From Candidatus Nanoarchaeia archaeon (lineage in GTDB: Archaea > Nanobdellota > Nanobdellia > Woesearchaeales > GW2011-AR4): a DNA stretch of 64,000 nucleotides. Location: positions 422 through 64,421 of the forward strand of contig DATDOM010000082.1 of assembly GCA_035293285.1 (NCBI GenBank), given 5' to 3'. The first letter of the stretch is position 1; the number at the start of each line of letters is the position of its first letter. Below, piece after piece: positions 1-64,000 of this stretch. A program made the position numbers and the translations under genes. A model generated the notes under the pieces. The model saw only the letters and a program-made list of their open reading frames with translations. It was not told the origin of the DNA and did no database searches.

Positions 1-80
1 AACAAAAAGACCCTAAAGCTTGAAAACAGCCTGTAGAAAGCAAAACCAATGTACGCCATCCAGTTTTCAATCTTTTTCAT
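1..80 (-). CDS. 5' end of an unidentified gene running off the window (N-terminus MKKIENWMAYIGFAFYRLFSSFRVFL...)
   Basis: ATG at 80-78 with an open frame to position 1. A TTTAAATA-type box (complement of 103-110) lies about 25 nt upstream, matching boxes before other genes here. Only 26 codons are visible. Confidence 0.3.
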   Translation of the reverse strand, partial: MKKIENWMAYIGFAFYRLFSSFRVFL

Positions 81-137
81 TAGAGGAAGAAAGATGAAGT
101 GATATTTAAACGTTTTGAGAGATTGTGGATTATATAT

Positions 138-2021
138 TCAAAGAGGTTTTTTGCTTAGCCTAAAAGCAAGAAATCCAACAACAGCAATAATGACAAGGAT
201 TACAGCCCAGATTACAGGCTTATTCTCAGTTATCCTGCTGTCTTTTTTATCGCATGCGTCTCCAGTTCCGTCGCTGTCTGCATCAGTCTGCTTGTACTCA
301 TTTCCTATGTAAGTTCTTGGGTTGGTATCATAGAGGCAGTTGTCCTCGAAATTAAGCACTCCGTCATTGTCAAAATCCTCGCAGGCATCTCCAATTCCAT
401 TGTTGTTTTGGTCATCCTGATTTGGATTTTTTACGTCATTGCAGTTGTCTTTTGGATTTATTATACCATCTCCATCAGAGTCATCACAAATATCTCCAAC
501 TCCGTTGCTGTTACTGTCTGACTGCTCAGGATTTTTTGTATTAATGCAATTGTCGCAAGTGTCTCCTAAACCATCACTGTCAGAATCCTTCTGGTCTGAG
601 TTGGCCTTATTTAAGCAGTTGTCCTTGTAATTTGGAGCATTGTCATTATCATCGTCTTCGCACACATCCCCGATTTTGTCATTATCTTTGTCAAACTGGT
701 TTGGGTTGTAGCCCTCAAGACAGTTGTCACACGCGTCGCCTATCCTGTCATTGTCAGAGTCTTTTTGGTCGGGGTTTGGCTTGTTTATGCAGTTATCACG
801 CGAAAAAGGGATATTGTCACCATCTATATCCTCGCAGGCGTCGCCTATGCCGTTCCTGTCCCTGTCGCTTTGGTCCTGATTGGGAGAACTTGCGCAATTG
901 TCTTGCGAGTTGATTACACCGTCTTTGTCAGAGTCATCGCATACATATCCGACATCATTCAGGTTATCATCATACTGGTCTGGGTTGTAATTGTTTTTGC
1001 AGTTGTCACACGCGTCGCCACTCCCGTCGTTGTCTGAGTCGAGCTGGTCTGAGTTGGCTTTTGATTGGCAGTTGTCGCACACATCCCCAATTCCGTCGTT
1101 GTCTGAGTCGAGCTGGTCTTGGTTTGATTGCGTTGGGCAGTTGTCTTTAAGCACGCTGTCTTCATCGCTGTCAAAATTATAAGCAGTATTTTCCTGTTGA
1201 AATCCAAGTGTTAAAACTGGAGTCGTTTTCTTGACAGACAATTTGGAAATATCATAGTTTTGTGCATCTGCAAACTTGCTCCCGTAGTAAAGCCTATATT
1301 CCTTGCCGGATTTTGGACTGAATACAATCTGGCCAGAATAAGCACCGTAAATTTCAATTTCGTTAATGACTAGGCTTTGAGTGTGCCAGAATGAAAATTT
1401 CAGAAATTTGTATTCAAAAGGAGAGTAAGTGACTGTTCTTGTTTCTGATATGTCATATTTCGTCCTGCTTTTGATTATTTTCCAATTTTGGCCGTCGCTG
1501 CTTCCTTCAACCTGTATTTCAGTCCATGTATAGTCACCATTAAGGTTCCATAGTTTTACTTTGTCTGTAAATACCGGGCTTTCAAATTCAAGTGTAATCC
1601 AGGAATAAACCGGGTCAATTGACGAATCTATCTGAAAATAAGCGCCGTCTTTATTGCTGTAATCCCCGTCAATTAATTTAGCGGGGCTAAAACTTGTTCC
1701 CCTGAAAACCTGCCTTTCTGAGCTTGATTCAACAGCCTTTGCCTTATGTGCCAATTCTTCAACTGGAAATATTGTTGCCTTAAGCGGCACTTCATTACCA
1801 TTCTCCAAAATTCTCAAGTCCGAGCCATCAGGCTTCATGCTATTAAGCACCTGATAGTCAAGGTTTACCTTAGCCGGCTCATTTATTGAAGCTGGAAGAT
1901 TTATTTTCTTAAAATAAGGATACTGGGTTAAGTCAAGTGCGAGCGCGCTCTGGATTAAAACCAAAAAAACTAGGCTTAATGCCAAAAACAATTTTGAATT
2001 TGGAAATTTGTTAATTTTCAT
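138..2021 (-). CDS. Secreted, C-terminally anchored adhesin-like protein: discoidin/F5-8 type C-like domain plus about ten thrombospondin type-3 Ca-binding repeats
   Basis: ORF 138-2066 trimmed to the second Met (MKINKF...). That start gives a Sec-type signal ([11 protein letters not shown]) and abuts the upstream stop. Discoidin-like segment [17 protein letters not shown]...[13 protein letters not shown]. Repeated DxDxDGxGDxCDNC units. C-terminal [20 protein letters not shown]. Confidence 0.75.
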
Positions 2022-2025
2022 CTGA

Positions 2026-4356
2026 TTAAAGATATTCTTTGTATTTGTTGTATAAGAAAGCGCCAAGCAAGGCTATTACTCCAAGCACTATGAAAGAGAT
2101 TATCCTATAGCCCGTCTCAAGATTGCTCAAGTCATACAGGAACACTTTAAGGATTGAAAGCCCAAAAAGGATAAGCCCCATCAGTCTAAAAAGCTTGATC
2201 TTTGCAGAAAATCCAAATCCAAGTATCGTAATTGCCTGCAGAATAAATGCAAGAGAAGTCCAGAGCTTCTTTGCATTAATCATCATGCTTGTGTCCCATA
2301 TTTCAAGCCAGATGATAATTGTCGTAAGGAGTGTTGCCGCTATTGCGTATGCTGCATTCACATAGATTACATAGTTTTTGTAGTCCTCAAACTTGTCCTT
2401 GTTTTTGTAATAAAGATAGGCGATAATGTAGAAAAGGACTATAGTTGCAAGGAAAGCAAACAATCTTGTGCTGTTTAAAAAATTGGATGTGTCTATTGGA
2501 TTAAGCCTGTAGGAATCATATCCGAGGAGCCTTCCAAATGTGATTAATGCTACAACTGAGCTTGAGATTCTAATAGTGTTTTCCTTAAGCCTGAAGCTCA
2601 ATACAACTAATATGAACGTAAGCACTGCCCAGGATATTGTAACCCATTCCCTGTTAAACTGAAGCGGGACTGCAAGAGTGAGATGGCCAAAGCATAGCAC
2701 AATATATGTGTTGAAATAATGGGAAATTTTTCTGTTGTAAGCGATGTATGCAAAGACAAGATAGACTATTGCCAGCGCTGCTGTGAATAATCCCTGGTAG
2801 CCTTTATCAAAATGAATTGCCGGCCAGATATTAAGGCCGTAATAAAACCCGGAATTAAGGACTATTGCGATGACATTGCTTGCCTTGTTTTTTTCAGAAG
2901 AAAGCAAGAATAGTATGATGTTGAAAAAAACAAAATAAATTGTCAGGGCAATGAAATTAATGTACAATGAAGATGTATTAAGATTGGAATCAAGCCATTT
3001 GGAATGGACTATATATGTCATGATTATGCCTGCAGCAGTGAAATAATTCCACCTGAATTTAATCACTATAAAAGCCAAAAACAAAACCATCAGCGAGAGA
3101 GGGACTAGTGCCGTAAGTGACTTGCTAAAATCGAGATTAAAGAAAAATATGTAGGTGATTATCAAAACTGCCCCAATCAAATTTCTTGAAGTAAAAAAAT
3201 CTTCTAATTCCTCGTTAGTTTTGCCTTTTGGCTCGTCCTTGTTTTTCAGGGCAACTGTTGTGAACATTAAAAGATAAACGAAAAGAAAGACTATATTAAG
3301 CAAATTTTTGTCAGTGCCCGAATAGTTATCAAGCCAGAAGATGTGGGTAATGTACATTGCGGCTATTCCGCCTGCACCAAGAATTTTCCAGTTTTTGAAG
3401 TACGCAAGCGCCGTCAACCCTGCAGTAAGTGCTACTGCATACATCAGGAAAAAAGTATTTACTGAGGAAGTAAGCAGCGGAACAATATATCCTAAAAAGA
3501 AAGCCTCTGCAGCAATGATTTTTGAGTTGTATTTTACTGAAAAAAATACTGTGCCTATCATTATCAGCGTAAGCGCTCCTACATCAGCTGTTAAAGGCAG
3601 CAGGCTGTAAAACCTGTATGCTGCAAACATTGCAAAATATATTATTGCAAATCCCCCGCCAACAATTGTCATCCCATAATTATAATATTTTTTCCTATAG
3701 AAAAAATCGCCGGCAACTATCAAGGATATTCCTGCCAATGCTCCCAAGGCAACCTGCCCTGTAGGCCCTATCCACTTGTTTTGTATTGCATAGATTACGA
3801 AAAATGCGACACCAAGCACTATAGAAATTATTCCTATCTTCGGAAGCCATTTTTTCCCTATGTCCGCCTCAAAATTGCTTTTTGATTTTTTCGAACTCTT
3901 TTTTGCGGAAACGTCTTTTGCCTTGGATTCTTCCTTGTCCTCCTCCTTATATTTATTTGGGTAAAGAGAATCCTGGCCCAAATCAATTTCCCTGCGCTCT
4001 TTTTTTACTTGCTTCCCGCTTTTTGGGTTCATTATGATAATTACAATTCCGGCGATGATAGAACCTAAGGGTAGAATTCCAGTCATTTCTCCGGGAAGGA
4101 GGTACCTTAATGAGCCAAAACCTAAAAACCATGGCCCTATGAAGAGAAAAATTCCAAGCCATATCAATCCCCACCCGAGTTTTCTTTTTGGGTTGCCCTC
4201 ATAGATTACTTCTGTCTCAACTGTTGCCTGCCCTGATTTCTTAGAAAGCGTCCCTACTTGCTTTTCAAGTGTTTCTATGCGCCTTTCAAAGCTGCCGAGA
4301 GTCTTGTTTAGTTTGTTAAAATAATCAGACCAGTTTTCTTTGGGCTTTGCAGTCAT
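2026..4356 (-). CDS. Polytopic membrane protein, DUF2339-like, with an N-terminal coiled-coil
   Basis: 776-aa ORF. N-terminal coiled-coil ([18 protein letters not shown]), a Lys-rich linker, then more than 15 hydrophobic helices, as in the DUF2339 family. Confidence 0.6.
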
Positions 4357-4473
4357 TAAAAATCCTCTAGGCTATTCTCAAATAGAAGGTATATAAACTT
4401 TTTGCAGAAAATCATATTTTCGCATTCTTCAGAATATGAACTGAAACAATCTGCCTTTGTTCTGCCTGTCCCT

Positions 4474-5592
4474 TTATCTGCTTGACAATATTACACCTTC
4501 AATTGCCAATGTCTTAATTTTATCATTACTGTATCTAAGTTCAATTAAGATTTTTTTAGTATGCTGCCCAATCTTTGGGGACTTTCGGTTTGATGAAGTC
4601 CTAAAATTTGAAAAACCCATTGGAATTTTTGGCAAAAGAAAGATTCCGTTTCTTTCAAGCAGCTTTTTAGACTGGTTTTCTTTTAGTGCAGTTTTGATGT
4701 CCATTACAGGCTCACAGCAAAAGTCGTACTTTGAGTTCATTGATTTCCAGTAAGCAAGATTTTTGCTTTTGAATAGTTTTTGCATACTATTTATTGTGGA
4801 ATTTGAGCTATCAAACTGCTTTTTTATAAGATTTTGATTATTCGTTGCATTGTAAAATGCCTTCCAGAATCTAGGCTCAATTGCGCAAAGGCTCACAAAT
4901 TTTTTGTCCTTTGTCTGATAGATGTTGTAACATGCGCATCCTGACAGAATTTGCTTTCTGCTTGAGCAGGATGCAAAAGCCACCTGTGCAGCCATCATCG
5001 AAATTGCGCTTGACATCATGGAAACGTCAACGTAATTGCCCTTATTTGAGCGTTCCCTTGAAAAAAGCGAAGCTATAATTGATATTGCTGCAAAAAGCGC
5101 ACTGCTTGTATCTGCAATCTGAACTCCGGGAACAAAAGACTTGTCTGAAATCATAGCTAACATCCCGCTTGAAGAAAGGAAGTTTAGATCGTGCCCTGCC
5201 TTATTTTTGTCTTTTCCAGTTTGCCCGTATCCTGAAATTGAGCAGTAGATTATTTTCGGATTTAGTTTTTTCACTTCTGAATATCCAAATTCAAGCGAAT
5301 CCATTTTTCCTGGCCTAAAGCTTTCCAAGAAAACATCAGAGTTTAGAATAAGCTTTCTCAAAATTTTCTTGCCTTCTTCAGTTTTAAGGTTTATTGCAAC
5401 GCTTTTCTTGCCCCTGTTAAGCGCTTCAAAGTAAGGGCTTTTGCCTTTTACTTTTTCAAAATTCCTGAGAGGATCTCCCTGCATGCTTTCTATTTTTATT
5501 ACATATGCACCAAGACTCGCAAGAATCATTGAGCACATAGGTCCGGGTATCAGATTTGACAAATCGAGTATTTTTATCCCTTTCAAAAGCAT
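4474..5592 (-). CDS. Family III CoA-transferase (CaiB/BaiF / alpha-methylacyl-CoA racemase-like)
   Basis: N-terminus LKGIKILDLSNLIPGPMCSMILASLGAYVIKIE and YCSISGYGQTGKDKNKAGHDLNF match the family III CoA-transferase signature regions. Confidence 0.75.
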   Translation of the reverse strand: MLLKGIKILDLSNLIPGPMCSMILASLGAYVIKIESMQGDPLRNFEKVKGKSPYFEALNRGKKSVAINLKTEEGKKILRKLILNSDVFLESFRPGKMDSLEFGYSEVKKLNPKIIYCSISGYGQTGKDKNKAGHDLNFLSSSGMLAMISDKSFVPGVQIADTSSALFAAISIIASLFSRERSNKGNYVDVSMMSSAISMMAAQVAFASCSSRKQILSGCACYNIYQTKDKKFVSLCAIEPRFWKAFYNATNNQNLIKKQFDSSNSTINSMQKLFKSKNLAYWKSMNSKYDFCCEPVMDIKTALKENQSKKLLERNGIFLLPKIPMGFSNFRTSSNRKSPKIGQHTKKILIELRYSNDKIKTLAIEGVILSSR

Positions 5593-5596
5593 TTTG

Positions 5597-6736
5597 TTAA
5601 TTAAGGTTTTTTAGGATGTGGACGGTTGCGACACTGCCTACACCGCCGATATTGTGCGCCAGGGAATACTTTGGAACTTTTACCTGCCTGTCTCCTGCCT
5701 GTTTCCTCATCTGCTTGACAAGCTCGTAAACCTGGCTTATGCCTGTCGGGCTTATCGGATGCCCTCTTGCTTTTAGACCGCCGCTAGTATTTACTGGAAG
5801 GCTGCCATTGAGATTTGTGGTCCCGCCCCTGATAAGTTTTGCGCCCTCCCCTTTTTTGCAAAGCCCCAAATCTTCATAAGATATCAATTCCAAAGGAGTA
5901 AATGCATCGTGAAGCTCGACAAGCTCCAGGTCTTTTGGGCCTATGCCAGCTTCCTCGTATGCGCTTTTTGCTGCTTTTCTTGTTGATTCTAAGGATGTCA
6001 TGTCATCGCGCTCAAAGGGGCTCAAGAAGTCTCCCTCTTCAGAAGAGCCTGTAATTTCTATGTCGCTTTTTTCCTTAGATATTATGACAGCTGCGGCTCC
6101 GTTGCACGATATGCTGCAGTCAAAAAGCCTTAATGGGGATGCCACGACCGGCGAGCTTTTTATCTCTTCCAAAGTAACTTTTTTTTTGTAGAATTTTGCT
6201 TTTGGATTTAGGTATGCGTTGCTGTGGTTTTTGAATGCAACTAGAGAAAGGTCGTCCATTGTTGCGCCGTATTTTCTCATATATTGCTGGGCGCACAGTG
6301 CATTTTGGGCAGGGAAGTTAAGTCCTTCGGTCTGCTCATAGATTCTTTCTCCGCCCATCAAAATTTCATCCGTTACATTCTTGCTTGTGTTTGCCATTAT
6401 TTTATCAACGCAAAGCACAAGTATGTTATCATAATTATTGGCCTGGTTTTTTAGGATTTTTACTGAAGTCCATAAAGCAGAGCCTCCGCCTGCGCATCCT
6501 GCCGGAATGTTTAGTATCGGGCATTTTTTTTGGAAAAGGCTGCTAAGCATTGAAGCTGTGTGCTTTTGGCGCTCGCCATTGCTTGGGCTTTCCATACATG
6601 ACATTATTATCGCGTCAATCTTTTCAAACGGCATTTGAGAATCATCTATGGCCTCCATTGCTGCCTCGTAAGCCATATGGCTGCCTTGCTCAAGGTCAGT
6701 TCCAAACTTAGTCATTCCGACGCCTTTTATGAACAT
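5597..6736 (-). CDS. Thiolase-family protein (archaeal acetyl-CoA C-acetyltransferase / SCP-x type), paralog 1
   Basis: MFIKGVGMTKFG start, active-site Cys context IPAGCAGGGSALW, GGLKARGHPISPTG, C-terminal HNIGGVGSVATVHIL. Confidence 0.8.
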   Translation of the reverse strand: MFIKGVGMTKFGTDLEQGSHMAYEAAMEAIDDSQMPFEKIDAIIMSCMESPSNGERQKHTASMLSSLFQKKCPILNIPAGCAGGGSALWTSVKILKNQANNYDNILVLCVDKIMANTSKNVTDEILMGGERIYEQTEGLNFPAQNALCAQQYMRKYGATMDDLSLVAFKNHSNAYLNPKAKFYKKKVTLEEIKSSPVVASPLRLFDCSISCNGAAAVIISKEKSDIEITGSSEEGDFLSPFERDDMTSLESTRKAAKSAYEEAGIGPKDLELVELHDAFTPLELISYEDLGLCKKGEGAKLIRGGTTNLNGSLPVNTSGGLKARGHPISPTGISQVYELVKQMRKQAGDRQVKVPKYSLAHNIGGVGSVATVHILKNLN

Positions 6737-8211
6737 TACTTTGTCACCTTTGAAAGAAGCTTTGACATTTTTGACTTGACTTTGTCAACAGGAGTTATTT
6801 TTGGAGTGCCTTTTGTTGTAAGGAGCTTTTTTAGAAGCACTACCTGTTCAACAGGGTCGTCTCTTTCACTGATTTTTGCAGTGTAGCCTAGTTTCATCTC
6901 ACCCATTTTCTTTATTGCACAGTCTCCAAGCGCAACAATCCTGTCCCTGCCTTTTAACTTTGATTCGTCCAGGACTGAACCAATAACAACATAAAGCTCA
7001 TCTCCTCTTAGCCCAACAAGCTTTGAAGTAAGTGAATTCATTGCGTTAAGGCATGCAGGACACGCTTTGCCATCAATAACTTTAATGTCAGGATGAGGTG
7101 TTTCATGAGGGTTTGAAGAGTTTATCTGATATTTTAGCACATCAATTGAGTTTCCCACAACTTCAATGTCATGTGCGCTTGTTTTTTCTCCTGAATTCAA
7201 AACGTGCTCAGGAATCAAAAGCATTGAAGCTTCGCAAAATGCCAAGTCAAGGGCCTGAGGATTCTTGCTTGAATACACAATATTTAGAAATGCAGGCTCG
7301 CCGAGTGCCAGCGGACCCTGCCCCTGCAGGCCGAATGAGCCGTCTGCAATATGGAGCATAGGAATTCCTTTTTCTTTTACATTTTTGTTCAAGGCTTTCA
7401 GCAGCTTTGGTAAAGTTCCATCTATATTATCATAATACATATTCCTCTGCGTCTTTTCATCAACTAATCTTGCAAGGTTTTCAAGCGCCCCTGAAATCCC
7501 AAGCTGGAAATTGGTTTTTAGGATTGGAACGTTGATAATTCTTCGGTTGAGCGCTTCCCTGAAAACATTGAACTTGTATCCATCCTGTTCAATTTCCTCA
7601 AAAGGACCTTTTGATATGTCCTGAACTGCAACTCCGTATTTTTTGCATACTGAAATCGCTCCTGCCTTTACTGCTGCCGAAGTTGCATCGCTTCCTATGA
7701 GAGCCTGCTCTGCAACAAGGATGTTTTCCTTGCTTACTCCGGTTTCCAAAAGATATTTCAATAAAGCATCCAAAAATTCAGGGTTTACATTTACAGCCTG
7801 GTAAGGATAAGCTGCTGTCACAATGCTTGGCTTAATTAATATTTTTTCATCCTTTAAGTTTACATCTTTTAGCAAAGACAATGACTCCTTGATTGCCTCG
7901 TAAATATCGTATTTTATCTTGATTATTGAAACTGCATCATCGGTTTCTGCTTCCTCTTCAACGTACTCATCATCAATTTCGTAAGACTCCATTGTCTTTT
8001 TTGGAAGCCTGTTTCCATGCTCATCCTGCAAAAGGATTATGTTGTAAGGAACTATAGGGTGCATTGGAGAAGGAATCATAACGTTTGTTATTCCGATTAC
8101 TTTTAGTTTTGAGCCATGCTGTTTTGTTATATCTCCCTTGCAATAGATACATTTTTCAACGGGATAAATCCATTTCTTACTGCAATTTTCACATATCCAT
8201 CTTGTTATCAT
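6736..8211 (-). CDS. Fusion protein: DUF35-like Zn-ribbon/OB-fold N-terminus plus DUF362 domain
   Basis: N-terminal CENCSKKWIYPVEKCIYCKG followed by an OB-like stretch (DUF35/acyl-CoA-associated type). The rest matches DUF362 landmarks: ILIKPSIV..., PILKTNFQLGISGALENL, HIADGSFGLQGQGPLALGEP, SSKNPQALD. Start and stop overlap both flanking thiolase genes. Confidence 0.6.
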   Translation of the reverse strand: MITRWICENCSKKWIYPVEKCIYCKGDITKQHGSKLKVIGITNVMIPSPMHPIVPYNIILLQDEHGNRLPKKTMESYEIDDEYVEEEAETDDAVSIIKIKYDIYEAIKESLSLLKDVNLKDEKILIKPSIVTAAYPYQAVNVNPEFLDALLKYLLETGVSKENILVAEQALIGSDATSAAVKAGAISVCKKYGVAVQDISKGPFEEIEQDGYKFNVFREALNRRIINVPILKTNFQLGISGALENLARLVDEKTQRNMYYDNIDGTLPKLLKALNKNVKEKGIPMLHIADGSFGLQGQGPLALGEPAFLNIVYSSKNPQALDLAFCEASMLLIPEHVLNSGEKTSAHDIEVVGNSIDVLKYQINSSNPHETPHPDIKVIDGKACPACLNAMNSLTSKLVGLRGDELYVVIGSVLDESKLKGRDRIVALGDCAIKKMGEMKLGYTAKISERDDPVEQVVLLKKLLTTKGTPKITPVDKVKSKMSKLLSKVTK

Positions 8212-9332
8212 GCTTTCACCTTCTTGAGTATATGAACTGAGACTGTGCTGCCCGCGCCTCCGATATTTTGCGCAAGCGCGTAATCGGTCTTTTCGACCTG
8301 CCTGTCTCCAGCCTGTTTTCTCATCTGCTTTGCTAGTTCGTAAATTTGAGATACTCCTGTTGCGCTTATCGGATGTCCTTTTGCCTTTAGGCCGCCGCTT
8401 GCATTTACCGGAAGACTTCCATTAAGATTTGTGATTCCCTTTCTGATTAAGTATTTGCCTTCGCCTTTTTTGCAAAAACCCAAATCTTCGTAAGAGATGA
8501 GCTCAACTGAAGTAAATGCATCATGAAGCTCAGCTAGGTTTATGTCTTTTGGAGTTATGCCTGCCTGTGCAAATGCTTCTTTTGCTGCAGACACTGATGC
8601 ATCCCATGAAGTCATGTCCTCGCTTTCAAAAGTGGCAATCCTGCCTGTCGATAATGAGCTTGCGACTATTTCTATATCTGTCGGCTCTTTTGATAATACT
8701 ACTGCCGCTGCACCATTTACTGAAAGGCTGCAGTCAAAAAGCCTTAATGGAGATGCCACTACAGGCGATTTCTTTATCTGCTTTAACGTAACTTCTTTTT
8801 TATAGAATTTTGCTTTTGGATTTAGATATGCGTTGCTGTGGTTTTTGAATGCAACTAGTGAAAGGTCGTCCATTGTTGCGCCGTATTTTCTCATGTATTG
8901 CTGGGCTACAAGGGCGTTTTGCGCAGGAAAGTTAAGTCCTTCAGTCTGCTCATAGATTCTTTCTGCCGCCATCATAATTTCATCAGTTATTCTTACTGAA
9001 TTATTTGTCAAAAGTCTATCAACCCCAATAACAAGAATGTTTTTGTAATCAAGATTTATTGCACTCCATAAAGCAGCGCCGCCACCGCCGCATACTGCTG
9101 TGGGATTAATGATTGGGACTTTTCTCCTTAAGATGCTGCTGATTACATTTGCAAAAAGCCTCTGGCGCTCGCCGTTGCTTTCTGTGTCTATTGAAGAAAT
9201 TACTATTGCATCAATCTGGTCCATCCCTATGTTAGAGTCTTCAATGGCCTCCATTGATGCCTGATAGACGAGCTCCTGGCTTGAATCTTTCTGAGAACCA
9301 AACTTGGTCATTCCGACGCCTTTTATGAACAT
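8208..9332 (-). CDS. Thiolase-family protein, paralog 2
   Basis: Same N-terminus MFIKGVGMTKFG, PTAVCGGGGAALW, GGLKAKGHPISATG, QNIGGAGSTVSVHIL. 4-nt overlap with the downstream gene. Confidence 0.8.
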   Translation of the reverse strand: MFIKGVGMTKFGSQKDSSQELVYQASMEAIEDSNIGMDQIDAIVISSIDTESNGERQRLFANVISSILRRKVPIINPTAVCGGGGAALWSAINLDYKNILVIGVDRLLTNNSVRITDEIMMAAERIYEQTEGLNFPAQNALVAQQYMRKYGATMDDLSLVAFKNHSNAYLNPKAKFYKKEVTLKQIKKSPVVASPLRLFDCSLSVNGAAAVVLSKEPTDIEIVASSLSTGRIATFESEDMTSWDASVSAAKEAFAQAGITPKDINLAELHDAFTSVELISYEDLGFCKKGEGKYLIRKGITNLNGSLPVNASGGLKAKGHPISATGVSQIYELAKQMRKQAGDRQVEKTDYALAQNIGGAGSTVSVHILKKVKA

Positions 9333-9342
9333 TTCGCACCGT

Positions 9343-9834
9343 TTATTTTGAGAATTTTCCTCTAAAATCAGATTTGTCTACAATTGCCACAATTAAGTAC
9401 GCTTCAGCAACAAGCGAATCCTTGACAAATGCCTTGCCTTGCAATACTCCACCCCTTTGATCCTGGGCTATCATATGAACATCAAACTTTAGCTGGTCGC
9501 CCGGAAAAACCGGTGCCATGAATTTTACATCCTTTAGCCTGTATGCCAAAACATCTTTTTCGTGATGATTGGTAATATTTGCCCTTGCAAGAAGAGTAGC
9601 TGCCTGTCCTATGCCTTCAACTGTCAAAGCACCGGGCATTATTGGAAAACCTGCAAAGTGGCCCTTGAAAAAGTCTTCGTTGCCTGAAAGGTTCTTGATT
9701 GCAACTATCCTGTCATTAGTCAAAGTCAGCACTTTTTCAACAAACAAGAAGTGCTCGTTGTAAGGGATAATCTTCATGACATTTTCGGTCTCGATTTCAC
9801 CTTTACTGTTCCTTAGTTCTTTGAACGGTTCCAT
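9343..9834 (-). CDS. Hotdog-fold dehydratase, FabZ-like (3-hydroxyacyl thioester dehydratase)
   Basis: FabZ active-site region FFKGHFAGFPIMPGALTVEGIGQAATLL. Size is 163 aa. Confidence 0.7.
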   Translation of the reverse strand: MEPFKELRNSKGEIETENVMKIIPYNEHFLFVEKVLTLTNDRIVAIKNLSGNEDFFKGHFAGFPIMPGALTVEGIGQAATLLARANITNHHEKDVLAYRLKDVKFMAPVFPGDQLKFDVHMIAQDQRGGVLQGKAFVKDSLVAEAYLIVAIVDKSDFRGKFSK

Positions 9835-9950
9835 AGCTTAATGCTTAATCTTGGCCGGTTTAAAAACGTTTCTACATGATGATTTGAGGGTGATGAGATT
9901 AGCTAGTTGCTATTTATCTTTCAAAATTTAAAAAAGACGAAGGAATTATG

Positions 9951-10270
9951 GGCCTCGCCATTAGCTCGTTGAACGTTGTTATGTTTTATCTAAATTAAAA
10001 AGACGCTGCATCATATCTAGGCCGCACCAATAGTGCGGCGTACATAGATAATCAAACCCGCACAACTCGCCCCATTTGGGCGAGAATTAAGGATTATCAT
10101 CCGTGGATGAACATCGAGTGCAGAGGGAAAATCCATACGAAGTAGGGATTTTACCTTTGCGAGCAGGGTTTTCACAAAGAAAGCCCGTGTGTGAATCCTT
10201 ACTCAGGGAATATATTTCTGAATAAACAGAGGTAAGCCTACCTATCGCGAAGCATATTTTAGTTAATAAA
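9951..10270 (+). repeat. GC-rich multi-hairpin intergenic element, copy A (long, interrupted form)
   Basis: GGCCTCGCCATTAGCTCG at 9951. Hairpin GCCGCAC-CAATA-GTGCGGC plus TACATA at 10021-10045. CGCACAACTCGCCCCATTTGGGCGAG at about 10058-10084. Conserved right end CCTA..CGCGAAGCATATTTTAGTTAA at 10238-10267. Confidence 0.6.
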
Positions 10271-10362
10271 AATAAGAGATCATAGAATAAAGTAGCATTA
10301 TTTAATATATACTTTTTAAACTAGCTATCAAAAGCTATATTTTTAAGTCTAAAAATCCCATA

Positions 10363-12306
10363 ATGTTTATAAAACAAGTTGCAAAAAGTAATGTTATGCT
10401 TAAAGACAAGAAGGCAAAGCTGAAAGTAAATGCAAGGCAAAAAGTCCTGATTGATACTATAAACATAGCACTAAAGCCAATTGAAAAGTCTTATCGGCTT
10501 ATCAAGGCAGGGACTTTAAAGGCAAAAGACAAGTTTCCTTCGGTTTACAACTATTTTGAAAGAATTGTAGACCAGCACATAGTTTCAGCAAGCAGGGACT
10601 TGTTCAAGACAAAATCCATAGATTTGGATATAATTACAACAAATGTAATGAAAAGGCTGCCCCACACAGACGAGTCCCAAATCCAGAGCATCCTAAACGA
10701 TCCGTCCAAAAAATCGTTCCTTGAAATCCTGACCAAAGGTTTTGGCATAAGCAGGGAAAAAAGCTACTCGGTCCTCAAAGAGCAGGGGTTCAAAAGAATC
10801 CTGATTGCAAACAGGGGGGAAATTGCATTAAGAGTCATCAGGGCTTGCAGGGAGCTTGGAATTGAAAGCGCTGTAGTTTACTCTGATGAGGAAAAAGACT
10901 CACTTGTTGTGAAGTTTGCAGACAAGTCATTTAACCTTGGAAAGTCAAAAAATTACCTAAACATCAAGAAAATTGTCGAGATTGCAAAAAAGGCAGAATG
11001 CGATGCAATACACCCAGGATATGGATTTTTGTCCCAAAATCCCAAGTTTGCAAAGCTTTGCGAGAAAAACAAAATCAAGTTCATCGGCCCAAGCTCAAAG
11101 ATGATTGAAAGGCTTGGAGATAAGATTGAGGCAAAAAAAGCGATGCAAAAGGCAAATGTTCCGGTAATTGAAGGATTCAAGGAAGACCTTAAAAATGAGC
11201 ATCAGGCGCTAAAAGTTGCACTCCGAATCGGGTTTCCAGTCATACTGAAAGCATCAGCAGGAGGAGGCGGAAAAGGAATGAGAATTGTCACAAAAGAAGG
11301 TGACGTGATTGAAGCGTACAAAAGCGCCAATAATGAGGCGATAAATGCATTTGGAGACGGCTCATTATATATAGAAAGGTACATAGAAGACCCAAGGCAT
11401 ATTGAGTTTCAGATACTTGCAGACCAGCACGGGAATGTCATACACCTTGGAGAAAGGGACTGCAGCATCCAAAGAAGGCATCAAAAGCTGATTGAAGAAT
11501 CACCAAGCCCTGCACTTAATGAAGAATTAAGAAATGTGATGGGAACTGCAGCAGTAACTGCTGTCAAGGCAATTGGCTATGAAGGCGCCGGAACAATTGA
11601 GTTTTTGCTTGACAAAAGCCGGAACTTCTATTTTATTGAAATGAACACAAGAATACAGGTTGAGCACGGCGTCACCGAGATGGTTACAAATGTAGACCTT
11701 GTCAAAGAGCAGATAAAGCTTGCAGAAGGCGCGGTTTTGGCATACAGGCAAGAAGACATCAAGATTGAAGGCCACGCTATTGAATGCAGGATAAATGCAG
11801 AAGACCCTTCCAATAATTTCACGCCATCGCCAGGAACAATTGTGAATTATCTTCCTCCAGGCGGCCCTGGCATAAGGATAAGCAGTTCTGCGCATTCAGG
11901 GTTTACAATACTCCCTCATTTTGATTCGCTTATTGCGCTTTTAATCTGCCACGGAAAGACAAGGCAGGAGGCGATAATAAGGATGAAAAGGTCACTTGAC
12001 GAGTATATAATAGAGGGAGTCAAGACAACAATACCTTTCAATAAACTTGTTTTAAACAAAAGGGCTTTTGTCAAAGGCAATATTACGACTTCTTTCATTG
12101 AAAACAACAAAATTATGGAAACTTTGCTGGACTCAAAAGTCAAAAAAGAAGAAATCACAAAAGAAGCGAAGATACTTGTAGTGACAACTGCAGTTTCACA
12201 GTACCTTACAAAAAAACAGCAGATTGCAGGGCAAAAAGGCAAAATAAGCCCGTGGGTTCTTGCGGCAAGGCAGGACTCGATGAAAGAAGGGAATTTGGGA
12301 GAATAA
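10363..12306 (+). CDS. accC: Biotin carboxylase (acetyl/propionyl-CoA carboxylase BC subunit) with an N-terminal extension
   Basis: Canonical BC core from FKRILIANRGEIALRVIRACRELGIE through GGGGKGMRIV, EMNTRIQVEHGVTE and ECRINAEDP. The only in-frame starts upstream of the core are 10363 and ATG 10648, so an extension of about 40-140 aa is unavoidable. No biotinyl (AMKM) domain. Confidence 0.85.
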   Translation: MFIKQVAKSNVMLKDKKAKLKVNARQKVLIDTINIALKPIEKSYRLIKAGTLKAKDKFPSVYNYFERIVDQHIVSASRDLFKTKSIDLDIITTNVMKRLPHTDESQIQSILNDPSKKSFLEILTKGFGISREKSYSVLKEQGFKRILIANRGEIALRVIRACRELGIESAVVYSDEEKDSLVVKFADKSFNLGKSKNYLNIKKIVEIAKKAECDAIHPGYGFLSQNPKFAKLCEKNKIKFIGPSSKMIERLGDKIEAKKAMQKANVPVIEGFKEDLKNEHQALKVALRIGFPVILKASAGGGGKGMRIVTKEGDVIEAYKSANNEAINAFGDGSLYIERYIEDPRHIEFQILADQHGNVIHLGERDCSIQRRHQKLIEESPSPALNEELRNVMGTAAVTAVKAIGYEGAGTIEFLLDKSRNFYFIEMNTRIQVEHGVTEMVTNVDLVKEQIKLAEGAVLAYRQEDIKIEGHAIECRINAEDPSNNFTPSPGTIVNYLPPGGPGIRISSSAHSGFTILPHFDSLIALLICHGKTRQEAIIRMKRSLDEYIIEGVKTTIPFNKLVLNKRAFVKGNITTSFIENNKIMETLLDSKVKKEEITKEAKILVVTTAVSQYLTKKQQIAGQKGKISPWVLAARQDSMKEGNLGE

Positions 12307-12316
12307 TTTAATCTAA

Positions 12317-12652
12317 ATGGATGAAAAAGAAAAAAACTCTAATAATAGAAAATTAGCTAAAAGTAACTATCTCCCTTTTAAATTTGATGAAAGAGGCAAA
12401 AATAAAGAAATCCTTCAACAAGAATACGATAAGCATTTGGCTATTTATACTGGATTGTGGGTATCAGCAATAATTATTTTTCTTGATTTAGTTGATGATC
12501 TCTTTAAGTTTTTTGAATATCCGACTCAAGCCATTATTTGGATAAAATCTATGGTGTTAATAATTATTGTTTGGGGAGCTTATATAAAATATGAATGGAT
12601 AAGAGATCGAAAAACATTTCTCTCAAGTATCAAATGGAAGCAGGATAAATAG
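12317..12652 (+). CDS. Small membrane protein, unknown function
   Basis: 111-aa ORF with two hydrophobic helices, located between accC and birA. No recognisable motif. Confidence 0.4.
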   Translation: MDEKEKNSNNRKLAKSNYLPFKFDERGKNKEILQQEYDKHLAIYTGLWVSAIIIFLDLVDDLFKFFEYPTQAIIWIKSMVLIIIVWGAYIKYEWIRDRKTFLSSIKWKQDK

Positions 12653-12691
12653 TTTAATTCTATGAAAATAATATACTGAAATTCAAAACAT

Positions 12692-13459
12692 ATGTCGAGA
12701 ATGAAGCAAAACTCAGAAAAGTTTTACAATGGGATGTCTAAATTAAAGATCCATCATTTTAAATCCCTATCTTCAACACAGGACAAAGCAAAAGAATATA
12801 CCAAGAAAGGATTAAGTAATTTGGTTGTTGTTTCAGAAGTGCAGACAAAGTCGCGTGGCCGCCTTAACAGAAAATGGGTTTCGTCAAAAGGTGGCTTGTG
12901 GATATCGATACTTGTAAAACCAAAAAATATTGAGAAGCTGCAGTACCTGACTTTTGCCGCAGCTGTTTCGGTCCAGAAATCAATCAGGAAAATTGCCAAA
13001 ATTGATGCAAAAATAAAGTGGCCAAATGATGTCCATTACAAAGGGAAAAAGATCGGCGGCATCCTGACAGAAGGAATTTTTGGAAAGGAAAATCATGTGA
13101 TTGTCGGCATTGGGCTGAATGTGAACCAGACAAAGTTTCCTTCTGAAATAAAGAATCTCGCTACTTCGCTTAAGATAATTGCAAAGAAAAGCTTTGATAT
13201 GAAAAAACTGGAAAAGAATATTGTGAAGGATTTTTTTAATATTTTTAATTCATGTTACAATAATGGAAAGTTTGATAAAATTTTGGCATTGTGGAAGGAC
13301 CATTGCGATACTCTTGATAAGGATGTTGAGGCAACGACAAGAAAAGGGAAAATAAGCGGCTTTGTTTCTGGTGTTGATAATGACTGCAATCTTTTGCTTA
13401 AGTTAAAGACAGGAGAAATTATGAAAATTGCAGAAGGAGATATCAAAGTGAGATATTAG
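12692..13459 (+). CDS. birA: Biotin-[acetyl-CoA-carboxylase] ligase (BirA catalytic domain, no HTH)
   Basis: GRGRxGRxW-type motif SRGRLNRKWVSSKGGLWISIL, KIKWPNDV, GILTEG. The start could instead be the internal MSKLKI. Confidence 0.8.
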   Translation: MSRMKQNSEKFYNGMSKLKIHHFKSLSSTQDKAKEYTKKGLSNLVVVSEVQTKSRGRLNRKWVSSKGGLWISILVKPKNIEKLQYLTFAAAVSVQKSIRKIAKIDAKIKWPNDVHYKGKKIGGILTEGIFGKENHVIVGIGLNVNQTKFPSEIKNLATSLKIIAKKSFDMKKLEKNIVKDFFNIFNSCYNNGKFDKILALWKDHCDTLDKDVEATTRKGKISGFVSGVDNDCNLLLKLKTGEIMKIAEGDIKVRY

Positions 13460-13854
13460 CCGGTTTTGAGCTTATTTTTTACACTTTCCGGAATTTTTGT
13501 CGATTTCATTTCTTTTGAATCAACAAAAACATTGACTGTATGGCCAGTAACGAGCAGCTTCACTCCATCTTTTTTGAAAAGTTTGTATTCAAATTTAATG
13601 CTTTTCTCCTTGATTTCCGCGATTGAAGTCTCAAGCAAAAGCAAATCGTCGTATCTTGCCGGCGCAAGATAATTACAGTGAACTTCGACCACAGGAACAA
13701 GTATTCCTTTTGACTGAAGTGAATTATAGTCTATTTCAAGATTTCTAAACAGCTCTCTTCGTCCTGATTCAAACCATTTCAGATAGTTTGCATAGTAAAC
13801 TACCCCTCCCGCGTCGGTGTCTGCATATATTACCCTGTGTTCTGTCTCGTGCAT
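13456..13854 (-). CDS. Acyl-CoA thioesterase, 4HBT/YbgC family (hotdog fold)
   Basis: HRVIYADTDAGGVVYYANYLKWFE N-terminal signature. Size is 132 aa. Confidence 0.75.
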   Translation of the reverse strand: MHETEHRVIYADTDAGGVVYYANYLKWFESGRRELFRNLEIDYNSLQSKGILVPVVEVHCNYLAPARYDDLLLLETSIAEIKEKSIKFEYKLFKKDGVKLLVTGHTVNVFVDSKEMKSTKIPESVKNKLKTG

Positions 13855-13918
13855 AGGACAAAGAAAATAAAATCTGTTTATATTAATTGCTAATCACCAA
13901 TAGCATTAAAAATATCGG

Positions 13919-14965
13919 ATGTTTCCGGAATTTATGTTTGACCAAGCGGCAAAAAAACTCATTGAAAGCCTTAATGCACAGAATGATTTTTCCGAGGAGT
14001 ATCCTAAATTTTCTTCGGAAGATTACCTGCCTTTCAAGATAGAAAAAAAGAATTTTCATGAAATAAAAGAGGATTGGACTGATAAAACTGTGGCTTTTGT
14101 TGACGGCGGCAGCGCTGAAATAGTGGGCTCGGCAAATTTCTCGCTCAATATTATACGCATCTGTTTTGTATGCTATAAAGGCAATAAGAAAATCATTCAC
14201 GGGAAAAAGGAATTTCTCCTGCTTGTAAATGCAGAGAATAAAGATGGGGAGATATCCTACAAATCCTCGTTTTTTGGAGACGGCGCAGACCTGAGCGAAT
14301 TGTCTTTTAGCTCTTTTGACAAAACTCTGATGAAAGGGGTAAACAGGGCCGAGATTGGAAGCATTGCAAATGCAGTGAGGAGATTTTCAGAACTTCTCCT
14401 TGCAAAATCAATGAGCGACGGGAAAAAAGCTGATATAATAGTTCTTGACGGAAACCTCCAATGCACATTGACAAACGAGAAAAAATACATGGATTCTTTG
14501 CAAAAATCATGCAGTGAAAATGGAGTTGTGCTTTCAGCGCTTGCAAAGACTAGCTCATTATTCACGGACAAGGGAAACATACTTACCTCTGCAATTGCTA
14601 GCGCCGGAGAAAAGGGGCTATGGTTTTACAATCCTGTTGCCGAAATAAAATCTCCCAGCCACAAGGCAGAAATGTATTTTGCAAAGCTCCACGAGAATTC
14701 AAGGCATGTTTTCAGACTTGAAGTTTATAATGAGCAAAAAAAATATGCCTTTGATGTAATAAGTGCAGTAGCTTCAAGCTGCAATGACGCGGTTTTTGTC
14801 GGATATCCCTACGGGCTTGTCGAGGCTGACAGGGCGGCACGTGTGACAAACCAAGAAAAAGAATCAATGAAAACTGTTTTTCTTGGAAAGCTTAAAGGAA
14901 ATGATATTTCCAAATACATAAACTCAAAAAACGCCCATGAAATTCTTGACAGGATAAGCTTCTGA
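13919..14965 (+). CDS. nurA: NurA-like 5'-3' nuclease domain protein
   Basis: NurA-type acidic motifs VAFVDGGSAEIVG and IIVLDGNL with an archaeal-typical size. No adjacent herA. Confidence 0.5.
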   Translation: MFPEFMFDQAAKKLIESLNAQNDFSEEYPKFSSEDYLPFKIEKKNFHEIKEDWTDKTVAFVDGGSAEIVGSANFSLNIIRICFVCYKGNKKIIHGKKEFLLLVNAENKDGEISYKSSFFGDGADLSELSFSSFDKTLMKGVNRAEIGSIANAVRRFSELLLAKSMSDGKKADIIVLDGNLQCTLTNEKKYMDSLQKSCSENGVVLSALAKTSSLFTDKGNILTSAIASAGEKGLWFYNPVAEIKSPSHKAEMYFAKLHENSRHVFRLEVYNEQKKYAFDVISAVASSCNDAVFVGYPYGLVEADRAARVTNQEKESMKTVFLGKLKGNDISKYINSKNAHEILDRISF

Positions 14966-14968
14966 TTT

Positions 14969-15994
14969 TTGACAAAGTTTATATATTATATTTTTAAAAT
15001 TAGCAAAATGGTTTGGAATTGGCTGAGCGCAAAGCTTAATTTTAAAGGAAAGAAGCGTGTAGAAGATTACATCAGGAACGTCGAGTCTCTTGAACACAGA
15101 GATAGAAAGAATTCTGAGTATATAAGAAATTACTTGTCCCAGGTAGAAGCAGAGTTTTACAAAAAAAGGGCCATAATCAGGCTCGTTACAATAAAAAAGT
15201 TCAAGCCATATATGACACCTCAAAGGCTGGCCAATGAGATAGAAGACCGGATTAGAGTACAAAATGATAAACTGAGGGATATGAAAGAGTTATTTGAAAC
15301 AGAGCGCAATAAGATTGCAGATATAGTGACAAGCCCTTACAAAAAAGAAAATGAGTTTTTTATTTCATTTTCGGCCGGACTCGGGGAATGTGCTGGTGTT
15401 GTAGAGGTTTATCAAACAAAACTCAAAAGCCAGACTGATTTACTCACTTCAAATAAATTTCCCGATTTTGAAGCAAAAAAAGAAATTTGGAATGAGGTCC
15501 CGGAGATAAGTCTGTTGCATAAAAATTATGAAAAACTGGTTGGCCCGGAAGAAGTATTACACATTAAAGCTGATTCCATGAAACGGCAAAAAGCGATATT
15601 TGACAAATATGGAGAGGAGATAGAGAAATTAATAAAAGAGTTGCAGAGCTCCATAGATTCCAACGTTTCTTATAAATTTCCTTATATATCCGGCCTGAGC
15701 GGCGAGCCTCTTAAAAAAGGCGATGCTAAAGAGGCTAGTACATCCACTAAAAGTTATTATAATGTGAATGGAGTCCTGTTGGAAACAGAAGAAATTAAAA
15801 GAAGATGCAAGTCGTTTAATGAAAAACATTACCAATTGATAGGTCTTATTTCAGGATTAACTCATTCATTCGGCTGGACCGGAGAGTATTACAAAGAAGA
15901 AGTAGCTGAGTTTGAAAGGAAGCTGGGAGTTTTTACAAAAATCAAGGAAGGGTACGCTGCGTGCTACGGGGGATTTTTTTATCTGTCTAATTAA
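14969..15994 (+). CDS. Hypothetical coiled-coil protein
   Basis: 341-aa ORF, charged and coiled-coil rich. Alternative start MVWNW at 15008. No recognisable domain. Confidence 0.45.
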   Translation: MTKFIYYIFKISKMVWNWLSAKLNFKGKKRVEDYIRNVESLEHRDRKNSEYIRNYLSQVEAEFYKKRAIIRLVTIKKFKPYMTPQRLANEIEDRIRVQNDKLRDMKELFETERNKIADIVTSPYKKENEFFISFSAGLGECAGVVEVYQTKLKSQTDLLTSNKFPDFEAKKEIWNEVPEISLLHKNYEKLVGPEEVLHIKADSMKRQKAIFDKYGEEIEKLIKELQSSIDSNVSYKFPYISGLSGEPLKKGDAKEASTSTKSYYNVNGVLLETEEIKRRCKSFNEKHYQLIGLISGLTHSFGWTGEYYKEEVAEFERKLGVFTKIKEGYAACYGGFFYLSN

Positions 15995-16033
15995 AACAAT
16001 AATTATTTATACCATCAATCTTGGTTTGTTTTC

Positions 16034-17017
16034 ATGTTTGATGTAATAACTGTCGGCAGCGCAACGCTTGATGTATTTGCCAAGACAAAGTTTTCTGAGC
16101 TTATCAAGATAATTGACCCGAAAGGCGAGACTGACCTTTTGGCATATCCAAGCGGCTCAAAAATCCTGATTGAGGAGCTTGAATTCAGCTCAGGAGGCGG
16201 CGGGACTAACACTGCTGTGGCGTTTTCAAGGCTTGGGCATAAAGTCGGATTCATAGGAAAGCTTGGCGAAGGAACCAATTCAGAATTCGTGCACAAAAGC
16301 CTCAGAAAAGAAAAAGTCAATTTACTCTGCTCCCACGGAAAAGGCCACATAGGCTATTCCATAATTCTTGACAACCTTGAGCACGACAGGACAATACTGA
16401 CTTACAAGGGGATAAATGACCAGTTGCACCACGACGATGTGCCTTTTAAAAAGCTGAAGACAAAATGGTTTTATTTTTGCTCAATGATGAATGAGTCATT
16501 TCATACAATGGAAAATCTTGCGGAGTTTGCGGAAAAAAACAGAATCAAGATTGCGTTCAACCCAAGCTCTTACCTTACTGAAAAAGGACCTACATTCTTA
16601 AAAAATATACTCTCAAGGACAGAACTTTTGATATTAAACAAGGAAGAAGCGTGCATGCTTGGAGGAAAGCTCCCTGTAAAAGAACTGATGCTGAGCCTCA
16701 GAAAGCTTGGCCCAAAGACCGTTGTCGTGACTGACGGCAAAAATGAGATTTATGCGATGCATAATGGATTCATTTATTCTGCAAAGCCCAAAAAAATCAA
16801 GGTTGTCGACCCAACAGGAGCAGGCGACGCATTTGCAGCTTCATTTTTGTCAGGGATGATGAAGAGAAATGATGTAGAGTTTGCAATGAATCTTGGGGTT
16901 GTGAATGCCCAGTCAGTAGTTTCTTATTATGGAGCTAAAAATATCCTGCTTACTTTCGGTGAAGCAGTGAAGGCAATGAAAAAAAGCAACCTCAAGGTCA
17001 GTAAAAAGAAAATTTAA
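16034..17017 (+). CDS. PfkB-family carbohydrate/nucleoside kinase
   Basis: N-terminal GGGGTN di-Gly region and the C-terminal DPTGAGDAFAASFLSG signature. Confidence 0.8.
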   Translation: MFDVITVGSATLDVFAKTKFSELIKIIDPKGETDLLAYPSGSKILIEELEFSSGGGGTNTAVAFSRLGHKVGFIGKLGEGTNSEFVHKSLRKEKVNLLCSHGKGHIGYSIILDNLEHDRTILTYKGINDQLHHDDVPFKKLKTKWFYFCSMMNESFHTMENLAEFAEKNRIKIAFNPSSYLTEKGPTFLKNILSRTELLILNKEEACMLGGKLPVKELMLSLRKLGPKTVVVTDGKNEIYAMHNGFIYSAKPKKIKVVDPTGAGDAFAASFLSGMMKRNDVEFAMNLGVVNAQSVVSYYGAKNILLTFGEAVKAMKKSNLKVSKKKI

Positions 17018-17022
17018 TTTAA

Positions 17023-17328
17023 TTATCCCAAGGAAACAAAGATTTCTCCGTTTTCGACTTTTACCTTGTAACAGGAAACTCTTGCAGGCATTAACGGGCT
17101 TTCTCCAGTCCTTACATTAAACTGCCAGCCGTGCAGGGGGCAAGTTACAATTTCATCTTCAAGAATTCCTTCTCCCAAGGGGCCGTTTCTGTGCGGGCAT
17201 GAATTTGAAATTGCATAGACATCTCCGTCAACGCTGAAAAGCGCAACTTCTTCCCCATTTACATTTACTACCAACCCTTTTCCGGGGTTAAGGTCATTTT
17301 CGTTTGCAACTTTCACAAAATTTTCCAT
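17023..17328 (-). CDS. Rieske [2Fe-2S] ferredoxin-like protein (NirD-like)
   Basis: CPHRNGPL ... CPLHGWQF (CxH / CxxH Rieske ligands). Size is 101 aa. Confidence 0.8.
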   Translation of the reverse strand: MENFVKVANENDLNPGKGLVVNVNGEEVALFSVDGDVYAISNSCPHRNGPLGEGILEDEIVTCPLHGWQFNVRTGESPLMPARVSCYKVKVENGEIFVSLG

Positions 17329-17371
17329 ACTGTTTTGAAACAGGCTGAGTTATTTAATTATATCTATTAAG

Positions 17372-17535
17372 GCTCCGTCCTAAATCTCGCATTCGCTCGG
17401 GTTATTGCCAAGCTCGGTTTTCGCAATTCAAATCGTGGGCTGACATTTCCCGTATGGAGCAACCCCTTTGTCAGCTTTTCATCCGTAGAAATCATGGCCT
17501 CGCAAAAAGGCAATAACCTACATTTAGGACGGAGC
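17372..17535. mobile_element. MITE-like non-autonomous element (164 bp) with perfect 14-bp TIRs and an 11-bp target-site duplication
   Basis: TIR GCTCCGTCCTAAAT (17372-17385) and ATTTAGGACGGAGC (17522-17535). Flanking direct repeat TATCTATTAAG at 17361-17371 and 17536-17546. Internal inverted repeat GGTTATTGCC/GGCAATAACC. No coding capacity. Confidence 0.8.
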
Positions 17536-17551
17536 TATCTATTAAGAAAAC

Positions 17552-17559
17552 TTTAAATA
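17552..17559 (+). promoter_or_regulatory. TATA box (TTTAAATA) for the first pilin gene
   Basis: The TTTAAATA motif recurs upstream of many genes in this window. Here it lies about 50 nt before the ATG, with an AGAGGTG Shine-Dalgarno sequence in between. Confidence 0.4.
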
Positions 17560-17610
17560 TCAGCTGGCCAATAATACACTCAATGGTTGATTCTAAAAGA
17601 GGTGTGTTAG

Positions 17611-18063
17611 ATGAAATTTTTCATTTTTCAGAATAATAAGTCGCAGGCTGCAATGGAATTCCTGATGGCTTACGGCTGGGCCATTTTGGTTGTTTTAGTC
17701 GCTATCGGCGCTTTAGCTTATTTTGGGGTTTTAAGCCCTCAGAAGTTTTTGCCTGAAAGGTGCATTCTTGAGTCAGGTTTTAGCTGTGTAAGCCATAAAG
17801 TTGAGCCTTCCAGGATAACGCTCATCATTTCAAATGCCAAGGGAAGGGATATTACAATTACAAACATAAAAGTTGCAGACTGCGAGTCTGGCCTTTCGCA
17901 GGATTTGGCAAATGGTGCGCAGAGCTCGTTTACAGTAGGCGGGTCCTGCAGCAACGGAATACAAAAAGAAAGATTTGACGGCGAAATATCCATAAGCTAT
18001 ACTGAAAAGGACACTGGCCTTACAAAGACTGCCTTTGGAAACCTAAATACCAAAATAGAGTAA
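17611..18063 (+). CDS. Archaeal type IV pilin-like protein (class III signal peptide, DUF361/EppA-type)
   Basis: N-terminus NNKS/QAAMEFLMAYGWAILVVLVAIGALAYFG with Q at +1 and E at +5 after the predicted cleavage site. Confidence 0.75.
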   Translation: MKFFIFQNNKSQAAMEFLMAYGWAILVVLVAIGALAYFGVLSPQKFLPERCILESGFSCVSHKVEPSRITLIISNAKGRDITITNIKVADCESGLSQDLANGAQSSFTVGGSCSNGIQKERFDGEISISYTEKDTGLTKTAFGNLNTKIE

Positions 18064-18130
18064 AAAACAGTTAAATTTAAATAGAGGCCATTCCAAGAAT
18101 ACATAATTAAAATCAAATGAGGTGAATTTA

Positions 18131-18565
18131 ATGATGAACAGAAAGTCACAAGCAGCCCTTGAGTTCATAATGACTTATGGTTGGGCCATTCTTGTTGTTT
18201 TAGTCGCTATCGGCGCATTAGCTTATTTTGGGGTTTTAAGCCCGGACAGATTTTTACCGAATAAATGCACACTGCAGTCTGGAATTGCGTGCACTGACTT
18301 CAAGGCAACTTCTGGAAGTGTAATTGTACATATAACAAACTCACTTGGACAGGACCTTGATACAGTAGTTATCGGTGCTGGCGACTGCGGAAATTCAGGT
18401 GCCGGAGTAACATTGGCAAACGGCGCATCGTCGACGTTTACAGTGACTTGCAACCCAGTATTGACCGGAAGCAAGTATAATGCGCAATTAAACGTATCTT
18501 ATGTTGTAACTGACACATCAGTTTCGCACAACAACGTAGGACAGATAACGGCAAGGCTTGAGTAA
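18131..18565 (+). CDS. Archaeal type IV pilin-like protein, tandem paralog
   Basis: MMNRKS/QAALEFIMTYGWAILVVLVAIGALAYFG. ATG 18131 preferred over GTG 18122 because the GAGGTG Shine-Dalgarno sequence lies just upstream. Confidence 0.75.
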   Translation: MMNRKSQAALEFIMTYGWAILVVLVAIGALAYFGVLSPDRFLPNKCTLQSGIACTDFKATSGSVIVHITNSLGQDLDTVVIGAGDCGNSGAGVTLANGASSTFTVTCNPVLTGSKYNAQLNVSYVVTDTSVSHNNVGQITARLE

Positions 18566-18594
18566 AGCTTTTGTTTTTTTCTTTATTTTCTTTC

Positions 18595-19023
18595 TTATTT
18601 TTTCTTGAAATCCATTAGATTAAGCCCTATAGAATCATTGTAAGTCCTGCCTATGTTTGCATTTAATTTAACCAGGAAGATTTCGCAGGCTGCAGATATT
18701 TTTCCTTCCTTAAGGTGGCCTGCTATCAGGTTCATTTTGTTGTCAGAAAGTGATATGTGGCAGTGCAGATAAGGTTTATTGCCCATATTTGTAATGTTGC
18801 CGTTAAGGCTTATGATTTCAAGCGGCTTTTTGAATAATTTTGAAGTGTATTTCCTGCTTTCAACTGTGTAATGCGCAAGCTCAGCTTCATCCAATGCTCC
18901 AAGGCCTGAAAAATAGCCGCACTTGATTTTTTGGGAAGTGCAAAATTCTTTGAGTGTTTCAATTATTTTTTCGCCGCGCCCAATGCTTATGATAAAAGTG
19001 TTTCCTGATTTTTTGAATTTCAT
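18595..19023 (-). CDS. PPC/DUF296 (PD1-like) domain protein
   Basis: ORF trimmed to MKFKKSGNTF..., which abuts the upstream stop at 19026. GYFSGLGALDEAELAHY and HCHISLSD resemble DUF296. Confidence 0.5.
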   Translation of the reverse strand: MKFKKSGNTFIISIGRGEKIIETLKEFCTSQKIKCGYFSGLGALDEAELAHYTVESRKYTSKLFKKPLEIISLNGNITNMGNKPYLHCHISLSDNKMNLIAGHLKEGKISAACEIFLVKLNANIGRTYNDSIGLNLMDFKKK

Positions 19024-19025
19024 TT

Positions 19026-19466
19026 TTACTGCCCCCAGATAAAATACCATGACGCAAGTGCGATTATAGCATTTAAAATATAATAAAGCGGGATGTGGAA
19101 TTTCAAAATTTTTACCCAAGGGTACCATTTGACTTTTTCAGGATTCCAGTCTTTGAGCCTGAAAACTGGATTGACTACAAACCAGAAAAAATCTTCTATG
19201 ATTAATCCTGAAGAATATGCGCTTATCAGGATTCCAAAGAGTATTTTATCAAACCCGTAGATTACAAGAGGCAATGATAAAAGCAGAGGATACATCACAA
19301 CAAAAAGCCAGAAGTGATATGCAGTCAGTATGACTTTTCCCTTAAAATGTATTTTCCATCCAAGCTTACCCTTGTCCCATGCGTGCTTGCCCTCGACATA
19401 AGCTTCCCAGAAGGAATTTGCAACCATTGCAGCATAAACAATCAGAAATATTGGCAAAGCTTCCAT
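19026..19466 (-). CDS. Integral membrane protein, unknown function
   Basis: 146-aa ORF with 4 hydrophobic helices, rich in Trp and Tyr. Confidence 0.45.
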   Translation of the reverse strand: MEALPIFLIVYAAMVANSFWEAYVEGKHAWDKGKLGWKIHFKGKVILTAYHFWLFVVMYPLLLSLPLVIYGFDKILFGILISAYSSGLIIEDFFWFVVNPVFRLKDWNPEKVKWYPWVKILKFHIPLYYILNAIIALASWYFIWGQ

Positions 19467-19497
19467 AAAACACCTTGTTTGAAACTCATTTTTATTT

Positions 19498-20211
19498 TTA
19501 TTTGCTATTTTTCAAAATAATGATATTGCCTCTTCCTTTTTTTATTTTTTGCACAATTCCTTTGTGCTCAAGCTCGGCTATCATCAGGCTGATTTTTGCT
19601 TCTGAAAGAGGTATTTCTTTTCTTATGTCCTTTTGGGTTGCCCTTCCCCCTTCTTTTTTTATTATTTCAACTACTTTATCCAAATCACTGCCTTGCACTT
19701 GGCCGGTTTTGGGATTTTTTGCAGTCCCTGCTTTTTGGCCTGTTTTGTTTCTAAAAAACAGATAGAGGATTAAGAACAGGGCTGCAATCAGCACTATTGA
19801 AATTATGAGGGGAGAGTTAAATGCTGCTTTGTCGCTGCTTATTGTTTCTATCGGGTCCGAGTCAAAATCAACACCTATGGCCTCAACTCCTTCCTCAATG
19901 TCAGGGATTAGTATAAGGTCAAGCACGTAGGCGCCTTCCTGCCTGACGCTTATGTTTTCTTCTGAATATGCAACTATTGTATTTTTTTGGAGCATCTTTG
20001 CCTTGATTGAATAGAATCCGTAAGGCACATTAAATGAGTAAGAGCCGTTTTGGGCGACAAAGAACTGCCTTGGGTTTGTGTCTATCTCAACCATTGCATT
20101 TTGGACTTTTTTAAGTGAAGTGTCATAAACCGTTCCGTAAATTGTTGCGGCCATTGAGCTGTTTACTAAAACCAAAGCAAGAAAGCACATAATGGCAATT
20201 TTTCCAAGCAT
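19498..20211 (-). CDS. Membrane-tethered winged-HTH protein (COG2512-like) with an extracellular carboxypeptidase-regulatory-like domain
   Basis: Signal peptide, then a beta-sandwich-like ATIYGTVYD...NGSYSFNVPYGFYSIKA. TM PLIISIVLIAALFLILYLFF. Cytoplasmic wHTH ATQKDIRKEIPLSEAKISLMIAELEHKGIVQKIKKGRGNII. Confidence 0.6.
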   Translation of the reverse strand: MLGKIAIMCFLALVLVNSSMAATIYGTVYDTSLKKVQNAMVEIDTNPRQFFVAQNGSYSFNVPYGFYSIKAKMLQKNTIVAYSEENISVRQEGAYVLDLILIPDIEEGVEAIGVDFDSDPIETISSDKAAFNSPLIISIVLIAALFLILYLFFRNKTGQKAGTAKNPKTGQVQGSDLDKVVEIIKKEGGRATQKDIRKEIPLSEAKISLMIAELEHKGIVQKIKKGRGNIIILKNSK

Positions 20212-20479
20212 AGATGATGTGATTTTTTTGAGGATATAAAAATATTTTGAAATTTTGAAAAATTATAAGGCTTGAAAAAGTTTAAAGTGAGCTATACCAT
20301 CCCTTTAAAGTAAAATAAGGTAAAATAAAGCTTTGTAAAGCTTTAAATGCCAGATTAAAGCATGAAAAATCCCAATTAAAAAGTTTGTTTATAAACAAGA
20401 CATACATTCCATCATTGTTGATTTTGAAACCAAAGCCAACAATCAGATTAAAAAAATAAATCAAACGGAGGAAAATAAA

Positions 20480-21700
20480 ATGAAAAAATTAACAGCAATC
20501 GGATTGGTTGTTATGTTTTTAGTCAGTCTTGTACCAATTGCTTTCGCTGAAAGCGGCCCGGGAAAACTCGGAATAAGGGACAATCTTGAGGATATAAGAG
20601 ACTCAAAAGAGGATATACTGGATGCAAAGGAAGACATACGGGACAAGTCTCAAATTGATGTTGCTGCCTGCATTAAAAAATGCAATGGCACAAATAATAC
20701 AAACTCAACAAGCTGCGAGGCAAGGTGCAAAGCTGCCGACAGATTTGAAGACAGGCTTGATTCCCAGGAAGACAGGTCTGACAGGAGAGAGGATAGGAGA
20801 GAAGACAGACGAGAGGACAGAATTGGCCACTTAGTAAAGATTAGGGGAATTGGTGAATTAAAGCTAAGGCAGATTTCAAAGGAAGATAAGGAGAAAATAA
20901 AGATGAAGTTTGACGAGGCAAAAGACAAGTTTGACGAGGCAAAAGACAAGCTAAAAGACGCAAGAGATGAGCTAAAAGATGCAGTAAAAAAAGGCGACAA
21001 AAACCAGACAATAAACTCATCAAAGGAGTATCTGCTTAACAGCGTTGATGTAATGATTAACCAGCTTGGCAAGATAAAAACCAAAGTTCAGGAAAATGAG
21101 AACATTGGAGATGACTTGCAGGCAAACATCACTGCTGAAATTGATGTGCAGATAACTGAGCTTAACCAGATTAAGACTGATATAAACAATGCAACTACAA
21201 AAGAACAGCTGAAAGACATTGCAAAAAAATTAAGGGCAAAGTGGAACAGGCTTAAGCACTTAATAGAACTGCATTCCTACAGAGTTGTCTCGGCAAGAGT
21301 AAGGGGCATTGTAAACCAGGGACTTGTGCTTGAAAAAAGACTTGACAATGCACTTGACAAGCTTGAACAGAGCGGAAAAAATGTCAGTGTTGATTCAGAG
21401 GTTGCATCATTCAAGCAGCACATAAATGATTCAAGGAACTTTTACATACAGGCGCAGGAAAAGTTCAAGATGGTGCTTGATTTGAGGGCTGGAGGAGAAC
21501 CTGCTGAGAGCGAACAGATTAAGACGCTGATGCAGGAAGCAAATGACTTGCTTAAGCAATCAAGGGACGCACTAAAAGATGCTTTAAGTGATCTTAAGGG
21601 AATTATTCAGAAGATAAAGGGAGCAGATTCAAGCATCGACCTTTCAGTCGAAACTGAGATTGAAGTCGAGACACTGAGCGACCCTGCCGAATCGTCATAA
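20480..21700 (+). CDS. Secreted coiled-coil protein with charged tandem repeats
   Basis: Signal peptide MKKLTAIGLVVMFLVSLVPIAFA. EDRREDRREDRREDR and KFDEAKDKFDEAKDK repeats. A long heptad-like region. Confidence 0.55.
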   Translation: MKKLTAIGLVVMFLVSLVPIAFAESGPGKLGIRDNLEDIRDSKEDILDAKEDIRDKSQIDVAACIKKCNGTNNTNSTSCEARCKAADRFEDRLDSQEDRSDRREDRREDRREDRIGHLVKIRGIGELKLRQISKEDKEKIKMKFDEAKDKFDEAKDKLKDARDELKDAVKKGDKNQTINSSKEYLLNSVDVMINQLGKIKTKVQENENIGDDLQANITAEIDVQITELNQIKTDINNATTKEQLKDIAKKLRAKWNRLKHLIELHSYRVVSARVRGIVNQGLVLEKRLDNALDKLEQSGKNVSVDSEVASFKQHINDSRNFYIQAQEKFKMVLDLRAGGEPAESEQIKTLMQEANDLLKQSRDALKDALSDLKGIIQKIKGADSSIDLSVETEIEVETLSDPAESS

Positions 21701-21724
21701 GGCAACTTGAAGAACGCAGACAAT

Positions 21725-21759
21725 GGGCAAAAGCCCAAATTTTTTCTTTTATTTTTTTT
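21725..21759 (+). terminator. Putative terminator: GGGC-AAAA-GCCC hairpin followed by T-tracts
   Basis: Hairpin at 21725-21736 followed by TTTTTTCTTTTATTTTTTTT, directly after the stop of the coiled-coil gene. Archaeal termination uses oligo-T. Confidence 0.4.
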
Positions 21760-21811
21760 GATTAAGAAAAATTTAAATAGGAACAAAATTTATGAAGCAA
21801 GGTGAGTCTTA

Positions 21812-22054
21812 ATGAAAAAAATTTTAATTATCGCTTTTGTATTGATGATTGTAGTTTTGGCCGCGTGCCAAAAGCAGGCTGCTGAAGTGAAAAAACAGGA
21901 TACTTCCGGTGATTCTGCCGCTTCGCAGGCATCAGACAAGGCAGTTGACAGCATAGGCACAGACATTAATAATGTTGACAGCATTGATGCTGAATTAAGC
22001 ACAGATGAATTAAACGACATGGATGCCGGCCTGTCTGATGTTGAGAATATCTAG
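21812..22054 (+). CDS. Small acidic lipoprotein
   Basis: Lipobox VVLAAC after a hydrophobic signal. TTTAAATA box at 21772-21779 and an AAGGTGAG Shine-Dalgarno sequence upstream. Confidence 0.5.
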   Translation: MKKILIIAFVLMIVVLAACQKQAAEVKKQDTSGDSAASQASDKAVDSIGTDINNVDSIDAELSTDELNDMDAGLSDVENI

Positions 22055-22087
22055 ATTTTTATATTTTGACTTTTTCTTTTTTGTTTT

Positions 22088-23182
22088 ATGATAAAAATTG
22101 ACGGTTCGTATCTTGAAGGAGGAGGACAGATTGTGAGGACTGCGCTTGCAATTTCCACAATAGCAAAAAAGCCGTTTGAAGTTTATGACATAAGAAAGGG
22201 CAGAAAAGAGCCGGGGCTGAAAAACCAGCACCTTTACTGCATTAAGGCATTAAAGCAGTTATGCTCGGCTGTTTGCGAAGGAGATGAATTAGGTTCAACT
22301 TCGATAAAATATTATCCAAAAAAGATAACTTCAAAAAACCTTCATGTAGACATAGAGACTGCCGGTTCAATAACCCTGCTTATGCAGGCGGTGCTTATTC
22401 CGTCAATTTTTGTGAGCAAACCGATAAAGATTTCGCTTATTGGAGGGACTGATGTTAACTGGAGCATGAGCTTTGATTATTTTTCAAGTGTTATTTTGCC
22501 CCAAGTGCAAAGGTTTGCAAAAGTCGAGGCAAAACTCCTAAGGCGAGGATATTATCCGAAAGGAGGAGGGAAAATAGAGATTAAGATAAATCCGAAATTC
22601 AAGCTAAATGATTTTGACAGTTTTGAAGAATTTTTGGGAAAATTGAGAGAAAGCGTCAGGACTTTTGATTTGACTGAGCAGCATCATTTAATACAAATAA
22701 AAGGAGTTTCCCACGCATCAATTGATTTGCAAAAGGCAGAAGTTTCAGAAAGGCAGACAAAGGCTGCAAAACAGATTTTAATGCAGAAATTTGAAGTTCC
22801 AATTAATATTACAGCTGAATATCAGGATACATTATCAACAGGCTCAGGGATTACTTTATGGGCAATTTTTTCTAAGAATAAAGATGACATTGATGAGATA
22901 AATCCAATAAGAATTGGCTCAGATTGCCTTGGAGAAAGGGGCAAAAAATCAGAGGATGTCGGGCAGGAATGCGCGAGAAATCTGATAAGAGAAATCGAAT
23001 CTGGCGCGCCAGTTGACAGGCATCTTTCTGACCAGCTGGTTCCTTTTCTTGCATTGATTGGAGGTAAAATAAAGACTTCTGGAATTACTGACCACTGCAA
23101 AACAAATATTTATGCTGTAGAGCAGTTTTTTGGCAAGGTTTTTGAGGTAGATGAGGGGAATAATATAATATCAATAAAATAA
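22088..23182 (+). CDS. rtcA: RNA 3'-terminal phosphate cyclase
   Basis: IDGSYLEGGGQIVRTALAIS N-terminal signature. Length and overall layout are typical of RtcA. Confidence 0.85.
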   Translation: MIKIDGSYLEGGGQIVRTALAISTIAKKPFEVYDIRKGRKEPGLKNQHLYCIKALKQLCSAVCEGDELGSTSIKYYPKKITSKNLHVDIETAGSITLLMQAVLIPSIFVSKPIKISLIGGTDVNWSMSFDYFSSVILPQVQRFAKVEAKLLRRGYYPKGGGKIEIKINPKFKLNDFDSFEEFLGKLRESVRTFDLTEQHHLIQIKGVSHASIDLQKAEVSERQTKAAKQILMQKFEVPINITAEYQDTLSTGSGITLWAIFSKNKDDIDEINPIRIGSDCLGERGKKSEDVGQECARNLIREIESGAPVDRHLSDQLVPFLALIGGKIKTSGITDHCKTNIYAVEQFFGKVFEVDEGNNIISIK

Positions 23183-23183
23183 G

Positions 23184-24779
23184 TCAAAATTTAGGCTCTT
23201 GATACTCCCCATAATGATTTCTGAATACATCACAAATTTCGCCGAGCGTTGCATCGTTTCTGACGCAATTTAATATCGATGGCATCAGGTTTTCCGCGAT
23301 TTTGGCAGAACTTAAAAGCTGCTCAAGTGAACTTTGAACAGCGGAATTATCTCTTCTTTCTCGAAGTTTACCGAGGCTGACTATTTGTTCCTTCTCAACA
23401 GAATCATCAATTTTGAGTATGGGTATCTGAGTTTCGTTTTCTAAAATATAATCATTAACCCCTACAATAGTCCTATCTCCTGCCTCAAATTCTCTTTGCT
23501 GGTCGTAAGATGCGTCTTGTATTTCTCTTTGCGGAAAACCTTTTTCTATTGCAGCAACCATCCCTCCCAAAGAATCTAACTTTTCAAAATAGCTTCTACA
23601 TCCAATTATGAAATCCTGGGTTAATCTCTCAATAAAATAAGAACCTGCCAATGGATCAACCGTGTTTGTAACTCCTGTTTCATGAGCTATTATTTGCTGG
23701 GTTCTAAGCGCAATTCTTGCTGCGTTTTCTGTCGGCAAGGCGAGAGTTTCGTCAAGTGAATTTGCATGATGTGACTGGGTGCTCCCAAGAGCCCCTGCAA
23801 GTGTCTGAATAGCTACTCTAACTATGTTATTGTATGGCTGCTGCGCTGTTAAAGAAACCCCTGCAGTTTGGGAATGGAATCTAAGCTGTGCTGATTTAGG
23901 GTCTTTTGCCCCAAACCTTTCTGTCATAATTTCATACCAGAGAGGCCTAGCTGCCCTGAATTTAGCAATTTCCTCAAAAAAATCGTTATGAACATCAAAA
24001 AAGAAAGATATTCTTGGAGCAAAATCATCGACTTTGAGTCCCCTGTTCAAAGCCCATTTTACATATTCTATTCCGTCATAAAGTGTAAAAGCCAATTCCT
24101 GAAGTGCTGTTGAGCCTGCTTCCCTGATATGGTATCCGCTAACAGAAATCGTATTCCATTTCGGAACATATTTGCTTCCAAATTCCATTGTGTCAACGAC
24201 AAACTTCATGGAAGGTTTTGGCGAGCATATCCACTCTTTTTGTGCAATGTATTCTTTTAGAATGTCGTTTTGAAGTGTTCCGTTTAATTTTTCCCAAGAC
24301 ACTCCCTGTTTTTCTGCAACAGCCAAGTACATCGCCCAAATCACGGCCGCAGGGGCGTTTATAGTCATTGATGTGCTAACTTTATCAAGTGGAATTCCGT
24401 GAAGAAGTTTTTCCATGTCATAAAGTGAGTTTATTGAAACACCACATTTTCCAACTTCACCTTCAGAAAACTTATGGTCCGAGTCGTAGCCGTATAATGT
24501 TGGAAGGTCAAAAGCAATTGACAATCCTGTTTGGCCGTTAGCAAGCAAATATTTGAAGCGTTCGTTTGTATCTTCTGGAGTGCCAAATCCTGTAAATTGC
24601 CTCATTGTCCACAGTTTAGTTCTATACCCTTCTTTGTGAATCCCCCTTCTGTAAGGCGGCTGTCCAGGTTCTCCTATATCCTTACCATAATCTATGTCCC
24701 GAACATCATCTGGAGTGTATACTCTATTAATCTGAGTGCCAGAAATAGTTGTAAAAATTTGTTTTCTTTCAGCCATCAA
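23184..24779 (-). CDS. Methylmalonyl-CoA mutase, large (catalytic TIM-barrel) subunit
   Basis: [35 protein letters not shown] and the downstream MCM core. No B12-binding domain in this ORF or in its neighbours. Confidence 0.85.
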
Positions 24780-24867
24780 TAGTACGATTTAAATCAGATT
24801 TAATAATTTTATGATACTCATTATCAAAACAACAACCTTTTTAAACCAAATTCTTATCCCACGTAGT

Positions 24868-25041
24868 ATGACAAAACAATCATTATGCATCTCGTGCAGC
24901 AAAAGAATCACAAATACAATCGGCTCGACTAAATTCATGTGCCCAAAATGCGCAAAGAACGAGATTGTAAGGTGCGACCACTGCAGGCAGATTGCGGCAA
25001 AGTATTCATGCACCTCGTGCGGCTTTGAAGGGCCAAACTAG
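24868..25041 (+). CDS. Zn-ribbon protein (COG2888-like, usual neighbour of aEF-1beta)
   Basis: Four CxxC pairs (CISC, CPKC, CDHC, CTSC). Start taken at MTKQSL. Conserved archaeal synteny with ef1b. Confidence 0.6.
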   Translation: MTKQSLCISCSKRITNTIGSTKFMCPKCAKNEIVRCDHCRQIAAKYSCTSCGFEGPN

Positions 25042-25051
25042 AATTCTTAAA

Positions 25052-25327
25052 ATGGCAGACATAGTTGTTACATTAAGGATTATGCCTAGCAGCCCTGAGG
25101 CTGATTTGCACAGCATTGAAACTAACGCAAAGAAGGAAATTGTGCACTTTTGCAATTCAGAGGAGTTCAAAACAAACATACAGCCAATAGCATTTGGGCT
25201 AAAAGCCGTTGAGATTTTATTTGTAATGGATGAAAAAATAGGCTCAACTGAAGCTCTTGAAGAAAAGATAAAACACATTGAAAATGTCGAGTCTGTTGAA
25301 GTGACTGATGTGAGAAGGACTGTTTAA
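25052..25327 (+). CDS. ef1b: Translation elongation factor aEF-1 beta
   Basis: MADIVVTLRIMPSSPE...IAFGLKAVEILFVMDE...VESVEVTDVRR, about 91 aa. Start taken at the internal MADIVV of ORF 24992-25327. Confidence 0.8.
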   Translation: MADIVVTLRIMPSSPEADLHSIETNAKKEIVHFCNSEEFKTNIQPIAFGLKAVEILFVMDEKIGSTEALEEKIKHIENVESVEVTDVRRTV

Positions 25328-25348
25328 TTCGATATTTTTTAGCTAAAA

Positions 25349-26425
25349 TTAATTTCTTAGTTTAAGGATTTTTACAAGTTTTTTTTCTGAAATATTGCTC
25401 CTTACTGCGCTTCCCTTAAAGTGGGTCCCGCTTGCAGGATATCTGAGTTTTTTTGCCTTTTCTATGATGAATTGTTTTTTTGGAGGGTTTTTCAACTTAT
25501 ATTTGCTGCAAAGCTCATTAATATCATGAAATCCTACACAGGCAATCTTTGATTCGTCTTTTATGACCCTTAACAAGTCCATTAGACCCTTATTTTTGCT
25601 AAATATTATATCTTTTGCCGCATTATTGTAAATTTTGACTGCCAATTTTGAATCCCATAATTGTCCTGCCCATAAAGGCCCGGCGTCTTTGAAATAATCA
25701 TGCTGTTTCAATATTTCGTCTACTGAAGTTTTTCCTTTTGTGTTTGAAAAGAAAATTCTCATGTAGTGCTCTTTTGAGTATGAAAAAATAGGGACAAGAG
25801 CTTTGTCGTATTGGGCACCAATTAGCTGGACTTTTCTTATCAGTATTCTTAATCCAATTTCGTGCATCAGGTAATTATTACTTGGCACTGCCCAGTATTT
25901 TCTAATGCATGCGTCTTTATACGTGCCGCATAATGGGGCTGTGTCAGTTGCAGTCACTGCCAAAATTCCTTCTCTTGAAATTCTTTTGCATGCTGAGTCA
26001 AGAAATGGATTCGGAGTTCCAAATGGGTCTATGTCGATATAGTCGAATCCCATTGAATTTAACAGGAATAAATTTGCCTCTTCATTTATTATTTGTATTT
26101 TTTTGCTTTCTTTCCATTTTATTTTATTGAGCTCTAAATTAGATTTTATTAGTTTTATTGCATCTTTGCTGTAATCGTTGACTGTGATGTTTTTTATCTT
26201 GCCTTTTTTTAATTCTTTTAGAAACCTTATTGATCTTATTCCTGAAGCCGCAAGAGGGTCTGCAATCTGCATGCTCTTATTTTCCATTGAGTTTAGCAAG
26301 AGAACTGAAATGTCCCTGTTTTGCTGCATCACCGGGTTATAGAAAACACCCATATCTTTTGAAACTTTTTCTGCAAGCGGGATTTTCAGCCTAGCTTTTC
26401 CTTCCTGGATTATTTTATAGTTCAT
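25349..26425 (-). CDS. trm1: tRNA (guanine26-N2)-dimethyltransferase Trm1
   Basis: IIQEGKARLKIP...VFYNPVMQQNRDISV...DPLAASGIRSIRF...IDIDPFGTP motifs. Confidence 0.85.
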   Translation of the reverse strand: MNYKIIQEGKARLKIPLAEKVSKDMGVFYNPVMQQNRDISVLLLNSMENKSMQIADPLAASGIRSIRFLKELKKGKIKNITVNDYSKDAIKLIKSNLELNKIKWKESKKIQIINEEANLFLLNSMGFDYIDIDPFGTPNPFLDSACKRISREGILAVTATDTAPLCGTYKDACIRKYWAVPSNNYLMHEIGLRILIRKVQLIGAQYDKALVPIFSYSKEHYMRIFFSNTKGKTSVDEILKQHDYFKDAGPLWAGQLWDSKLAVKIYNNAAKDIIFSKNKGLMDLLRVIKDESKIACVGFHDINELCSKYKLKNPPKKQFIIEKAKKLRYPASGTHFKGSAVRSNISEKKLVKILKLRN

Positions 26426-26503
26426 AATCAAAAACAAATTTCTTATTATTTAACTCTTTTCATTGTAAGGTGAAATTTAATATTAACTTTGAATAAATTT
26501 TAA

Positions 26504-26697
26504 GTCATGTTTAGGCCTCGCCAATAGCTCGGCATACATTTTATCTGCAAGTTGCACAACTCACCTGCATTACGGCGAGAGTTAATGGAATTATAAAATC
26601 CGTTTAAAGAAGCAACTCACGCAATGCGACGTGGTAGCTTTATGTATGCGCGCCAAATGCGGCGCGCCTAGAATCCGCGAAGCATCTTTTAGTTAAC
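26504..26697 (+). repeat. GC-rich multi-hairpin intergenic element, copy B (full, palindromic layout)
   Basis: GTCATGTTTAGGCCTCGCCAATAGCTCGGCATACAT, then GCACAACTCACC..CGGCGAGAGTTAAT. Inverted module ATGTATGCGCGCCAAATGCGGCGCGCCTAG (hairpin at 26648-26667). Right end CCGCGAAGCATCTTTTAGTTAAC. Confidence 0.65.
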
Positions 26698-26774
26698 AGA
26701 TTTAGTCAGAATGAAAATCGAAATTTAACTTTGCACAACGTTTAAAAACAAAGTTGATTTACTTTTCACTTAAA

Positions 26775-28538
26775 ATGCTGAGGCAATTGATAATAACTGT
26801 AATGGGGAACGTGGATGCAGGCAAGACGCAGCTGCTTGACTCTATAAGAAAGACTTCCGTTGTTGAATCGGAGCCCGGTAAGATTACACAGTGCATAGGC
26901 TGCTCTACAATTACAATGGATTCAATAAAAAGAATCTGTGGAAGCCTGCTTGAAAAAAGCAAGATGGAGATGAAGATACCTGGATTCATAATTCTTGACA
27001 CTCCAGGCCACGCAAGCTTCACAAGCCTCAGGAAAAGAGGAGGAAACTTGGCGGACATTGCAATACTTGTCATTGACATAAATGAAGGAGTAAAGCCTCA
27101 GACAATCGAGTGCATAGAAATTCTCAAGAATTACAAGACCCCATTTGTTATTGCATTAAACAAGCTTGATTTGCTCGTCGGATGGCAGACTCATAAAGAT
27201 ATGAATTTAGTGCAGAGCATACAAAACCAAAATGAAAGCGCCGTCATGCTGATTGAAAAAAAGCTTTACGAAGTTGTGGGAAAGCTGAGCGAGTACGGAT
27301 TAAATGCCGACAGGTTTGACAGGGTTTCTGATTACACAAAACAGATTGCAATAATACCCATTTCTGCAAAAACAGAAGAAGGATTTGCAGAACTTCTGAT
27401 GGTAATAACCGGCCTGTCACAAAAATTTCTTGAAGAAAACCTGAAAGTAAATGTGGACGGGCGTGCAAAAGGAACTGTGATTGAAGTCAAGGAAGAAAAG
27501 GGACTTGGCACTACAATGGACGTGATAATTTACGACGGCAGGCTAAAATACGGTGATACTATAGTAATTGGTTCGCTATCTGATCCAGTTGTTACGAAAG
27601 TCAAGACAATGTTTGAGCCTGCAGCCCTTTCTGAAATGCGCGACAAGAAAACAAAATTCAAGTCAGTAAAAGAAGTTATTGCTGCTACTGGCGTCAAGAT
27701 TTCTGCGCCAGGAATGGAAAATGTTGTTGCAGGAATGCCACTAAGAAGCTGCGAGCCCAATGAAGTTGAAAAAGTCAAAGAAGAACTGAAAAAAGAAGTG
27801 GAAGAGGTTTTGATACAAACTGACAATCAGGGAATTGTGGTAAAGGCTGATTCTCTTGGCTCGCTTGAAGCGGTAATCAAGCTTTTTAAAGAAAAAAATA
27901 TTGACATAAAGAAAGCATCAATTGGCAATATCTCAAAAAAGGACATGTCAGATGCCGAGTCAAGTTATGACAAAGACCCGCTTCACTCCTGCATTATTGG
28001 ATTTAATGTTTCAATGAACCAGGATTTAAAGGCAAATGAAAAAGTTAAGATGATATTCAACAATGTAATTTACAAACTAATTGAAGATTTTGAAAAGTGG
28101 GAAAGTGAGACGAGAAAAATGCTTGAGGCAAAAGAAATCCAGTTTTTGCAAAAGCCCTGCAAAGTCATGATTATGAAAGGATATGTATTTAGGCAAAACA
28201 ATCCTGCAATTGCAGGAACTGAAGTGCTCTTGGGAACTTTGCAGACTGGAACTCAGCTGATGAAAAAAGACGGAATTCCATTAACAGAAGTCAAAGGCAT
28301 GCAAAAAGAGCAGGAGAACTTAAGCTCTGCGGCAAAAGGAATGCAGATAGCAGTTTCAATGCCAAATGTTACAATTGGAAGACAGCTTTTGGAAGGGGAT
28401 ATATTATATTCTTTTGTGACTGAAGATAATTTCCGCAAATTCAAGGAATTCAAGAAATATCTTTCGCAGGAAGAGATAGTGGTCTTAAGGGAGATTGCAG
28501 AAATAATGCGTAAAAGCAATCCTATGTGGGGGATTTGA
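26775..28538 (+). CDS. infB: Translation initiation factor aIF5B (IF-2 family GTPase)
   Basis: G1 VMGNVDAGKT, G3 DTPGH, G4 NKLD and the aIF5B domain order. ATG 26775 preferred over TTG 26754. A TTTAAAAA box lies about 26 nt upstream. Confidence 0.85.
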   Translation: MLRQLIITVMGNVDAGKTQLLDSIRKTSVVESEPGKITQCIGCSTITMDSIKRICGSLLEKSKMEMKIPGFIILDTPGHASFTSLRKRGGNLADIAILVIDINEGVKPQTIECIEILKNYKTPFVIALNKLDLLVGWQTHKDMNLVQSIQNQNESAVMLIEKKLYEVVGKLSEYGLNADRFDRVSDYTKQIAIIPISAKTEEGFAELLMVITGLSQKFLEENLKVNVDGRAKGTVIEVKEEKGLGTTMDVIIYDGRLKYGDTIVIGSLSDPVVTKVKTMFEPAALSEMRDKKTKFKSVKEVIAATGVKISAPGMENVVAGMPLRSCEPNEVEKVKEELKKEVEEVLIQTDNQGIVVKADSLGSLEAVIKLFKEKNIDIKKASIGNISKKDMSDAESSYDKDPLHSCIIGFNVSMNQDLKANEKVKMIFNNVIYKLIEDFEKWESETRKMLEAKEIQFLQKPCKVMIMKGYVFRQNNPAIAGTEVLLGTLQTGTQLMKKDGIPLTEVKGMQKEQENLSSAAKGMQIAVSMPNVTIGRQLLEGDILYSFVTEDNFRKFKEFKKYLSQEEIVVLREIAEIMRKSNPMWGI

Positions 28539-28542
28539 ATCA

Positions 28543-29001
28543 ATGCAACAATTAAAAATATTAAACAGCAAGGAAATAAAGGAAGTGACCAAGCTCATTG
28601 GGGATCAATGGGATTCTGACTTAAAACTTGATTATGGATTTTTGAAGAGTGCTAAAAACAGGATTTTTCTTATAAACAAGGAAATATCCAAAATTGATTT
28701 AACAAAATTGAGGATTAATAGTATGGGGATGTACTTCTGCGAGCTTGATGAAAGGGGAATAAGGCTAAGCATTGAAGGCAGCCAGCTTATTGGCCCTCAT
28801 GCCAAAAAAAATGTTGTTGAAATCAACTCACTTGAATCAAGAAACTGGCTCAGGGGAGAGGATTTGGAAAAAGAGTGCTTAAGCATAAGCGGCTCAGTCA
28901 TAATAAAAAATAAAAATGATTTTCTAGGCTGCGGAAAATATAATAACGGAAAAATCCTTAATTTTGTAAGCAAGACAAGAAGGATAAGCAGTAAGGATTA
29001 G
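28543..29001 (+). CDS. Small RNA-binding protein, Nip7/PUA-like
   Basis: 152 aa. The C-terminal half (GIRLSIEGSQLIG...NWLRGEDL...GSVIIKNKNDFLGCGKY) resembles PUA-domain Nip7/UPF0113 proteins. Confidence 0.4.
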   Translation: MQQLKILNSKEIKEVTKLIGDQWDSDLKLDYGFLKSAKNRIFLINKEISKIDLTKLRINSMGMYFCELDERGIRLSIEGSQLIGPHAKKNVVEINSLESRNWLRGEDLEKECLSISGSVIIKNKNDFLGCGKYNNGKILNFVSKTRRISSKD

Positions 29002-29411
29002 GATTGTCGTCTTTGTTTTTTGTATTTGTTTATATCTCCAAGAATACCTTGGACGACTGGAGCATTATCACGTTTGAATTGTAAATAATCATCGATGGTC
29101 AACTTTCCATTTACCCTTATGGATTCCGCCAGAATTCCAGTTATATTATCTTCTCCAGTTAATAATGTTAAAGTTTTATTTCCTAAAGGCAGTGGTTCAT
29201 GACCTGCCCTTTCTGGATTAGGTAAATACCTTAATTCTCCATCTACGTCATAGATTTCTATGATTGAACTTGTAATTTTGTCCCCAACCTTTAAATTAGC
29301 TGAGTATGCGCCTATTAAACTGTGGTCTTGGTACTCCCTGACTTGTGAAACAGAGGAATAGCTAGAGCTTGTTACAGAACCACCACCATTTGAACTACTG
29401 CCGTTTACCAT
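28998..29411 (-). CDS. Hypothetical protein
   Basis: 137-aa ORF with a Ser/Gly-rich N-terminus. No recognisable motif. Confidence 0.35.
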   Translation of the reverse strand: MVNGSSSNGGGSVTSSSYSSVSQVREYQDHSLIGAYSANLKVGDKITSSIIEIYDVDGELRYLPNPERAGHEPLPLGNKTLTLLTGEDNITGILAESIRVNGKLTIDDYLQFKRDNAPVVQGILGDINKYKKQRRQS

Positions 29412-29529
29412 AAATCTGTAAAACTTTAATTCATTTATAAATCTTTCTATTTTTTACTACTAAATAGTTAATATAATTAAGCAACTTTACAGCAATAAGT
29501 TTATATTTTATTTGCCATGAGCTTGGTTT

Positions 29530-30609
29530 ATGCACAGTTCATTTATGGAAAAGCTTGGAATTGGCAAGGTTTTCTATTTTATGCTTTTGTTCATTCCACT
29601 AAGCATTTATTTTGCGTTTTTTGGCGACAACCTCACACTGACTTTTATCACTGCTGTAATTGCAATTATTCCTCTTGCAAGGATTATAGGGGTCTGCACG
29701 GGGCAGCTTGCACTTCAGACAAACCCGACAATAAGCGGGCTTGTGTCTGCAACTTTTGGCAACGCAGTTGAACTGATTATTTCAATTATAGCGCTAAGCA
29801 GGGGTTTGGACAGAGTTGTAGAAGCTTCAATAATTGGCAGCATAATTGGAAACATCCTTTTATTGATAGGAATCAGTATTTTTATCGGTGGCTTAAAGCA
29901 CAAGCACCAAAAATTCAACAAAGAAGCTATCGGCGTGTCTGCAACAATGCTGATAATAGTTGTAGTTGCAATATCAGTCCCAAGCGTTTATTCTTTTGTG
30001 TCACCTGAAAGCGAGCATATAACAATATTAAGCGACGCTGTTGTAATTGTGATGGCGCTTATCTACATTGCAGGACTTATTTTTTCACTAAAAACCCACA
30101 GGGACATGTTTGATGCAAGCGACGAGATAAAAAAGCTGCATAAAACTCCGTTTGTTTCGAAAACAACTGCAATAATGGTACTTTTGATAACTACAGTTAT
30201 TGTTGCATTTGAGGCTGAGTTTTTAGTGAGGGGGCTTGAACATGCAGCGATTAGCATAGGCCTGACAGAAACATTTATCGGAGTTGTGATTATTGCAATC
30301 ATCACAAACATTGCCGAAAAGTCTGCTGCAATCCAGTTTGCACTTGAAAACAAGCTTGATTTATCCCTTGAAATCGGGCTAAGCAGCGCAATACAGATTG
30401 GATTATTTGTAGTGCCCATACTTGTTCTGATTAGCCGCATTTTCGGGTTTGGATTTAACCTTGTCTTTACGCTTTTTGAAATTATTGCAGTATTGTTTTC
30501 AGTGATGATTATAAACTATTTAAGCTCTGACGGAAAATGCAACTGGCTTGAAGGCGCCCAGATAATTTCTGTTTATCTTATACTTGCAATTGCTTTTTTC
30601 TTTGTTTGA
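29530..30609 (+). CDS. Ca2+/H+ antiporter (CaCA/CAX family)
   Basis: Two alpha-repeat signatures, GNAVELIISIIAL and TNIAEKSAAIQFA, within about 11 TM helices. Confidence 0.8.
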   Translation: MHSSFMEKLGIGKVFYFMLLFIPLSIYFAFFGDNLTLTFITAVIAIIPLARIIGVCTGQLALQTNPTISGLVSATFGNAVELIISIIALSRGLDRVVEASIIGSIIGNILLLIGISIFIGGLKHKHQKFNKEAIGVSATMLIIVVVAISVPSVYSFVSPESEHITILSDAVVIVMALIYIAGLIFSLKTHRDMFDASDEIKKLHKTPFVSKTTAIMVLLITTVIVAFEAEFLVRGLEHAAISIGLTETFIGVVIIAIITNIAEKSAAIQFALENKLDLSLEIGLSSAIQIGLFVVPILVLISRIFGFGFNLVFTLFEIIAVLFSVMIINYLSSDGKCNWLEGAQIISVYLILAIAFFFV

Positions 30610-30678
30610 TTGAAAAGAATTGTTGTTGATCAAAGAACATTTAAAAAAATTAAATAATGGTAGGATCCAGCCATCAAT

Positions 30679-30831
30679 ATGAAAAAATTAACATTTACAA
30701 ACTCTGCAGTGTTTATCATCTTTTTTGGCATAGCATTGATAGAGGCATTTCAAAAGCAAAGCTGGATTGAAGCGTTGCTTTTTTTGTCTTTAGGGATAAT
30801 TTCTCTTTGGGCTGATTTTAAGAAAACATAA
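30679..30831 (+). CDS. Small (50 aa) two-helix membrane protein
   Basis: Below the ORF-track cutoff. ATG 30679 to TAA 30829-30831 encodes MKKLTFTNSAVFIIFFGIALIEAFQKQSWIEALLFLSLGIISLWADFKKT. Confidence 0.3.
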   Translation: MKKLTFTNSAVFIIFFGIALIEAFQKQSWIEALLFLSLGIISLWADFKKT

Positions 30832-30846
30832 AAATGACTTCCTATT

Positions 30847-31035
30847 TCATTTTTCCTGGTATCTCTTCTTCAAAATTTTTGTGGGAAAAAGGTTGGAAAA
30901 TATTTTTTGCTGCCACTTGATGAATTTATCAACACATTCAAGGCATATATCTACAGAGTGATGTTCATCAACGGTTAAACGATTAAAACTAGAATTATAG
31001 TTATTTATATTTTTCCCGCATAGGCTGCATTTCAT
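30847..31035 (-). CDS. Small Zn-ribbon protein
   Basis: CSLCGK ... CLEC pairs. Size is 62 aa. Confidence 0.4.
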   Translation of the reverse strand: MKCSLCGKNINNYNSSFNRLTVDEHHSVDICLECVDKFIKWQQKIFSNLFPTKILKKRYQEK

Positions 31036-31095
31036 GTTAATTGTAAACCACCATATACCAATAAAAAATAAAAATAAATTTAGCTTGTAGTGAAT

Positions 31096-31464
31096 TTATT
31101 TCTTTTTTGCGTAATCAACTGCTCCCTGAAAGTCGACTACTACAACAGGCTCATTTCCAACAACCCATGCATCGTGCCCCATTGGAAGGGATGAAATTTC
31201 TCCTGCTTTTATGTCTTTTTCTGTGCCGTCGTCCATTAAGACGTGTATCACGCCCGACACTTGGTATTGAAAGTGCGGAGCTTCGCAGCTCTTTGTTTTT
31301 GCAATCGGCTTGACGTGCTTTGACCATTTCCATCCCGGCTGGAGAGTAAGCCTTCCTATCATTACTCCTCCGATGTTCACAAGCTCAACTTTTCCTTTTT
31401 CAAAAGTCCTGACTTCATCAGGCTTGGCAAAATCTTTTATCTCCACTTTATCCTGTTTTATCAT
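31096..31464 (-). CDS. Cupin-domain protein
   Basis: 122 aa. Cupin-like beta-barrel pattern: GRLTLQPGWKWSKH ... HVLMDDGTEKDIKAGEISSLPMGHDAWV. Confidence 0.55.
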   Translation of the reverse strand: MIKQDKVEIKDFAKPDEVRTFEKGKVELVNIGGVMIGRLTLQPGWKWSKHVKPIAKTKSCEAPHFQYQVSGVIHVLMDDGTEKDIKAGEISSLPMGHDAWVVGNEPVVVVDFQGAVDYAKKK

Positions 31465-31584
31465 TTTTCCACCCCGCTTAATAATTTTTGATTGACGAGA
31501 ATGTAATTTTAAACTTTATAAATTTTTCCAATATATTATTTCTATTTCAAAATACCAGTTGGCATATGCACCGAATCAAAAAAA

Positions 31585-31695
31585 TACGGCTGCCGGGACT
31601 TTCATTGATTGCTCAATATTGAACCCGGGCCACAACCTCTTTCATAACATTTCTGCTATTGGGAAGGTCGGATCATGCCGTTAGACCACAGCCGT
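31585..31695 (-). tRNA. tRNA-Gly (anticodon CCC) with two putative introns: 21 nt at the canonical 37/38 site and about 19 nt in the T-loop
   Basis: Hand fold of the reverse complement. Acceptor ACGGCTG/CAGCCGT plus discriminator A. D-arm GTCT-AACGGCA-TGAT. Anticodon stem CGACC/GGTTG with loop TTCCCAA interrupted by ATAGCAGAAATGTTATGAAAG. T-stem CCGGG/CCCGG encloses 26 nt (TTCAAT...GT) where 7 are expected. An oligo-T tract follows the 3' end. The mature length would be 71 nt. Confidence 0.65.
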
Positions 31696-31777
31696 ATAAT
31701 TTTTAGGAGATGATTTGAGTTATTATAATTTTTGTTGTTTGTTTTTAGATTTTGATTTCGTAATTAAAAACCCTGAC

Positions 31778-31960
31778 GTCATGTTTACGCCTCGCCATTA
31801 GCTCGGCATGTATGGATTCTCAATTCCGCACACTCGCCCCATTAGGGCGAGGTTTAATGATTTTGGTAAGATTATTGCAATGAATCGAGGCAAATTTTAG
31901 TGCTAATCAAAATTTGCCGAGCGAAACTAGGGGAGCGAAGCGACGAGTTTAAGAGTTAAT
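31778..31960 (+). repeat. GC-rich multi-hairpin intergenic element, copy C
   Basis: GTCATGTTTACGCCTCGCCATTAGCTCGGCATGTAT. CGCACACTCGCCCCATTAGGGCGAGGTTTAAT. Long hairpin CGAGGCAAATTTT-AGTGCTAATC-AAAATTTGCCGAG at 31886-31921. Right end CTAGGGGAGCGAAGCGACGAGTTTAAGAGTTAAT. Confidence 0.65.
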
Positions 31961-32028
31961 ATATCAATGCAGGAAACTAATCAAAGAAAACAAAATAGAA
32001 AATAAAGGAAATTATCTAAATAAAAAAA

Positions 32029-33978
32029 TCAAACTCTGTTTTTTGCAAGAGTTTCTACAACGTTTGGATCAACTAAAGTTGAAGTGTTTCCGTAGTCTTT
32101 TGCGCCTTCTGCGATTGCCTTTAGGATTCTTCTCATTATTTTCCCGCTTCTTGTTTTTGGCAAGTCATCGGCAAACTGGATTTTGTCAGGCTTTGCGATA
32201 GGGCCGACGGTATTTGAAACGTGCTGCTTTAGTTTTTCCTTGAGCTCTTCAGTCTTCTGCACGCCTTTTTTCAAAGTTACAAAAGCATAAAGCGCCTGAC
32301 CCTTTATTTCGTGAGGGAAAGGAACAACTGCAGCTTCGGCAACAGCCTCGTGGCTTACTAATGAGCTTTCAACTTCAGCGCTTCCAATCCTGTGGCCTGC
32401 AACTTTTATGACGTCATCGCTCCTGCCCATGACCCAGTAATATCCGTCTTCATCTACTTTTGCAGTGTCGCCTGAAAGATAAACTTTGTAAGGCTCAAAG
32501 TAGGATTTTTTGTACCTGTCGGGGTTGTTCCAGACAGTCCTTAGCATTCCAGGCCACGGCTTTTTTATTACCAAAAGGCCGCCTTCGTTTGTGTTTGCCT
32601 TTGTTCCGTCTTCTCTTAAAATTTCAGGGACAATTCCAAAAAAGGGCTTTGTTGCTGAGCCAGGTTTTGTAGGAGTTATTCCAGGAAGGGGTGTAATCAA
32701 AATGCCGCCGGTTTCAGTCTGCCACCAGGTGTCTACTATGGGACATTTTTCGCGCCCTATGTATTTGTGGTACCAAATCCATGCTTCAGGGTTTATCGGC
32801 TCGCCGACCGAGCCGAGTAATCTTAGGCTGCCCAAGTCGCAGTTGTTTGGCCAGTCATTGCCCTCTTTTGCCAAAGCCCTGATTGCAGTTGGTGCAGTGT
32901 AAAAAATTGTGATAGAGTGCTTTTCAATTATTCTCCAGAACCTGTCAGGGTTTGGATAGGTTGGCCCTCCTTCATACATTACCACAGTTGCTGCATTTGA
33001 TAACGGCCCGTAGACAATGTAAGAGTGCCCCGTAATCCACCCTATGTCTGCCGTGCAGAAAAAAATGTCATCGTCTTTTATGTCAAAAATATACTTGAAA
33101 GTCTGGTTTACGTAAAGCAGATATCCCGCCTGAGTGTGCAAAACTCCTTTTGGCTTGCCTGTAGTTCCTGAAGTGTATAAAATAAAAAGCGAGTCCTCTG
33201 AGTTCATGCTTTCACAGTCGCACCAAGTTGAAATTCCTTTTTCGTTGACTAAGTCGTGCCACCATAAATCTCTGCCTTTTAGCATCTTGACTGAGTTTTT
33301 TGTCCTTTGCACAACAACTACACTTTTTATGGATGGGCAGTCCTTTAATGCAATGTCTGCATTATCCTTTAACGGGACTACTTTTGTGTTCCTAAAGCTG
33401 CCGTCGGCAGTAACCAAAACTACTGCAGAAGAATCCTGTATCCTGTCCTTTAATGCATCACTGCTAAAGCCTGCAAATACAACTGAATGAATTGCGCCGA
33501 TTCTTGCGCACGCAAGCAATGTGATTGGCAGCTCTGGAATCATCGGCAGATAAACCTGAACAACCTGTCCTCTTTTGACGCCGAGCTTTTTCAAGACATT
33601 TCCAAATTTGCATACTTCTTTTAGGAGCTGGCCATAAGTGTAAGTCTTTGTTTCGCCCGATTCTGCTTCCCAGATAAATGCAACCTTGTTTTTCTTTCCT
33701 GATTTTACGTGCCTGTCAAGGCAGTTGTATGATACATTGAGGATGCCACCTTCAAACCACTTGAAAAATCCCATATCATTTCTTAAAACAGAATCCCAGC
33801 GCTTGAACCAGTCCAAATCATTTGCCTTTTCAGCCCAGTATTGCTCAGGATTGTCAACGGATTTTTTGTATTCTGCCTCGTACTCCTGCACACTCTTGAT
33901 TCTTGCATTGTTTCTAAAATCGTCTGACGGGTAGAATTTTCTGTTCTCTTTTAAGATAGAATCTATGTAATTGTCCAT
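32029..33978 (-). CDS. acs: Acetyl-CoA synthetase (AMP-forming)
   Basis: [23 protein letters not shown]-binding motif, WWQTETGG, and [29 protein letters not shown]. Length 649 aa. Confidence 0.9.
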
Positions 33979-34100
33979 AACACACCTCTTTTTTTAGTAA
34001 TCAGTAAAATAAGGGTATTTATAGGTTTCGGAAAAGACGAGATGCAGTTAAATTAAAATATGAACCAGAATAAAATTTTACTGGATTTTTTATTTTAATC

Positions 34101-34165
34101 GGTCGTTTGACGACAATAGCTACACTCGGCAAATTTTGACTGGCACTAAAATTTGCCTCGATTTA
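34101..34165 (-). repeat. Partial copy D of the hairpin element (module 3 only), inverted relative to copy C
   Basis: The reverse complement reads ATCGAGGCAAATTTTAGTGCCAGTCAAAATTTGCCGAG (34125-34160), nearly identical to 31886-31921. A GTCGT-CAA-ACGAC hairpin follows. Confidence 0.55.
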
Positions 34166-34215
34166 TTACAATAATTGAAACTAAATATTGTTAAATGGGT
34201 TTGCCATCAATAGAA

Positions 34216-35280
34216 TCAATACTTCATCTTAAACCTTAAAACTGCCCCAATCCCGCCAAGGCCGTCAAGCTTCATGCCGCCGTCGTGGTCTGAGCTTATT
34301 ATTTCAATTTCGCCTTTTGACGAATCTACTTTTTTCATGATTGACTCAAGCTCAAAATAGAAATTTTCTGCCCTGGATTTCTGGATTAATGAGTCTGTCA
34401 AAAGCAGCTCCTTAATTGCGCCCATTTCTGCAGCCTCTTTTGTCTGCTTTAGGCCGTAAGCTGCAAGGTTGTTTTTTGCAATCTCGGTAAACAGCTCCTC
34501 AACCTTGTTCATTTCCTTTGCACTCCTTTCCTGCTTTAGGGCAACTTTTACTTCAGGCCTTTTTATGACTTCGTCAATGCCATTCTTTGTCGCCGATGAG
34601 CAGGTTGCAAGGATAACTATCTTTTTTATTTCATCATTTTTAATTTCCTTCAAAAAGTCTTCTTTCCAGAATGCAGGAGACGCCAAGATAACCTGCTTTA
34701 TCTTGTATCGTTCAATGTATTCCTCGAGTTTTTTTTGCATCTCTGCATAGAAATTACCGCTTGACTTGTTTTCGGTCCGTTTTTTTTGAACATTTCCCTC
34801 GATATGCAAAAGCACTTCATAGCCGTATTTCTTGAAAAGCGCAAAATACCCCTCTTCGCGGTCGTGCACCAGTATAAGAATTGATGATTTTGTTTCGGAG
34901 CACGCCTCTTTTAGCTTGTCAAGCTGGTATTTTAGCCATTTTTCCTTGATTATCTCAACAGTCGTGTTCTCATCAATGTTAAAAGTGTGGTAATCTCCAA
35001 GCGGAATGTCTTCAGGCGCTGCCTTGATTATGCCGGAAACCCTTAAAGTGTTGTTATGCTTTGAGAATTCGACTTTTTCCACAAGGATTTTGAGAAATAC
35101 AGGCTTTTTTGATGCTTCCTTTGCCCGTTCTTCTGAACTTGCCACTTTTATTTTCCTTAAGGTCTTGCCTTGAAGATAGTCATTTGGCTCAATGATGTTG
35201 CTTAGATACCAAAGGTCATCAAGTTCCTGTGTTAAAAGCTTGATTTCTCCTTTTTTAAGATTTGAATGGATTAGTTTCAT
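34216..35280 (-). CDS. pelA: mRNA surveillance / ribosome rescue factor Pelota
   Basis: MKLIHSNLKKGEIKLLTQELDDLWYLSNIIEPNDYLQGKTLRK N-terminal domain and an eRF1-like C-terminal layout. Confidence 0.85.
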   Translation of the reverse strand: MKLIHSNLKKGEIKLLTQELDDLWYLSNIIEPNDYLQGKTLRKIKVASSEERAKEASKKPVFLKILVEKVEFSKHNNTLRVSGIIKAAPEDIPLGDYHTFNIDENTTVEIIKEKWLKYQLDKLKEACSETKSSILILVHDREEGYFALFKKYGYEVLLHIEGNVQKKRTENKSSGNFYAEMQKKLEEYIERYKIKQVILASPAFWKEDFLKEIKNDEIKKIVILATCSSATKNGIDEVIKRPEVKVALKQERSAKEMNKVEELFTEIAKNNLAAYGLKQTKEAAEMGAIKELLLTDSLIQKSRAENFYFELESIMKKVDSSKGEIEIISSDHDGGMKLDGLGGIGAVLRFKMKY

Positions 35281-35392
35281 TGTACTAGTTTTTTAGAATG
35301 GACTATTTAAAGATTAATATAAAATTATGTGAAAAATTGGATTGTTTGGGGATTACTTCCCTATTTAGATAAAATATGCTCCGCGGTTGATA

Positions 35393-35559
35393 GGCGGCCT
35401 TCATTAGGGCCGCATTCATTACCGCACAACCCGCTGCATTTCGGGGTTTTTTGTTTTCTATCGAAATAAATGATTAAGTCAAGAAGCAATTTTCGCCCAA
35501 ATGCAGGCGAATATGGGAATTGGAGACAAAATGCATGCCGAGCAAATGGCGAGGCCTAG
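35393..35559 (+). repeat. GC-rich multi-hairpin intergenic element, copy E (palindromic layout)
   Basis: GCGGCC-TTCATTAG-GGCCGC, then CGCACAAC-CCCG..CGGGG. Inverted modules TTCGCC-CAAATGCA-GGCGAA and ATGCATGCCGAGCAAATGGCGAGGCCTAG. Confidence 0.6.
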
Positions 35560-35735
35560 ATTTTACACGATTTTTAAGAAAACGCCCAAAGTTTTATACT
35601 CCAAGCAGGCGAAAACTAAAATCAAAGAAGTAATAAGTATTAATTTTCCTAAATATTTATACAAAACAAAAACATTTAAATATGTTTATGTTAAGTTCAC
35701 AACATAAAAGTTAATACAGGAATTTAAAAGGTACA

Positions 35736-36914
35736 ATGATGAACAAGAAGGGCCAGGGCGGAATAAATGCCGCTGTGCTTATAGCAATTATAGCAGCGCT
35801 GATAATTCTTTACATCATATTCCTCCCAACGTCTGAACGCGAGAATGTGCTTGGCGAGAATTCAGGCTCTTCATCAGACGGAGGCTCGTCAGTTTCTTCT
35901 GTTTCCCTTTTAAAGACAAATCCCGGCAAGCTCACAAGCCAGGGTGATTTGGAAAATGAAAAGCAGATACCAAACGTGTTTTTGGTGGAGACAAGCAATG
36001 CAAAAGAGCTTGACAGGATAAACCCCTTCATTGTAAGAAACGGCTGGTTTGACACAAAAGACAGCAAGATAGAATTTTCGCTCGATGAGCCGGAAAATAC
36101 CGACAATGCAGTCCTCTCATTTGGCACAAAAAAAAGGCAGGGTGTGCTGACAATAAAGCTAAATGGAGTCATAATTTTTGAAAATGAGCTTACAAGCGAC
36201 ATACCTGAGCCTGTAAAGCTTGACCGAAAGCTCCTGCAAAAGGCAAATTCGCTTGAATTCAGCGTATCTTCAGTCGGCGCAAAATTCTGGCAGACAAATG
36301 AGTATTCGCTTGAAAACATAAAAATCATTGGAGACATAACTGACACAAGCAGGCAGGCGTCAGAAAATGTTTTTGACATAACTGAAAGCGAGTTTTCGAA
36401 CCTGGAGCGGGCAACACTTAGGTTTGCACCATACTGCAGCGATACTGCAAATGTCGGACTATTGGAAATATTTGTCAACACCAAAAAAGTGTTTTCAAGC
36501 GTTCCTGTCTGCGACAATCCTTACAAGCAGAGCCTGCCAAAGAGCCTCTTAAACCAGGGGGAAAACAATATTGTATTCAAGACCAAAAAGGGCAGCTACA
36601 GCATTGAACAGATAAGAGTTGCCCTGGACTTTAAAAGCGCTGCATCAAAAACCTATTATTTTGAGCTTACCCCTGAGCAGTATTCAGCAATAAAAAGCGG
36701 AAGCAAGAGCGTGATTGCAACGCTGAAATTCGTGGATGACAAAACACAGAAAAGGCTGAAATTAGATGTCAACGGCAAGGCAGAAACAATAGAGACTGAC
36801 AAGGATTCAGTTACAAAAGCAATAGGAACTAAGGTGTCAGAGGGAAACAACTACATCAAGATAGACCCTTTTGAAGACCTTGAGCTTGTCGAGCTAAAAG
36901 TTGACCTTAACTAA
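35736..36914 (+). CDS. Secreted protein with a prepilin-like (class III) signal peptide, unknown function; first gene of the plus-strand surface operon
   Basis: MMNKKGQGG-INAAVLIAIIAALIILYIIFL, then a Ser/Gly linker and a roughly 330-aa beta-rich region. An ATTTAAATA box lies upstream. Confidence 0.6.
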   Translation: MMNKKGQGGINAAVLIAIIAALIILYIIFLPTSERENVLGENSGSSSDGGSSVSSVSLLKTNPGKLTSQGDLENEKQIPNVFLVETSNAKELDRINPFIVRNGWFDTKDSKIEFSLDEPENTDNAVLSFGTKKRQGVLTIKLNGVIIFENELTSDIPEPVKLDRKLLQKANSLEFSVSSVGAKFWQTNEYSLENIKIIGDITDTSRQASENVFDITESEFSNLERATLRFAPYCSDTANVGLLEIFVNTKKVFSSVPVCDNPYKQSLPKSLLNQGENNIVFKTKKGSYSIEQIRVALDFKSAASKTYYFELTPEQYSAIKSGSKSVIATLKFVDDKTQKRLKLDVNGKAETIETDKDSVTKAIGTKVSEGNNYIKIDPFEDLELVELKVDLN

Positions 36915-37017
36915 TTGCCTTTCAATCATCATCATAATATTCCGGTTCATATGAAAAGAGGTGGCTTTGGGAAGAATTCTTTAGAGGTTGTTATTTTGGA
37001 TTATATGGTGACTGAAA

Positions 37018-40000
37018 TTGGCTGACGACGGAGAAACTGAAAATCAAGAGGAGAATCCTGCAAGCGGAAGCTCCAGGTGGTCCAGATTTAAAGAGAAAGC
37101 AAGACAGGGCTACAAGAAGGGTAAAGAAAAGATAAGCCAGTCTGGACAGGGAGATGATTCTGGTGATGACAGCGGCGAGGCGCGCGGCAAGGGAACAATG
37201 CCAATCAATGTAACAAATATTGTTGAGCGCGCAAAGTCTGGAAATTTCGTCGGTTGGATAATTGTTGTTGCGCTTGTTTACATAGCTGCATATTACTGGT
37301 TTTTGCCGTTTAGGGTTTGGATCGGCATCTGGGGCTTTAAGCTTTTAGTCGGAATAATTTGGGTCTGCTTCATTTTATATGGGCTGTTTTCTGGTTTCTG
37401 GAACAAGGGTAAGGAAAATATTTCAATAACCAATTTTTTTGTCGGGCTTGTGCTGTTAGTATGGCTATTGGACATGATACCTGCAGACTTTCCGCTTTTT
37501 GGAAGCATTCTTGGCGGGCCCTATGCCGGTTTTGAGTTTGACTGGAAGAGTTTTTCATTTGGATTTTCAACAACGATACTGGCAGTAATAACATCTGGAA
37601 TAACATTTGCATTCTTGTATGTGAACATGATATTTGACATAATAAAAAAAGATGTCATAATGTTTGGGTTTGGGTTTGGGTTTATTGTATTGACAAACAA
37701 GCTTTTGGCAAATTTCATTCCAAGCTATTTGAGCGGCTCTTTTGTGCTCGTCTGGGGGTTTTGGATTTATTTCATTGTTACTGCCGTCCTTGTGGTGCTT
37801 GCAGTGTGGCTTGCAAAAAGATATGATGTGAAGTTAGGAGAAAAATCCGGTGATTTTTTCACTTATCTTCTTATGGCTTTTGTGTTCTCATTTTTTTGGA
37901 TAAACAACGGCTGGATTCACAGCACAAAAGCACTTTACCATGCGATATTCATACTTTGTTTTGGATTTTTTTACATCCAGCCGCATGAGAGGAAAAATCC
38001 TGTAGCATGGCACATTATTATCCCCGCTTTATTGATAATTGACTTTTATGGCTATGGACTTTTGTACTCGACAGATATCCTCTTTGTGCAGTTTATCCCC
38101 GTACTTGTGATTTTTGTCCTTGCTTACTGCTATTACCAGACCAAAAGTAAATATGCCCTGGTTTCTTTCATATTTCTTGTAACTGTGATACTTATCCTTA
38201 GCCTTGTGGCAGTCAACGCATACCAGACAGGCTCAATCCAGTTTCAGGCAAGAGGGGACGGAAAATCATTTTCAACTTTTCTCAATACGCTGACAAAGCA
38301 GACTACAAGCCTTCTCGAGGGGCAGCTTGAAACTGCAACAGGCGGATTATACAGAAGCCAGGTTGAAAAAAACCAGTATGAACCTTTGGGAGTCTACCTC
38401 ACGGACATACGGGCGTCCCAGCCAAGGTACAGGAGTGACGAGCCTGTTACAATCTGGGGCAAGATTAGTGCAAAAACACTGAGCGACCCAATAATAATAA
38501 ATTTCAACTGCTACAGGTTTGAGGGAAAAGACGAGAACAAACAGAAAATTCCAATAAAAGCAGAAGGGCTTTATCCAAACAAGCCTTTCAGTGTTTTTAC
38601 ATATGAGGAGAAAGACACCGAATGCAACTTTAACACCGAAGAAGACCAGGTTGAGCTAAAACCAGGCTCAAACGAAGTTTCATTGTCCGCAACCTATAAT
38701 TTTGACACAAGCGCATACCACAAAGTTTACTTCATTGACAAAGCAAGGCAGCGCTCAATGCTTGTTGAAGGGCTTGACCCATTAAAGGAGTTTGGGATAA
38801 CTGATAAAAACCCGGTTACCGTCTACACAAACGGCCCTGTTGAGCTTGCAGTAAGCATTTCAAACATTGTGACTGTTTCTTCCGAAGATGATTTGGCTCC
38901 GGTCATAGGAATACTCTTAAAAAACCGCGACAGGATAAGCGACAAGGCAGGAAGCCCGCTTGGACAGTGGGAGGGAAAGATAAAGGACATAAAAGAGCTT
39001 GTTTTGGTGCTTCCAAGGGGAGTTTCACTTAAAAAAGTGGAGAAAGACCAAAGATATGACTGCAAGCCTTCGCCTTTCAAGGATTACAGCTCACAAGACT
39101 GCAAAAACTCGTGCCAAACCTACGTGACTGAGCCATGCCATAAAATCTGCAACGAAAACGAGCAGTGCATTGAGCGTGACTGCAAGCCTTCAGAAAAAAG
39201 ATGTTTAGAGGAATGTGACGATTTGTTCAGGGTTGATTCTGCAGGCGGCGCAGAGCTCAAAGGATACCAGCTTGACATTGAAAGCATAAAATCGGAATTC
39301 AAATCAGATGACTTGAAAGATATAGATAAGTTTCGGACTTTTGGCTGCAGGCTTGAATTGGATGGCAAGGAGGTTTTGGATAACACGCCGATTACTACAA
39401 AATTCATAAGGTTAAAGGCAAGATACAATTACACTGTTGAGAAGGGTTTTAACATCAATGTTGATTCAATAAAAATAGATGAAACTGTAAACGGGGGACT
39501 GGTTTCTGATGACGGCTCGGGAAGATTTCCAGTAAGCAATTGTCAGTATAATGGACAGGAGTTTGCATCGAAAAAGTCCAACATAGACAAGATAATAAAC
39601 GGTCTTGCAGCTGCAGGAATAAATACAAAAAATGGAATTTCAGGCGTTCTTGGAAACTTCCGGCAGGAAAGTAACTTTGACCCGACAAAACAAGGTAAAT
39701 TTGGCGACTTGACTTGCTCTAATGACAGAATTGGACCACAGCAGGGGGCAATAGGAATTGCGCAGTGGTGCCGTGAACGCAGGACAAAACTAATCAGTAA
39801 ACACCCGAATTCATACCTGACAATTGATTCACAAGTGGATTATCTTGTATCTGAATTAACGGGGGACTACAAGGGGGCTGTTGCAAAAATGAATGCTGCA
39901 GGATCTCCGGAACAGGCTGCATTAATATGGCAGGGCAAAGCTTTTGAAAGTGCCACGCCAAGTCTAGCGGGGCCAAGAGATGAATATGCAAGGCAGGTTT

Positions 40001-40023
40001 ATAACGGTCTCGAGTGCACTTGA
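37018..40023 (+). CDS. Giant fusion protein: polytopic membrane domain, unknown ectodomain, Cys-rich linker and C-terminal phage-tail-lysozyme-like domain
   Basis: The ORF starts at TTG 37018 and the first ATG lies about 60 codons in. About 10 TM helices (residues about 75-400). The ectodomain shares landmarks with the three downstream paralogs. Cys-rich CKPSPF..CKNSCQTYVTEPCHKICNENEQCIERDCKPSEKRCLEEC. C-terminus GVLGNFRQESNFDP...GAIGIAQWCRERRTKL...QVDYLVSEL resembles Pfam Phage_tail_lysozyme (PF18013). Confidence 0.65.
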   Translation: MADDGETENQEENPASGSSRWSRFKEKARQGYKKGKEKISQSGQGDDSGDDSGEARGKGTMPINVTNIVERAKSGNFVGWIIVVALVYIAAYYWFLPFRVWIGIWGFKLLVGIIWVCFILYGLFSGFWNKGKENISITNFFVGLVLLVWLLDMIPADFPLFGSILGGPYAGFEFDWKSFSFGFSTTILAVITSGITFAFLYVNMIFDIIKKDVIMFGFGFGFIVLTNKLLANFIPSYLSGSFVLVWGFWIYFIVTAVLVVLAVWLAKRYDVKLGEKSGDFFTYLLMAFVFSFFWINNGWIHSTKALYHAIFILCFGFFYIQPHERKNPVAWHIIIPALLIIDFYGYGLLYSTDILFVQFIPVLVIFVLAYCYYQTKSKYALVSFIFLVTVILILSLVAVNAYQTGSIQFQARGDGKSFSTFLNTLTKQTTSLLEGQLETATGGLYRSQVEKNQYEPLGVYLTDIRASQPRYRSDEPVTIWGKISAKTLSDPIIINFNCYRFEGKDENKQKIPIKAEGLYPNKPFSVFTYEEKDTECNFNTEEDQVELKPGSNEVSLSATYNFDTSAYHKVYFIDKARQRSMLVEGLDPLKEFGITDKNPVTVYTNGPVELAVSISNIVTVSSEDDLAPVIGILLKNRDRISDKAGSPLGQWEGKIKDIKELVLVLPRGVSLKKVEKDQRYDCKPSPFKDYSSQDCKNSCQTYVTEPCHKICNENEQCIERDCKPSEKRCLEECDDLFRVDSAGGAELKGYQLDIESIKSEFKSDDLKDIDKFRTFGCRLELDGKEVLDNTPITTKFIRLKARYNYTVEKGFNINVDSIKIDETVNGGLVSDDGSGRFPVSNCQYNGQEFASKKSNIDKIINGLAAAGINTKNGISGVLGNFRQESNFDPTKQGKFGDLTCSNDRIGPQQGAIGIAQWCRERRTKLISKHPNSYLTIDSQVDYLVSELTGDYKGAVAKMNAAGSPEQAALIWQGKAFESATPSLAGPRDEYARQVYNGLECT

Positions 40024-40027
40024 AACA

Positions 40028-41056
40028 ATGAACAGCAAAAACATTAGCTTGATTATGGTCATATGTATTTTTATTAGCTCCTGCTCCTCTTCAAATAACC
40101 AGCAGTCATCGCTTGCCCAGCCGATTTATGGCTTTGACGGGCTTAAAATTGAGTTTGCAAAAGGGTTGTCACCAAAAGTTTTCGAGAAAAGCAGCTTTCC
40201 GCTGATTTTAAAGATATCCAACCAGGGCACTTACACAATTAATGAAAACGACAAAGCAGTGCTCTCAATTGGGACTGAAAAGGATTACATTCCTTCTTTT
40301 GAGTTTCTTCCAAGCGATGCACGTATTGAGACATCTATAAATCCAAATCAGAGGATGTTTGCTTTAGAAGGAAGAAGCCCTTTTAACCCCAGAGGAGAGG
40401 AGATTTATGTAGGACTCAATGCAAAGACAAGCAAGCTTGATGCACAGAGCGAGAAAAGGGTGTCAACCCTGACTGCAAGCCTTTGCTACCGTTATAAGAC
40501 AGTCTTAAACACAGATGCGTGCATAGACACAGACATTGTTGGGATAAGAACTGGAAAAAAAGTGTGCACTGTAAAAGACATTGTTTTTCCAAACGGGCAG
40601 GGCGCGCCCATTGCAGTAACAAAAATAGAGCAGCAGATAATACCACAGCAGGATTCTGTAAAGCAGCAGTTTCTCATATACGTTGAAAACAAGGGAAACG
40701 GGCATCCATTAAATCCGAGTAACTACCTGTCAATATGTGACAGCCAGGATTTTTCGCCAAAACTCTGGAATGTCGCATTCCTAAAGGCATTTAGGGTCGG
40801 AGGCGGCCCTGAAGGAGAGCAGATGATATGCTGCCCTAACATAAACGGCGAGTGCATTGAAACTGAAACTGACCCGGAGAAGATGGCAGGATTCATAAGG
40901 CTAAAGGACAACAAGGATTTTGTAAGATGCACGTTTGCAAAAGGAGTGGGGTTTGACAAAGACACTTTTATTTCACCAATAAAAATAGAAATAGAATATG
41001 GATATTCACAGACAATTTCGACTGATGTAGTAATCCAGAGGCCGATAAAATACTAA
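40028..41056 (+). CDS. Lipoprotein, novel ~340-aa family, paralog 1 of 3
   Basis: Start taken at MNSKNISLIMVICIFISSC. Shared landmarks LCYRYKT..ACIDTD, KKVCTVKD..GQGAPIAVTKIEQQ, IKIEIEYGYSQT. Confidence 0.6.
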   Translation: MNSKNISLIMVICIFISSCSSSNNQQSSLAQPIYGFDGLKIEFAKGLSPKVFEKSSFPLILKISNQGTYTINENDKAVLSIGTEKDYIPSFEFLPSDARIETSINPNQRMFALEGRSPFNPRGEEIYVGLNAKTSKLDAQSEKRVSTLTASLCYRYKTVLNTDACIDTDIVGIRTGKKVCTVKDIVFPNGQGAPIAVTKIEQQIIPQQDSVKQQFLIYVENKGNGHPLNPSNYLSICDSQDFSPKLWNVAFLKAFRVGGGPEGEQMICCPNINGECIETETDPEKMAGFIRLKDNKDFVRCTFAKGVGFDKDTFISPIKIEIEYGYSQTISTDVVIQRPIKY

Positions 41057-41098
41057 GCTTAGCAAAGTTTATATAAATGAATAAGAAAAAAATAAAAA

Positions 41099-42151
41099 AT
41101 GAAAGTGTTTAATAAAAAAATCCAGAGCATAATCCTTTTCTTTATTTTAGCCCTTTTTGTCTTTGGATGCTCTGCAAGAAAAGACGTAAAGGATGCAAAA
41201 GACAATGTAAGGGCCGGAATTGAAGGCATGTCAATTGCCTATGTTGCAAACAACCCCCCAAATGAGATTCATATTGATGAATCATCCACAAACGACTTCA
41301 AGATTTTGATGGAAGTGAGAAACAAAGGGGCATATCCGCAGCCTGGGGAAACTGGATTTGGAGAAAATTCAAAAATTTACATAAGCGGATTTGACCCCGA
41401 TATTATTGAACTTGGGCCGCTGGATTCAAGCATAGACAATAAAATCAGCAACCTTGCGCTTGACGGAAGGAGTGACTTGAATCCATACGGCAGCCTGGAT
41501 GTCATGGCATTCCAAGGAAAAATACATTATGATAAAATGATTGTTGAAAAATATGAACCCATCCTTCTTGCGACGTTGTGCTATAACTACAATACAGTTG
41601 CCGGGCCTTCTGTCTGTATCGACCCTGACCCATATTCAATAACAAGCGAAAAGAAAGTTTGCCAGATACATAACTTCAACCTCGACGGGCAGGGCGGGCC
41701 TGTTGCGGTGATAGGAATACAGGAAGAGGCATTTGCATCAAAAACATCTTTTAAGATAACTGTAAAGAATGTCGGCGGCGGAGACGTATTAAGGCCGTCA
41801 GAAGAAACGCTGGAAAAATGCAATCCAAGCAAACCAGGAACAGGAGGGGCATTTGAAGTCTCAAAAAGCAAAGTTACGCTTGATGACATGAACAAAATTT
41901 ATGTTGATGAAGTATCGATTTCAGGAAAAAATCTGGAATGTGCGCCTTTTATGGACAGCGCGGGCTCAACAAGAGCGAGCAGCGGGATTATGAGGCTTGT
42001 AAATGGAGAGGGATTCATTATTTGCGACCTTAAAAAAGAGCAGTATGGGCAGACTGTAGCAGCATACACAACACCGCTCCAGATAAAACTAAGCTATGGA
42101 TACAGGACATCAACTGCAAGAAAGCTGCTCATAATCAAAGAGCCTTCCTGA
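41099..42151 (+). CDS. Lipoprotein, novel ~340-aa family, paralog 2 of 3
   Basis: Signal plus VFGC. LCYNYNT..VCIDPD, KKVCQIHN..GQGGPVAVIGIQEE, LQIKLSYGYRTS. Confidence 0.6.
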   Translation: MKVFNKKIQSIILFFILALFVFGCSARKDVKDAKDNVRAGIEGMSIAYVANNPPNEIHIDESSTNDFKILMEVRNKGAYPQPGETGFGENSKIYISGFDPDIIELGPLDSSIDNKISNLALDGRSDLNPYGSLDVMAFQGKIHYDKMIVEKYEPILLATLCYNYNTVAGPSVCIDPDPYSITSEKKVCQIHNFNLDGQGGPVAVIGIQEEAFASKTSFKITVKNVGGGDVLRPSEETLEKCNPSKPGTGGAFEVSKSKVTLDDMNKIYVDEVSISGKNLECAPFMDSAGSTRASSGIMRLVNGEGFIICDLKKEQYGQTVAAYTTPLQIKLSYGYRTSTARKLLIIKEPS

Positions 42152-42210
42152 TTGGGATAAACAGAAAGTTTTATATACCGAATTTGAAATAAAATGTTGA
42201 AAGAGGTAAA

Positions 42211-43233
42211 ATGAAAAAACAATATCTAATGTGCCTGCTCGTTGTTGCCATTCTTGCTTTGGCTGCCTGCTCAAAAAGCGGAACATCAAGCGGAAGCGCT
42301 CCTACAACTCCTTTTATCGGCGGAACCTCCGGAATGGTCATAAATTTTGAAAAAGACAGCCCCCCTCCTGAAGTCACGGATGACCAGTCATTTGCATTCA
42401 ATGCCATCGTAAGGCTTCAAAATGACGGGGAGCACACTGTTGAAAAAAATGACGTGAAACTGCAGCTTTTGGGGTTTGACCCAGCTGACTTTGGCGCGGC
42501 ATTTGAAGATGTGAAGGACGTTGAGCCTGAGGACGATCTTACATCAAAAAAAAGGGATGCTGAAGGAAACATAATCGAGGGAACCACTACTTTTGCGACA
42601 TTTCCGAGAAACGGAGGATTTTTTGTCCCAACTAAATTTCCAGGAAACACTGAATTCACTGTAAGGGCAAATGTGTGCTATAACTATGAAACTCAGTCTA
42701 ATTCAAAACTGTGTGTTTTAAGGGATATGATTAATGTCCGCGATGATGCAATCTGCAGGCCAAACGGCGCAAGAACAGTTTACAGCTCGTCAGCGCCTGT
42801 GCAAGTAACAAGCCTGAGGCAGACTGTTGTCGGGCAAAACAAGATTTCATTCAGCTTTGACATTGTGTTAAGCGGGAACGTTGATATTTTCTGGGATGAT
42901 ACTGAGACAACGCCTTCAAGCGGCTTTGATGTTGCGTGCCCAAGAGCGCCAAGGGAAAGAAGAATAAGGGAAAGCAGGGTCGGAGTCGAAGTAACAGAAA
43001 AAAGAGAAACCGCAGGCTCTGTGTTTACAAACCTTAAGTGCGGCGGGCTTTTCAATTCAGCAATTGGGGACGTGCAGCTTGTGAACGGAAGAAGGACAAT
43101 CACGTGCACAGCTGACATGGTTGAAGACAGAGTAGACCTTGAAAAGCAGGTAGAGATTTTGCTTAAATACAACGTCCTGGACAACAAGGAGACAAGGATT
43201 GTTGTAAAGCACCTTTCAACTGACGCTGATTAA
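42211..43233 (+). CDS. Lipoprotein, novel ~340-aa family, paralog 3 of 3 (most divergent)
   Basis: Lipobox LALAAC. VCYNYET..LCVLRD, AICRPN..SAPVQVTSLRQ, VEILLKYNVLDN. Confidence 0.6.
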   Translation: MKKQYLMCLLVVAILALAACSKSGTSSGSAPTTPFIGGTSGMVINFEKDSPPPEVTDDQSFAFNAIVRLQNDGEHTVEKNDVKLQLLGFDPADFGAAFEDVKDVEPEDDLTSKKRDAEGNIIEGTTTFATFPRNGGFFVPTKFPGNTEFTVRANVCYNYETQSNSKLCVLRDMINVRDDAICRPNGARTVYSSSAPVQVTSLRQTVVGQNKISFSFDIVLSGNVDIFWDDTETTPSSGFDVACPRAPRERRIRESRVGVEVTEKRETAGSVFTNLKCGGLFNSAIGDVQLVNGRRTITCTADMVEDRVDLEKQVEILLKYNVLDNKETRIVVKHLSTDAD

Positions 43234-43333
43234 AAGTTTTATTTTGTTTAGTTTTATTATTTCTAATCGAGTCTCTCGATTGGATTATATTTTTAATTTA
43301 ATTAGTTCTTCCTAAAAAAGCGAATAATAGATA

Positions 43334-43405
43334 GGCCTCGCCATTAGCTCGGCATATATTTTATCATCCAATTCGCACAACTCGCCCCATTAGGGCGAGA
43401 GTTGA
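43334..43405 (+). repeat. GC-rich hairpin element, copy F (short form, modules 1+2)
   Basis: GGCCTCGCCATTAGCTCGGCATATAT...TTCGCACAACTCGCCCCATTAGGGCGAGAGTTGAT, lying between the two convergent surface operons. Confidence 0.65.
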
Positions 43406-43437
43406 TATTAAATTTAGTTATTACAAGAACTGATGGA

Positions 43438-45444
43438 TTAATTCTGAAGCTTTAATATCTGTGCGTTTGTCTCTCCAAGATTTACTTTTGTGTCTGAATT
43501 CAGGTCGGCAATTGGGTTTCCGCTGCTGTCTGAAGCCACAACAAAGAAATAGTAGACGTTCTCATTCAAATTACCCATAAACTTTATGATTATTTTTTCA
43601 TTCACCGGTGGAATTAATTCTGCCTCACTGTCCTCTCTTGATTTGTCTGTTGGCATTAAGTCGCTTATCGCGACATCGTTTAAGATGCCCTGAATTCTAT
43701 TTTGGTCAAGCGGCTTTGATTTTGAATCTGATTTATAATAAACCCTGTAACTGATCACATCAGAAACAACTGACCCATCTGCATTAACAGTTGCTTTGTT
43801 TATTAATGGTATTTCGATTTGTCCTGACTGGTTGGGGAGCTGCAAAGATGATATGCCTACCAGGTTGTCTGAGCTTGGAAATAAATCATCAGTTGAGGCA
43901 AAAGTCGCGTAGTTTTGCCCGCTTAGAATATATTTATTTCCTTCAATGCTCTTGTCATTGTCAAGCTCAATGTTTCCGTCGTTTGCTGCAGTGACTGCAA
44001 AATTGTATTCCTGCCCGTCATTGGGAATGCTTATTTTAATTAACATGCTTTTTTCATCAGGCTCTTCATTTTTTGAAAATCTAAGATTTTCAGCATAATG
44101 GAGTTTTGCTGTGTATAAGGGCACGTCAAATACGCTTGAGCCGATTTTGCGGTATCTGCACGGAGTTTTTGGAGAAGTGAATTCACAATTTGTGATGTCG
44201 ATTGAGTCAAGGGTTTCCTCAGCATCTGAAATGACTTTCACCCTGTTAATTGTCCCTTTTGAAACTTCTTTTTTTATGTCATCCATTTTCATATCAATAA
44301 AGCTTATTTCTTTTGGAGCGTAATATATTGCATAGCTTTTCGTAAGTGTGTCATCGCTTTGCCTCCATTTTAGTATTACAGATTTTTCTGACTTTAAGGA
44401 ATCAAAAACTTTTAAGGATTCAATCGGTTTTGGAGCAGGATTTGGAATTGTGACTGCAAATCTGTAAAAAATATTTCTCAGCTTGACTTGATTATCAGAT
44501 TCATCGAAAGCATAAACCTGCTTGTCGCTTTTATAACAATATGTTACGCCTTTCTTTAATGGAAGGTCTATTATTGTGTTTAATGAAGGTGACAGAAAGT
44601 TACCTTCTTCGCCTTTTGCTATGAACTTCAGCTGCGCTAGTTTCTGGTCCTCGCCGTCTAGTTTTGAAATTTTTGATGTCTTGTATACTATTATGCTTTC
44701 GCCGCTTAATGCAAGCTCAGCGTATTCAGGATATGCAATGTTTGGGAAGTTTTCAGACCTGAACTGGCTGATTTTCTGTTCGCCTTCTTTCCCAAGCTTG
44801 ATTCTCACGGAGTCGGTATATTTGCATACATTGCTTTTTGCCTGTAGGTTTTCCTGGCAGAAGACGTCTCTTGAAACATAGTCTGTGTAAAGAAGATTGC
44901 CTGTTTCGATGTAGCTAAGGGCCAAAGAGTCTAAAGGCTTTTCTGAATCTGCTATTGAAGCCTTTATTTGTCCATTTTCTGTTGTGAGGGTGATTTCATA
45001 GTTTTTGCCTACTTTGACGTCAATTGTCGAAAACCTGCAAACACCATTGTCCTGCTCTGTGCTTATGCACTCTGTTAACTTGTTTGAAAAATCATCAATT
45101 ATGGCCTTTGGCTCATTTTCTCCGGAATTTACGCATCCCCACTTTGCATCATTGGATTTTTCCATAAAACAAGAAAAAACGTTTTCAGATATTTTACAGG
45201 GCTCGATGACTTCTGACCTGAACTCGTCTTTTACTTTTTTGTATTCCTCCTCCATTTTATAGTCCATTTTTGCCCTGAATGAAGGGTTTATTGAGTATGA
45301 GCCTATGATTGGGTTAATTTCTTTTTCTTCGTCAACTGCAAATCCGGTTATTCCGGTTATTGGGCCGTGGCTGCTAAGAGCAACAACTGTTAAAAGTAAT
45401 AAAATCGGAATTCCAACAATCAAAAAGAATTTTTGCAGTTCCAT
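43438..45444 (-). CDS. Large N-terminally anchored extracellular protein, unknown function (possible FN3/Ig-like repeats); last gene of the minus-strand operon
   Basis: MELQKFFLIVGIPILLLLTVVAL anchor. A beta-rich 640-aa ectodomain with an FN3-like stretch KPIESLKVFDSLKSEKSVILKWRQ...YAIYYAP. The start overlaps the upstream stop. Confidence 0.55.
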   Translation of the reverse strand: MELQKFFLIVGIPILLLLTVVALSSHGPITGITGFAVDEEKEINPIIGSYSINPSFRAKMDYKMEEEYKKVKDEFRSEVIEPCKISENVFSCFMEKSNDAKWGCVNSGENEPKAIIDDFSNKLTECISTEQDNGVCRFSTIDVKVGKNYEITLTTENGQIKASIADSEKPLDSLALSYIETGNLLYTDYVSRDVFCQENLQAKSNVCKYTDSVRIKLGKEGEQKISQFRSENFPNIAYPEYAELALSGESIIVYKTSKISKLDGEDQKLAQLKFIAKGEEGNFLSPSLNTIIDLPLKKGVTYCYKSDKQVYAFDESDNQVKLRNIFYRFAVTIPNPAPKPIESLKVFDSLKSEKSVILKWRQSDDTLTKSYAIYYAPKEISFIDMKMDDIKKEVSKGTINRVKVISDAEETLDSIDITNCEFTSPKTPCRYRKIGSSVFDVPLYTAKLHYAENLRFSKNEEPDEKSMLIKISIPNDGQEYNFAVTAANDGNIELDNDKSIEGNKYILSGQNYATFASTDDLFPSSDNLVGISSLQLPNQSGQIEIPLINKATVNADGSVVSDVISYRVYYKSDSKSKPLDQNRIQGILNDVAISDLMPTDKSREDSEAELIPPVNEKIIIKFMGNLNENVYYFFVVASDSSGNPIADLNSDTKVNLGETNAQILKLQN

Positions 45445-46655
45445 TATGGCAATGACCTCGGCCTTGTGCCAGTCTGCTTTTCAATTTCAGAAGCTTTTAC
45501 TGCCCTTTTTGTGCTGCAGCACTCAAAATGCCACGGCTCTGCCTGATACCTTACCCAGCCTGCCTTATACATTATGTCTTCAAGAGTCATCCAGTCTTTT
45601 TGTGTCATTGGCCTTCCTGAAATCCTTATGTCAACTGCATTTCCTGAAAGATGAGGGCATCCGAGAGCGCCGTTTGTCGGGTCGCAGACATATTTTCTCC
45701 TCATTTTTGGGTCAGGATAAATTCTCGCCCATTTTCCATTCCACAAAGCCTTTTGCATCCTTATGTCCCTGTAAGTTGAAGTGAGCTGAAGAGAAACTCC
45801 GTAATCCTTTTTTGCAATTGACTGTGCTTTTGCAATTTTTTCGACTGCATCTTCCTTTAAGAGGCAGCGCTGGCCTTTTTGGCACATTTCGCTAAAACTT
45901 ACCCTCATAATGTCTTTTCCTTCCCCAATATTGACAGACCCTATTTTATTGATGTCAACAAGCACTACGCTTTTCGACTGGTCGATTTTTCCTGCCTCGG
46001 TGCCGCTCACCACCTCCTCTCCGTTGTCATCAAAAACCACTTTGTCAACTTTGTTTAGCTGCTTTAGGCTGTCAAGGAACAACAGCTCCCTGGCATCAGC
46101 CTCGTCATAATCCTCAAAAATGTTGAATTTCATTTTGCTTATTGCGCTTGCAGCTATCTCGAGATTTCCCTTCACGTTAAAATAATAATTATCCAGAAAG
46201 AAGCTGTATGGAGATGAAGAAAGGTATTTGCCGAGCTCATCGTTGAAATAGAATTCAATGTTTGAGTATGGCATTGTCTCGTTAAAGCATTCGGTTTCCT
46301 TGTACACTGCCCCTGTTTTTTTTATTGAAAACCAGACATTGGCATCGTCAATTTTCCCGCAGGAGTTGACTGAAACCTCATCTTCTCCTGACTCGATTGA
46401 TTGCAGCATTCCGCCGTTTTTTGCCATATCATAAGAAGCCTGCTGGATTGCAAAGCTGGCCGATTCGTCAACATACAGGAGTGCAGCTTCTGATTTTAGG
46501 TGTGTTTGAATCAGATTAAACTGTCTTTTTCCAAGAGTTTCTTTCCCGAAAGGAGCTTCTTTATCAAGAAGCACAATATACAGGTAAATCAAAGCTATGA
46601 GGCAAAAAATAACCACAAGCGGCAAAAAATAAAACGAGCTTTTTCTGTTTTTCAT
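45444..46655 (-). CDS. N-terminally anchored peptidase M15 (VanY / LAS-family D-Ala-D-Ala carboxypeptidase or endopeptidase-like)
   Basis: MKNRKSSFYFLPLVVIFCLIALIYLYIV anchor. C-terminal LQLTSTYRDIRMQ, CPHLSGNAVDI and AGWVRYQAEPWHFE match the SxxR..Q / HxxGxAxD / ExWH zinc-ligand pattern of M15/VanY. Confidence 0.7.
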   Translation of the reverse strand: MKNRKSSFYFLPLVVIFCLIALIYLYIVLLDKEAPFGKETLGKRQFNLIQTHLKSEAALLYVDESASFAIQQASYDMAKNGGMLQSIESGEDEVSVNSCGKIDDANVWFSIKKTGAVYKETECFNETMPYSNIEFYFNDELGKYLSSSPYSFFLDNYYFNVKGNLEIAASAISKMKFNIFEDYDEADARELLFLDSLKQLNKVDKVVFDDNGEEVVSGTEAGKIDQSKSVVLVDINKIGSVNIGEGKDIMRVSFSEMCQKGQRCLLKEDAVEKIAKAQSIAKKDYGVSLQLTSTYRDIRMQKALWNGKWARIYPDPKMRRKYVCDPTNGALGCPHLSGNAVDIRISGRPMTQKDWMTLEDIMYKAGWVRYQAEPWHFECCSTKRAVKASEIEKQTGTRPRSLP

Positions 46656-46682
46656 TTTAAGGTTAAAGGATCATATCCTGGA

Positions 46683-47195
46683 TCAGATTTTTTGGGTTGT
46701 CCCGAGTTTTACTTCTATAAGCCCGTTATATGATGGGATTACAACAAGCTGGCTTGGGCACGGGGCATTTGCCTGGCAGTCATCACTGTCCGAATACTTG
46801 TCCCATTTGTCATATTCCCCCTCATATTTTTCCCTACTTATGCAAACCATGCTGCAGTAGCTTGAAAATGAAAATGAGACGGAGTCTCCAAGATATTTTC
46901 CAAGGTTATTTTTTATCCAATCTTTTATTGAAGGGTCTATTCTTGAAAGGGCTATTGCCTGGGCTATGTCAATTTGAGCGCCGTCTATTGTTACAGGGGT
47001 CTTGAGAAAATTCATCAGGTCAACTTTTTCCTGCACTTTTACCGACGCCCCGTTTATGTCGTAAGTGAATTTTCCGGTAGAGATTTTTATTAGAAAATAA
47101 AATATTACAATAATAAGTGCAAAGAAAAGAATGGAGAACAGGTCTGCCAATGCCATTCCTTTTTTACCTGTTTGGAAGAATTGTCTCGATTTCAA
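46683..47195 (-). CDS. Prepilin-like signal protein, unknown function
   Basis: QTGKKG-MALADLFSILFFALIIVIFYFLI. A 32-nt overlap with the upstream ORF, or an alternative start at 47156. Confidence 0.5.
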   Translation of the reverse strand: MKSRQFFQTGKKGMALADLFSILFFALIIVIFYFLIKISTGKFTYDINGASVKVQEKVDLMNFLKTPVTIDGAQIDIAQAIALSRIDPSIKDWIKNNLGKYLGDSVSFSFSSYCSMVCISREKYEGEYDKWDKYSDSDDCQANAPCPSQLVVIPSYNGLIEVKLGTTQKI

Positions 47196-47688
47196 GTGTG
47201 CCTCCTTTCAGTTTTTCCCCGTCTTTTATAAGTACATAATAATAGTGCCTTAGTTTTTGGGCAGAGCCTTTTCCGGAAAGTTTTGCCTCGACAAGGACTT
47301 TTTTCTCATAATAAAGCTCTTTATTGTAGTATGCCTCGTATTTTTTGTCAGAGTCTGATTCATATAATGTCATTTTTGCAGAAGACTCTGAATTTATCTT
47401 TCCGTAAAAAATCGAATCCAAAAGGTTTTTGTCAAGCTCGCTTGACTGGAATTTCTGCAAATCGACAGTTGCTGCATAAATTCTTCCTGTATCAGGATCA
47501 ACATAGCTTATTTTATCAGAAAATAGAATCCTGTAGGCTGCAAGGTCTGCTTCAAGGTCAAAAATATCTATGTTCCTAATGATGAATGTCCTTGAGAGCA
47601 GCACAACTGAGAGAAACATGCAGACAACCACCATAAGCCTTACTATGTCCACAACTGCATTGAACTGGGATTTTTTATGGATTTTCAT
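47164..47688 (-). CDS. Prepilin-like signal protein, unknown function
   Basis: MKIHKKSQ-FNAVVDIVRLMVVVCMFLSVVLL. Size is 174 aa. Confidence 0.5.
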   Translation of the reverse strand: MKIHKKSQFNAVVDIVRLMVVVCMFLSVVLLSRTFIIRNIDIFDLEADLAAYRILFSDKISYVDPDTGRIYAATVDLQKFQSSELDKNLLDSIFYGKINSESSAKMTLYESDSDKKYEAYYNKELYYEKKVLVEAKLSGKGSAQKLRHYYYVLIKDGEKLKGGTLEIETILPNR

Positions 47689-47714
47689 TTTGTTTCTTAA
47701 TATTTTTCAATCAA

Positions 47715-48752
47715 CTATTTTCCGGAGCACCAGGCCCAAACAGATTCTGCCCAGGACTTGTAATTTGAAGGATGGCCGTCTTTTGAACGCGGCTCTATTT
47801 TAAGCTGAGAGGAGTCATAATACAAGACTGATGGCGGAATGTTTCGGGATATTATTCCTGATATTACCGAAGTGTCGTATCCTGGCCAGGTTGGCGGCCC
47901 TATCCAGTAAATTACTGGCCTGCTTCCGATTTTCTGTATAAGTGCCCTGGTATCTTCTGCAACTGCCTGCTCGTTTTTTTTCCTGATTCCGGAGGTTTCA
48001 TCATTTACCCCCAAAGAAATGAACACTATGTCCGGATTGAATTTTAATGCGTTTGTCAATATTGAACTTTCATCCTTTGCCCACTGGCCAATCCTTTTGC
48101 CGCTTATTGCATTGTTTGAGAACGTGCCGCTTTGGGCAGAAACTTTTGAGCTTATGTGCGGCCCGAGCCCCTGGCCAAGCGAATCTCCTATCATCAAAAC
48201 TTTTGCTCCCTGAATATTAGAACATCCAGTTGTTTGAGTGTTATCCTGCTTTTGGCCAGGAGATTCTCCTGCTTTTGGCTGGCCGCGGATTGGCGCACTA
48301 ATTATTGTTTGTGGATCTTTGATGACTAAATTGCCCTGCCCTTTAGATACTATGAGATAATTTGCCCCAGACACTGAATAAGTTTCTCTTTTCTGGGAAT
48401 TTTTTCCATAAGGATATATTTTAGGTGTTCCTTCGGTTCCAACCCTGGCAACAGGCTTATCATCAGTCTCGCTTAACTGCCCGAGCTGAAAGCTGAATTT
48501 TGGAAAATCAAGCTTTTCAAGCAGGTATTTGTATTCCAGGTCGCCTGGAATAGCATAGGCAGAATTTGAAAACATTGCAATATCCCTGCTCAGGAATAGT
48601 TTTTCGAATTCCGTACTTCTCTCTATAGAGCTTACATAAGAGAGCAGAAGAAAAAGAACAAAGGCAGCGATTCCTATTTTGGTTATGTGCTCAAGAACCT
48701 GCCTTATGGAAATCTGGCCTGATTTATTGGCTTCAAAAAACCTCTTTTTCAT
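47715..48752 (-). CDS. Prepilin-like signal protein with a C-terminal SGNH/GDSL hydrolase domain
   Basis: KSGQ-ISIRQVLEHITKIGIAAFVLFLLL. SGNH blocks VLMIGDSLGQGLG (I), ISLGVNDE (III) and SKDGHPS (V, with one-residue shorter D..H spacing). Confidence 0.55.
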   Translation of the reverse strand: MKKRFFEANKSGQISIRQVLEHITKIGIAAFVLFLLLSYVSSIERSTEFEKLFLSRDIAMFSNSAYAIPGDLEYKYLLEKLDFPKFSFQLGQLSETDDKPVARVGTEGTPKIYPYGKNSQKRETYSVSGANYLIVSKGQGNLVIKDPQTIISAPIRGQPKAGESPGQKQDNTQTTGCSNIQGAKVLMIGDSLGQGLGPHISSKVSAQSGTFSNNAISGKRIGQWAKDESSILTNALKFNPDIVFISLGVNDETSGIRKKNEQAVAEDTRALIQKIGSRPVIYWIGPPTWPGYDTSVISGIISRNIPPSVLYYDSSQLKIEPRSKDGHPSNYKSWAESVWAWCSGK

Positions 48753-48847
48753 AGGCAGATTATTTCAACCTTTGTTTAAATTCTTTTCTAAAAGGGAGTG
48801 TTTCAGATTTAATGCCGGCATGCACAGAAGTGCATCCAAAATCAGCG

Positions 48848-49657
48848 TCAGGAAGGGGTAGTATTTACGTAATTGCGTGCAGACATTGGGGTTTCAATAC
48901 GTTGGTTTCTTGAAATAACATCTGGATCTTTCATATCTCCAAATCCTATATAATAAATGTCATTCTTGTCTTTGAATTTTTCGATGTAAATGCGCCTGTT
49001 TGACCACTCCAGTTCCAGGTCGCATTGGCCGTAAAGTGTTACAAAATAATTTTGGCGTGAGGTTTCGTATGGCAGTTTCCAGTCAGTCTTGCTTCCATAA
49101 AAGTGGCCGCTCTTCCCCAAAGCCAGTGATAAGAACACTATCTTTTCAGCAAATTTCTTGCACTTGACCGGAGCTGCCATTGGCTCATGCTTATCAAAAT
49201 CATAAATGCCGCCTGCGCCTGACCCAACTGCATGATAATTATTGTACAAGCACAAGCATGAAAACTTTTCGCATGCCTTTGGCCTTGATTTGTCTATAGG
49301 CTCGGGCTTTTCTCCTTCAATAGTGCAATAACTGAGCATTTGACTGTTATCCTGATAATTGAATCCTACGAGTATGTAGTCATCCGGCAATTCGTATATC
49401 ATTGTGTCTTTAAGGACTGCAACATTGCTTGTTTCTGAGCCTCTAGGGTCGCGCATCATGTCAGTGATTTTTTTGTTAAGCTCATCAAGATTGTTGACTG
49501 CTGCATCGTATTCCTGGTTGCTTGTGAAAAGGTTTGAAAGCCTGTAGCCTATGTAAATTAGGAAAAGCACTACAATTACGGCCAAAAAAACCTCAAGAAT
49601 CTGGATCAGGGAAATTTCCGTTGAAGATGTGCCCTTTTTATTTTTTTTTAATTTCAT
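48848..49657 (-). CDS. Prepilin-like signal protein, unknown function
   Basis: Start taken at MKLKKNKKG-TSSTEISLIQILEVFLAVIVVLFLIY. ORF track start 49684 would overlap the upstream gene. Confidence 0.5.
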   Translation of the reverse strand: MKLKKNKKGTSSTEISLIQILEVFLAVIVVLFLIYIGYRLSNLFTSNQEYDAAVNNLDELNKKITDMMRDPRGSETSNVAVLKDTMIYELPDDYILVGFNYQDNSQMLSYCTIEGEKPEPIDKSRPKACEKFSCLCLYNNYHAVGSGAGGIYDFDKHEPMAAPVKCKKFAEKIVFLSLALGKSGHFYGSKTDWKLPYETSRQNYFVTLYGQCDLELEWSNRRIYIEKFKDKNDIYYIGFGDMKDPDVISRNQRIETPMSARNYVNTTPS

Positions 49658-49674
49658 ATTTTTATAGAAAATAA

Positions 49675-50070
49675 TCAGGTACAACGATTATCGCTTGTTT
49701 TTTTGCCGTTGCATTCAAAGACCGTATCATCGTTCGAATCTTTGTCGCATGCGTCCGGCATCCCGTCCAGGTCCTTGTCATTGATATTGGCGCTGTCAGT
49801 GCCTTTTATGCATATATCACATGCATCAGGCCTTCCATCCTTGTCTGCATCCGTAAAGTCTATGCCGCGCTCCATCGCATCATTTCCTTTATTGACACAT
49901 GCTTTGTCCCTTATCTTTAATTCGGACGGGCCTATGACATTTGATGCCGCTGTCGAGCCCTTAAAAAGAAAGTGATAAGCAAAAAATAATACGGCAAGCC
50001 CTACCAAAATCCCCATTACCATTTTTAACCCTGAGCTTGTCTGGCTTTTTTTGTGTATTTTTGGTTTCAT
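49675..50070 (-). CDS. Anchored protein with thrombospondin type-3-like Ca-binding repeats
   Basis: Start at MKPKIHKKSQTSSGLKMVMGILVGLAVLFFAY, chosen because ATG 50070 forms an ATGA overlap with the upstream stop. DADKDGRPDACDIC and DKDLDGMPDACDKD repeats. Confidence 0.55.
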   Translation of the reverse strand: MKPKIHKKSQTSSGLKMVMGILVGLAVLFFAYHFLFKGSTAASNVIGPSELKIRDKACVNKGNDAMERGIDFTDADKDGRPDACDICIKGTDSANINDKDLDGMPDACDKDSNDDTVFECNGKKTSDNRCT

Positions 50071-50306
50071 TTTGAGCAGCATACCGGAGTTTCTTTTGGG
50101 CATGTATAGCTTGGTGCCGGAGTGCTGCACTGCCCTTTTACGGTGCATTTGAACCCCTTAGATTCGCAACCAAAAGCATCCTTGTTAAAAGTTGATGAGC
50201 CTTTGGATATAAAAATAAAGCTTACTACAAGTATTGCAAGAAGTATTGCAGCGGCAATTATCATGTTTAGAGCAGCTGCCTCTGCCCTTTTTTTCTTTAT
50301 GTTCAT
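50067..50306 (-). CDS. Small pilin-like protein with a Cys-rich C-terminus
   Basis: MNIKKKRAEAA-ALNMIIAAAILLAILVVSFIFI is homologous to the N-terminus of the pilin at 53485. 6 Cys residues in the last 45 aa. Confidence 0.55.
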   Translation of the reverse strand: MNIKKKRAEAAALNMIIAAAILLAILVVSFIFISKGSSTFNKDAFGCESKGFKCTVKGQCSTPAPSYTCPKETPVCCSK

Positions 50307-50346
50307 GGTAGTTTTATTGTAAAGGTCATTTTTATAGTTTTGTTTT

Positions 50347-51237
50347 TCATGTTTTCCCGCATATGGGCCATTTTTGTGCCCAGTTTTTATACTGGTCTTC
50401 AGTTAGGCAGCCGAATTTTTCAAAGCACCTTGAGTGGGAGAGTTCTGACTCACAAACCTGATATGAAACTCTTCCAACAGTATCTCCAGGAAGCCTTGTA
50501 TCTTCCACGACGCATCGGCAAGGATAATTAAGTATTACACATGACCCGGGTCCGTCTGTATTGCATACAGGAAGCTTTTCAATCAGGAAATTATTTGAGA
50601 TTGAGCAGGCCGCGAGAGCTTCTGTGTAAAGCTTGTTTTTGTTTGAGTCTTTTGGCACTGAGAAGCCTGGATAATAAAAGTGAAGGTCATCTGACTTCTT
50701 GCATCCTGCATTATGATTGTAGCACCTATAGCCTGTGTCGCAGTATTGTCCGTTGTCCTTGCCTTCATAGCAAATGCACGGCCCGTTTTTAACGTTGCAG
50801 GAGAACTTATCTGTCTGGCATTCGCTTGAAGCTTGTCCAATATTCTTTTTCAAGTCTGCGCAGTTTTCCAGGTTGTGCTGTACTGGAAGAGTGTTGCTGC
50901 ATCCAATAAACCCATCATAGCAATAGGGTTTTTCAGGGCTGCACTGGTCGGGCCTTTGTTTTAGTTCTTTTTCCTTTGCTGAAAAGCAAAGGCAGGGAAA
51001 TGAAGAAGCTTTACAGCTTGAAGCATCAACATCACACCTGTGTTTTTGATAATCTACAAGAACATTGTTCCATAACAAGTCAGGGTCTGCTGATTCAACA
51101 ACCTCGTTTTTTGTGATTCCAAGCGCATCCTTGATTAGTTTAGAGATGTTTGAGGAAAAAAACATGCCAAAAACTATGAAAAAAAGAACGATTGCTATGA
51201 CAATCATTTCTGAAAAACCCATTGATTTTTTGTTCAT
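50347..51237 (-). CDS. Prepilin-like signal protein, extremely Cys-rich ectodomain
   Basis: Start at MNKKSMG-FSEMIVIAIVLFFIVFGMFF (TAAAATG junction with the upstream gene). About 30 Cys residues in 296 aa. Confidence 0.55.
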   Translation of the reverse strand: MNKKSMGFSEMIVIAIVLFFIVFGMFFSSNISKLIKDALGITKNEVVESADPDLLWNNVLVDYQKHRCDVDASSCKASSFPCLCFSAKEKELKQRPDQCSPEKPYCYDGFIGCSNTLPVQHNLENCADLKKNIGQASSECQTDKFSCNVKNGPCICYEGKDNGQYCDTGYRCYNHNAGCKKSDDLHFYYPGFSVPKDSNKNKLYTEALAACSISNNFLIEKLPVCNTDGPGSCVILNYPCRCVVEDTRLPGDTVGRVSYQVCESELSHSRCFEKFGCLTEDQYKNWAQKWPICGKT

Positions 51238-51238
51238 T

Positions 51239-51382
51239 TTATCCAAAAATTGAGCCAAGCGAGCTGTCCAGTGATTTTGAGATTTCAGGAGAAGTGAGGA
51301 TAACTATAATCAGCACTACCATCGCAATAACCAGCAGTGCTACAAACTCCCATGAAATCGCAATCGCTTTTTTGTGTTTCAT
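51239..51382 (-). CDS. 47-aa pilin-like micro-protein
   Basis: Below the ORF-track cutoff. MKHKKA-IAISWEFVALLVIAMVVLIIVILTSPEISKSLDSSLGSIFG. Its stop is followed immediately by the next ATG (GGATAAAATGAAC). Confidence 0.5.
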   Translation of the reverse strand: MKHKKAIAISWEFVALLVIAMVVLIIVILTSPEISKSLDSSLGSIFG

Positions 51383-51413
51383 ATTATTGATGTTTAGAGG
51401 TTTGTATAAATAA

Positions 51414-52232
51414 TTATTGCTGCAGCACCGGCAAATCCTTGCAGTTTAGTGCAGTCAGCTGCTCGGGATTATAAGGAATAAAGTTTATCAGGGCTATGTG
51501 CTGAAAAGGATCTTTTGTGAAATAAGTTTCAAGTCCTGCCCAAATTGCACCTCCGGCAACTAGGATTGTTCCTATGACAGGGTGCTGTGCTATCAGCATG
51601 ACTCCGACAATGACCGAGCCTGCTCCGGGCGCCGCATTTCTGGCCTTTTTCAAGTATTCATCAAGGTATTTTTTGCCTTTTATGTAAGTGAAGACTACAG
51701 CATACTTGTCATCTTTTGAGCCGTCAATGGCATCTGAAATTTTCTTGTTGTTGAATTCTTCAATGAATCCTGTGTCATCAGTCTTTTCAGTTGTGAGGTA
51801 TTTCAAGTATGAAACCGACTTGCTTGAGTCTGACTTGCTTGCAAGGAATTTTGAAAAGTCGTTGATTTTCACGTCCTTGCCAAAATCAACCCTATAACAA
51901 ACGGCGCAGTATACATTATCATCGGTAAAAAGCTCGAGCTTTCCCCTTCCAAAATTGTCCCAGCAGTCCCGCATCAAATCCGCGATTTTCTTTTTTGCAG
52001 CTTCCTCATTTTTGTCATTTATCTTCAATTTAACCGTAGGGCATTTCACGTCGCTTGAAAAGTCTGCATACCTTAATTTGAGCTTTGCGTGTGTTTCAAC
52101 ACTTGCCTTGCAGGTTTGTTTTGCTGTTGCATGATCATACAAGTCTTTTAATTTTCCTTCTGTTGAAAAAAACATGAATAGTGCCAAGAGGACTATTATT
52201 GTAGAAACAAAGGCTATTGTTGTTATCCTCAT
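51414..52232 (-). CDS. Anchored extracellular protein, unknown family (paralog of 52234-53022)
   Basis: MRITTIAFVSTIIVLLALFMFF anchor. Shared pattern C..CP..(D/L)CW..C..C with the upstream gene. C-terminal hydrophobic segment GSVIVGVMLIAQHPVIGTILVAGGAIWAG. Confidence 0.5.
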   Translation of the reverse strand: MRITTIAFVSTIIVLLALFMFFSTEGKLKDLYDHATAKQTCKASVETHAKLKLRYADFSSDVKCPTVKLKINDKNEEAAKKKIADLMRDCWDNFGRGKLELFTDDNVYCAVCYRVDFGKDVKINDFSKFLASKSDSSKSVSYLKYLTTEKTDDTGFIEEFNNKKISDAIDGSKDDKYAVVFTYIKGKKYLDEYLKKARNAAPGAGSVIVGVMLIAQHPVIGTILVAGGAIWAGLETYFTKDPFQHIALINFIPYNPEQLTALNCKDLPVLQQ

Positions 52233-52233
52233 T

Positions 52234-53022
52234 TTAGTTTAATATTATGTCGCATATTTTGGCGTCTACATTAGCTTCTTTTGATAAAGTAACTGTGTAA
52301 AATGAATTCTTATCTCCAAGGTCTTCAGCAGCCCATGTTGGCTTAAACCCAATAAAAAACATAGAATACTTTTCATAGTTTTTTAGGATATCAGGAACCA
52401 AATAATCACCTCCACTATCAGAAAATTGACCTACTTTTAGGTAATTTTCTTTAATTTTGCTTTTTGGGGCTACTGCCAGATAGTCAAAATATGTCTGAGG
52501 GTTTTTTGGTATTTTATTTTCTTTTAGGTAATTTATAAATTCCTTTATTTCATGAATATTATCAGAATTTACATCAAATTCCATAGACGAGCAGATTAGG
52601 CATATATTATTGTCTCCAAATGCAGTGCCGGGATTCTCAAAGACCAAACCTTTTCCTTCAAGCAGCTTATACCAGCAAAGGCGCAGTTCCTCTGCAAACA
52701 CTTTTTTTACTGAATCCTCATAATTTTTCCCAATAGGGTATTCCTTTGCCTTTTTGCCGTTTATCTCAACTTTATTATCGTATATTTTTATAACTCTTCT
52801 TGGGCAGTCCAAAGGAATTGTCGTGCTGCCGGTAGGGTTCAATGCTCCAAGAGTTTTTAGCTCTATGCTTTGCGCAAGCGCGCTTGTCCTGCATACTTCA
52901 ATATCACCTTTCTTTTTTGACTGGGTTACAAAACTGTAAGTGAATGCTATTAGTATTCCTGCAACTACAAGAAAGATTATGAGGATGACCAAAGTTTCGT
53001 CAAGTATTGCTTTTTTGTCCAT
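52234..53022 (-). CDS. Prepilin-like signal protein, unknown family (paralog of 51414-52232)
   Basis: Start at MDKKA-ILDETLVILIIFLVVAGILIAF (TAAAATG junction). CRTS..DCPRR..LCWYKL..NICLICS pattern. Confidence 0.5.
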   Translation of the reverse strand: MDKKAILDETLVILIIFLVVAGILIAFTYSFVTQSKKKGDIEVCRTSALAQSIELKTLGALNPTGSTTIPLDCPRRVIKIYDNKVEINGKKAKEYPIGKNYEDSVKKVFAEELRLCWYKLLEGKGLVFENPGTAFGDNNICLICSSMEFDVNSDNIHEIKEFINYLKENKIPKNPQTYFDYLAVAPKSKIKENYLKVGQFSDSGGDYLVPDILKNYEKYSMFFIGFKPTWAAEDLGDKNSFYTVTLSKEANVDAKICDIILN

Positions 53023-53023
53023 T

Positions 53024-53167
53024 TTATCCCAATATCCTGTTTGCTGCATTTCTTACTGCAAGAGCGACAAGCAGAGAAAACAAAATCCCTATTAGCACGT
53101 AAAGCATGGTCTTGAGGGCAATGGTTATTCCTTTATTGCAATTTACAAGCCTATAGGGTCTTAACAT
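53024..53167 (-). CDS. 47-aa single-helix micro-protein
   Basis: Below the ORF-track cutoff. MLRPYRLVNCNKGITIALKTMLYVLIGILFSLLVALAVRNAANRILG. Same length and same GGATAAAATG junction as 51239-51382. Confidence 0.4.
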   Translation of the reverse strand: MLRPYRLVNCNKGITIALKTMLYVLIGILFSLLVALAVRNAANRILG

Positions 53168-53209
53168 ACAGAAACCAAGAATTAATGTATATAAAAATAT
53201 TTGTTTATG

Positions 53210-53485
53210 TTAAATGCAGCAGCACACGTTTCCTTCTGTAGTTATGTCTGCATAGGTTCCTGGCAATACCTGGCCCTGAGAGCTTGTGCATCCCGGCCTG
53301 TCTGTTTCAGTCCATGACTTTCCAAGGCCTGCGCATCCATTCTGGCAGGATGTCGTGTCTGCAACTCCTTTTGAGAATATTCCAAGCCTTCCTGTAAAAA
53401 TTAAGAACAAAACAACCAAGACTGCAAGGCCAATGGCGGCAATAATGATAGTGTTTATTGAAATTCCCTGTGCTTTTTTCTGCAT
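53210..53485 (-). CDS. Archaeal type IV pilin-like protein; first gene of the minus-strand surface operon
   Basis: MQKKAQG-ISINTIIIAAIGLAVLVVLFLIF class III signal. Small Cys-containing globular part (91 aa). Confidence 0.7.
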   Translation of the reverse strand: MQKKAQGISINTIIIAAIGLAVLVVLFLIFTGRLGIFSKGVADTTSCQNGCAGLGKSWTETDRPGCTSSQGQVLPGTYADITTEGNVCCCI

Positions 53486-53510
53486 TTCAGCTGAATTCTG
53501 GGATAAGTTA

Positions 53511-53518
53511 TATTTAAA
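53511..53518 (-). promoter_or_regulatory. TATA box (TTTAAATA on the minus strand) of the pilin-led operon
   Basis: CTTTAAATAT, identical to the box before the pilin at 17611, lies 26-33 nt upstream of ATG 53485, implying a short leader or a leaderless transcript. Confidence 0.4.
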
Positions 53519-53611
53519 GATTTGGGTTTTTGCATAGTTGCCGCCAATGGAAAGGATAGGTTTATAAGTAGTGACTGGTTAGGAGTGAAAATATACTTAG
53601 TGTGTATTAAA

Positions 53612-55165
53612 ATGAGTTTAATGGATTTGGTTAGGGGGCTTGCTAGGCCTGGTGGTATGTTCGGATCATTAAAGGAGTATGAAATAGAGCCTACTCCGCG
53701 AGGATTAATAGTTAGATTAGATGGGATTGATTTGATTTCTTCAAGTGTCATAGATAGAAGCTATTTTCCAAAAAAAGAATTTAAAGATTATGAACTAGAA
53801 TTGATTACAGAATTTGAAAGATTTGTGCAGGAGACTTATAGAAAACTTGGTTCAAGAAAATATAGCGGAATGCCATGGTGGTACCATATAGACAGTGATG
53901 TAAGAACATCTTTTGAAATTGCAAATTCGGAGTTTAAATTGCCTGGTGGAGAAGTTTACCTTCCTAAAACCAAAGTAAATTTAGAAGATGTTCTAGTTTT
54001 ATTAGGGCATGATTATATTGAAGATGATGAAGAAATTAGGGGTAAAATTCACGAATGGGAGGAGAGCACTAAGGCAGGCGATCATAACCAAAGGCAAAGA
54101 TTCGACGCTGAGTTAAGAGTCATGAGGAGAAATAAAGCTTCCACAACGTATGATTTCTTGAGTCAAGTGGTCAAAAGAATAGTAGGATCTTATGGTTTGA
54201 GGATTGGTGAAATTGAAAAATTGGAAAATATAGTGGAACGTGTACCAAAACTCATTCACGATTTGACAAGATTTTCAAACGAAAATGCTTATCCTGTATC
54301 AATGCAATATGTTTATTCGAGGCAGTTTTTAGATAAAGAGGGGACCCAAGCCGAACCTTTAATCTCGACTCTTAAAAGAATTAATGCAAAAAGCCCAGAT
54401 AGGTGCAGCAATAATGAAGAACAGGGACCAATCTATCCCGTGGACATAATGGAGCAACTCGGACTCGCTTGGAGCGATACCTCAAAATACGGTGATTATA
54501 TTCCAATTGATGTGCTGTCGCGGTTAGGAACTGTAAGATTAAGCTCAAAAGAAATGTCTCCTGCAGTAAAAGTTGCAACTGCATTTAATAATTTCTGGTG
54601 TTGTCAGTTTGGCAATTCTACAATGAATCTTTACAGAAATGAGATATTTTCATCCGGTGAGGACCACGTTATGGCCTTAAACACATATAGAAAAGGCAGA
54701 AAATTATTGATTAAATCTAGTTTGGCTTTGTTATCATCAGCTATCAAACAATATGAATCAGAGAGATTTATTCATAAACATATACAGGCTGCTGTCGAAA
54801 GCGACATAGAACAAGATAAGAAGAGTGATTACTTTTTCCAGGTAACTTCAGATGGAATAATTAAAGATTTTGTTTTATATGATACTGGTGGTATGGGGTA
54901 TCTAGAGAGGCTTGATAAGGATAAGCCTACACGAGCAAAGATTTATGATGCCGCAAAACGATTGGCAGTTGAGATGCCCCTATTCGAGAATTGCTATCAA
55001 GAAGGTCAAAATGTTTCATTTGGAAGCCCGTTTTTATTCAATGATGATGTGTATGACCCAAGCAAAAAACATATTTTTTTTACCGTAAGTGGTGTTGATA
55101 AAGAAATAGAAAAACTGAGGAAGGATTATTGGAGATTGTTCGCAAGAAATAGGAGGGGTTTCTGA
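53612..55165 (+). CDS. Large hypothetical protein (517 aa from MSLMDLVRG)
   Basis: ORF 53522-55165 trimmed to the Met preceded by AGGAGTG. Soluble, with no motif I recognise. Confidence 0.5.
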   Translation: MSLMDLVRGLARPGGMFGSLKEYEIEPTPRGLIVRLDGIDLISSSVIDRSYFPKKEFKDYELELITEFERFVQETYRKLGSRKYSGMPWWYHIDSDVRTSFEIANSEFKLPGGEVYLPKTKVNLEDVLVLLGHDYIEDDEEIRGKIHEWEESTKAGDHNQRQRFDAELRVMRRNKASTTYDFLSQVVKRIVGSYGLRIGEIEKLENIVERVPKLIHDLTRFSNENAYPVSMQYVYSRQFLDKEGTQAEPLISTLKRINAKSPDRCSNNEEQGPIYPVDIMEQLGLAWSDTSKYGDYIPIDVLSRLGTVRLSSKEMSPAVKVATAFNNFWCCQFGNSTMNLYRNEIFSSGEDHVMALNTYRKGRKLLIKSSLALLSSAIKQYESERFIHKHIQAAVESDIEQDKKSDYFFQVTSDGIIKDFVLYDTGGMGYLERLDKDKPTRAKIYDAAKRLAVEMPLFENCYQEGQNVSFGSPFLFNDDVYDPSKKHIFFTVSGVDKEIEKLRKDYWRLFARNRRGF

Positions 55166-55326
55166 AAAAGTACCCAGTCTGTATAATTTGATGTTATAGA
55201 TTCGCTTTTAAACATGCAGGATGAGCAGTCGGTATTGCTTCATCAGCTCAAGGGAAGAGAAAAGCTCTTTAGCAGATCACTGGAGATTTTATCAAACTAT
55301 TTTAGTGGAAAATACAGCTGAATAAA

Positions 55327-56628
55327 ATGACAAAAAAGAATACATTTAATCCCACAAGGCTAAACAACATATTGGACGTTTTTTATGGCAAAGCTTTCAT
55401 CGCAAAAGTATTTAACGATGTTTTTAATGAATATTCCCAATCCAGAATCCGAAGGACAAATTCAAGTGATTTGGAGGGAATTTTAGAGGAAATATCAGAG
55501 CGTCCCGATGTTTTGCAGCTGCAAAGCCAGCTTCACAATGAAATTTCACATGGAAAGATTCTGCTTGCAACACACGTAGGAAGAGTCTTTAAATATTTGC
55601 CATTGCCAAGATCTGGGACGCATGAAGTGTATGGAAAACAATATAATGAAGTAGAAGCATACTGCGATAACTGTGAACAAAGGGTTGCGATAGGATTATT
55701 TGACCCGAGGATTGAAGTTAACAGGAGTTCTTTTATCCCTGAGCAGGTATTATATGCAGATAATTTACGGGAAATTTTTGACGGAGGAAAAATCTCCTGT
55801 GGTGAATGCGATAATCCAAACCTTAGCTACAATACCAGAGGATTTGTTCATGTTTACAGGGAAAAATTTAAAGACAGAGACCGCGAGCTGGAGCGCCGTG
55901 TAAAGGCGATAATAAAAAATGTTGCAGCCAGGAGGCTATCCGGCAGCAGAAACAAAAGAGAAAGTTACGTAAAAATCAATGAAACTATAGTCAATTCACT
56001 TTACGAAATTTTTACTTCTGCTAAAAATAAGGATGGTTCAATTAATTATGGAGCTATGTATTACCTATTTGAGTGGGTAAAGAGGGAAAACTTGGATTTA
56101 GCCCAGCTTGGCATGGACGTTGGACTGGCAGAAGGCCTCAGGCGGGAAATTTTTCAAAATGAATTGATACAGCTGCCTTATGCCGTTGTTACTGGAAGAG
56201 TAAAAAGCAGGGAAAGGATGTTTGAAAAAGTTCTGGAAGTCCTATACAATATCAGGGCTGGCAAAAAAGGTGATGGCAAAAAATTCACTGACCTGTATGG
56301 GCTTACCTGGGTCCTGCCGGATACAGCTTCCTGTTATATACTCCTGGATAAAATAGTCAAAGAATATGGAGTTAAATCCAACAGAGTGGAAGATAATTTA
56401 ACTAAGCCAAGGCCTAATGGCTACAGGTCAGTTCATGTAAATCCTGAAGATTCTGGCATAGTTTTTGAATTTAGAATCAGGACGCACGAGATGGACAGGC
56501 AAATAAGAACAGACCCTGACCTTTTGCATGGCGAGACTTATCTTGTGAAAAAAAGAGCTCTAATTGATAAGGCAGCCCCATATAAAATACAAAAAGTTGT
56601 TGCAACCGTGCTCGGAGTTCAAAGGTAA
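55327..56628 (+). CDS. Zn-ribbon plus RelA/SpoT-like nucleotidyltransferase (small-alarmone-synthetase / toxSAS-like) protein
   Basis: CDNCEQ...CGECDN ribbon in the N-terminal half. C-terminal GRVKSRERMFEKV, FTDLYGLTWVL, KPRPNGYRSVHV and VFEFRIRTHEMD match the RelA_SpoT synthetase motifs (GRxKS / DxxGxR / NGYRSxH / ExQIRT). Confidence 0.7.
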   Translation: MTKKNTFNPTRLNNILDVFYGKAFIAKVFNDVFNEYSQSRIRRTNSSDLEGILEEISERPDVLQLQSQLHNEISHGKILLATHVGRVFKYLPLPRSGTHEVYGKQYNEVEAYCDNCEQRVAIGLFDPRIEVNRSSFIPEQVLYADNLREIFDGGKISCGECDNPNLSYNTRGFVHVYREKFKDRDRELERRVKAIIKNVAARRLSGSRNKRESYVKINETIVNSLYEIFTSAKNKDGSINYGAMYYLFEWVKRENLDLAQLGMDVGLAEGLRREIFQNELIQLPYAVVTGRVKSRERMFEKVLEVLYNIRAGKKGDGKKFTDLYGLTWVLPDTASCYILLDKIVKEYGVKSNRVEDNLTKPRPNGYRSVHVNPEDSGIVFEFRIRTHEMDRQIRTDPDLLHGETYLVKKRALIDKAAPYKIQKVVATVLGVQR

Positions 56629-56635
56629 TTGATAA

Positions 56636-57139
56636 TTATTTCTCCCTCAATTCAAATATCGAGCTAAGCTTGTGCTCAATTACATTTCCGCTTTTTGCGT
56701 CAATCTTCATGTTCAGCGTGTTAAAAGCCTGCGTCACGTAAGTGATGTTCCACACATTGCCGAGATTCGGGAGATTCTGAAGGATTGCTATTGTCTTGAT
56801 GCTCTTGTCCTTTGGAAAATTTTTGTTCTGAAAATTTGCTGCTGCGTCAAGTACAGTTTCAAAATCAAGCGAGACTTTTTCAAAATCAATTCCCGAGATT
56901 CTTGACTCGTCTTTTTTGAACACTTCCTCTTCAGGTCTTTTTTCTATGGAATTTTGGCTTACGACAAAGGTAGTTATATTGTCTTTTTTCGGATTGTAAA
57001 AGCCAAGCTGCCATTCTTCAGGCTTCATCTCCTGGGGTATTTTAAAAGCGTGCGAAAAGTAAGAGTTCTTGTTCTTTGATTTCCATTTTTTGAATTCACT
57101 AGTTTGCTCAAGATTGTCAAGTATTTTCTTTATGCTCAT
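56636..57139 (-). CDS. Hypothetical protein
   Basis: 167-aa ORF with no recognisable motif. Confidence 0.4.
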   Translation of the reverse strand: MSIKKILDNLEQTSEFKKWKSKNKNSYFSHAFKIPQEMKPEEWQLGFYNPKKDNITTFVVSQNSIEKRPEEEVFKKDESRISGIDFEKVSLDFETVLDAAANFQNKNFPKDKSIKTIAILQNLPNLGNVWNITYVTQAFNTLNMKIDAKSGNVIEHKLSSIFELREK

Positions 57140-57263
57140 GATGGCAAAAAAAACCTTAAAATTTATATAGCTTTGGGTGTTGCATAAGTTTAAGGATTGA
57201 GGCCGTAGAGCAATTTTAATTGAAGCTGTGAATGGATTGATTCAGTGGTTAAATAATGAAATC

Positions 57264-57390
57264 GGGCTTCGCCACCAGTTACTCGCGCCAGTATTGGCGC
57301 GACATATATTACAAATTACAACGAACGCAAAAAGTCAATGAATGTTCCGAGGCGAAATTTTAATGGCAGAGAAAACTTCGCCGAGCGAAT
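57264..57390 (+). repeat. GC-rich multi-hairpin intergenic element, copy G (divergent)
   Basis: Hairpin TCGCGCCA-GTAT-TGGCGCGA plus CATATAT at 57283-57309. Module 3 CGAGGCGAAATTTT..AAAACTTCGCCGAGCGAA at 57348-57389. Confidence 0.55.
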
Positions 57391-57466
57391 CTATTGAAAA
57401 TCCTCTAAGGATTTTCCGGTTTAAATTGTAAAAACGGTAAAAAATAAACAAAATCCAACAACTAAA

Positions 57467-58417
57467 ATGATAGAGCCAAATGTAAAATTAATACTGAAAA
57501 ACCAGCAGTATGAAGAAGTTGGAAAACATAGCAGGGTTAAAACCTGCCACTGGACAAAAAGCGAGCTCCGAGGCGAAGGGGGGTGCTACAAGCAGAAATT
57601 CTACGGAATATCAAGCCACCAGTGCATCCAGATGACGCCGACTTATGTGTGCAACAATGCATGTGTTTTTTGCTGGCGTGACTTAAGATACCATACACAG
57701 AATGCAATGGATGAAGGCATGGATGAGCCAGCAGATATTGTGAGCGGGACTATTGAATCACAAAAAAAGCTTTTGGCCGGATTTGGAGGAAATGCAAATA
57801 CTCCTAGGGAAAAATTCAATGAGGCTATGAAGCCAAAGCACGTTGCGATATCGCTTGACGGCGAGCCGACTTTGTATCCAAAGCTTGCAGAGTTAATCAA
57901 GGAATACAGGAAAAATGGGTTTTCGACATTTGTTGTAAGCAATGGGTTACTGCCTGAAAAAATTGAAAAATTAATTGAAGAGCCTCCAACACAGCTTTAC
58001 ATCAGCGTTGATGCGCCGAATGAAGAATTATTCAACATTATTGACAGGCCGATAATAAAAAATGCGTGGCAGGGGCTGATGAAAACGCTCAGCATTTTGC
58101 CAGAGATTAAGAAAAAATCGAGAACTGTTTTGAGGTTTACTTTAATTAAAGAAATGAATATGACAAATCCCGAGCAGTGGGCAGAAATAATAAAACTAAG
58201 CAATCCTACATTTGTTGAAGTAAAATCGTATATGTGGATTGGCATGTCAAGAGAAAGGCTGGGGCAGAAAAACATGCCGTTTCACAGCGAAGTGAAATCA
58301 TTTTCAGAAGAGATTACAAAGCACTGCGGCTACAGGATAATTGACGAGCACGAGCCTTCAAGAGTAGTTCTATTGATGAAAGAGGACTTTGAAGGAAGAG
58401 TAATGAAGTTTGACTAA
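57467..58417 (+). CDS. taw1: Radical-SAM tRNA 4-demethylwyosine synthase (Taw1/TYW1)
   Basis: CHWTKSELRGEGGCYKQKFYGISSHQCIQMTP, the radical-SAM cluster CNNACVFCWR, and ISLDGEPTLYP. Confidence 0.8.
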   Translation: MIEPNVKLILKNQQYEEVGKHSRVKTCHWTKSELRGEGGCYKQKFYGISSHQCIQMTPTYVCNNACVFCWRDLRYHTQNAMDEGMDEPADIVSGTIESQKKLLAGFGGNANTPREKFNEAMKPKHVAISLDGEPTLYPKLAELIKEYRKNGFSTFVVSNGLLPEKIEKLIEEPPTQLYISVDAPNEELFNIIDRPIIKNAWQGLMKTLSILPEIKKKSRTVLRFTLIKEMNMTNPEQWAEIIKLSNPTFVEVKSYMWIGMSRERLGQKNMPFHSEVKSFSEEITKHCGYRIIDEHEPSRVVLLMKEDFEGRVMKFD

Positions 58418-58507
58418 GCTGCAATTAAGTTTATATATGCCTATCAATTACCAGATAACAAAGGGGTGAATACAGTAGCCTCACTATTTCTGTGAGGGGA
58501 GTTTAAA

Positions 58508-59899
58508 ATGATTCCGCCATCTGAATACAGTGCAAGAAGAGAAAGGCTGATGAGGATGTTTTCTGCAGACGACTGTATAATTTTCTTGCAGGGTGATGCT
58601 GGGGGAAACAGAAACCCAGACGTGCCTTTGGAGCCAAGACAGAATTCTTTTGTCAGGTATTTAGCCCCGTTAAATGGTGTTGGATACTCTATAATGCTTG
58701 TGCCAAAAGAGAATAAATTCATACTGTTTGCACCGGAAAACACCAGAGACGATATAGTATGGAAAGGCAGAAGGCCGGATTTTGAAGAGCTCAAACATTT
58801 GTATGGGGCAGATGAAGTACATTCTCCAAAAAAAATTAGTGAAATTGCCATAGCTTACAATCCAAGAAACGTTTATTCCCTTAAGGGTTCAAATGGAGAC
58901 TTCAGATATTTCAGGGATGAAGACCTTGCAAAAGCGCTTGTTGGCATGAGACTAATCAAAAGTGAGGACGAGGTCAGGGAGATAGAAAAGGCATTGGAAA
59001 TTACATCCAAAACATATGATGCAATGTTCAGGCTGACAAGGCCGGGCAGAAATATGAAAGACTTGTTGGGAGCTTTAAGAATGATATACTATATGAACGA
59101 TGCCACCCATTCATTTATGCCAATAATAACAAACAGGGCTGATGTGCTTCATCTTGAGGAAATCAAAGGAGTGTTAAAAAGTGGAGATTTGGCTTTGTAT
59201 GATACTGGAGCTGAGTTAATTGAAAGCGGCTATGGCTCTGACATAACAAGGACTGCTGCTGCCAATGGAAAGTTTACTCCGGAGCAGCTGGATATTTACA
59301 ATATTGTTCTTCAGGCGCAGATTGAAGCTATTGCAATGCTAAAACCAGGAGTTAACTACCGGGACGTTCATTTTCATGCAGAAAAGATTGTTGCGCAGGG
59401 ATTAAAAGACATGGGGATTCTCAAAGGCAGCTTAAATGATATTTTAGCGAACGGTGCGCATAGGTTATTTTTCAGGCACGGCCTTGGGCATCATGTCGGG
59501 CTGGATGACCATGATTGCGGCGGGCCTTATGCCGACATAGCAGCTGGTTATGACGAAAGCAATCCAAGAAGTGAAAGATTTGGTATCGATAAATTAAGAT
59601 TTGCAGGAACTGTTAAACCAGGCATGGTCTTAACTGCGGAACCTGGAACATACCGCCTTACAGAATTCAAGGATGATAATGAGTTGCTTGACGATCATAA
59701 AATATATGTTGATTTTGGCAAAGCAGAAAAAATTATGGCTCTTGTCCCTGGTGTGAGGATTGAAGATTGTGTATATATTACAGAATTTGGCCCTGTTGTG
59801 CTCGGCCCAAATATTCCAAAGACAGTTATTGGCTTGGAAGGGATTGTTGGTGCCGGAGATTCTTATCTTGAAAAAGCAATTGAAAGATATAAAATATAA
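58508..59899 (+). CDS. M24B Xaa-Pro aminopeptidase/dipeptidase
   Basis: AMP_N-like N-terminus. Metal-ligand motifs YDTGAE..YGSDITRT, HGLGHHVGLDDHD, EPGTY, VRIEDCVYIT. Confidence 0.8.
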   Translation: MIPPSEYSARRERLMRMFSADDCIIFLQGDAGGNRNPDVPLEPRQNSFVRYLAPLNGVGYSIMLVPKENKFILFAPENTRDDIVWKGRRPDFEELKHLYGADEVHSPKKISEIAIAYNPRNVYSLKGSNGDFRYFRDEDLAKALVGMRLIKSEDEVREIEKALEITSKTYDAMFRLTRPGRNMKDLLGALRMIYYMNDATHSFMPIITNRADVLHLEEIKGVLKSGDLALYDTGAELIESGYGSDITRTAAANGKFTPEQLDIYNIVLQAQIEAIAMLKPGVNYRDVHFHAEKIVAQGLKDMGILKGSLNDILANGAHRLFFRHGLGHHVGLDDHDCGGPYADIAAGYDESNPRSERFGIDKLRFAGTVKPGMVLTAEPGTYRLTEFKDDNELLDDHKIYVDFGKAEKIMALVPGVRIEDCVYITEFGPVVLGPNIPKTVIGLEGIVGAGDSYLEKAIERYKI

Positions 59900-59914
59900 A
59901 ATTTATGTTATTAT

Positions 59915-60520
59915 TTATAGTTTTATTATTTTTCCAAAAGGCCCTGGATTAATCACTTTTGTTTTTCCGATTTTGTCTTCTTTTCCAAAGTTCTCGTGTA
60001 TGTGGCCGCAAACCATCAAGTCTATTTTATTTTTCTCAACAAATTTCCTGTAGGACTTATTGCCGCAGTATGATTTTCCAATCCTGTCCAGCCTTGTCCT
60101 GTAAGGCGGGGCGTGAGTCAACAGTATTATTTTCAGCCCTTTGTTTCCCTTGATTAGCTTGGAAAATTGCTTTTTTCCAAGCGATTCAAATTCCCTGTCG
60201 GTATGTAAAAAACCTCCGCCGCCATGCCCCAAAACCAAAACACCCTCAACTATGCAGTGTTTTTTATGGATGTAAATCAGATTTTTTGATTTTTTGCAGA
60301 GTTTTGAAAATGTTGATTCGTCCTCGTGGTTTCCGTGTATCAGTATTATTTTTCTGCTTAGCCTGTCAAGCTCTGCAAAAATCTTTATTATTTTTGATTC
60401 AAAAATCGAGACGTCGCCTGCGCATAAAAGAAAATCAGGATTTTCCCTTTTTATCTTTATTTTCAGCTTCTTGATTGCCAGAAATGAACCGTGAATGTCT
60501 GTGAATGCAAGGATTTTCAT
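59915..60520 (-). CDS. Calcineurin-like metallophosphoesterase
   Basis: FTDIHGS, CAGDVS, GNHED, GHGG, GHIHE motif series. Confidence 0.8.
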   Translation of the reverse strand: MKILAFTDIHGSFLAIKKLKIKIKRENPDFLLCAGDVSIFESKIIKIFAELDRLSRKIILIHGNHEDESTFSKLCKKSKNLIYIHKKHCIVEGVLVLGHGGGGFLHTDREFESLGKKQFSKLIKGNKGLKIILLTHAPPYRTRLDRIGKSYCGNKSYRKFVEKNKIDLMVCGHIHENFGKEDKIGKTKVINPGPFGKIIKL

Positions 60521-60610
60521 AAGTCTTGGAAGCTAAAGCTATTATTTAAAGTTAATCGTTACTACTGCAAGATTAGAAAGATTTATAAAAATTCATATAA
60601 TTATAGATTT

Positions 60611-61057
60611 ATGAAATCCCATAATTATAGAGGCACAATTGAAGCTAGGATTAGCGAAAATAAGATTGTAGTCCCTTATACTCCTAAAAGACTAAAGATA
60701 GTTTCGGGAGAATTTTTTATGAGGAAAAATGAAGCAGGCGATTTGAAAAGTCTCTATGTTTTGCCGGTAAAATATGTTGACAACATAATTGTTGCTGATT
60801 CTGAACAGGGTATTGCTTCGACTGTAGAGTTTCTGGCGCACATCTCCAGGGTCAGAATAAAAACTTCCAATGGCCGATATTCTTTTAAAATTCCGCAGCC
60901 TTTTTTAGACTATTTAGATTTAAAGGGTGATAATCCACTTTTGGTTGGGAGAAATAATTATTTTTTGATTTGTAAATCATCTGAGCTTAAAGAAAGGGTT
61001 TTAGAAGAGCATCTTTTTAATAGAATTCAATTAGAGTATTTCCAAATAAACATTTAA
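60611..61057 (+). CDS. Hypothetical protein, possible AbrB/SpoVT-like C-terminal domain
   Basis: Start taken at MKSHNYRG, with a TTTATAAAA box about 30 nt upstream. SNGRYSFKIPQPFLDYLDLKGDNPLLV resembles a swapped-hairpin DNA-binding motif. Weak evidence. Confidence 0.35.
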   Translation: MKSHNYRGTIEARISENKIVVPYTPKRLKIVSGEFFMRKNEAGDLKSLYVLPVKYVDNIIVADSEQGIASTVEFLAHISRVRIKTSNGRYSFKIPQPFLDYLDLKGDNPLLVGRNNYFLICKSSELKERVLEEHLFNRIQLEYFQINI

Positions 61058-62287
61058 CTACAAACTATAATAATCCTCTAGCACAATCTGGTCCATATTT
61101 TCAAGATTTTTTACGACATAAAGGCGCCCTTGCCCGAGCGAAACTATTTTTTCTGCAAAATTTCGGCCCTTTTCATCAAGATTTATGCCTATCAGGGATA
61201 TTGTTATTCCCTTGCTCACTGCCTCAGCTGCCTCGTTTAGCGCTTTTTCTTCAGGGTTTTGCCCGATTGTTGGAAGCGCATCAGTAATAAGGATTAAGTG
61301 CTTGGTCACGTTATCATCAGGAAAAAGCTCAATTGATTTTTTTAGTGTTACCGCAAGGTCGGTTTCTTTTGCTGCCTTTATTTTTACAATCTCTTTTAGA
61401 ATCCTTGGAAAATCAAGCGTCGGCTCTATTATTTCCTTGACGTCAGAGCCAAATACTATAAGCCCGACTTTATCGCGCTCTGAAATTGCCTTGTATGCCA
61501 ATGCAACTCCTGCTTTTTTGCAGGCCTCGATTTTTTTGCCCTTCATTGAGCCTGAGGCGTCAAGCGCATAAATAACATAAGTCTGGCCTTTTGTCTGCCT
61601 TTGAAAAATCTGCAAATCTTTCTTGTCAAAATCGGTATGGTTTCTCCTTATTGCAAGCTTGATTGATTTTTTTAGCGCAATGTCCCTGTACCTGTCGCCT
61701 TTTTTGAACTGCCTTGAATTTTCCTTCTCGCCGTAAATATGTATTTTTTTGCTGATTTTTTGGCCGACTAAGCCTTTTGGCACAATCTTATCAAGCTCTT
61801 CAAAATATAAAACAAGCGCTGCAAGCTCAAAGCCTTTTTCAGAAATGGAATTGTCTTTTTGCAAAAATCCAAGGTCTTTTAGGTCCTCGATTTTCTTGTT
61901 TATCCTTGCGCGCAATTCTTTTTGAAATTCAGGAATTCCAATATTTTTTTTGACATAATCAGGCTCATATCCAGAAACTAATCTTATTATCGACTCGCCA
62001 AAAATCTGCTTTGCGATTGAATAATTATTGACAAGCTGCTCAAACATCAAATCAGGAGAAAAAGCGCTGGCGTTATTATTTATGGCATCGTTAAGAAGTT
62101 TTCCGTCGTCAATTGTCTTTTTGTCGTTTTCCATGACAGAGTGCATGAACTTGTCTTCAAGCTGCTGAAATGCCATCTTGCCTGAAAGCTCTTCGGACTT
62201 ACTGAAATCCTTTAGCTCGACAGCCTCGCTACCGTGAATCACCACCTTTTTCTTCCTCAAGCTGGTTTTGCCAGTTTGAGCCTTCAA
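61058..62287 (-). CDS. von Willebrand factor A domain protein (ChlD/MoxR-partner type)
   Basis: MIDAS region YVIYALDASGSMKG, VGLIVFGSDV, ILITDALPT. The start is uncertain: 62287 overlaps the upstream gene by 59 nt, and an alternative Met lies at 62176. Confidence 0.7.
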   Translation of the reverse strand: MKAQTGKTSLRKKKVVIHGSEAVELKDFSKSEELSGKMAFQQLEDKFMHSVMENDKKTIDDGKLLNDAINNNASAFSPDLMFEQLVNNYSIAKQIFGESIIRLVSGYEPDYVKKNIGIPEFQKELRARINKKIEDLKDLGFLQKDNSISEKGFELAALVLYFEELDKIVPKGLVGQKISKKIHIYGEKENSRQFKKGDRYRDIALKKSIKLAIRRNHTDFDKKDLQIFQRQTKGQTYVIYALDASGSMKGKKIEACKKAGVALAYKAISERDKVGLIVFGSDVKEIIEPTLDFPRILKEIVKIKAAKETDLAVTLKKSIELFPDDNVTKHLILITDALPTIGQNPEEKALNEAAEAVSKGITISLIGINLDEKGRNFAEKIVSLGQGRLYVVKNLENMDQIVLEDYYSL

Positions 62288-63269
62288 TATTTTTCTTGAA
62301 CTGCTCCATTATGTAATTTTCTGCTGATTCAAGGTATCTTGCGCTTGGCTTTAGCCTTATCCTGTGAGAAAGAACTGAGAGAAGGACATCTTTTACATCA
62401 TCAAAATCAGCTGACTTCTTCCCTTTAATCAGTGCGTTTGACTGTGCCCTTTCGTAAAGGCCGATTGTTGCCCTGACACTTGGCTTTTTCTCTATTTTTT
62501 CATCGTTTCTCAAAAGCCTTATAAAATGGACAATCAAAGTAAGGATTTCATCGTCCATTTTTATTACAGTTTTTCCCTTTGATTGCACAATTGACTTTTC
62601 AATCATCAGAGTTTCGGGATACTGCATGTAAACCATGTCAAAGCGGTCAAGCAGAACATCGCTTAGTTTTTCAGTTGACGAGTCTTCGGGGTTCATTGTT
62701 GCAATAAAGACAAAATCAACGTCAAAATCGACGTCATAAGAGCCTATTGTGGATTTTCTTTCCTCAAGAACCTGGAGCAGCGCGTTTTGAAGCTTTTCAG
62801 GGCATCTGTTTAATTCATCAAAAAATAAAACGCCATTATTTGCCTTGAATATTTTTCCCGGAGTAAATGCTTCGGTACTAAGCGGGCCGAATTTGAGGGC
62901 CTTTACAGGGTCAATGTCTCCAAGAAGGTCTTCAACAGTAAGGTCAGGCGAGCCCTGGATTCTTACAAACCTTTTTTCTCCAGGTATCTTCACAGTCTTG
63001 TGCTTTGAGAGCTGCTTGCACGAAGGGCAGACCGGATTTTCCTTTATGCAGTGAAAGCTGCAGCCTTCAATGACATCAAGCTCCGGCAATAATTTTGAGA
63101 TGTTTTTTGCCAAAGTTGTCTTTCCAATTCCCGGAGGGCCGACTATTGTGATGTTCCTCCCCATTATGAGGGCAGACTTCACATCAAGCTTTGCGATGTT
63201 TTGGCCCACAATGTCGGAAAACGGGTCTTTTGCAGCCAAAAGTGCATTTTTTAAGGTGTCTTTTATCAT
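62229..63269 (-). CDS. AAA+ ATPase, ChlI/MoxR-like (COG1239-type)
   Basis: FSDIVGQ, Walker A GPPGIGKTT, Walker B VLFFDELNR, sensor regions, and an inserted Cys cluster CSFHC..CPSC. Confidence 0.8.
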   Translation of the reverse strand: MIKDTLKNALLAAKDPFSDIVGQNIAKLDVKSALIMGRNITIVGPPGIGKTTLAKNISKLLPELDVIEGCSFHCIKENPVCPSCKQLSKHKTVKIPGEKRFVRIQGSPDLTVEDLLGDIDPVKALKFGPLSTEAFTPGKIFKANNGVLFFDELNRCPEKLQNALLQVLEERKSTIGSYDVDFDVDFVFIATMNPEDSSTEKLSDVLLDRFDMVYMQYPETLMIEKSIVQSKGKTVIKMDDEILTLIVHFIRLLRNDEKIEKKPSVRATIGLYERAQSNALIKGKKSADFDDVKDVLLSVLSHRIRLKPSARYLESAENYIMEQFKKNIEGSNWQNQLEEEKGGDSR

Positions 63270-63334
63270 TTTTGCAAAAATATTGAATCAGGGTGATAAA
63301 TGCCCTTACTTTATAAAATTTTGTTTAATTGATG

Positions 63335-63949
63335 CTAAAAAAAGAACAGAACCAGCCTTAGTGCCCAAATTGCCGCGCCTGCAGCTATTGGAATTGTGAG
63401 ATTGTCATCAATTCTTGCAAACCCTATTTTGATGTCAACTCCCTCAACTACCATTGCAATAAAAGAGCCAATAATAGCTTCGTACCATCTTGCAAAGACA
63501 AGCGCTCCGATAAACCCAAATATGAACCCTGCAATTGAGCCTTCAAGGAATTTCTTGTCTGAGAAAGGGTGCCTTATTTTTCCAAAATATTTCCCGTAAA
63601 TGTGCGAAATGGAGTCGCCAAGCGCAAGAACCATTATTGAGGCAAGAGCAATGTCCTTTTCAAAAAGGGCAAGCGATGCGTATACCCCTCCAAAATAAAA
63701 TATAGTCCCCTTGCCTGGAAAATTGTTTATATCTTCCTGCCTTTCAAACTTCGAAAGAAGCCAGTGTATCACCGGTATGTCTGTTTTTTGGCAAAGCAGG
63801 GAGAGTGTGATGCCAAAAATAAGGATTATTAGTATTGTGCCCTTGTCCAAAACTCCAAACATCAGCAATGCGACTATTGCCAGCCCTAAGAAAATGTGAA
63901 AAAGCTGCCTGTTCCATTCAAGGTTTTCATTATTTGGGATAATTTTCAT
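63335..63949 (-). CDS. CTP-dependent polyprenol (dolichol) kinase / CdsA-family membrane protein
   Basis: 6-7 TM helices. LALGDSISHIYGKYFG and KFLEGSIAGFIFGFIGAL resemble the cytidylyltransferase-family C-terminal motifs. Confidence 0.5.
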   Translation of the reverse strand: MKIIPNNENLEWNRQLFHIFLGLAIVALLMFGVLDKGTILIILIFGITLSLLCQKTDIPVIHWLLSKFERQEDINNFPGKGTIFYFGGVYASLALFEKDIALASIMVLALGDSISHIYGKYFGKIRHPFSDKKFLEGSIAGFIFGFIGALVFARWYEAIIGSFIAMVVEGVDIKIGFARIDDNLTIPIAAGAAIWALRLVLFFF

Positions 63950-64000
63950 ATAGCCACACAGAAAAAATTCCTATTAAGAGCCCCAAAAGCGCGCCGAACA

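What the first reader, a model, noticed from the sequence alone, without database searches (positions are those of the whole stretch)
45444..48752. M15 (VanY-like) peptidase and SGNH esterase, each fused to pilin-like N-termini
Seen in sequence:
- 45444-46655 carries STYRDIRMQ / CPHLSGNAVDI / EPWHFE, the H-D-H zinc ligands of LAS peptidases, after a single N-terminal helix and a roughly 270-aa unknown region.
- 47715-48752 carries GDS(L), GxND and a D-x-H block after KSGQ-ISIRQVLE.
- Two small pilin-like genes sit between them.

Established knowledge: M15 enzymes cut D-Ala-D-Ala or L-Ala-D-Glu bonds in murein stem peptides. SGNH enzymes include peptidoglycan O-acetyl esterases.

Inference: with the lysozyme-like domain at 37018-40023, the locus would cover the glycan, the peptide and the O-acetyl decorations of a bacterial wall. 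Enzymes bearing class III signals recall the Sulfolobus bindosome concept, but with lytic cargo.
Basis: partly seen in the sequence, partly recalled or inferred. Interest (0 to 1): 0.65.

Follow-up and report, generated by a model that had tools for sequence, protein, structure and literature searches.

The report
Wall-cutting enzymes on archaeal pilin-like carriers
A small archaeon of the Woesearchaeota type carries an operon of pilin-like surface proteins, two of which end in enzymes of the kind that trim bacterial cell walls, which suggests these archaea attach to or feed on bacteria.

Summary
45444-46655(-) encodes a 403-aa protein whose C-terminal 150 residues are an intact VanY/LdcB-type (M15B) zinc peptidase. 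47715-48752(-) encodes a 345-aa protein whose C-terminal 165 residues are an intact SGNH hydrolase.

Both genes lie in a tightly packed minus-strand operon (53485 to 43438). Ten of its 12 genes start with a class III (prepilin-like) N-terminus, against 5 of 48 genes elsewhere in the window. The operon is syntenic in more than 20 Woesearchaeota/Nanoarchaeia genomes.

The M15 protein is a conserved core member of that operon. The SGNH domain is an add-on seen only in this window, grafted through a flexible linker onto a conserved 145-aa operon component that stands alone in about 50 relatives.

Murein is the likely substrate, by association. The same M15 module sits next to an SLT lytic transglycosylase in a 2401-aa Woesearchaeal protein. 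Relatives of this SGNH subfamily are fused to SLT, SpoIID, CHAP and M15 domains.

Three things are not shown: processing by a prepilin peptidase, incorporation into a filament, and the actual substrates. No pilus ATPase, platform protein or A24 peptidase was found in the window or in the flanks of related loci.

Verdict: a new variant of known kinds (modular pilins, class III cargo, DPANN murein hydrolases).

The parts
45444..46655 (-). 403-aa M15 protein. It has a class III-like N-terminus (MKNRKS|SFYFLPLVVIF...), a conserved N-terminal domain of unknown fold (residues 33-250) and a C-terminal VanY/LdcB-type zinc peptidase.
   Evidence: Pfam PF01427 and PF02557. 26 full-length homologues. Alignment A1 with invariant residues. 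AF2 model with mean pLDDT 80. Foldseek top matches VanY-B, LdcB, VanX, VanXY and Ply500.
45447..45893 (-). M15 catalytic module, residues 255-403. It begins with the conserved leader C258..C264. The predicted zinc ligands are H335 (45651-45653), D342 (45630-45632) and H376 (45528-45530). E373 is the predicted catalytic base and R296 lies in the S-x-Y-R motif.
   Evidence: R296, H335, D342, H376, E378, C379 and C380 are invariant in A1. A profile of A1 aligns SxYR, H..D and E..WH onto LdcB 4ox3/4mph and VanX 1r44. The module is 52% identical to the C-terminal module of the L026 giant SLT protein.
46683..47195 (-). 170-aa pilin-like operon component (..GKKG|MALADLFSILFFALIIV..).
   Evidence: Class III-like motif. 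Orthologues at the same operon position in 10 loci.
47164..47688 (-). 174-aa pilin-like operon component (MKIHKKS|QFNAVVDIVRLMVVV..).
   Evidence: Class III-like motif. Orthologues in 11 loci, up to 53% identical.
47715..48752 (-). 345-aa modular protein made of a class III-like N-terminus, a conserved carrier module, a linker and an SGNH hydrolase.
   Evidence: ORF. Pfam PF13472, PF04311 and PF00657. No full-length homologue found.
48321..48752 (-). Carrier module, residues 1-144 (..NKSG|QISIRQVLEH.., TM helix, then a conserved globular part: FEK.[FY]L[AS]RD...Y..PG).
   Evidence: It aligns with stand-alone 141-199-aa proteins at the same operon position in 10 loci. A profile search gives 39 proteins of 76-240 aa (nearly all 141-179 aa), none with a Pfam domain.
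48213..48320 (-). Linker rich in P, G, Q and T, about residues 145-180 (..KDPQTIISAPIRGQPKAGESPGQKQDNTQTTGCSNIQG).
   Evidence: Read from the translation. It has no counterpart in the carrier family alignment.
47718..48212 (-). SGNH hydrolase domain, residues 181-345. Block I is GDS with S191 (motif at 48174-48188). Block II is G218. Block III is GVND with N250 (47997-48011). Block V is D325-G-H327 (47766-47783).
   Evidence: 621 relatives. GDS, N and H are invariant in A2. AF2 model with mean pLDDT 91.4. Foldseek matches EstL5, CJ0610C, TesA, PatB and acetylxylan esterases. Profile against PDB: TesA 3e-10, PatB 4e-8.
53210..53485 (-). First gene of the operon as held in the window. It is a 91-aa candidate major pilin (MQKKA|QGISINTIIIAAIGLAVLVVLF..) with a small Cys-rich head.
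   Evidence: ORF. 52-58% identical to the tandem small pilin genes of L001, L004, L008, L010 and L011.
48848..53049 (-). Six further operon genes: 271, 272, 303 (24 Cys), 79 (6 Cys), 157 and 278 aa. All but the 272-aa protein have a [KR][GAS] motif followed by a hydrophobic stretch.
   Evidence: ORFs and N-termini. Synteny with L001, L002, L004, L008, L010 and L011.
43438..45444 (-). 668-aa last gene. Its start overlaps the M15 stop codon by one base. It has an N-terminal signal-anchor and its orthologues carry an fn3 domain. It lies directly downstream of the M15 gene in 21 loci.
   Evidence: fn3 in the orthologues L001 11162-12946 and L015 5340-7148.
37018..40023 (+). Convergent neighbour. 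A 1001-aa protein with about 9 TM helices and a C-terminal phage-tail-lysozyme domain (residues 855-996). Its membership of the same system is inferred from proximity only.
   Evidence: PF18013, E 5e-20. TM prediction. No counterpart near the M15 gene in the related loci.

Best explanation
The two genes belong to a lineage-typical Woesearchaeota operon (53485 to 43438, minus strand). Nearly every product of that operon starts like an archaeal prepilin.

Shown:
1. The M15 protein ends in an intact VanY/LdcB-type zinc peptidase, and the SGNH protein ends in an intact SGNH hydrolase.
2. Both have a short basic leader ending in G, A or S, followed by a hydrophobic helix. This pattern is conserved across both protein families and shared by the neighbouring genes.
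3. The M15 protein is a core operon member. It is always followed by an fn3 surface protein.
4. The SGNH domain is a window-specific graft, through a flexible linker, onto a conserved 145-aa operon component.
5. The same M15 module is fused to an SLT lytic transglycosylase in another Woesearchaeal protein. The SGNH subfamily is repeatedly fused to murein hydrolase domains.

Inferred:
1. The proteins are exported. A prepilin peptidase encoded elsewhere clips them after the K-[GAS] motif.
2. Their hydrophobic N-terminal helix holds them in the membrane at the base of, or as minor or tip subunits within, a type IV pilus-like surface structure built from the 91-aa pilin.
3. There they act on the wall of a bacterium in contact with the archaeon. 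The SGNH module would remove O-acetyl groups, which block lytic transglycosylases and lysozymes. The M15 module would trim or cut D-Ala-containing stem peptides. Glycan-cleaving proteins such as 37018-40023 would open the sacculus.
4. The result would be local thinning of the host or prey wall for attachment, penetration or feeding.
For: Enzyme identity:
- Pfam hits above the curated cut-offs.
- M15 family alignment with invariant R296, H335, D342 and H376, and Glu three residues before H376 in every member.
- The A1 profile aligns these motifs onto LdcB and VanX.
- M15 AF2 model at pLDDT 80; Foldseek probability 1.0 to VanY-B, LdcB, VanX, VanXY and Ply500, and to phage M15B endolysins.
- SGNH alignment with invariant GDS, Asn and His.
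- SGNH AF2 model at pLDDT 91; Foldseek matches to SGNH esterases and PatB at TM about 0.69.

Pilin-like context:
- 10 of 12 operon genes against 5 of 48 other genes have [KR][GAS] followed by a hydrophobic stretch, p = 2e-6. Two clear tandem pilin genes elsewhere in the window also use K-S|Q.
- All 22 M15 homologues with complete N-termini carry the motif, as do 38 of 39 carrier homologues.
- A 91-aa pilin-like gene heads the operon.
- Genes abut or overlap, as in an operon.

Conservation:
- Gene order is shared with more than 20 Woesearchaeota/Nanoarchaeia loci.

Modularity:
- Carrier homologues are stand-alone, nearly all 141-179 aa (one of 240 aa), without Pfam domains.

Murein as target:
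- L026 encodes fn3+Big_13+SLT+M15. Its M15 module is 52% identical, including the DFTG..LC.KG..C.LT leader and the HFECC signature.
- SGNH relatives are fused to SLT/Phage_lysozyme2 (P0078, P0112), SpoIID (P0091, P0137), CHAP (P0128) and M15 (P0112). No other catalytic partner domain was found.
- Giant SLT proteins of Woesearchaeota and Pacearchaeota, and archaeal murein hydrolases that kill bacteria, are documented (PMC8204110, PMC9723730, PMC12352652).
- Established knowledge: archaea other than pseudomurein-bearing methanogens have no such wall polymer, and O-acetylation of MurNAc C6 blocks lytic transglycosylases.
Against: - No A24 prepilin peptidase, VirB11/FlaI-type ATPase or FlaJ/TadC platform protein is in the 64-kb window or within 10 kb of the M15 gene in the loci examined.
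- The first half of the conserved operon is missing from the window: the giant TSP3 protein and four further genes.
- In the M15 model the TM helix (7-32) is separated from the next helix (41-80) by a break, so it is not the single long alpha-1 helix of a pilin. The N-terminal domain has no structural match.
- The small pilin profile finds no solved pilin.
- The -2 residue of the SGNH protein is Ser rather than Lys or Arg.
- The nearest solved M15 relatives are carboxypeptidases, which trim stem peptides but do not lyse walls.
- The SGNH block V reads D-x-H instead of D-x-x-H, and that loop has lower model confidence (block mean pLDDT 68).
- The nearest solved SGNH relatives include thioesterases and O-acetyltransferases, so the direction of the reaction and the substrate are open.
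- The link to the + strand lysozyme gene rests on proximity only.
- All functional statements come from sequence and models. Nothing was assayed.
Confidence: 0.55

Rival explanations
1. The proteins are ordinary membrane-anchored ectoenzymes. The N-terminal helices are uncleaved signal-anchors following the positive-inside rule, not prepilin signals. The enzymes sit on the archaeal membrane and still act on extracellular substrates, but no filament or prepilin peptidase is involved.
For: No prepilin peptidase, ATPase or platform gene was found in the window or in the flanks of related loci. The M15 model shows a TM helix followed by a break rather than a continuous alpha-1 helix. No solved pilin matches the small proteins. 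Ser at -1 (M15) and Ser at -2 (SGNH) are not the commonest class III residues.
Against: The [KR][GAS] residue directly before the hydrophobic stretch is conserved in all complete M15 homologues and in 38 of 39 carriers. It is shared by 10 of 12 operon genes, including a 91-aa protein that looks like a pilin and little else. Two unmistakable tandem pilin genes in the same window also use K-S|Q. Archaeal pilin genes are often encoded away from their assembly genes (bioRxiv 10.64898/2026.04.22.720090).
Confidence: 0.25
2. The enzymes scavenge rather than attack. They process free murein fragments or necromass in the environment, releasing D-Ala, peptides or acetate for a metabolically limited archaeon. 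They do not breach a living host's wall.
For: The nearest M15 relatives (LdcB, VanY) are trimming carboxypeptidases, not lytic endopeptidases. An SGNH esterase would release acetate, and an AMP-forming acetyl-CoA synthetase lies at 32029-33978. Class III signals on nutrient-binding proteins are the bindosome precedent.
Against: The M15 gene is fixed inside an operon of structural pilin-like genes next to an fn3 surface protein, not next to transporters. The same M15 module sits on a giant adhesin-like SLT protein. No ABC transporter or peptide or amino-acid uptake gene lies in or next to the operon.
Confidence: 0.15
3. The enzymes have an endogenous role. The M15 peptidase (and the SGNH esterase) mature, trim or recycle the archaeon's own surface components, such as the operon's pilin-like proteins or a glycan coat. 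This would resemble the surface peptidases linked to archaeal type IV pili by Makarova et al. 2016.
For: The M15 gene is a strictly conserved operon member, as an assembly factor would be. PMC4858521 reports transglutaminase-like peptidases linked to archaeal pilus loci and suggests pilin processing. SGNH enzymes act on many acetylated glycans.
Against: All characterised M15B enzymes need a D-amino-acid C-terminus, which ribosomal proteins lack (established knowledge). The module is fused to SLT, a murein-specific fold. Every catalytic partner domain found on the SGNH subfamily is a murein hydrolase. The literature searches found no report of a murein or pseudomurein wall in Woesearchaeota, and pseudomurein has no D-amino acids.
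Confidence: 0.1
4. The region is a remnant of a mobile element or provirus, and the M15 and SGNH proteins are endolysin-like cargo.
For: M15B and SGNH domains are common in phage endolysins and tail fibres. Bro-N, PD-(D/E)XK and LAGLIDADG genes lie some kb downstream in L001 and L004.
Against: The operon has the same gene order, next to RPA, RadA and a GpsA-like gene, in many species-level genomes. There are no capsid, terminase, integrase or tRNA-flank signatures in the operon. GC content is close to the window average: 0.40 for the operon and 0.45 for the enzyme domains, against 0.39.
Confidence: 0.02

Closest known systems
LdcB / VanY / VanXY (MEROPS M15B, LAS fold) peptidoglycan stem-peptide carboxypeptidases
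   Same: Same fold and the same catalytic constellation: S-x-Y-R, H-x6-D and E-x-x-H.
   Different: Sequence similarity is very low (profile E about 1e-5). The family has its own signatures (C-P-H, W-H-F-E-C-C, a Cys-bracketed leader). The module follows a 250-aa conserved domain and a class III-like N-terminus. It is found only in Woesearchaeota/Nanoarchaeia, which make no murein. Bond specificity is unknown.
SGNH/GDSL hydrolases of the DUF459 / PatB / AT3-linked SGNH group, with Ape-type O-acetyl-peptidoglycan esterases as the functional analogue
   Same: SGNH fold with block I Ser, block II Gly, block III Asn and block V His. The subfamily co-occurs with murein hydrolase domains.
   Different: Block V is D-x-H rather than D-x-x-H. 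The domain is attached to an archaeal pilin-like carrier. Esterase versus transferase activity, and the acetylated substrate, are untested. No direct comparison with Ape1 was made.
Modular type IV pilins of bacteria (Streptococcus sanguinis PilB/PilC; PMC8179133)
   Same: A functional module is grafted by a short linker onto a small module that carries a class III signal, and the gene lies among pilin genes. The SGNH protein fits this design closely.
   Different: The organism is an archaeon. The cargo are murein-active enzymes rather than adhesins or lectins. The carrier has not been shown to have a pilin fold. Filament incorporation is untested.
Sulfolobales bindosome and class III-signal substrate-binding proteins (bioRxiv 10.64898/2026.04.22.720090)
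   Same: Non-pilin functional proteins carry class III signal peptides and depend on type IV filament machinery encoded elsewhere.
   Different: The cargo are hydrolases rather than solute-binding proteins. The genes lie in a pilin operon rather than next to ABC transporters. No Bas-like assembly genes were identified.
Giant extracellular lytic-transglycosylase proteins of Woesearchaeota/Pacearchaeota (fam00969, PMC8204110; PMC9723730)
   Same: Same lineage and the same presumed target, bacterial murein. One such protein (L026) carries the same M15 module.
   Different: The proteins here are small, carry a class III signal, are operon-embedded and carry peptidase or esterase activities rather than glycan-cleaving ones.
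Machine-associated peptidoglycan hydrolases (VirB1, PrgK/TraG, FlgJ; reviewed in PMC12102498)
   Same: A dedicated wall-remodelling enzyme is encoded inside the operon of a surface or trans-envelope machine.
   Different: Those enzymes open the producer's own wall. Here the producer has no murein, so the wall must be foreign.

Membership tests
Peptidase M15 (LAS zinc peptidases, VanY/LdcB type) | Zinc ligands H-x6-D plus a distal H in E-x-x-H | tested here: met
   H335-x6-D342 and E373-P-W-H376. H335, D342 and H376 are invariant, and the Glu three residues before the His is present in all 26 homologues. These residues align to the corresponding LdcB and VanX motifs.
Peptidase M15 (LAS zinc peptidases, VanY/LdcB type) | S-x-Y-R substrate-carboxylate-binding motif | tested here: met
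   S293-T-Y-R296 with R296 invariant. It aligns to SGYRS of LdcB.
Peptidase M15 (LAS zinc peptidases, VanY/LdcB type) | LAS / Hedgehog-DD-peptidase fold | tested here: met
   In the AF2 model the M15 domain has pLDDT 85-97. Foldseek probability is 1.0 to 5hnm, 4mph, 1r44, 4mur and 2vo9, and to phage M15B endolysins.
Peptidase M15 (LAS zinc peptidases, VanY/LdcB type) | Zinc-dependent hydrolysis of D-Ala-containing peptide bonds | not testable with these tools
   This needs an enzyme assay.
SGNH/GDSL hydrolase superfamily | Block I GDS with the nucleophile Ser | tested here: met
   G189-D-S191, invariant in A2.
SGNH/GDSL hydrolase superfamily | Block II Gly and block III Asn (oxyanion hole) | tested here: met
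   G218 in AISGKR. G248-V-N250-D, with the Asn invariant.
SGNH/GDSL hydrolase superfamily | Block V D-x-x-H | tested here: inconclusive
   His327 is invariant, but the window has D325-G-H327 (D-x-H). The closest relatives P0029 and P0032 read D-G-D-G-H, and most of the family reads D-G-x-H. The loop has lower model confidence.
SGNH/GDSL hydrolase superfamily | Flavodoxin-like alpha/beta/alpha SGNH fold | tested here: met
   AF2 pLDDT 91.4 and pTM 0.88. 68 PDB matches at E <= 1e-3, all of the top 50 listed being SGNH enzymes or scaffolds designed from one.
O-acetyl-peptidoglycan esterase (Ape-type function) | Removes the O-acetyl group from MurNAc C6 of murein | not testable with these tools
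   The only support is by association, through fusions of subfamily members with SLT, SpoIID, CHAP and M15. PatB, an O-acetyltransferase, is an equally close structural neighbour.
Archaeal type IV pilin / class III signal peptide protein | Short basic leader ending in G/A(/S), directly followed by a hydrophobic stretch of about 20 residues | tested here: met
   M15: MKNRKS|SFYFLPLVVIFCLIALIYLYIVLL. SGNH..NKSG|QISIRQVLEHITKIGIAAFVLFLLL. The motif is conserved in both families and enriched in the operon. This is a motif match only. Ser at -1 (M15) and Ser at -2 (SGNH) are less usual.
Archaeal type IV pilin / class III signal peptide protein | Cleavage by an A24 prepilin peptidase (PibD/FlaK/EppA) | not testable with these tools
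   No A24 peptidase gene is in the window. The rest of the genome is not available.
Archaeal type IV pilin / class III signal peptide protein | Pilin 'lollipop' architecture: one long N-terminal helix packed on a beta-sheet head | tested here: inconclusive
   The M15 model has H7-32, a break, H41-80 and then beta strands. The N-terminal domain has no PDB match. The carrier and the small pilins were not modelled. The small-pilin profile finds no solved pilin.
Archaeal type IV filament (TFF) locus | Assembly ATPase and membrane platform protein encoded with the pilins | tested here: not met
   None is in the window, nor within 10 kb of the M15 gene in L001, L002 and L004 (precomputed Pfam hits). 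In 12 further loci, a Walker A motif screen of ORFs of at least 250 aa and Pfam scans of selected ORFs found none either. The only Walker A proteins nearby are RadA and a proteasome-type AAA ATPase. The locus is therefore not filed as a complete TFF system.
Sulfolobales bindosome | Class III-signal solute-binding proteins linked to ABC transporters and BasEF | tested here: not met
   The cargo are hydrolases. No ABC transporter or solute-binding domain lies in or next to the operon. The resemblance is only in the principle of class III signals on functional cargo.

The most novel reading that the evidence does not exclude
Woesearchaeota build a lineage-specific type IV pilus-like organelle whose minor or tip subunits carry murein-editing enzymes. 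The M15 peptidase is always present, with optional add-ons such as the SGNH esterase. This would be a 'lytic pilus' that drills through the wall of a bacterial host. It would imply that the unknown hosts of Woesearchaeales are bacteria. It would also parallel VirB2-type pilin-SGNH fusion proteins, of a kind typical of Patescibacteria, that were found among the SGNH relatives. That would be a convergent solution in the two ultra-small episymbiont radiations, possibly with domain exchange between them.
Probability: 0.3. Interest if true: 0.85.

Novelty: new variant of a known kind. Interest (0 to 1): 0.6.

Why it matters
Woesearchaeota are among the most abundant uncultured archaea, and neither their hosts nor their attachment mechanism is known. 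Previous work pointed only to giant lytic-transglycosylase proteins.

This finding adds a conserved operon that ties a murein peptidase to a set of pilin-like surface proteins. In this genome the operon also carries an esterase of a subfamily that travels with murein hydrolases.

If the reading is right, it gives:
- a concrete, testable molecular model for contact between an archaeon and a bacterium;
- a genomic marker for predicting bacterial hosts, namely the M15 operon with its HFECC signature;
- the first archaeal example of the modular-pilin principle with enzymatic, wall-directed cargo;
- small, disulfide-rich, secreted murein enzymes that could be expressed and assayed directly.

Tried and rejected
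- Single-sequence phmmer of both proteins against PDB gave nothing significant. Profiles were needed.
- The word-indexed search with the full SGNH protein returned only the protein itself. This reflects limited sensitivity. The exhaustive search with the domain alone found 621 relatives, and a profile of the carrier found 39.
- A combined MAFFT alignment of carriers plus SGNH relatives (A4) misaligned the two sets and was dropped. Only the SGNH domain was modelled, so the carrier's fold is unknown.
- A search for enzyme cargo on other large pilin-like operon proteins in ten related loci found no Pfam domain.
- A search for pilus ATPase, platform protein or peptidase in the window and the loci found none.
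- A cluster look-up to find the taxonomic origin of the SGNH relatives gave no organism names. Their assignment to Patescibacteria rests only on the PF18895 domain and on PMC12102498.
- The small-pilin profile against PDB gave no significant hit.
- A bacterial promoter and terminator scan gave counts no higher than in shuffled sequence, and it does not apply to archaea.
- Foreign origin of the SGNH domain was considered from composition. GC is 0.45 against 0.39, too small a shift to conclude anything.
- A provirus reading was rejected because of the conserved chromosomal synteny.
- Pseudomurein as substrate was rejected. That polymer has only L-amino acids (established knowledge), and the search turned up no report of it in this lineage.

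Full report
**1. What is in the sequence**

The window is archaeal. It encodes Pelota (34216-35280), aIF5B (26754-28538), Trm1 and a wyosine radical-SAM enzyme.

The two ORFs of the finding exist as described. The 403-aa product of 45444-46655(-) contains STYRD (residues 293-297), CPHLSGNAVD (333-342) and EPWHFECC (373-380). The 345-aa product of 47715-48752(-) contains KSGQIS (10-15), GDSLG (189-193), GVNDE (248-252) and KDGHPS (324-329).

Pfam places the first in Peptidase_M15 (34.6 bits, cut-off 27) and VanY. It places the second in Lipase_GDSL_2 (35.1 bits, cut-off 32.9), DUF459 and Lipase_GDSL. The neighbour at 37018-40023 has a Phage_lysozyme2 domain (E 5e-20).

**2. The M15 protein**

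A database search found 26 full-length homologues at 30-39% identity (BLASTP), the one organism name given being Woesearchaeota. A scan of species-representative genomes found 23 loci. All are labelled Woesearchaeota, Nanoarchaeia or Nanoarchaeota, or carry what I take to be a placeholder label on 'binchicken' MAGs.

In the alignment, R296, H335, D342, H376, E378, C379 and C380 are invariant, and a Glu sits three residues before H376 in every member. A profile of the family aligns S-x-Y-R, H..D and E..W-H onto the same motifs of the L,D-carboxypeptidase LdcB (4ox3, 4mph) and of VanX.

An AlphaFold model has mean pLDDT 80, with 85-97 in the catalytic domain. It matches VanY-B, LdcB, VanX, VanXY, the Ply500 endolysin and phage M15B endolysins with Foldseek probability 1.0.

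Residues 33-250 form a conserved alpha/beta domain with two invariant cysteines and no structural match.

**3. The SGNH protein**

The whole protein has no detectable full-length homologue. Its C-terminal 176 residues have 621 relatives in an exhaustive search, mostly small secreted proteins of 190-240 aa.

GDS, the block III Asn and the block V His are invariant, and the block II Gly is present. The Asp lies two residues, not three, before the His. This is also the arrangement in the closest relatives, P0029 and P0032.

The domain model has pLDDT 91.4. It matches SGNH esterases, TesA, CJ0610C/DUF459, the peptidoglycan O-acetyltransferase PatB (TM 0.69) and acetylxylan esterases. The fold and the catalytic set are secure. 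The substrate is not.

**4. The surroundings: one conserved operon**

Both genes lie in a close-packed minus-strand series running from 53485 to 43438, in which neighbouring genes abut or overlap. For example, the M15 stop codon overlaps the start of the next gene by one base.

The series begins with a 91-aa protein, MQKKA|QGISINTIIIAAIGLAVLVVLF.., with a small Cys-rich head. It is 52-58% identical to small, in some loci tandem, genes in related loci. The series ends with a 668-aa protein whose orthologues carry an fn3 domain.

The gene order is the same in L001, L002, L004, L008, L010, L011 and others: 271, 272, (303), 79, 157, 278, carrier, 174, 170, M15, fn3 protein. In those loci the operon is followed by RPA, RadA and a GpsA-like gene.

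In those loci the operon also has an upstream half that the window lacks. It consists of a giant TSP3-repeat protein, a highly conserved 333-aa protein starting KKA|FEIQFNWIF, and three smaller genes.

**5. Pilin-like N-termini**

Nearly every operon product starts with a short basic leader ending in G, A or S, directly followed by a hydrophobic stretch. With a fixed rule, 10 of 12 operon genes qualify against 5 of 48 other genes in the window (p = 2e-6). Three of those five outside genes also look like pilins, including a tandem pair at 17611-18565 that uses K-S|Q.

All 22 M15 homologues with complete N-termini have K-K-[GAS] at about position 5. In the carrier family, 38 of 39 members have [KR][GAS], typically [KR][KR]G|[IM][ST].E.FF.

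It does not show cleavage or assembly. No A24 peptidase, assembly ATPase or platform protein was found in the window or within 10 kb of the gene in related loci. The M15 model has a break after the TM helix, and the small-pilin profile finds no solved pilin.

**6. Old member versus recent graft**

The M15 protein is a fixed operon member. The SGNH protein is different. Its first 144 residues align with stand-alone proteins of 141-199 aa at the same operon position in ten loci. A profile search for this carrier returned 39 proteins, nearly all of 141-179 aa (one of 240 aa), none with any Pfam domain.

In the window the carrier is followed by a linker rich in P, G, Q and T and then by the SGNH domain. 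This matches the 'modular pilin' design described for bacteria (PMC8179133). It also recalls the class III-signal cargo principle of the bindosome (bioRxiv 10.64898/2026.04.22.720090), here with an enzyme as cargo. Other large pilin-like proteins in related operons showed no recognisable cargo.

**7. What the enzymes act on**

Two independent associations point to murein.

- *M15 module.* In locus L026, a 2401-aa protein with fn3, Big_13 and SLT lytic-transglycosylase domains ends in the same M15 module. That module is 52% identical and includes the DFTG..LC.KG..C.LT leader and the HFECC signature. At the domain level it is as close to the window's module as the operon orthologues are.
- *SGNH subfamily.* Among the 18 multi-domain proteins (over 300 aa) in the best 150 SGNH relatives, every additional catalytic domain found is a murein hydrolase: SLT/Phage_lysozyme2 (P0078, P0112), SpoIID (P0091, P0137), CHAP (P0128) and M15 (P0112). 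P0112 unites SGNH, M15 and SLT in one chain. Five others carry a VirB2-type T4SS_pilin domain, a domain widespread in Patescibacteria (PMC12102498).

It is established knowledge that O-acetylation of MurNAc C6 blocks lytic transglycosylases. An esterase partner for glycan-cleaving enzymes is therefore mechanistically sensible.

Giant SLT proteins of Woesearchaeota and Pacearchaeota, and bactericidal archaeal murein hydrolases, are already in the literature (PMC8204110, PMC9723730, PMC12352652). A literature search combining Woesearchaeota, carboxypeptidase and pili found no paper.

**8. Caveats on function**

- The nearest solved M15 relatives trim stem peptides rather than lyse walls.
- PatB, an acetyltransferase, is as close to the SGNH domain as any esterase.
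- The + strand lysozyme gene is linked only by proximity. It has no counterpart near the M15 gene in 25 related loci.

A scavenging role, or a plain signal-anchored ectoenzyme, remain live alternatives. An endogenous pilin-processing role is less likely, because M15B enzymes need D-amino-acid termini. A provirus origin is very unlikely, given the conserved chromosomal synteny and the near-native GC content.

**9. Verdict**

The enzyme identities, the class III-like N-termini and a murein-directed role are backed by evidence. Processing, filament incorporation and substrates remain inferences.

I rate it a new variant of known kinds: a conserved Woesearchaeal pilin-like operon with a built-in M15 murein peptidase and, in this genome, a newly grafted SGNH module.

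Noticed in passing
window 35736-43233 (+): A plus-strand gene cluster converges on the operon. It holds a 392-aa protein with a textbook KKG|Q pilin-like N-terminus, a 1001-aa protein with about 9 TM helices and a C-terminal phage-tail-lysozyme domain, and three paralogous 340-358-aa Cys-rich proteins with lipobox-like N-termini. None has a counterpart near the M15 gene in related loci.
   Followed up: partly
window 17611-18063 and 18122-18565 (+): Two tandem 150-aa genes have near-identical classical archaeal pilin N-termini (N[NR]KS|QAA[ML]EF..YGWAILVVLVAIGALAYFG). They show that this organism uses Ser at the -1 position of class III signals.
   Followed up: partly
L026 2760-9965: A 2401-aa Woesearchaeal surface protein carries fn3, Big_13 and SLT lytic-transglycosylase domains and, at its C-terminus, the same M15 module as the window. 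This links the giant lytic-transglycosylase proteins described for Woesearchaeota and Pacearchaeota to the operon's peptidase.
   Followed up: yes
proteins P0112, P0078, P0091, P0137, P0128, P0037, P0055, P0077, P0104, P0152 (relatives of the SGNH domain): Metagenomic relatives of the SGNH domain are fused to SLT/phage lysozyme, SpoIID, CHAP or M15 domains. P0112 has SGNH, M15 and SLT in one chain. Five relatives are fused to a VirB2-type T4SS_pilin domain of the kind common in Patescibacteria. The window's domain shares an N-terminal Cys and a C-terminal W.WC[GS]G motif with P0029, P0032 and P0037.
   Followed up: partly
window 55327-56628 (+): A 433-aa protein has a RelA/SpoT nucleotidyltransferase domain (PF04607, E 5e-12), which is unusual in an archaeon. 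It lies just beyond the operon.
   Followed up: no
window 4474-12306 and 23184-24779: A bacterial-type acyl-CoA and lipid gene set: CoA-transferase III, two thiolase-like proteins, DUF362, a FabA-like dehydratase and a biotin carboxylase, plus methylmalonyl-CoA mutase. This fits the reported bacterial fatty-acid genes of Woesearchaeota (PMC8204110), but it is rich for a DPANN genome.
   Followed up: no
window 138-2066 (-): A 642-aa protein has four thrombospondin type 3 repeats and an F5/8 type C (discoidin) domain. It recalls the giant TSP3-repeat protein that heads the conserved operon in related loci, although here it lies 50 kb away.
   Followed up: no
window 32029-33978 (-): An AMP-forming acetyl-CoA synthetase lies 10 kb from the operon. 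It could use acetate released by an O-acetyl esterase, but the proximity may be coincidental.
   Followed up: no
window 61058-63269 (-): An AAA ATPase of the MoxR / Mg-chelatase type is paired with a vWA-domain protein.
   Followed up: no
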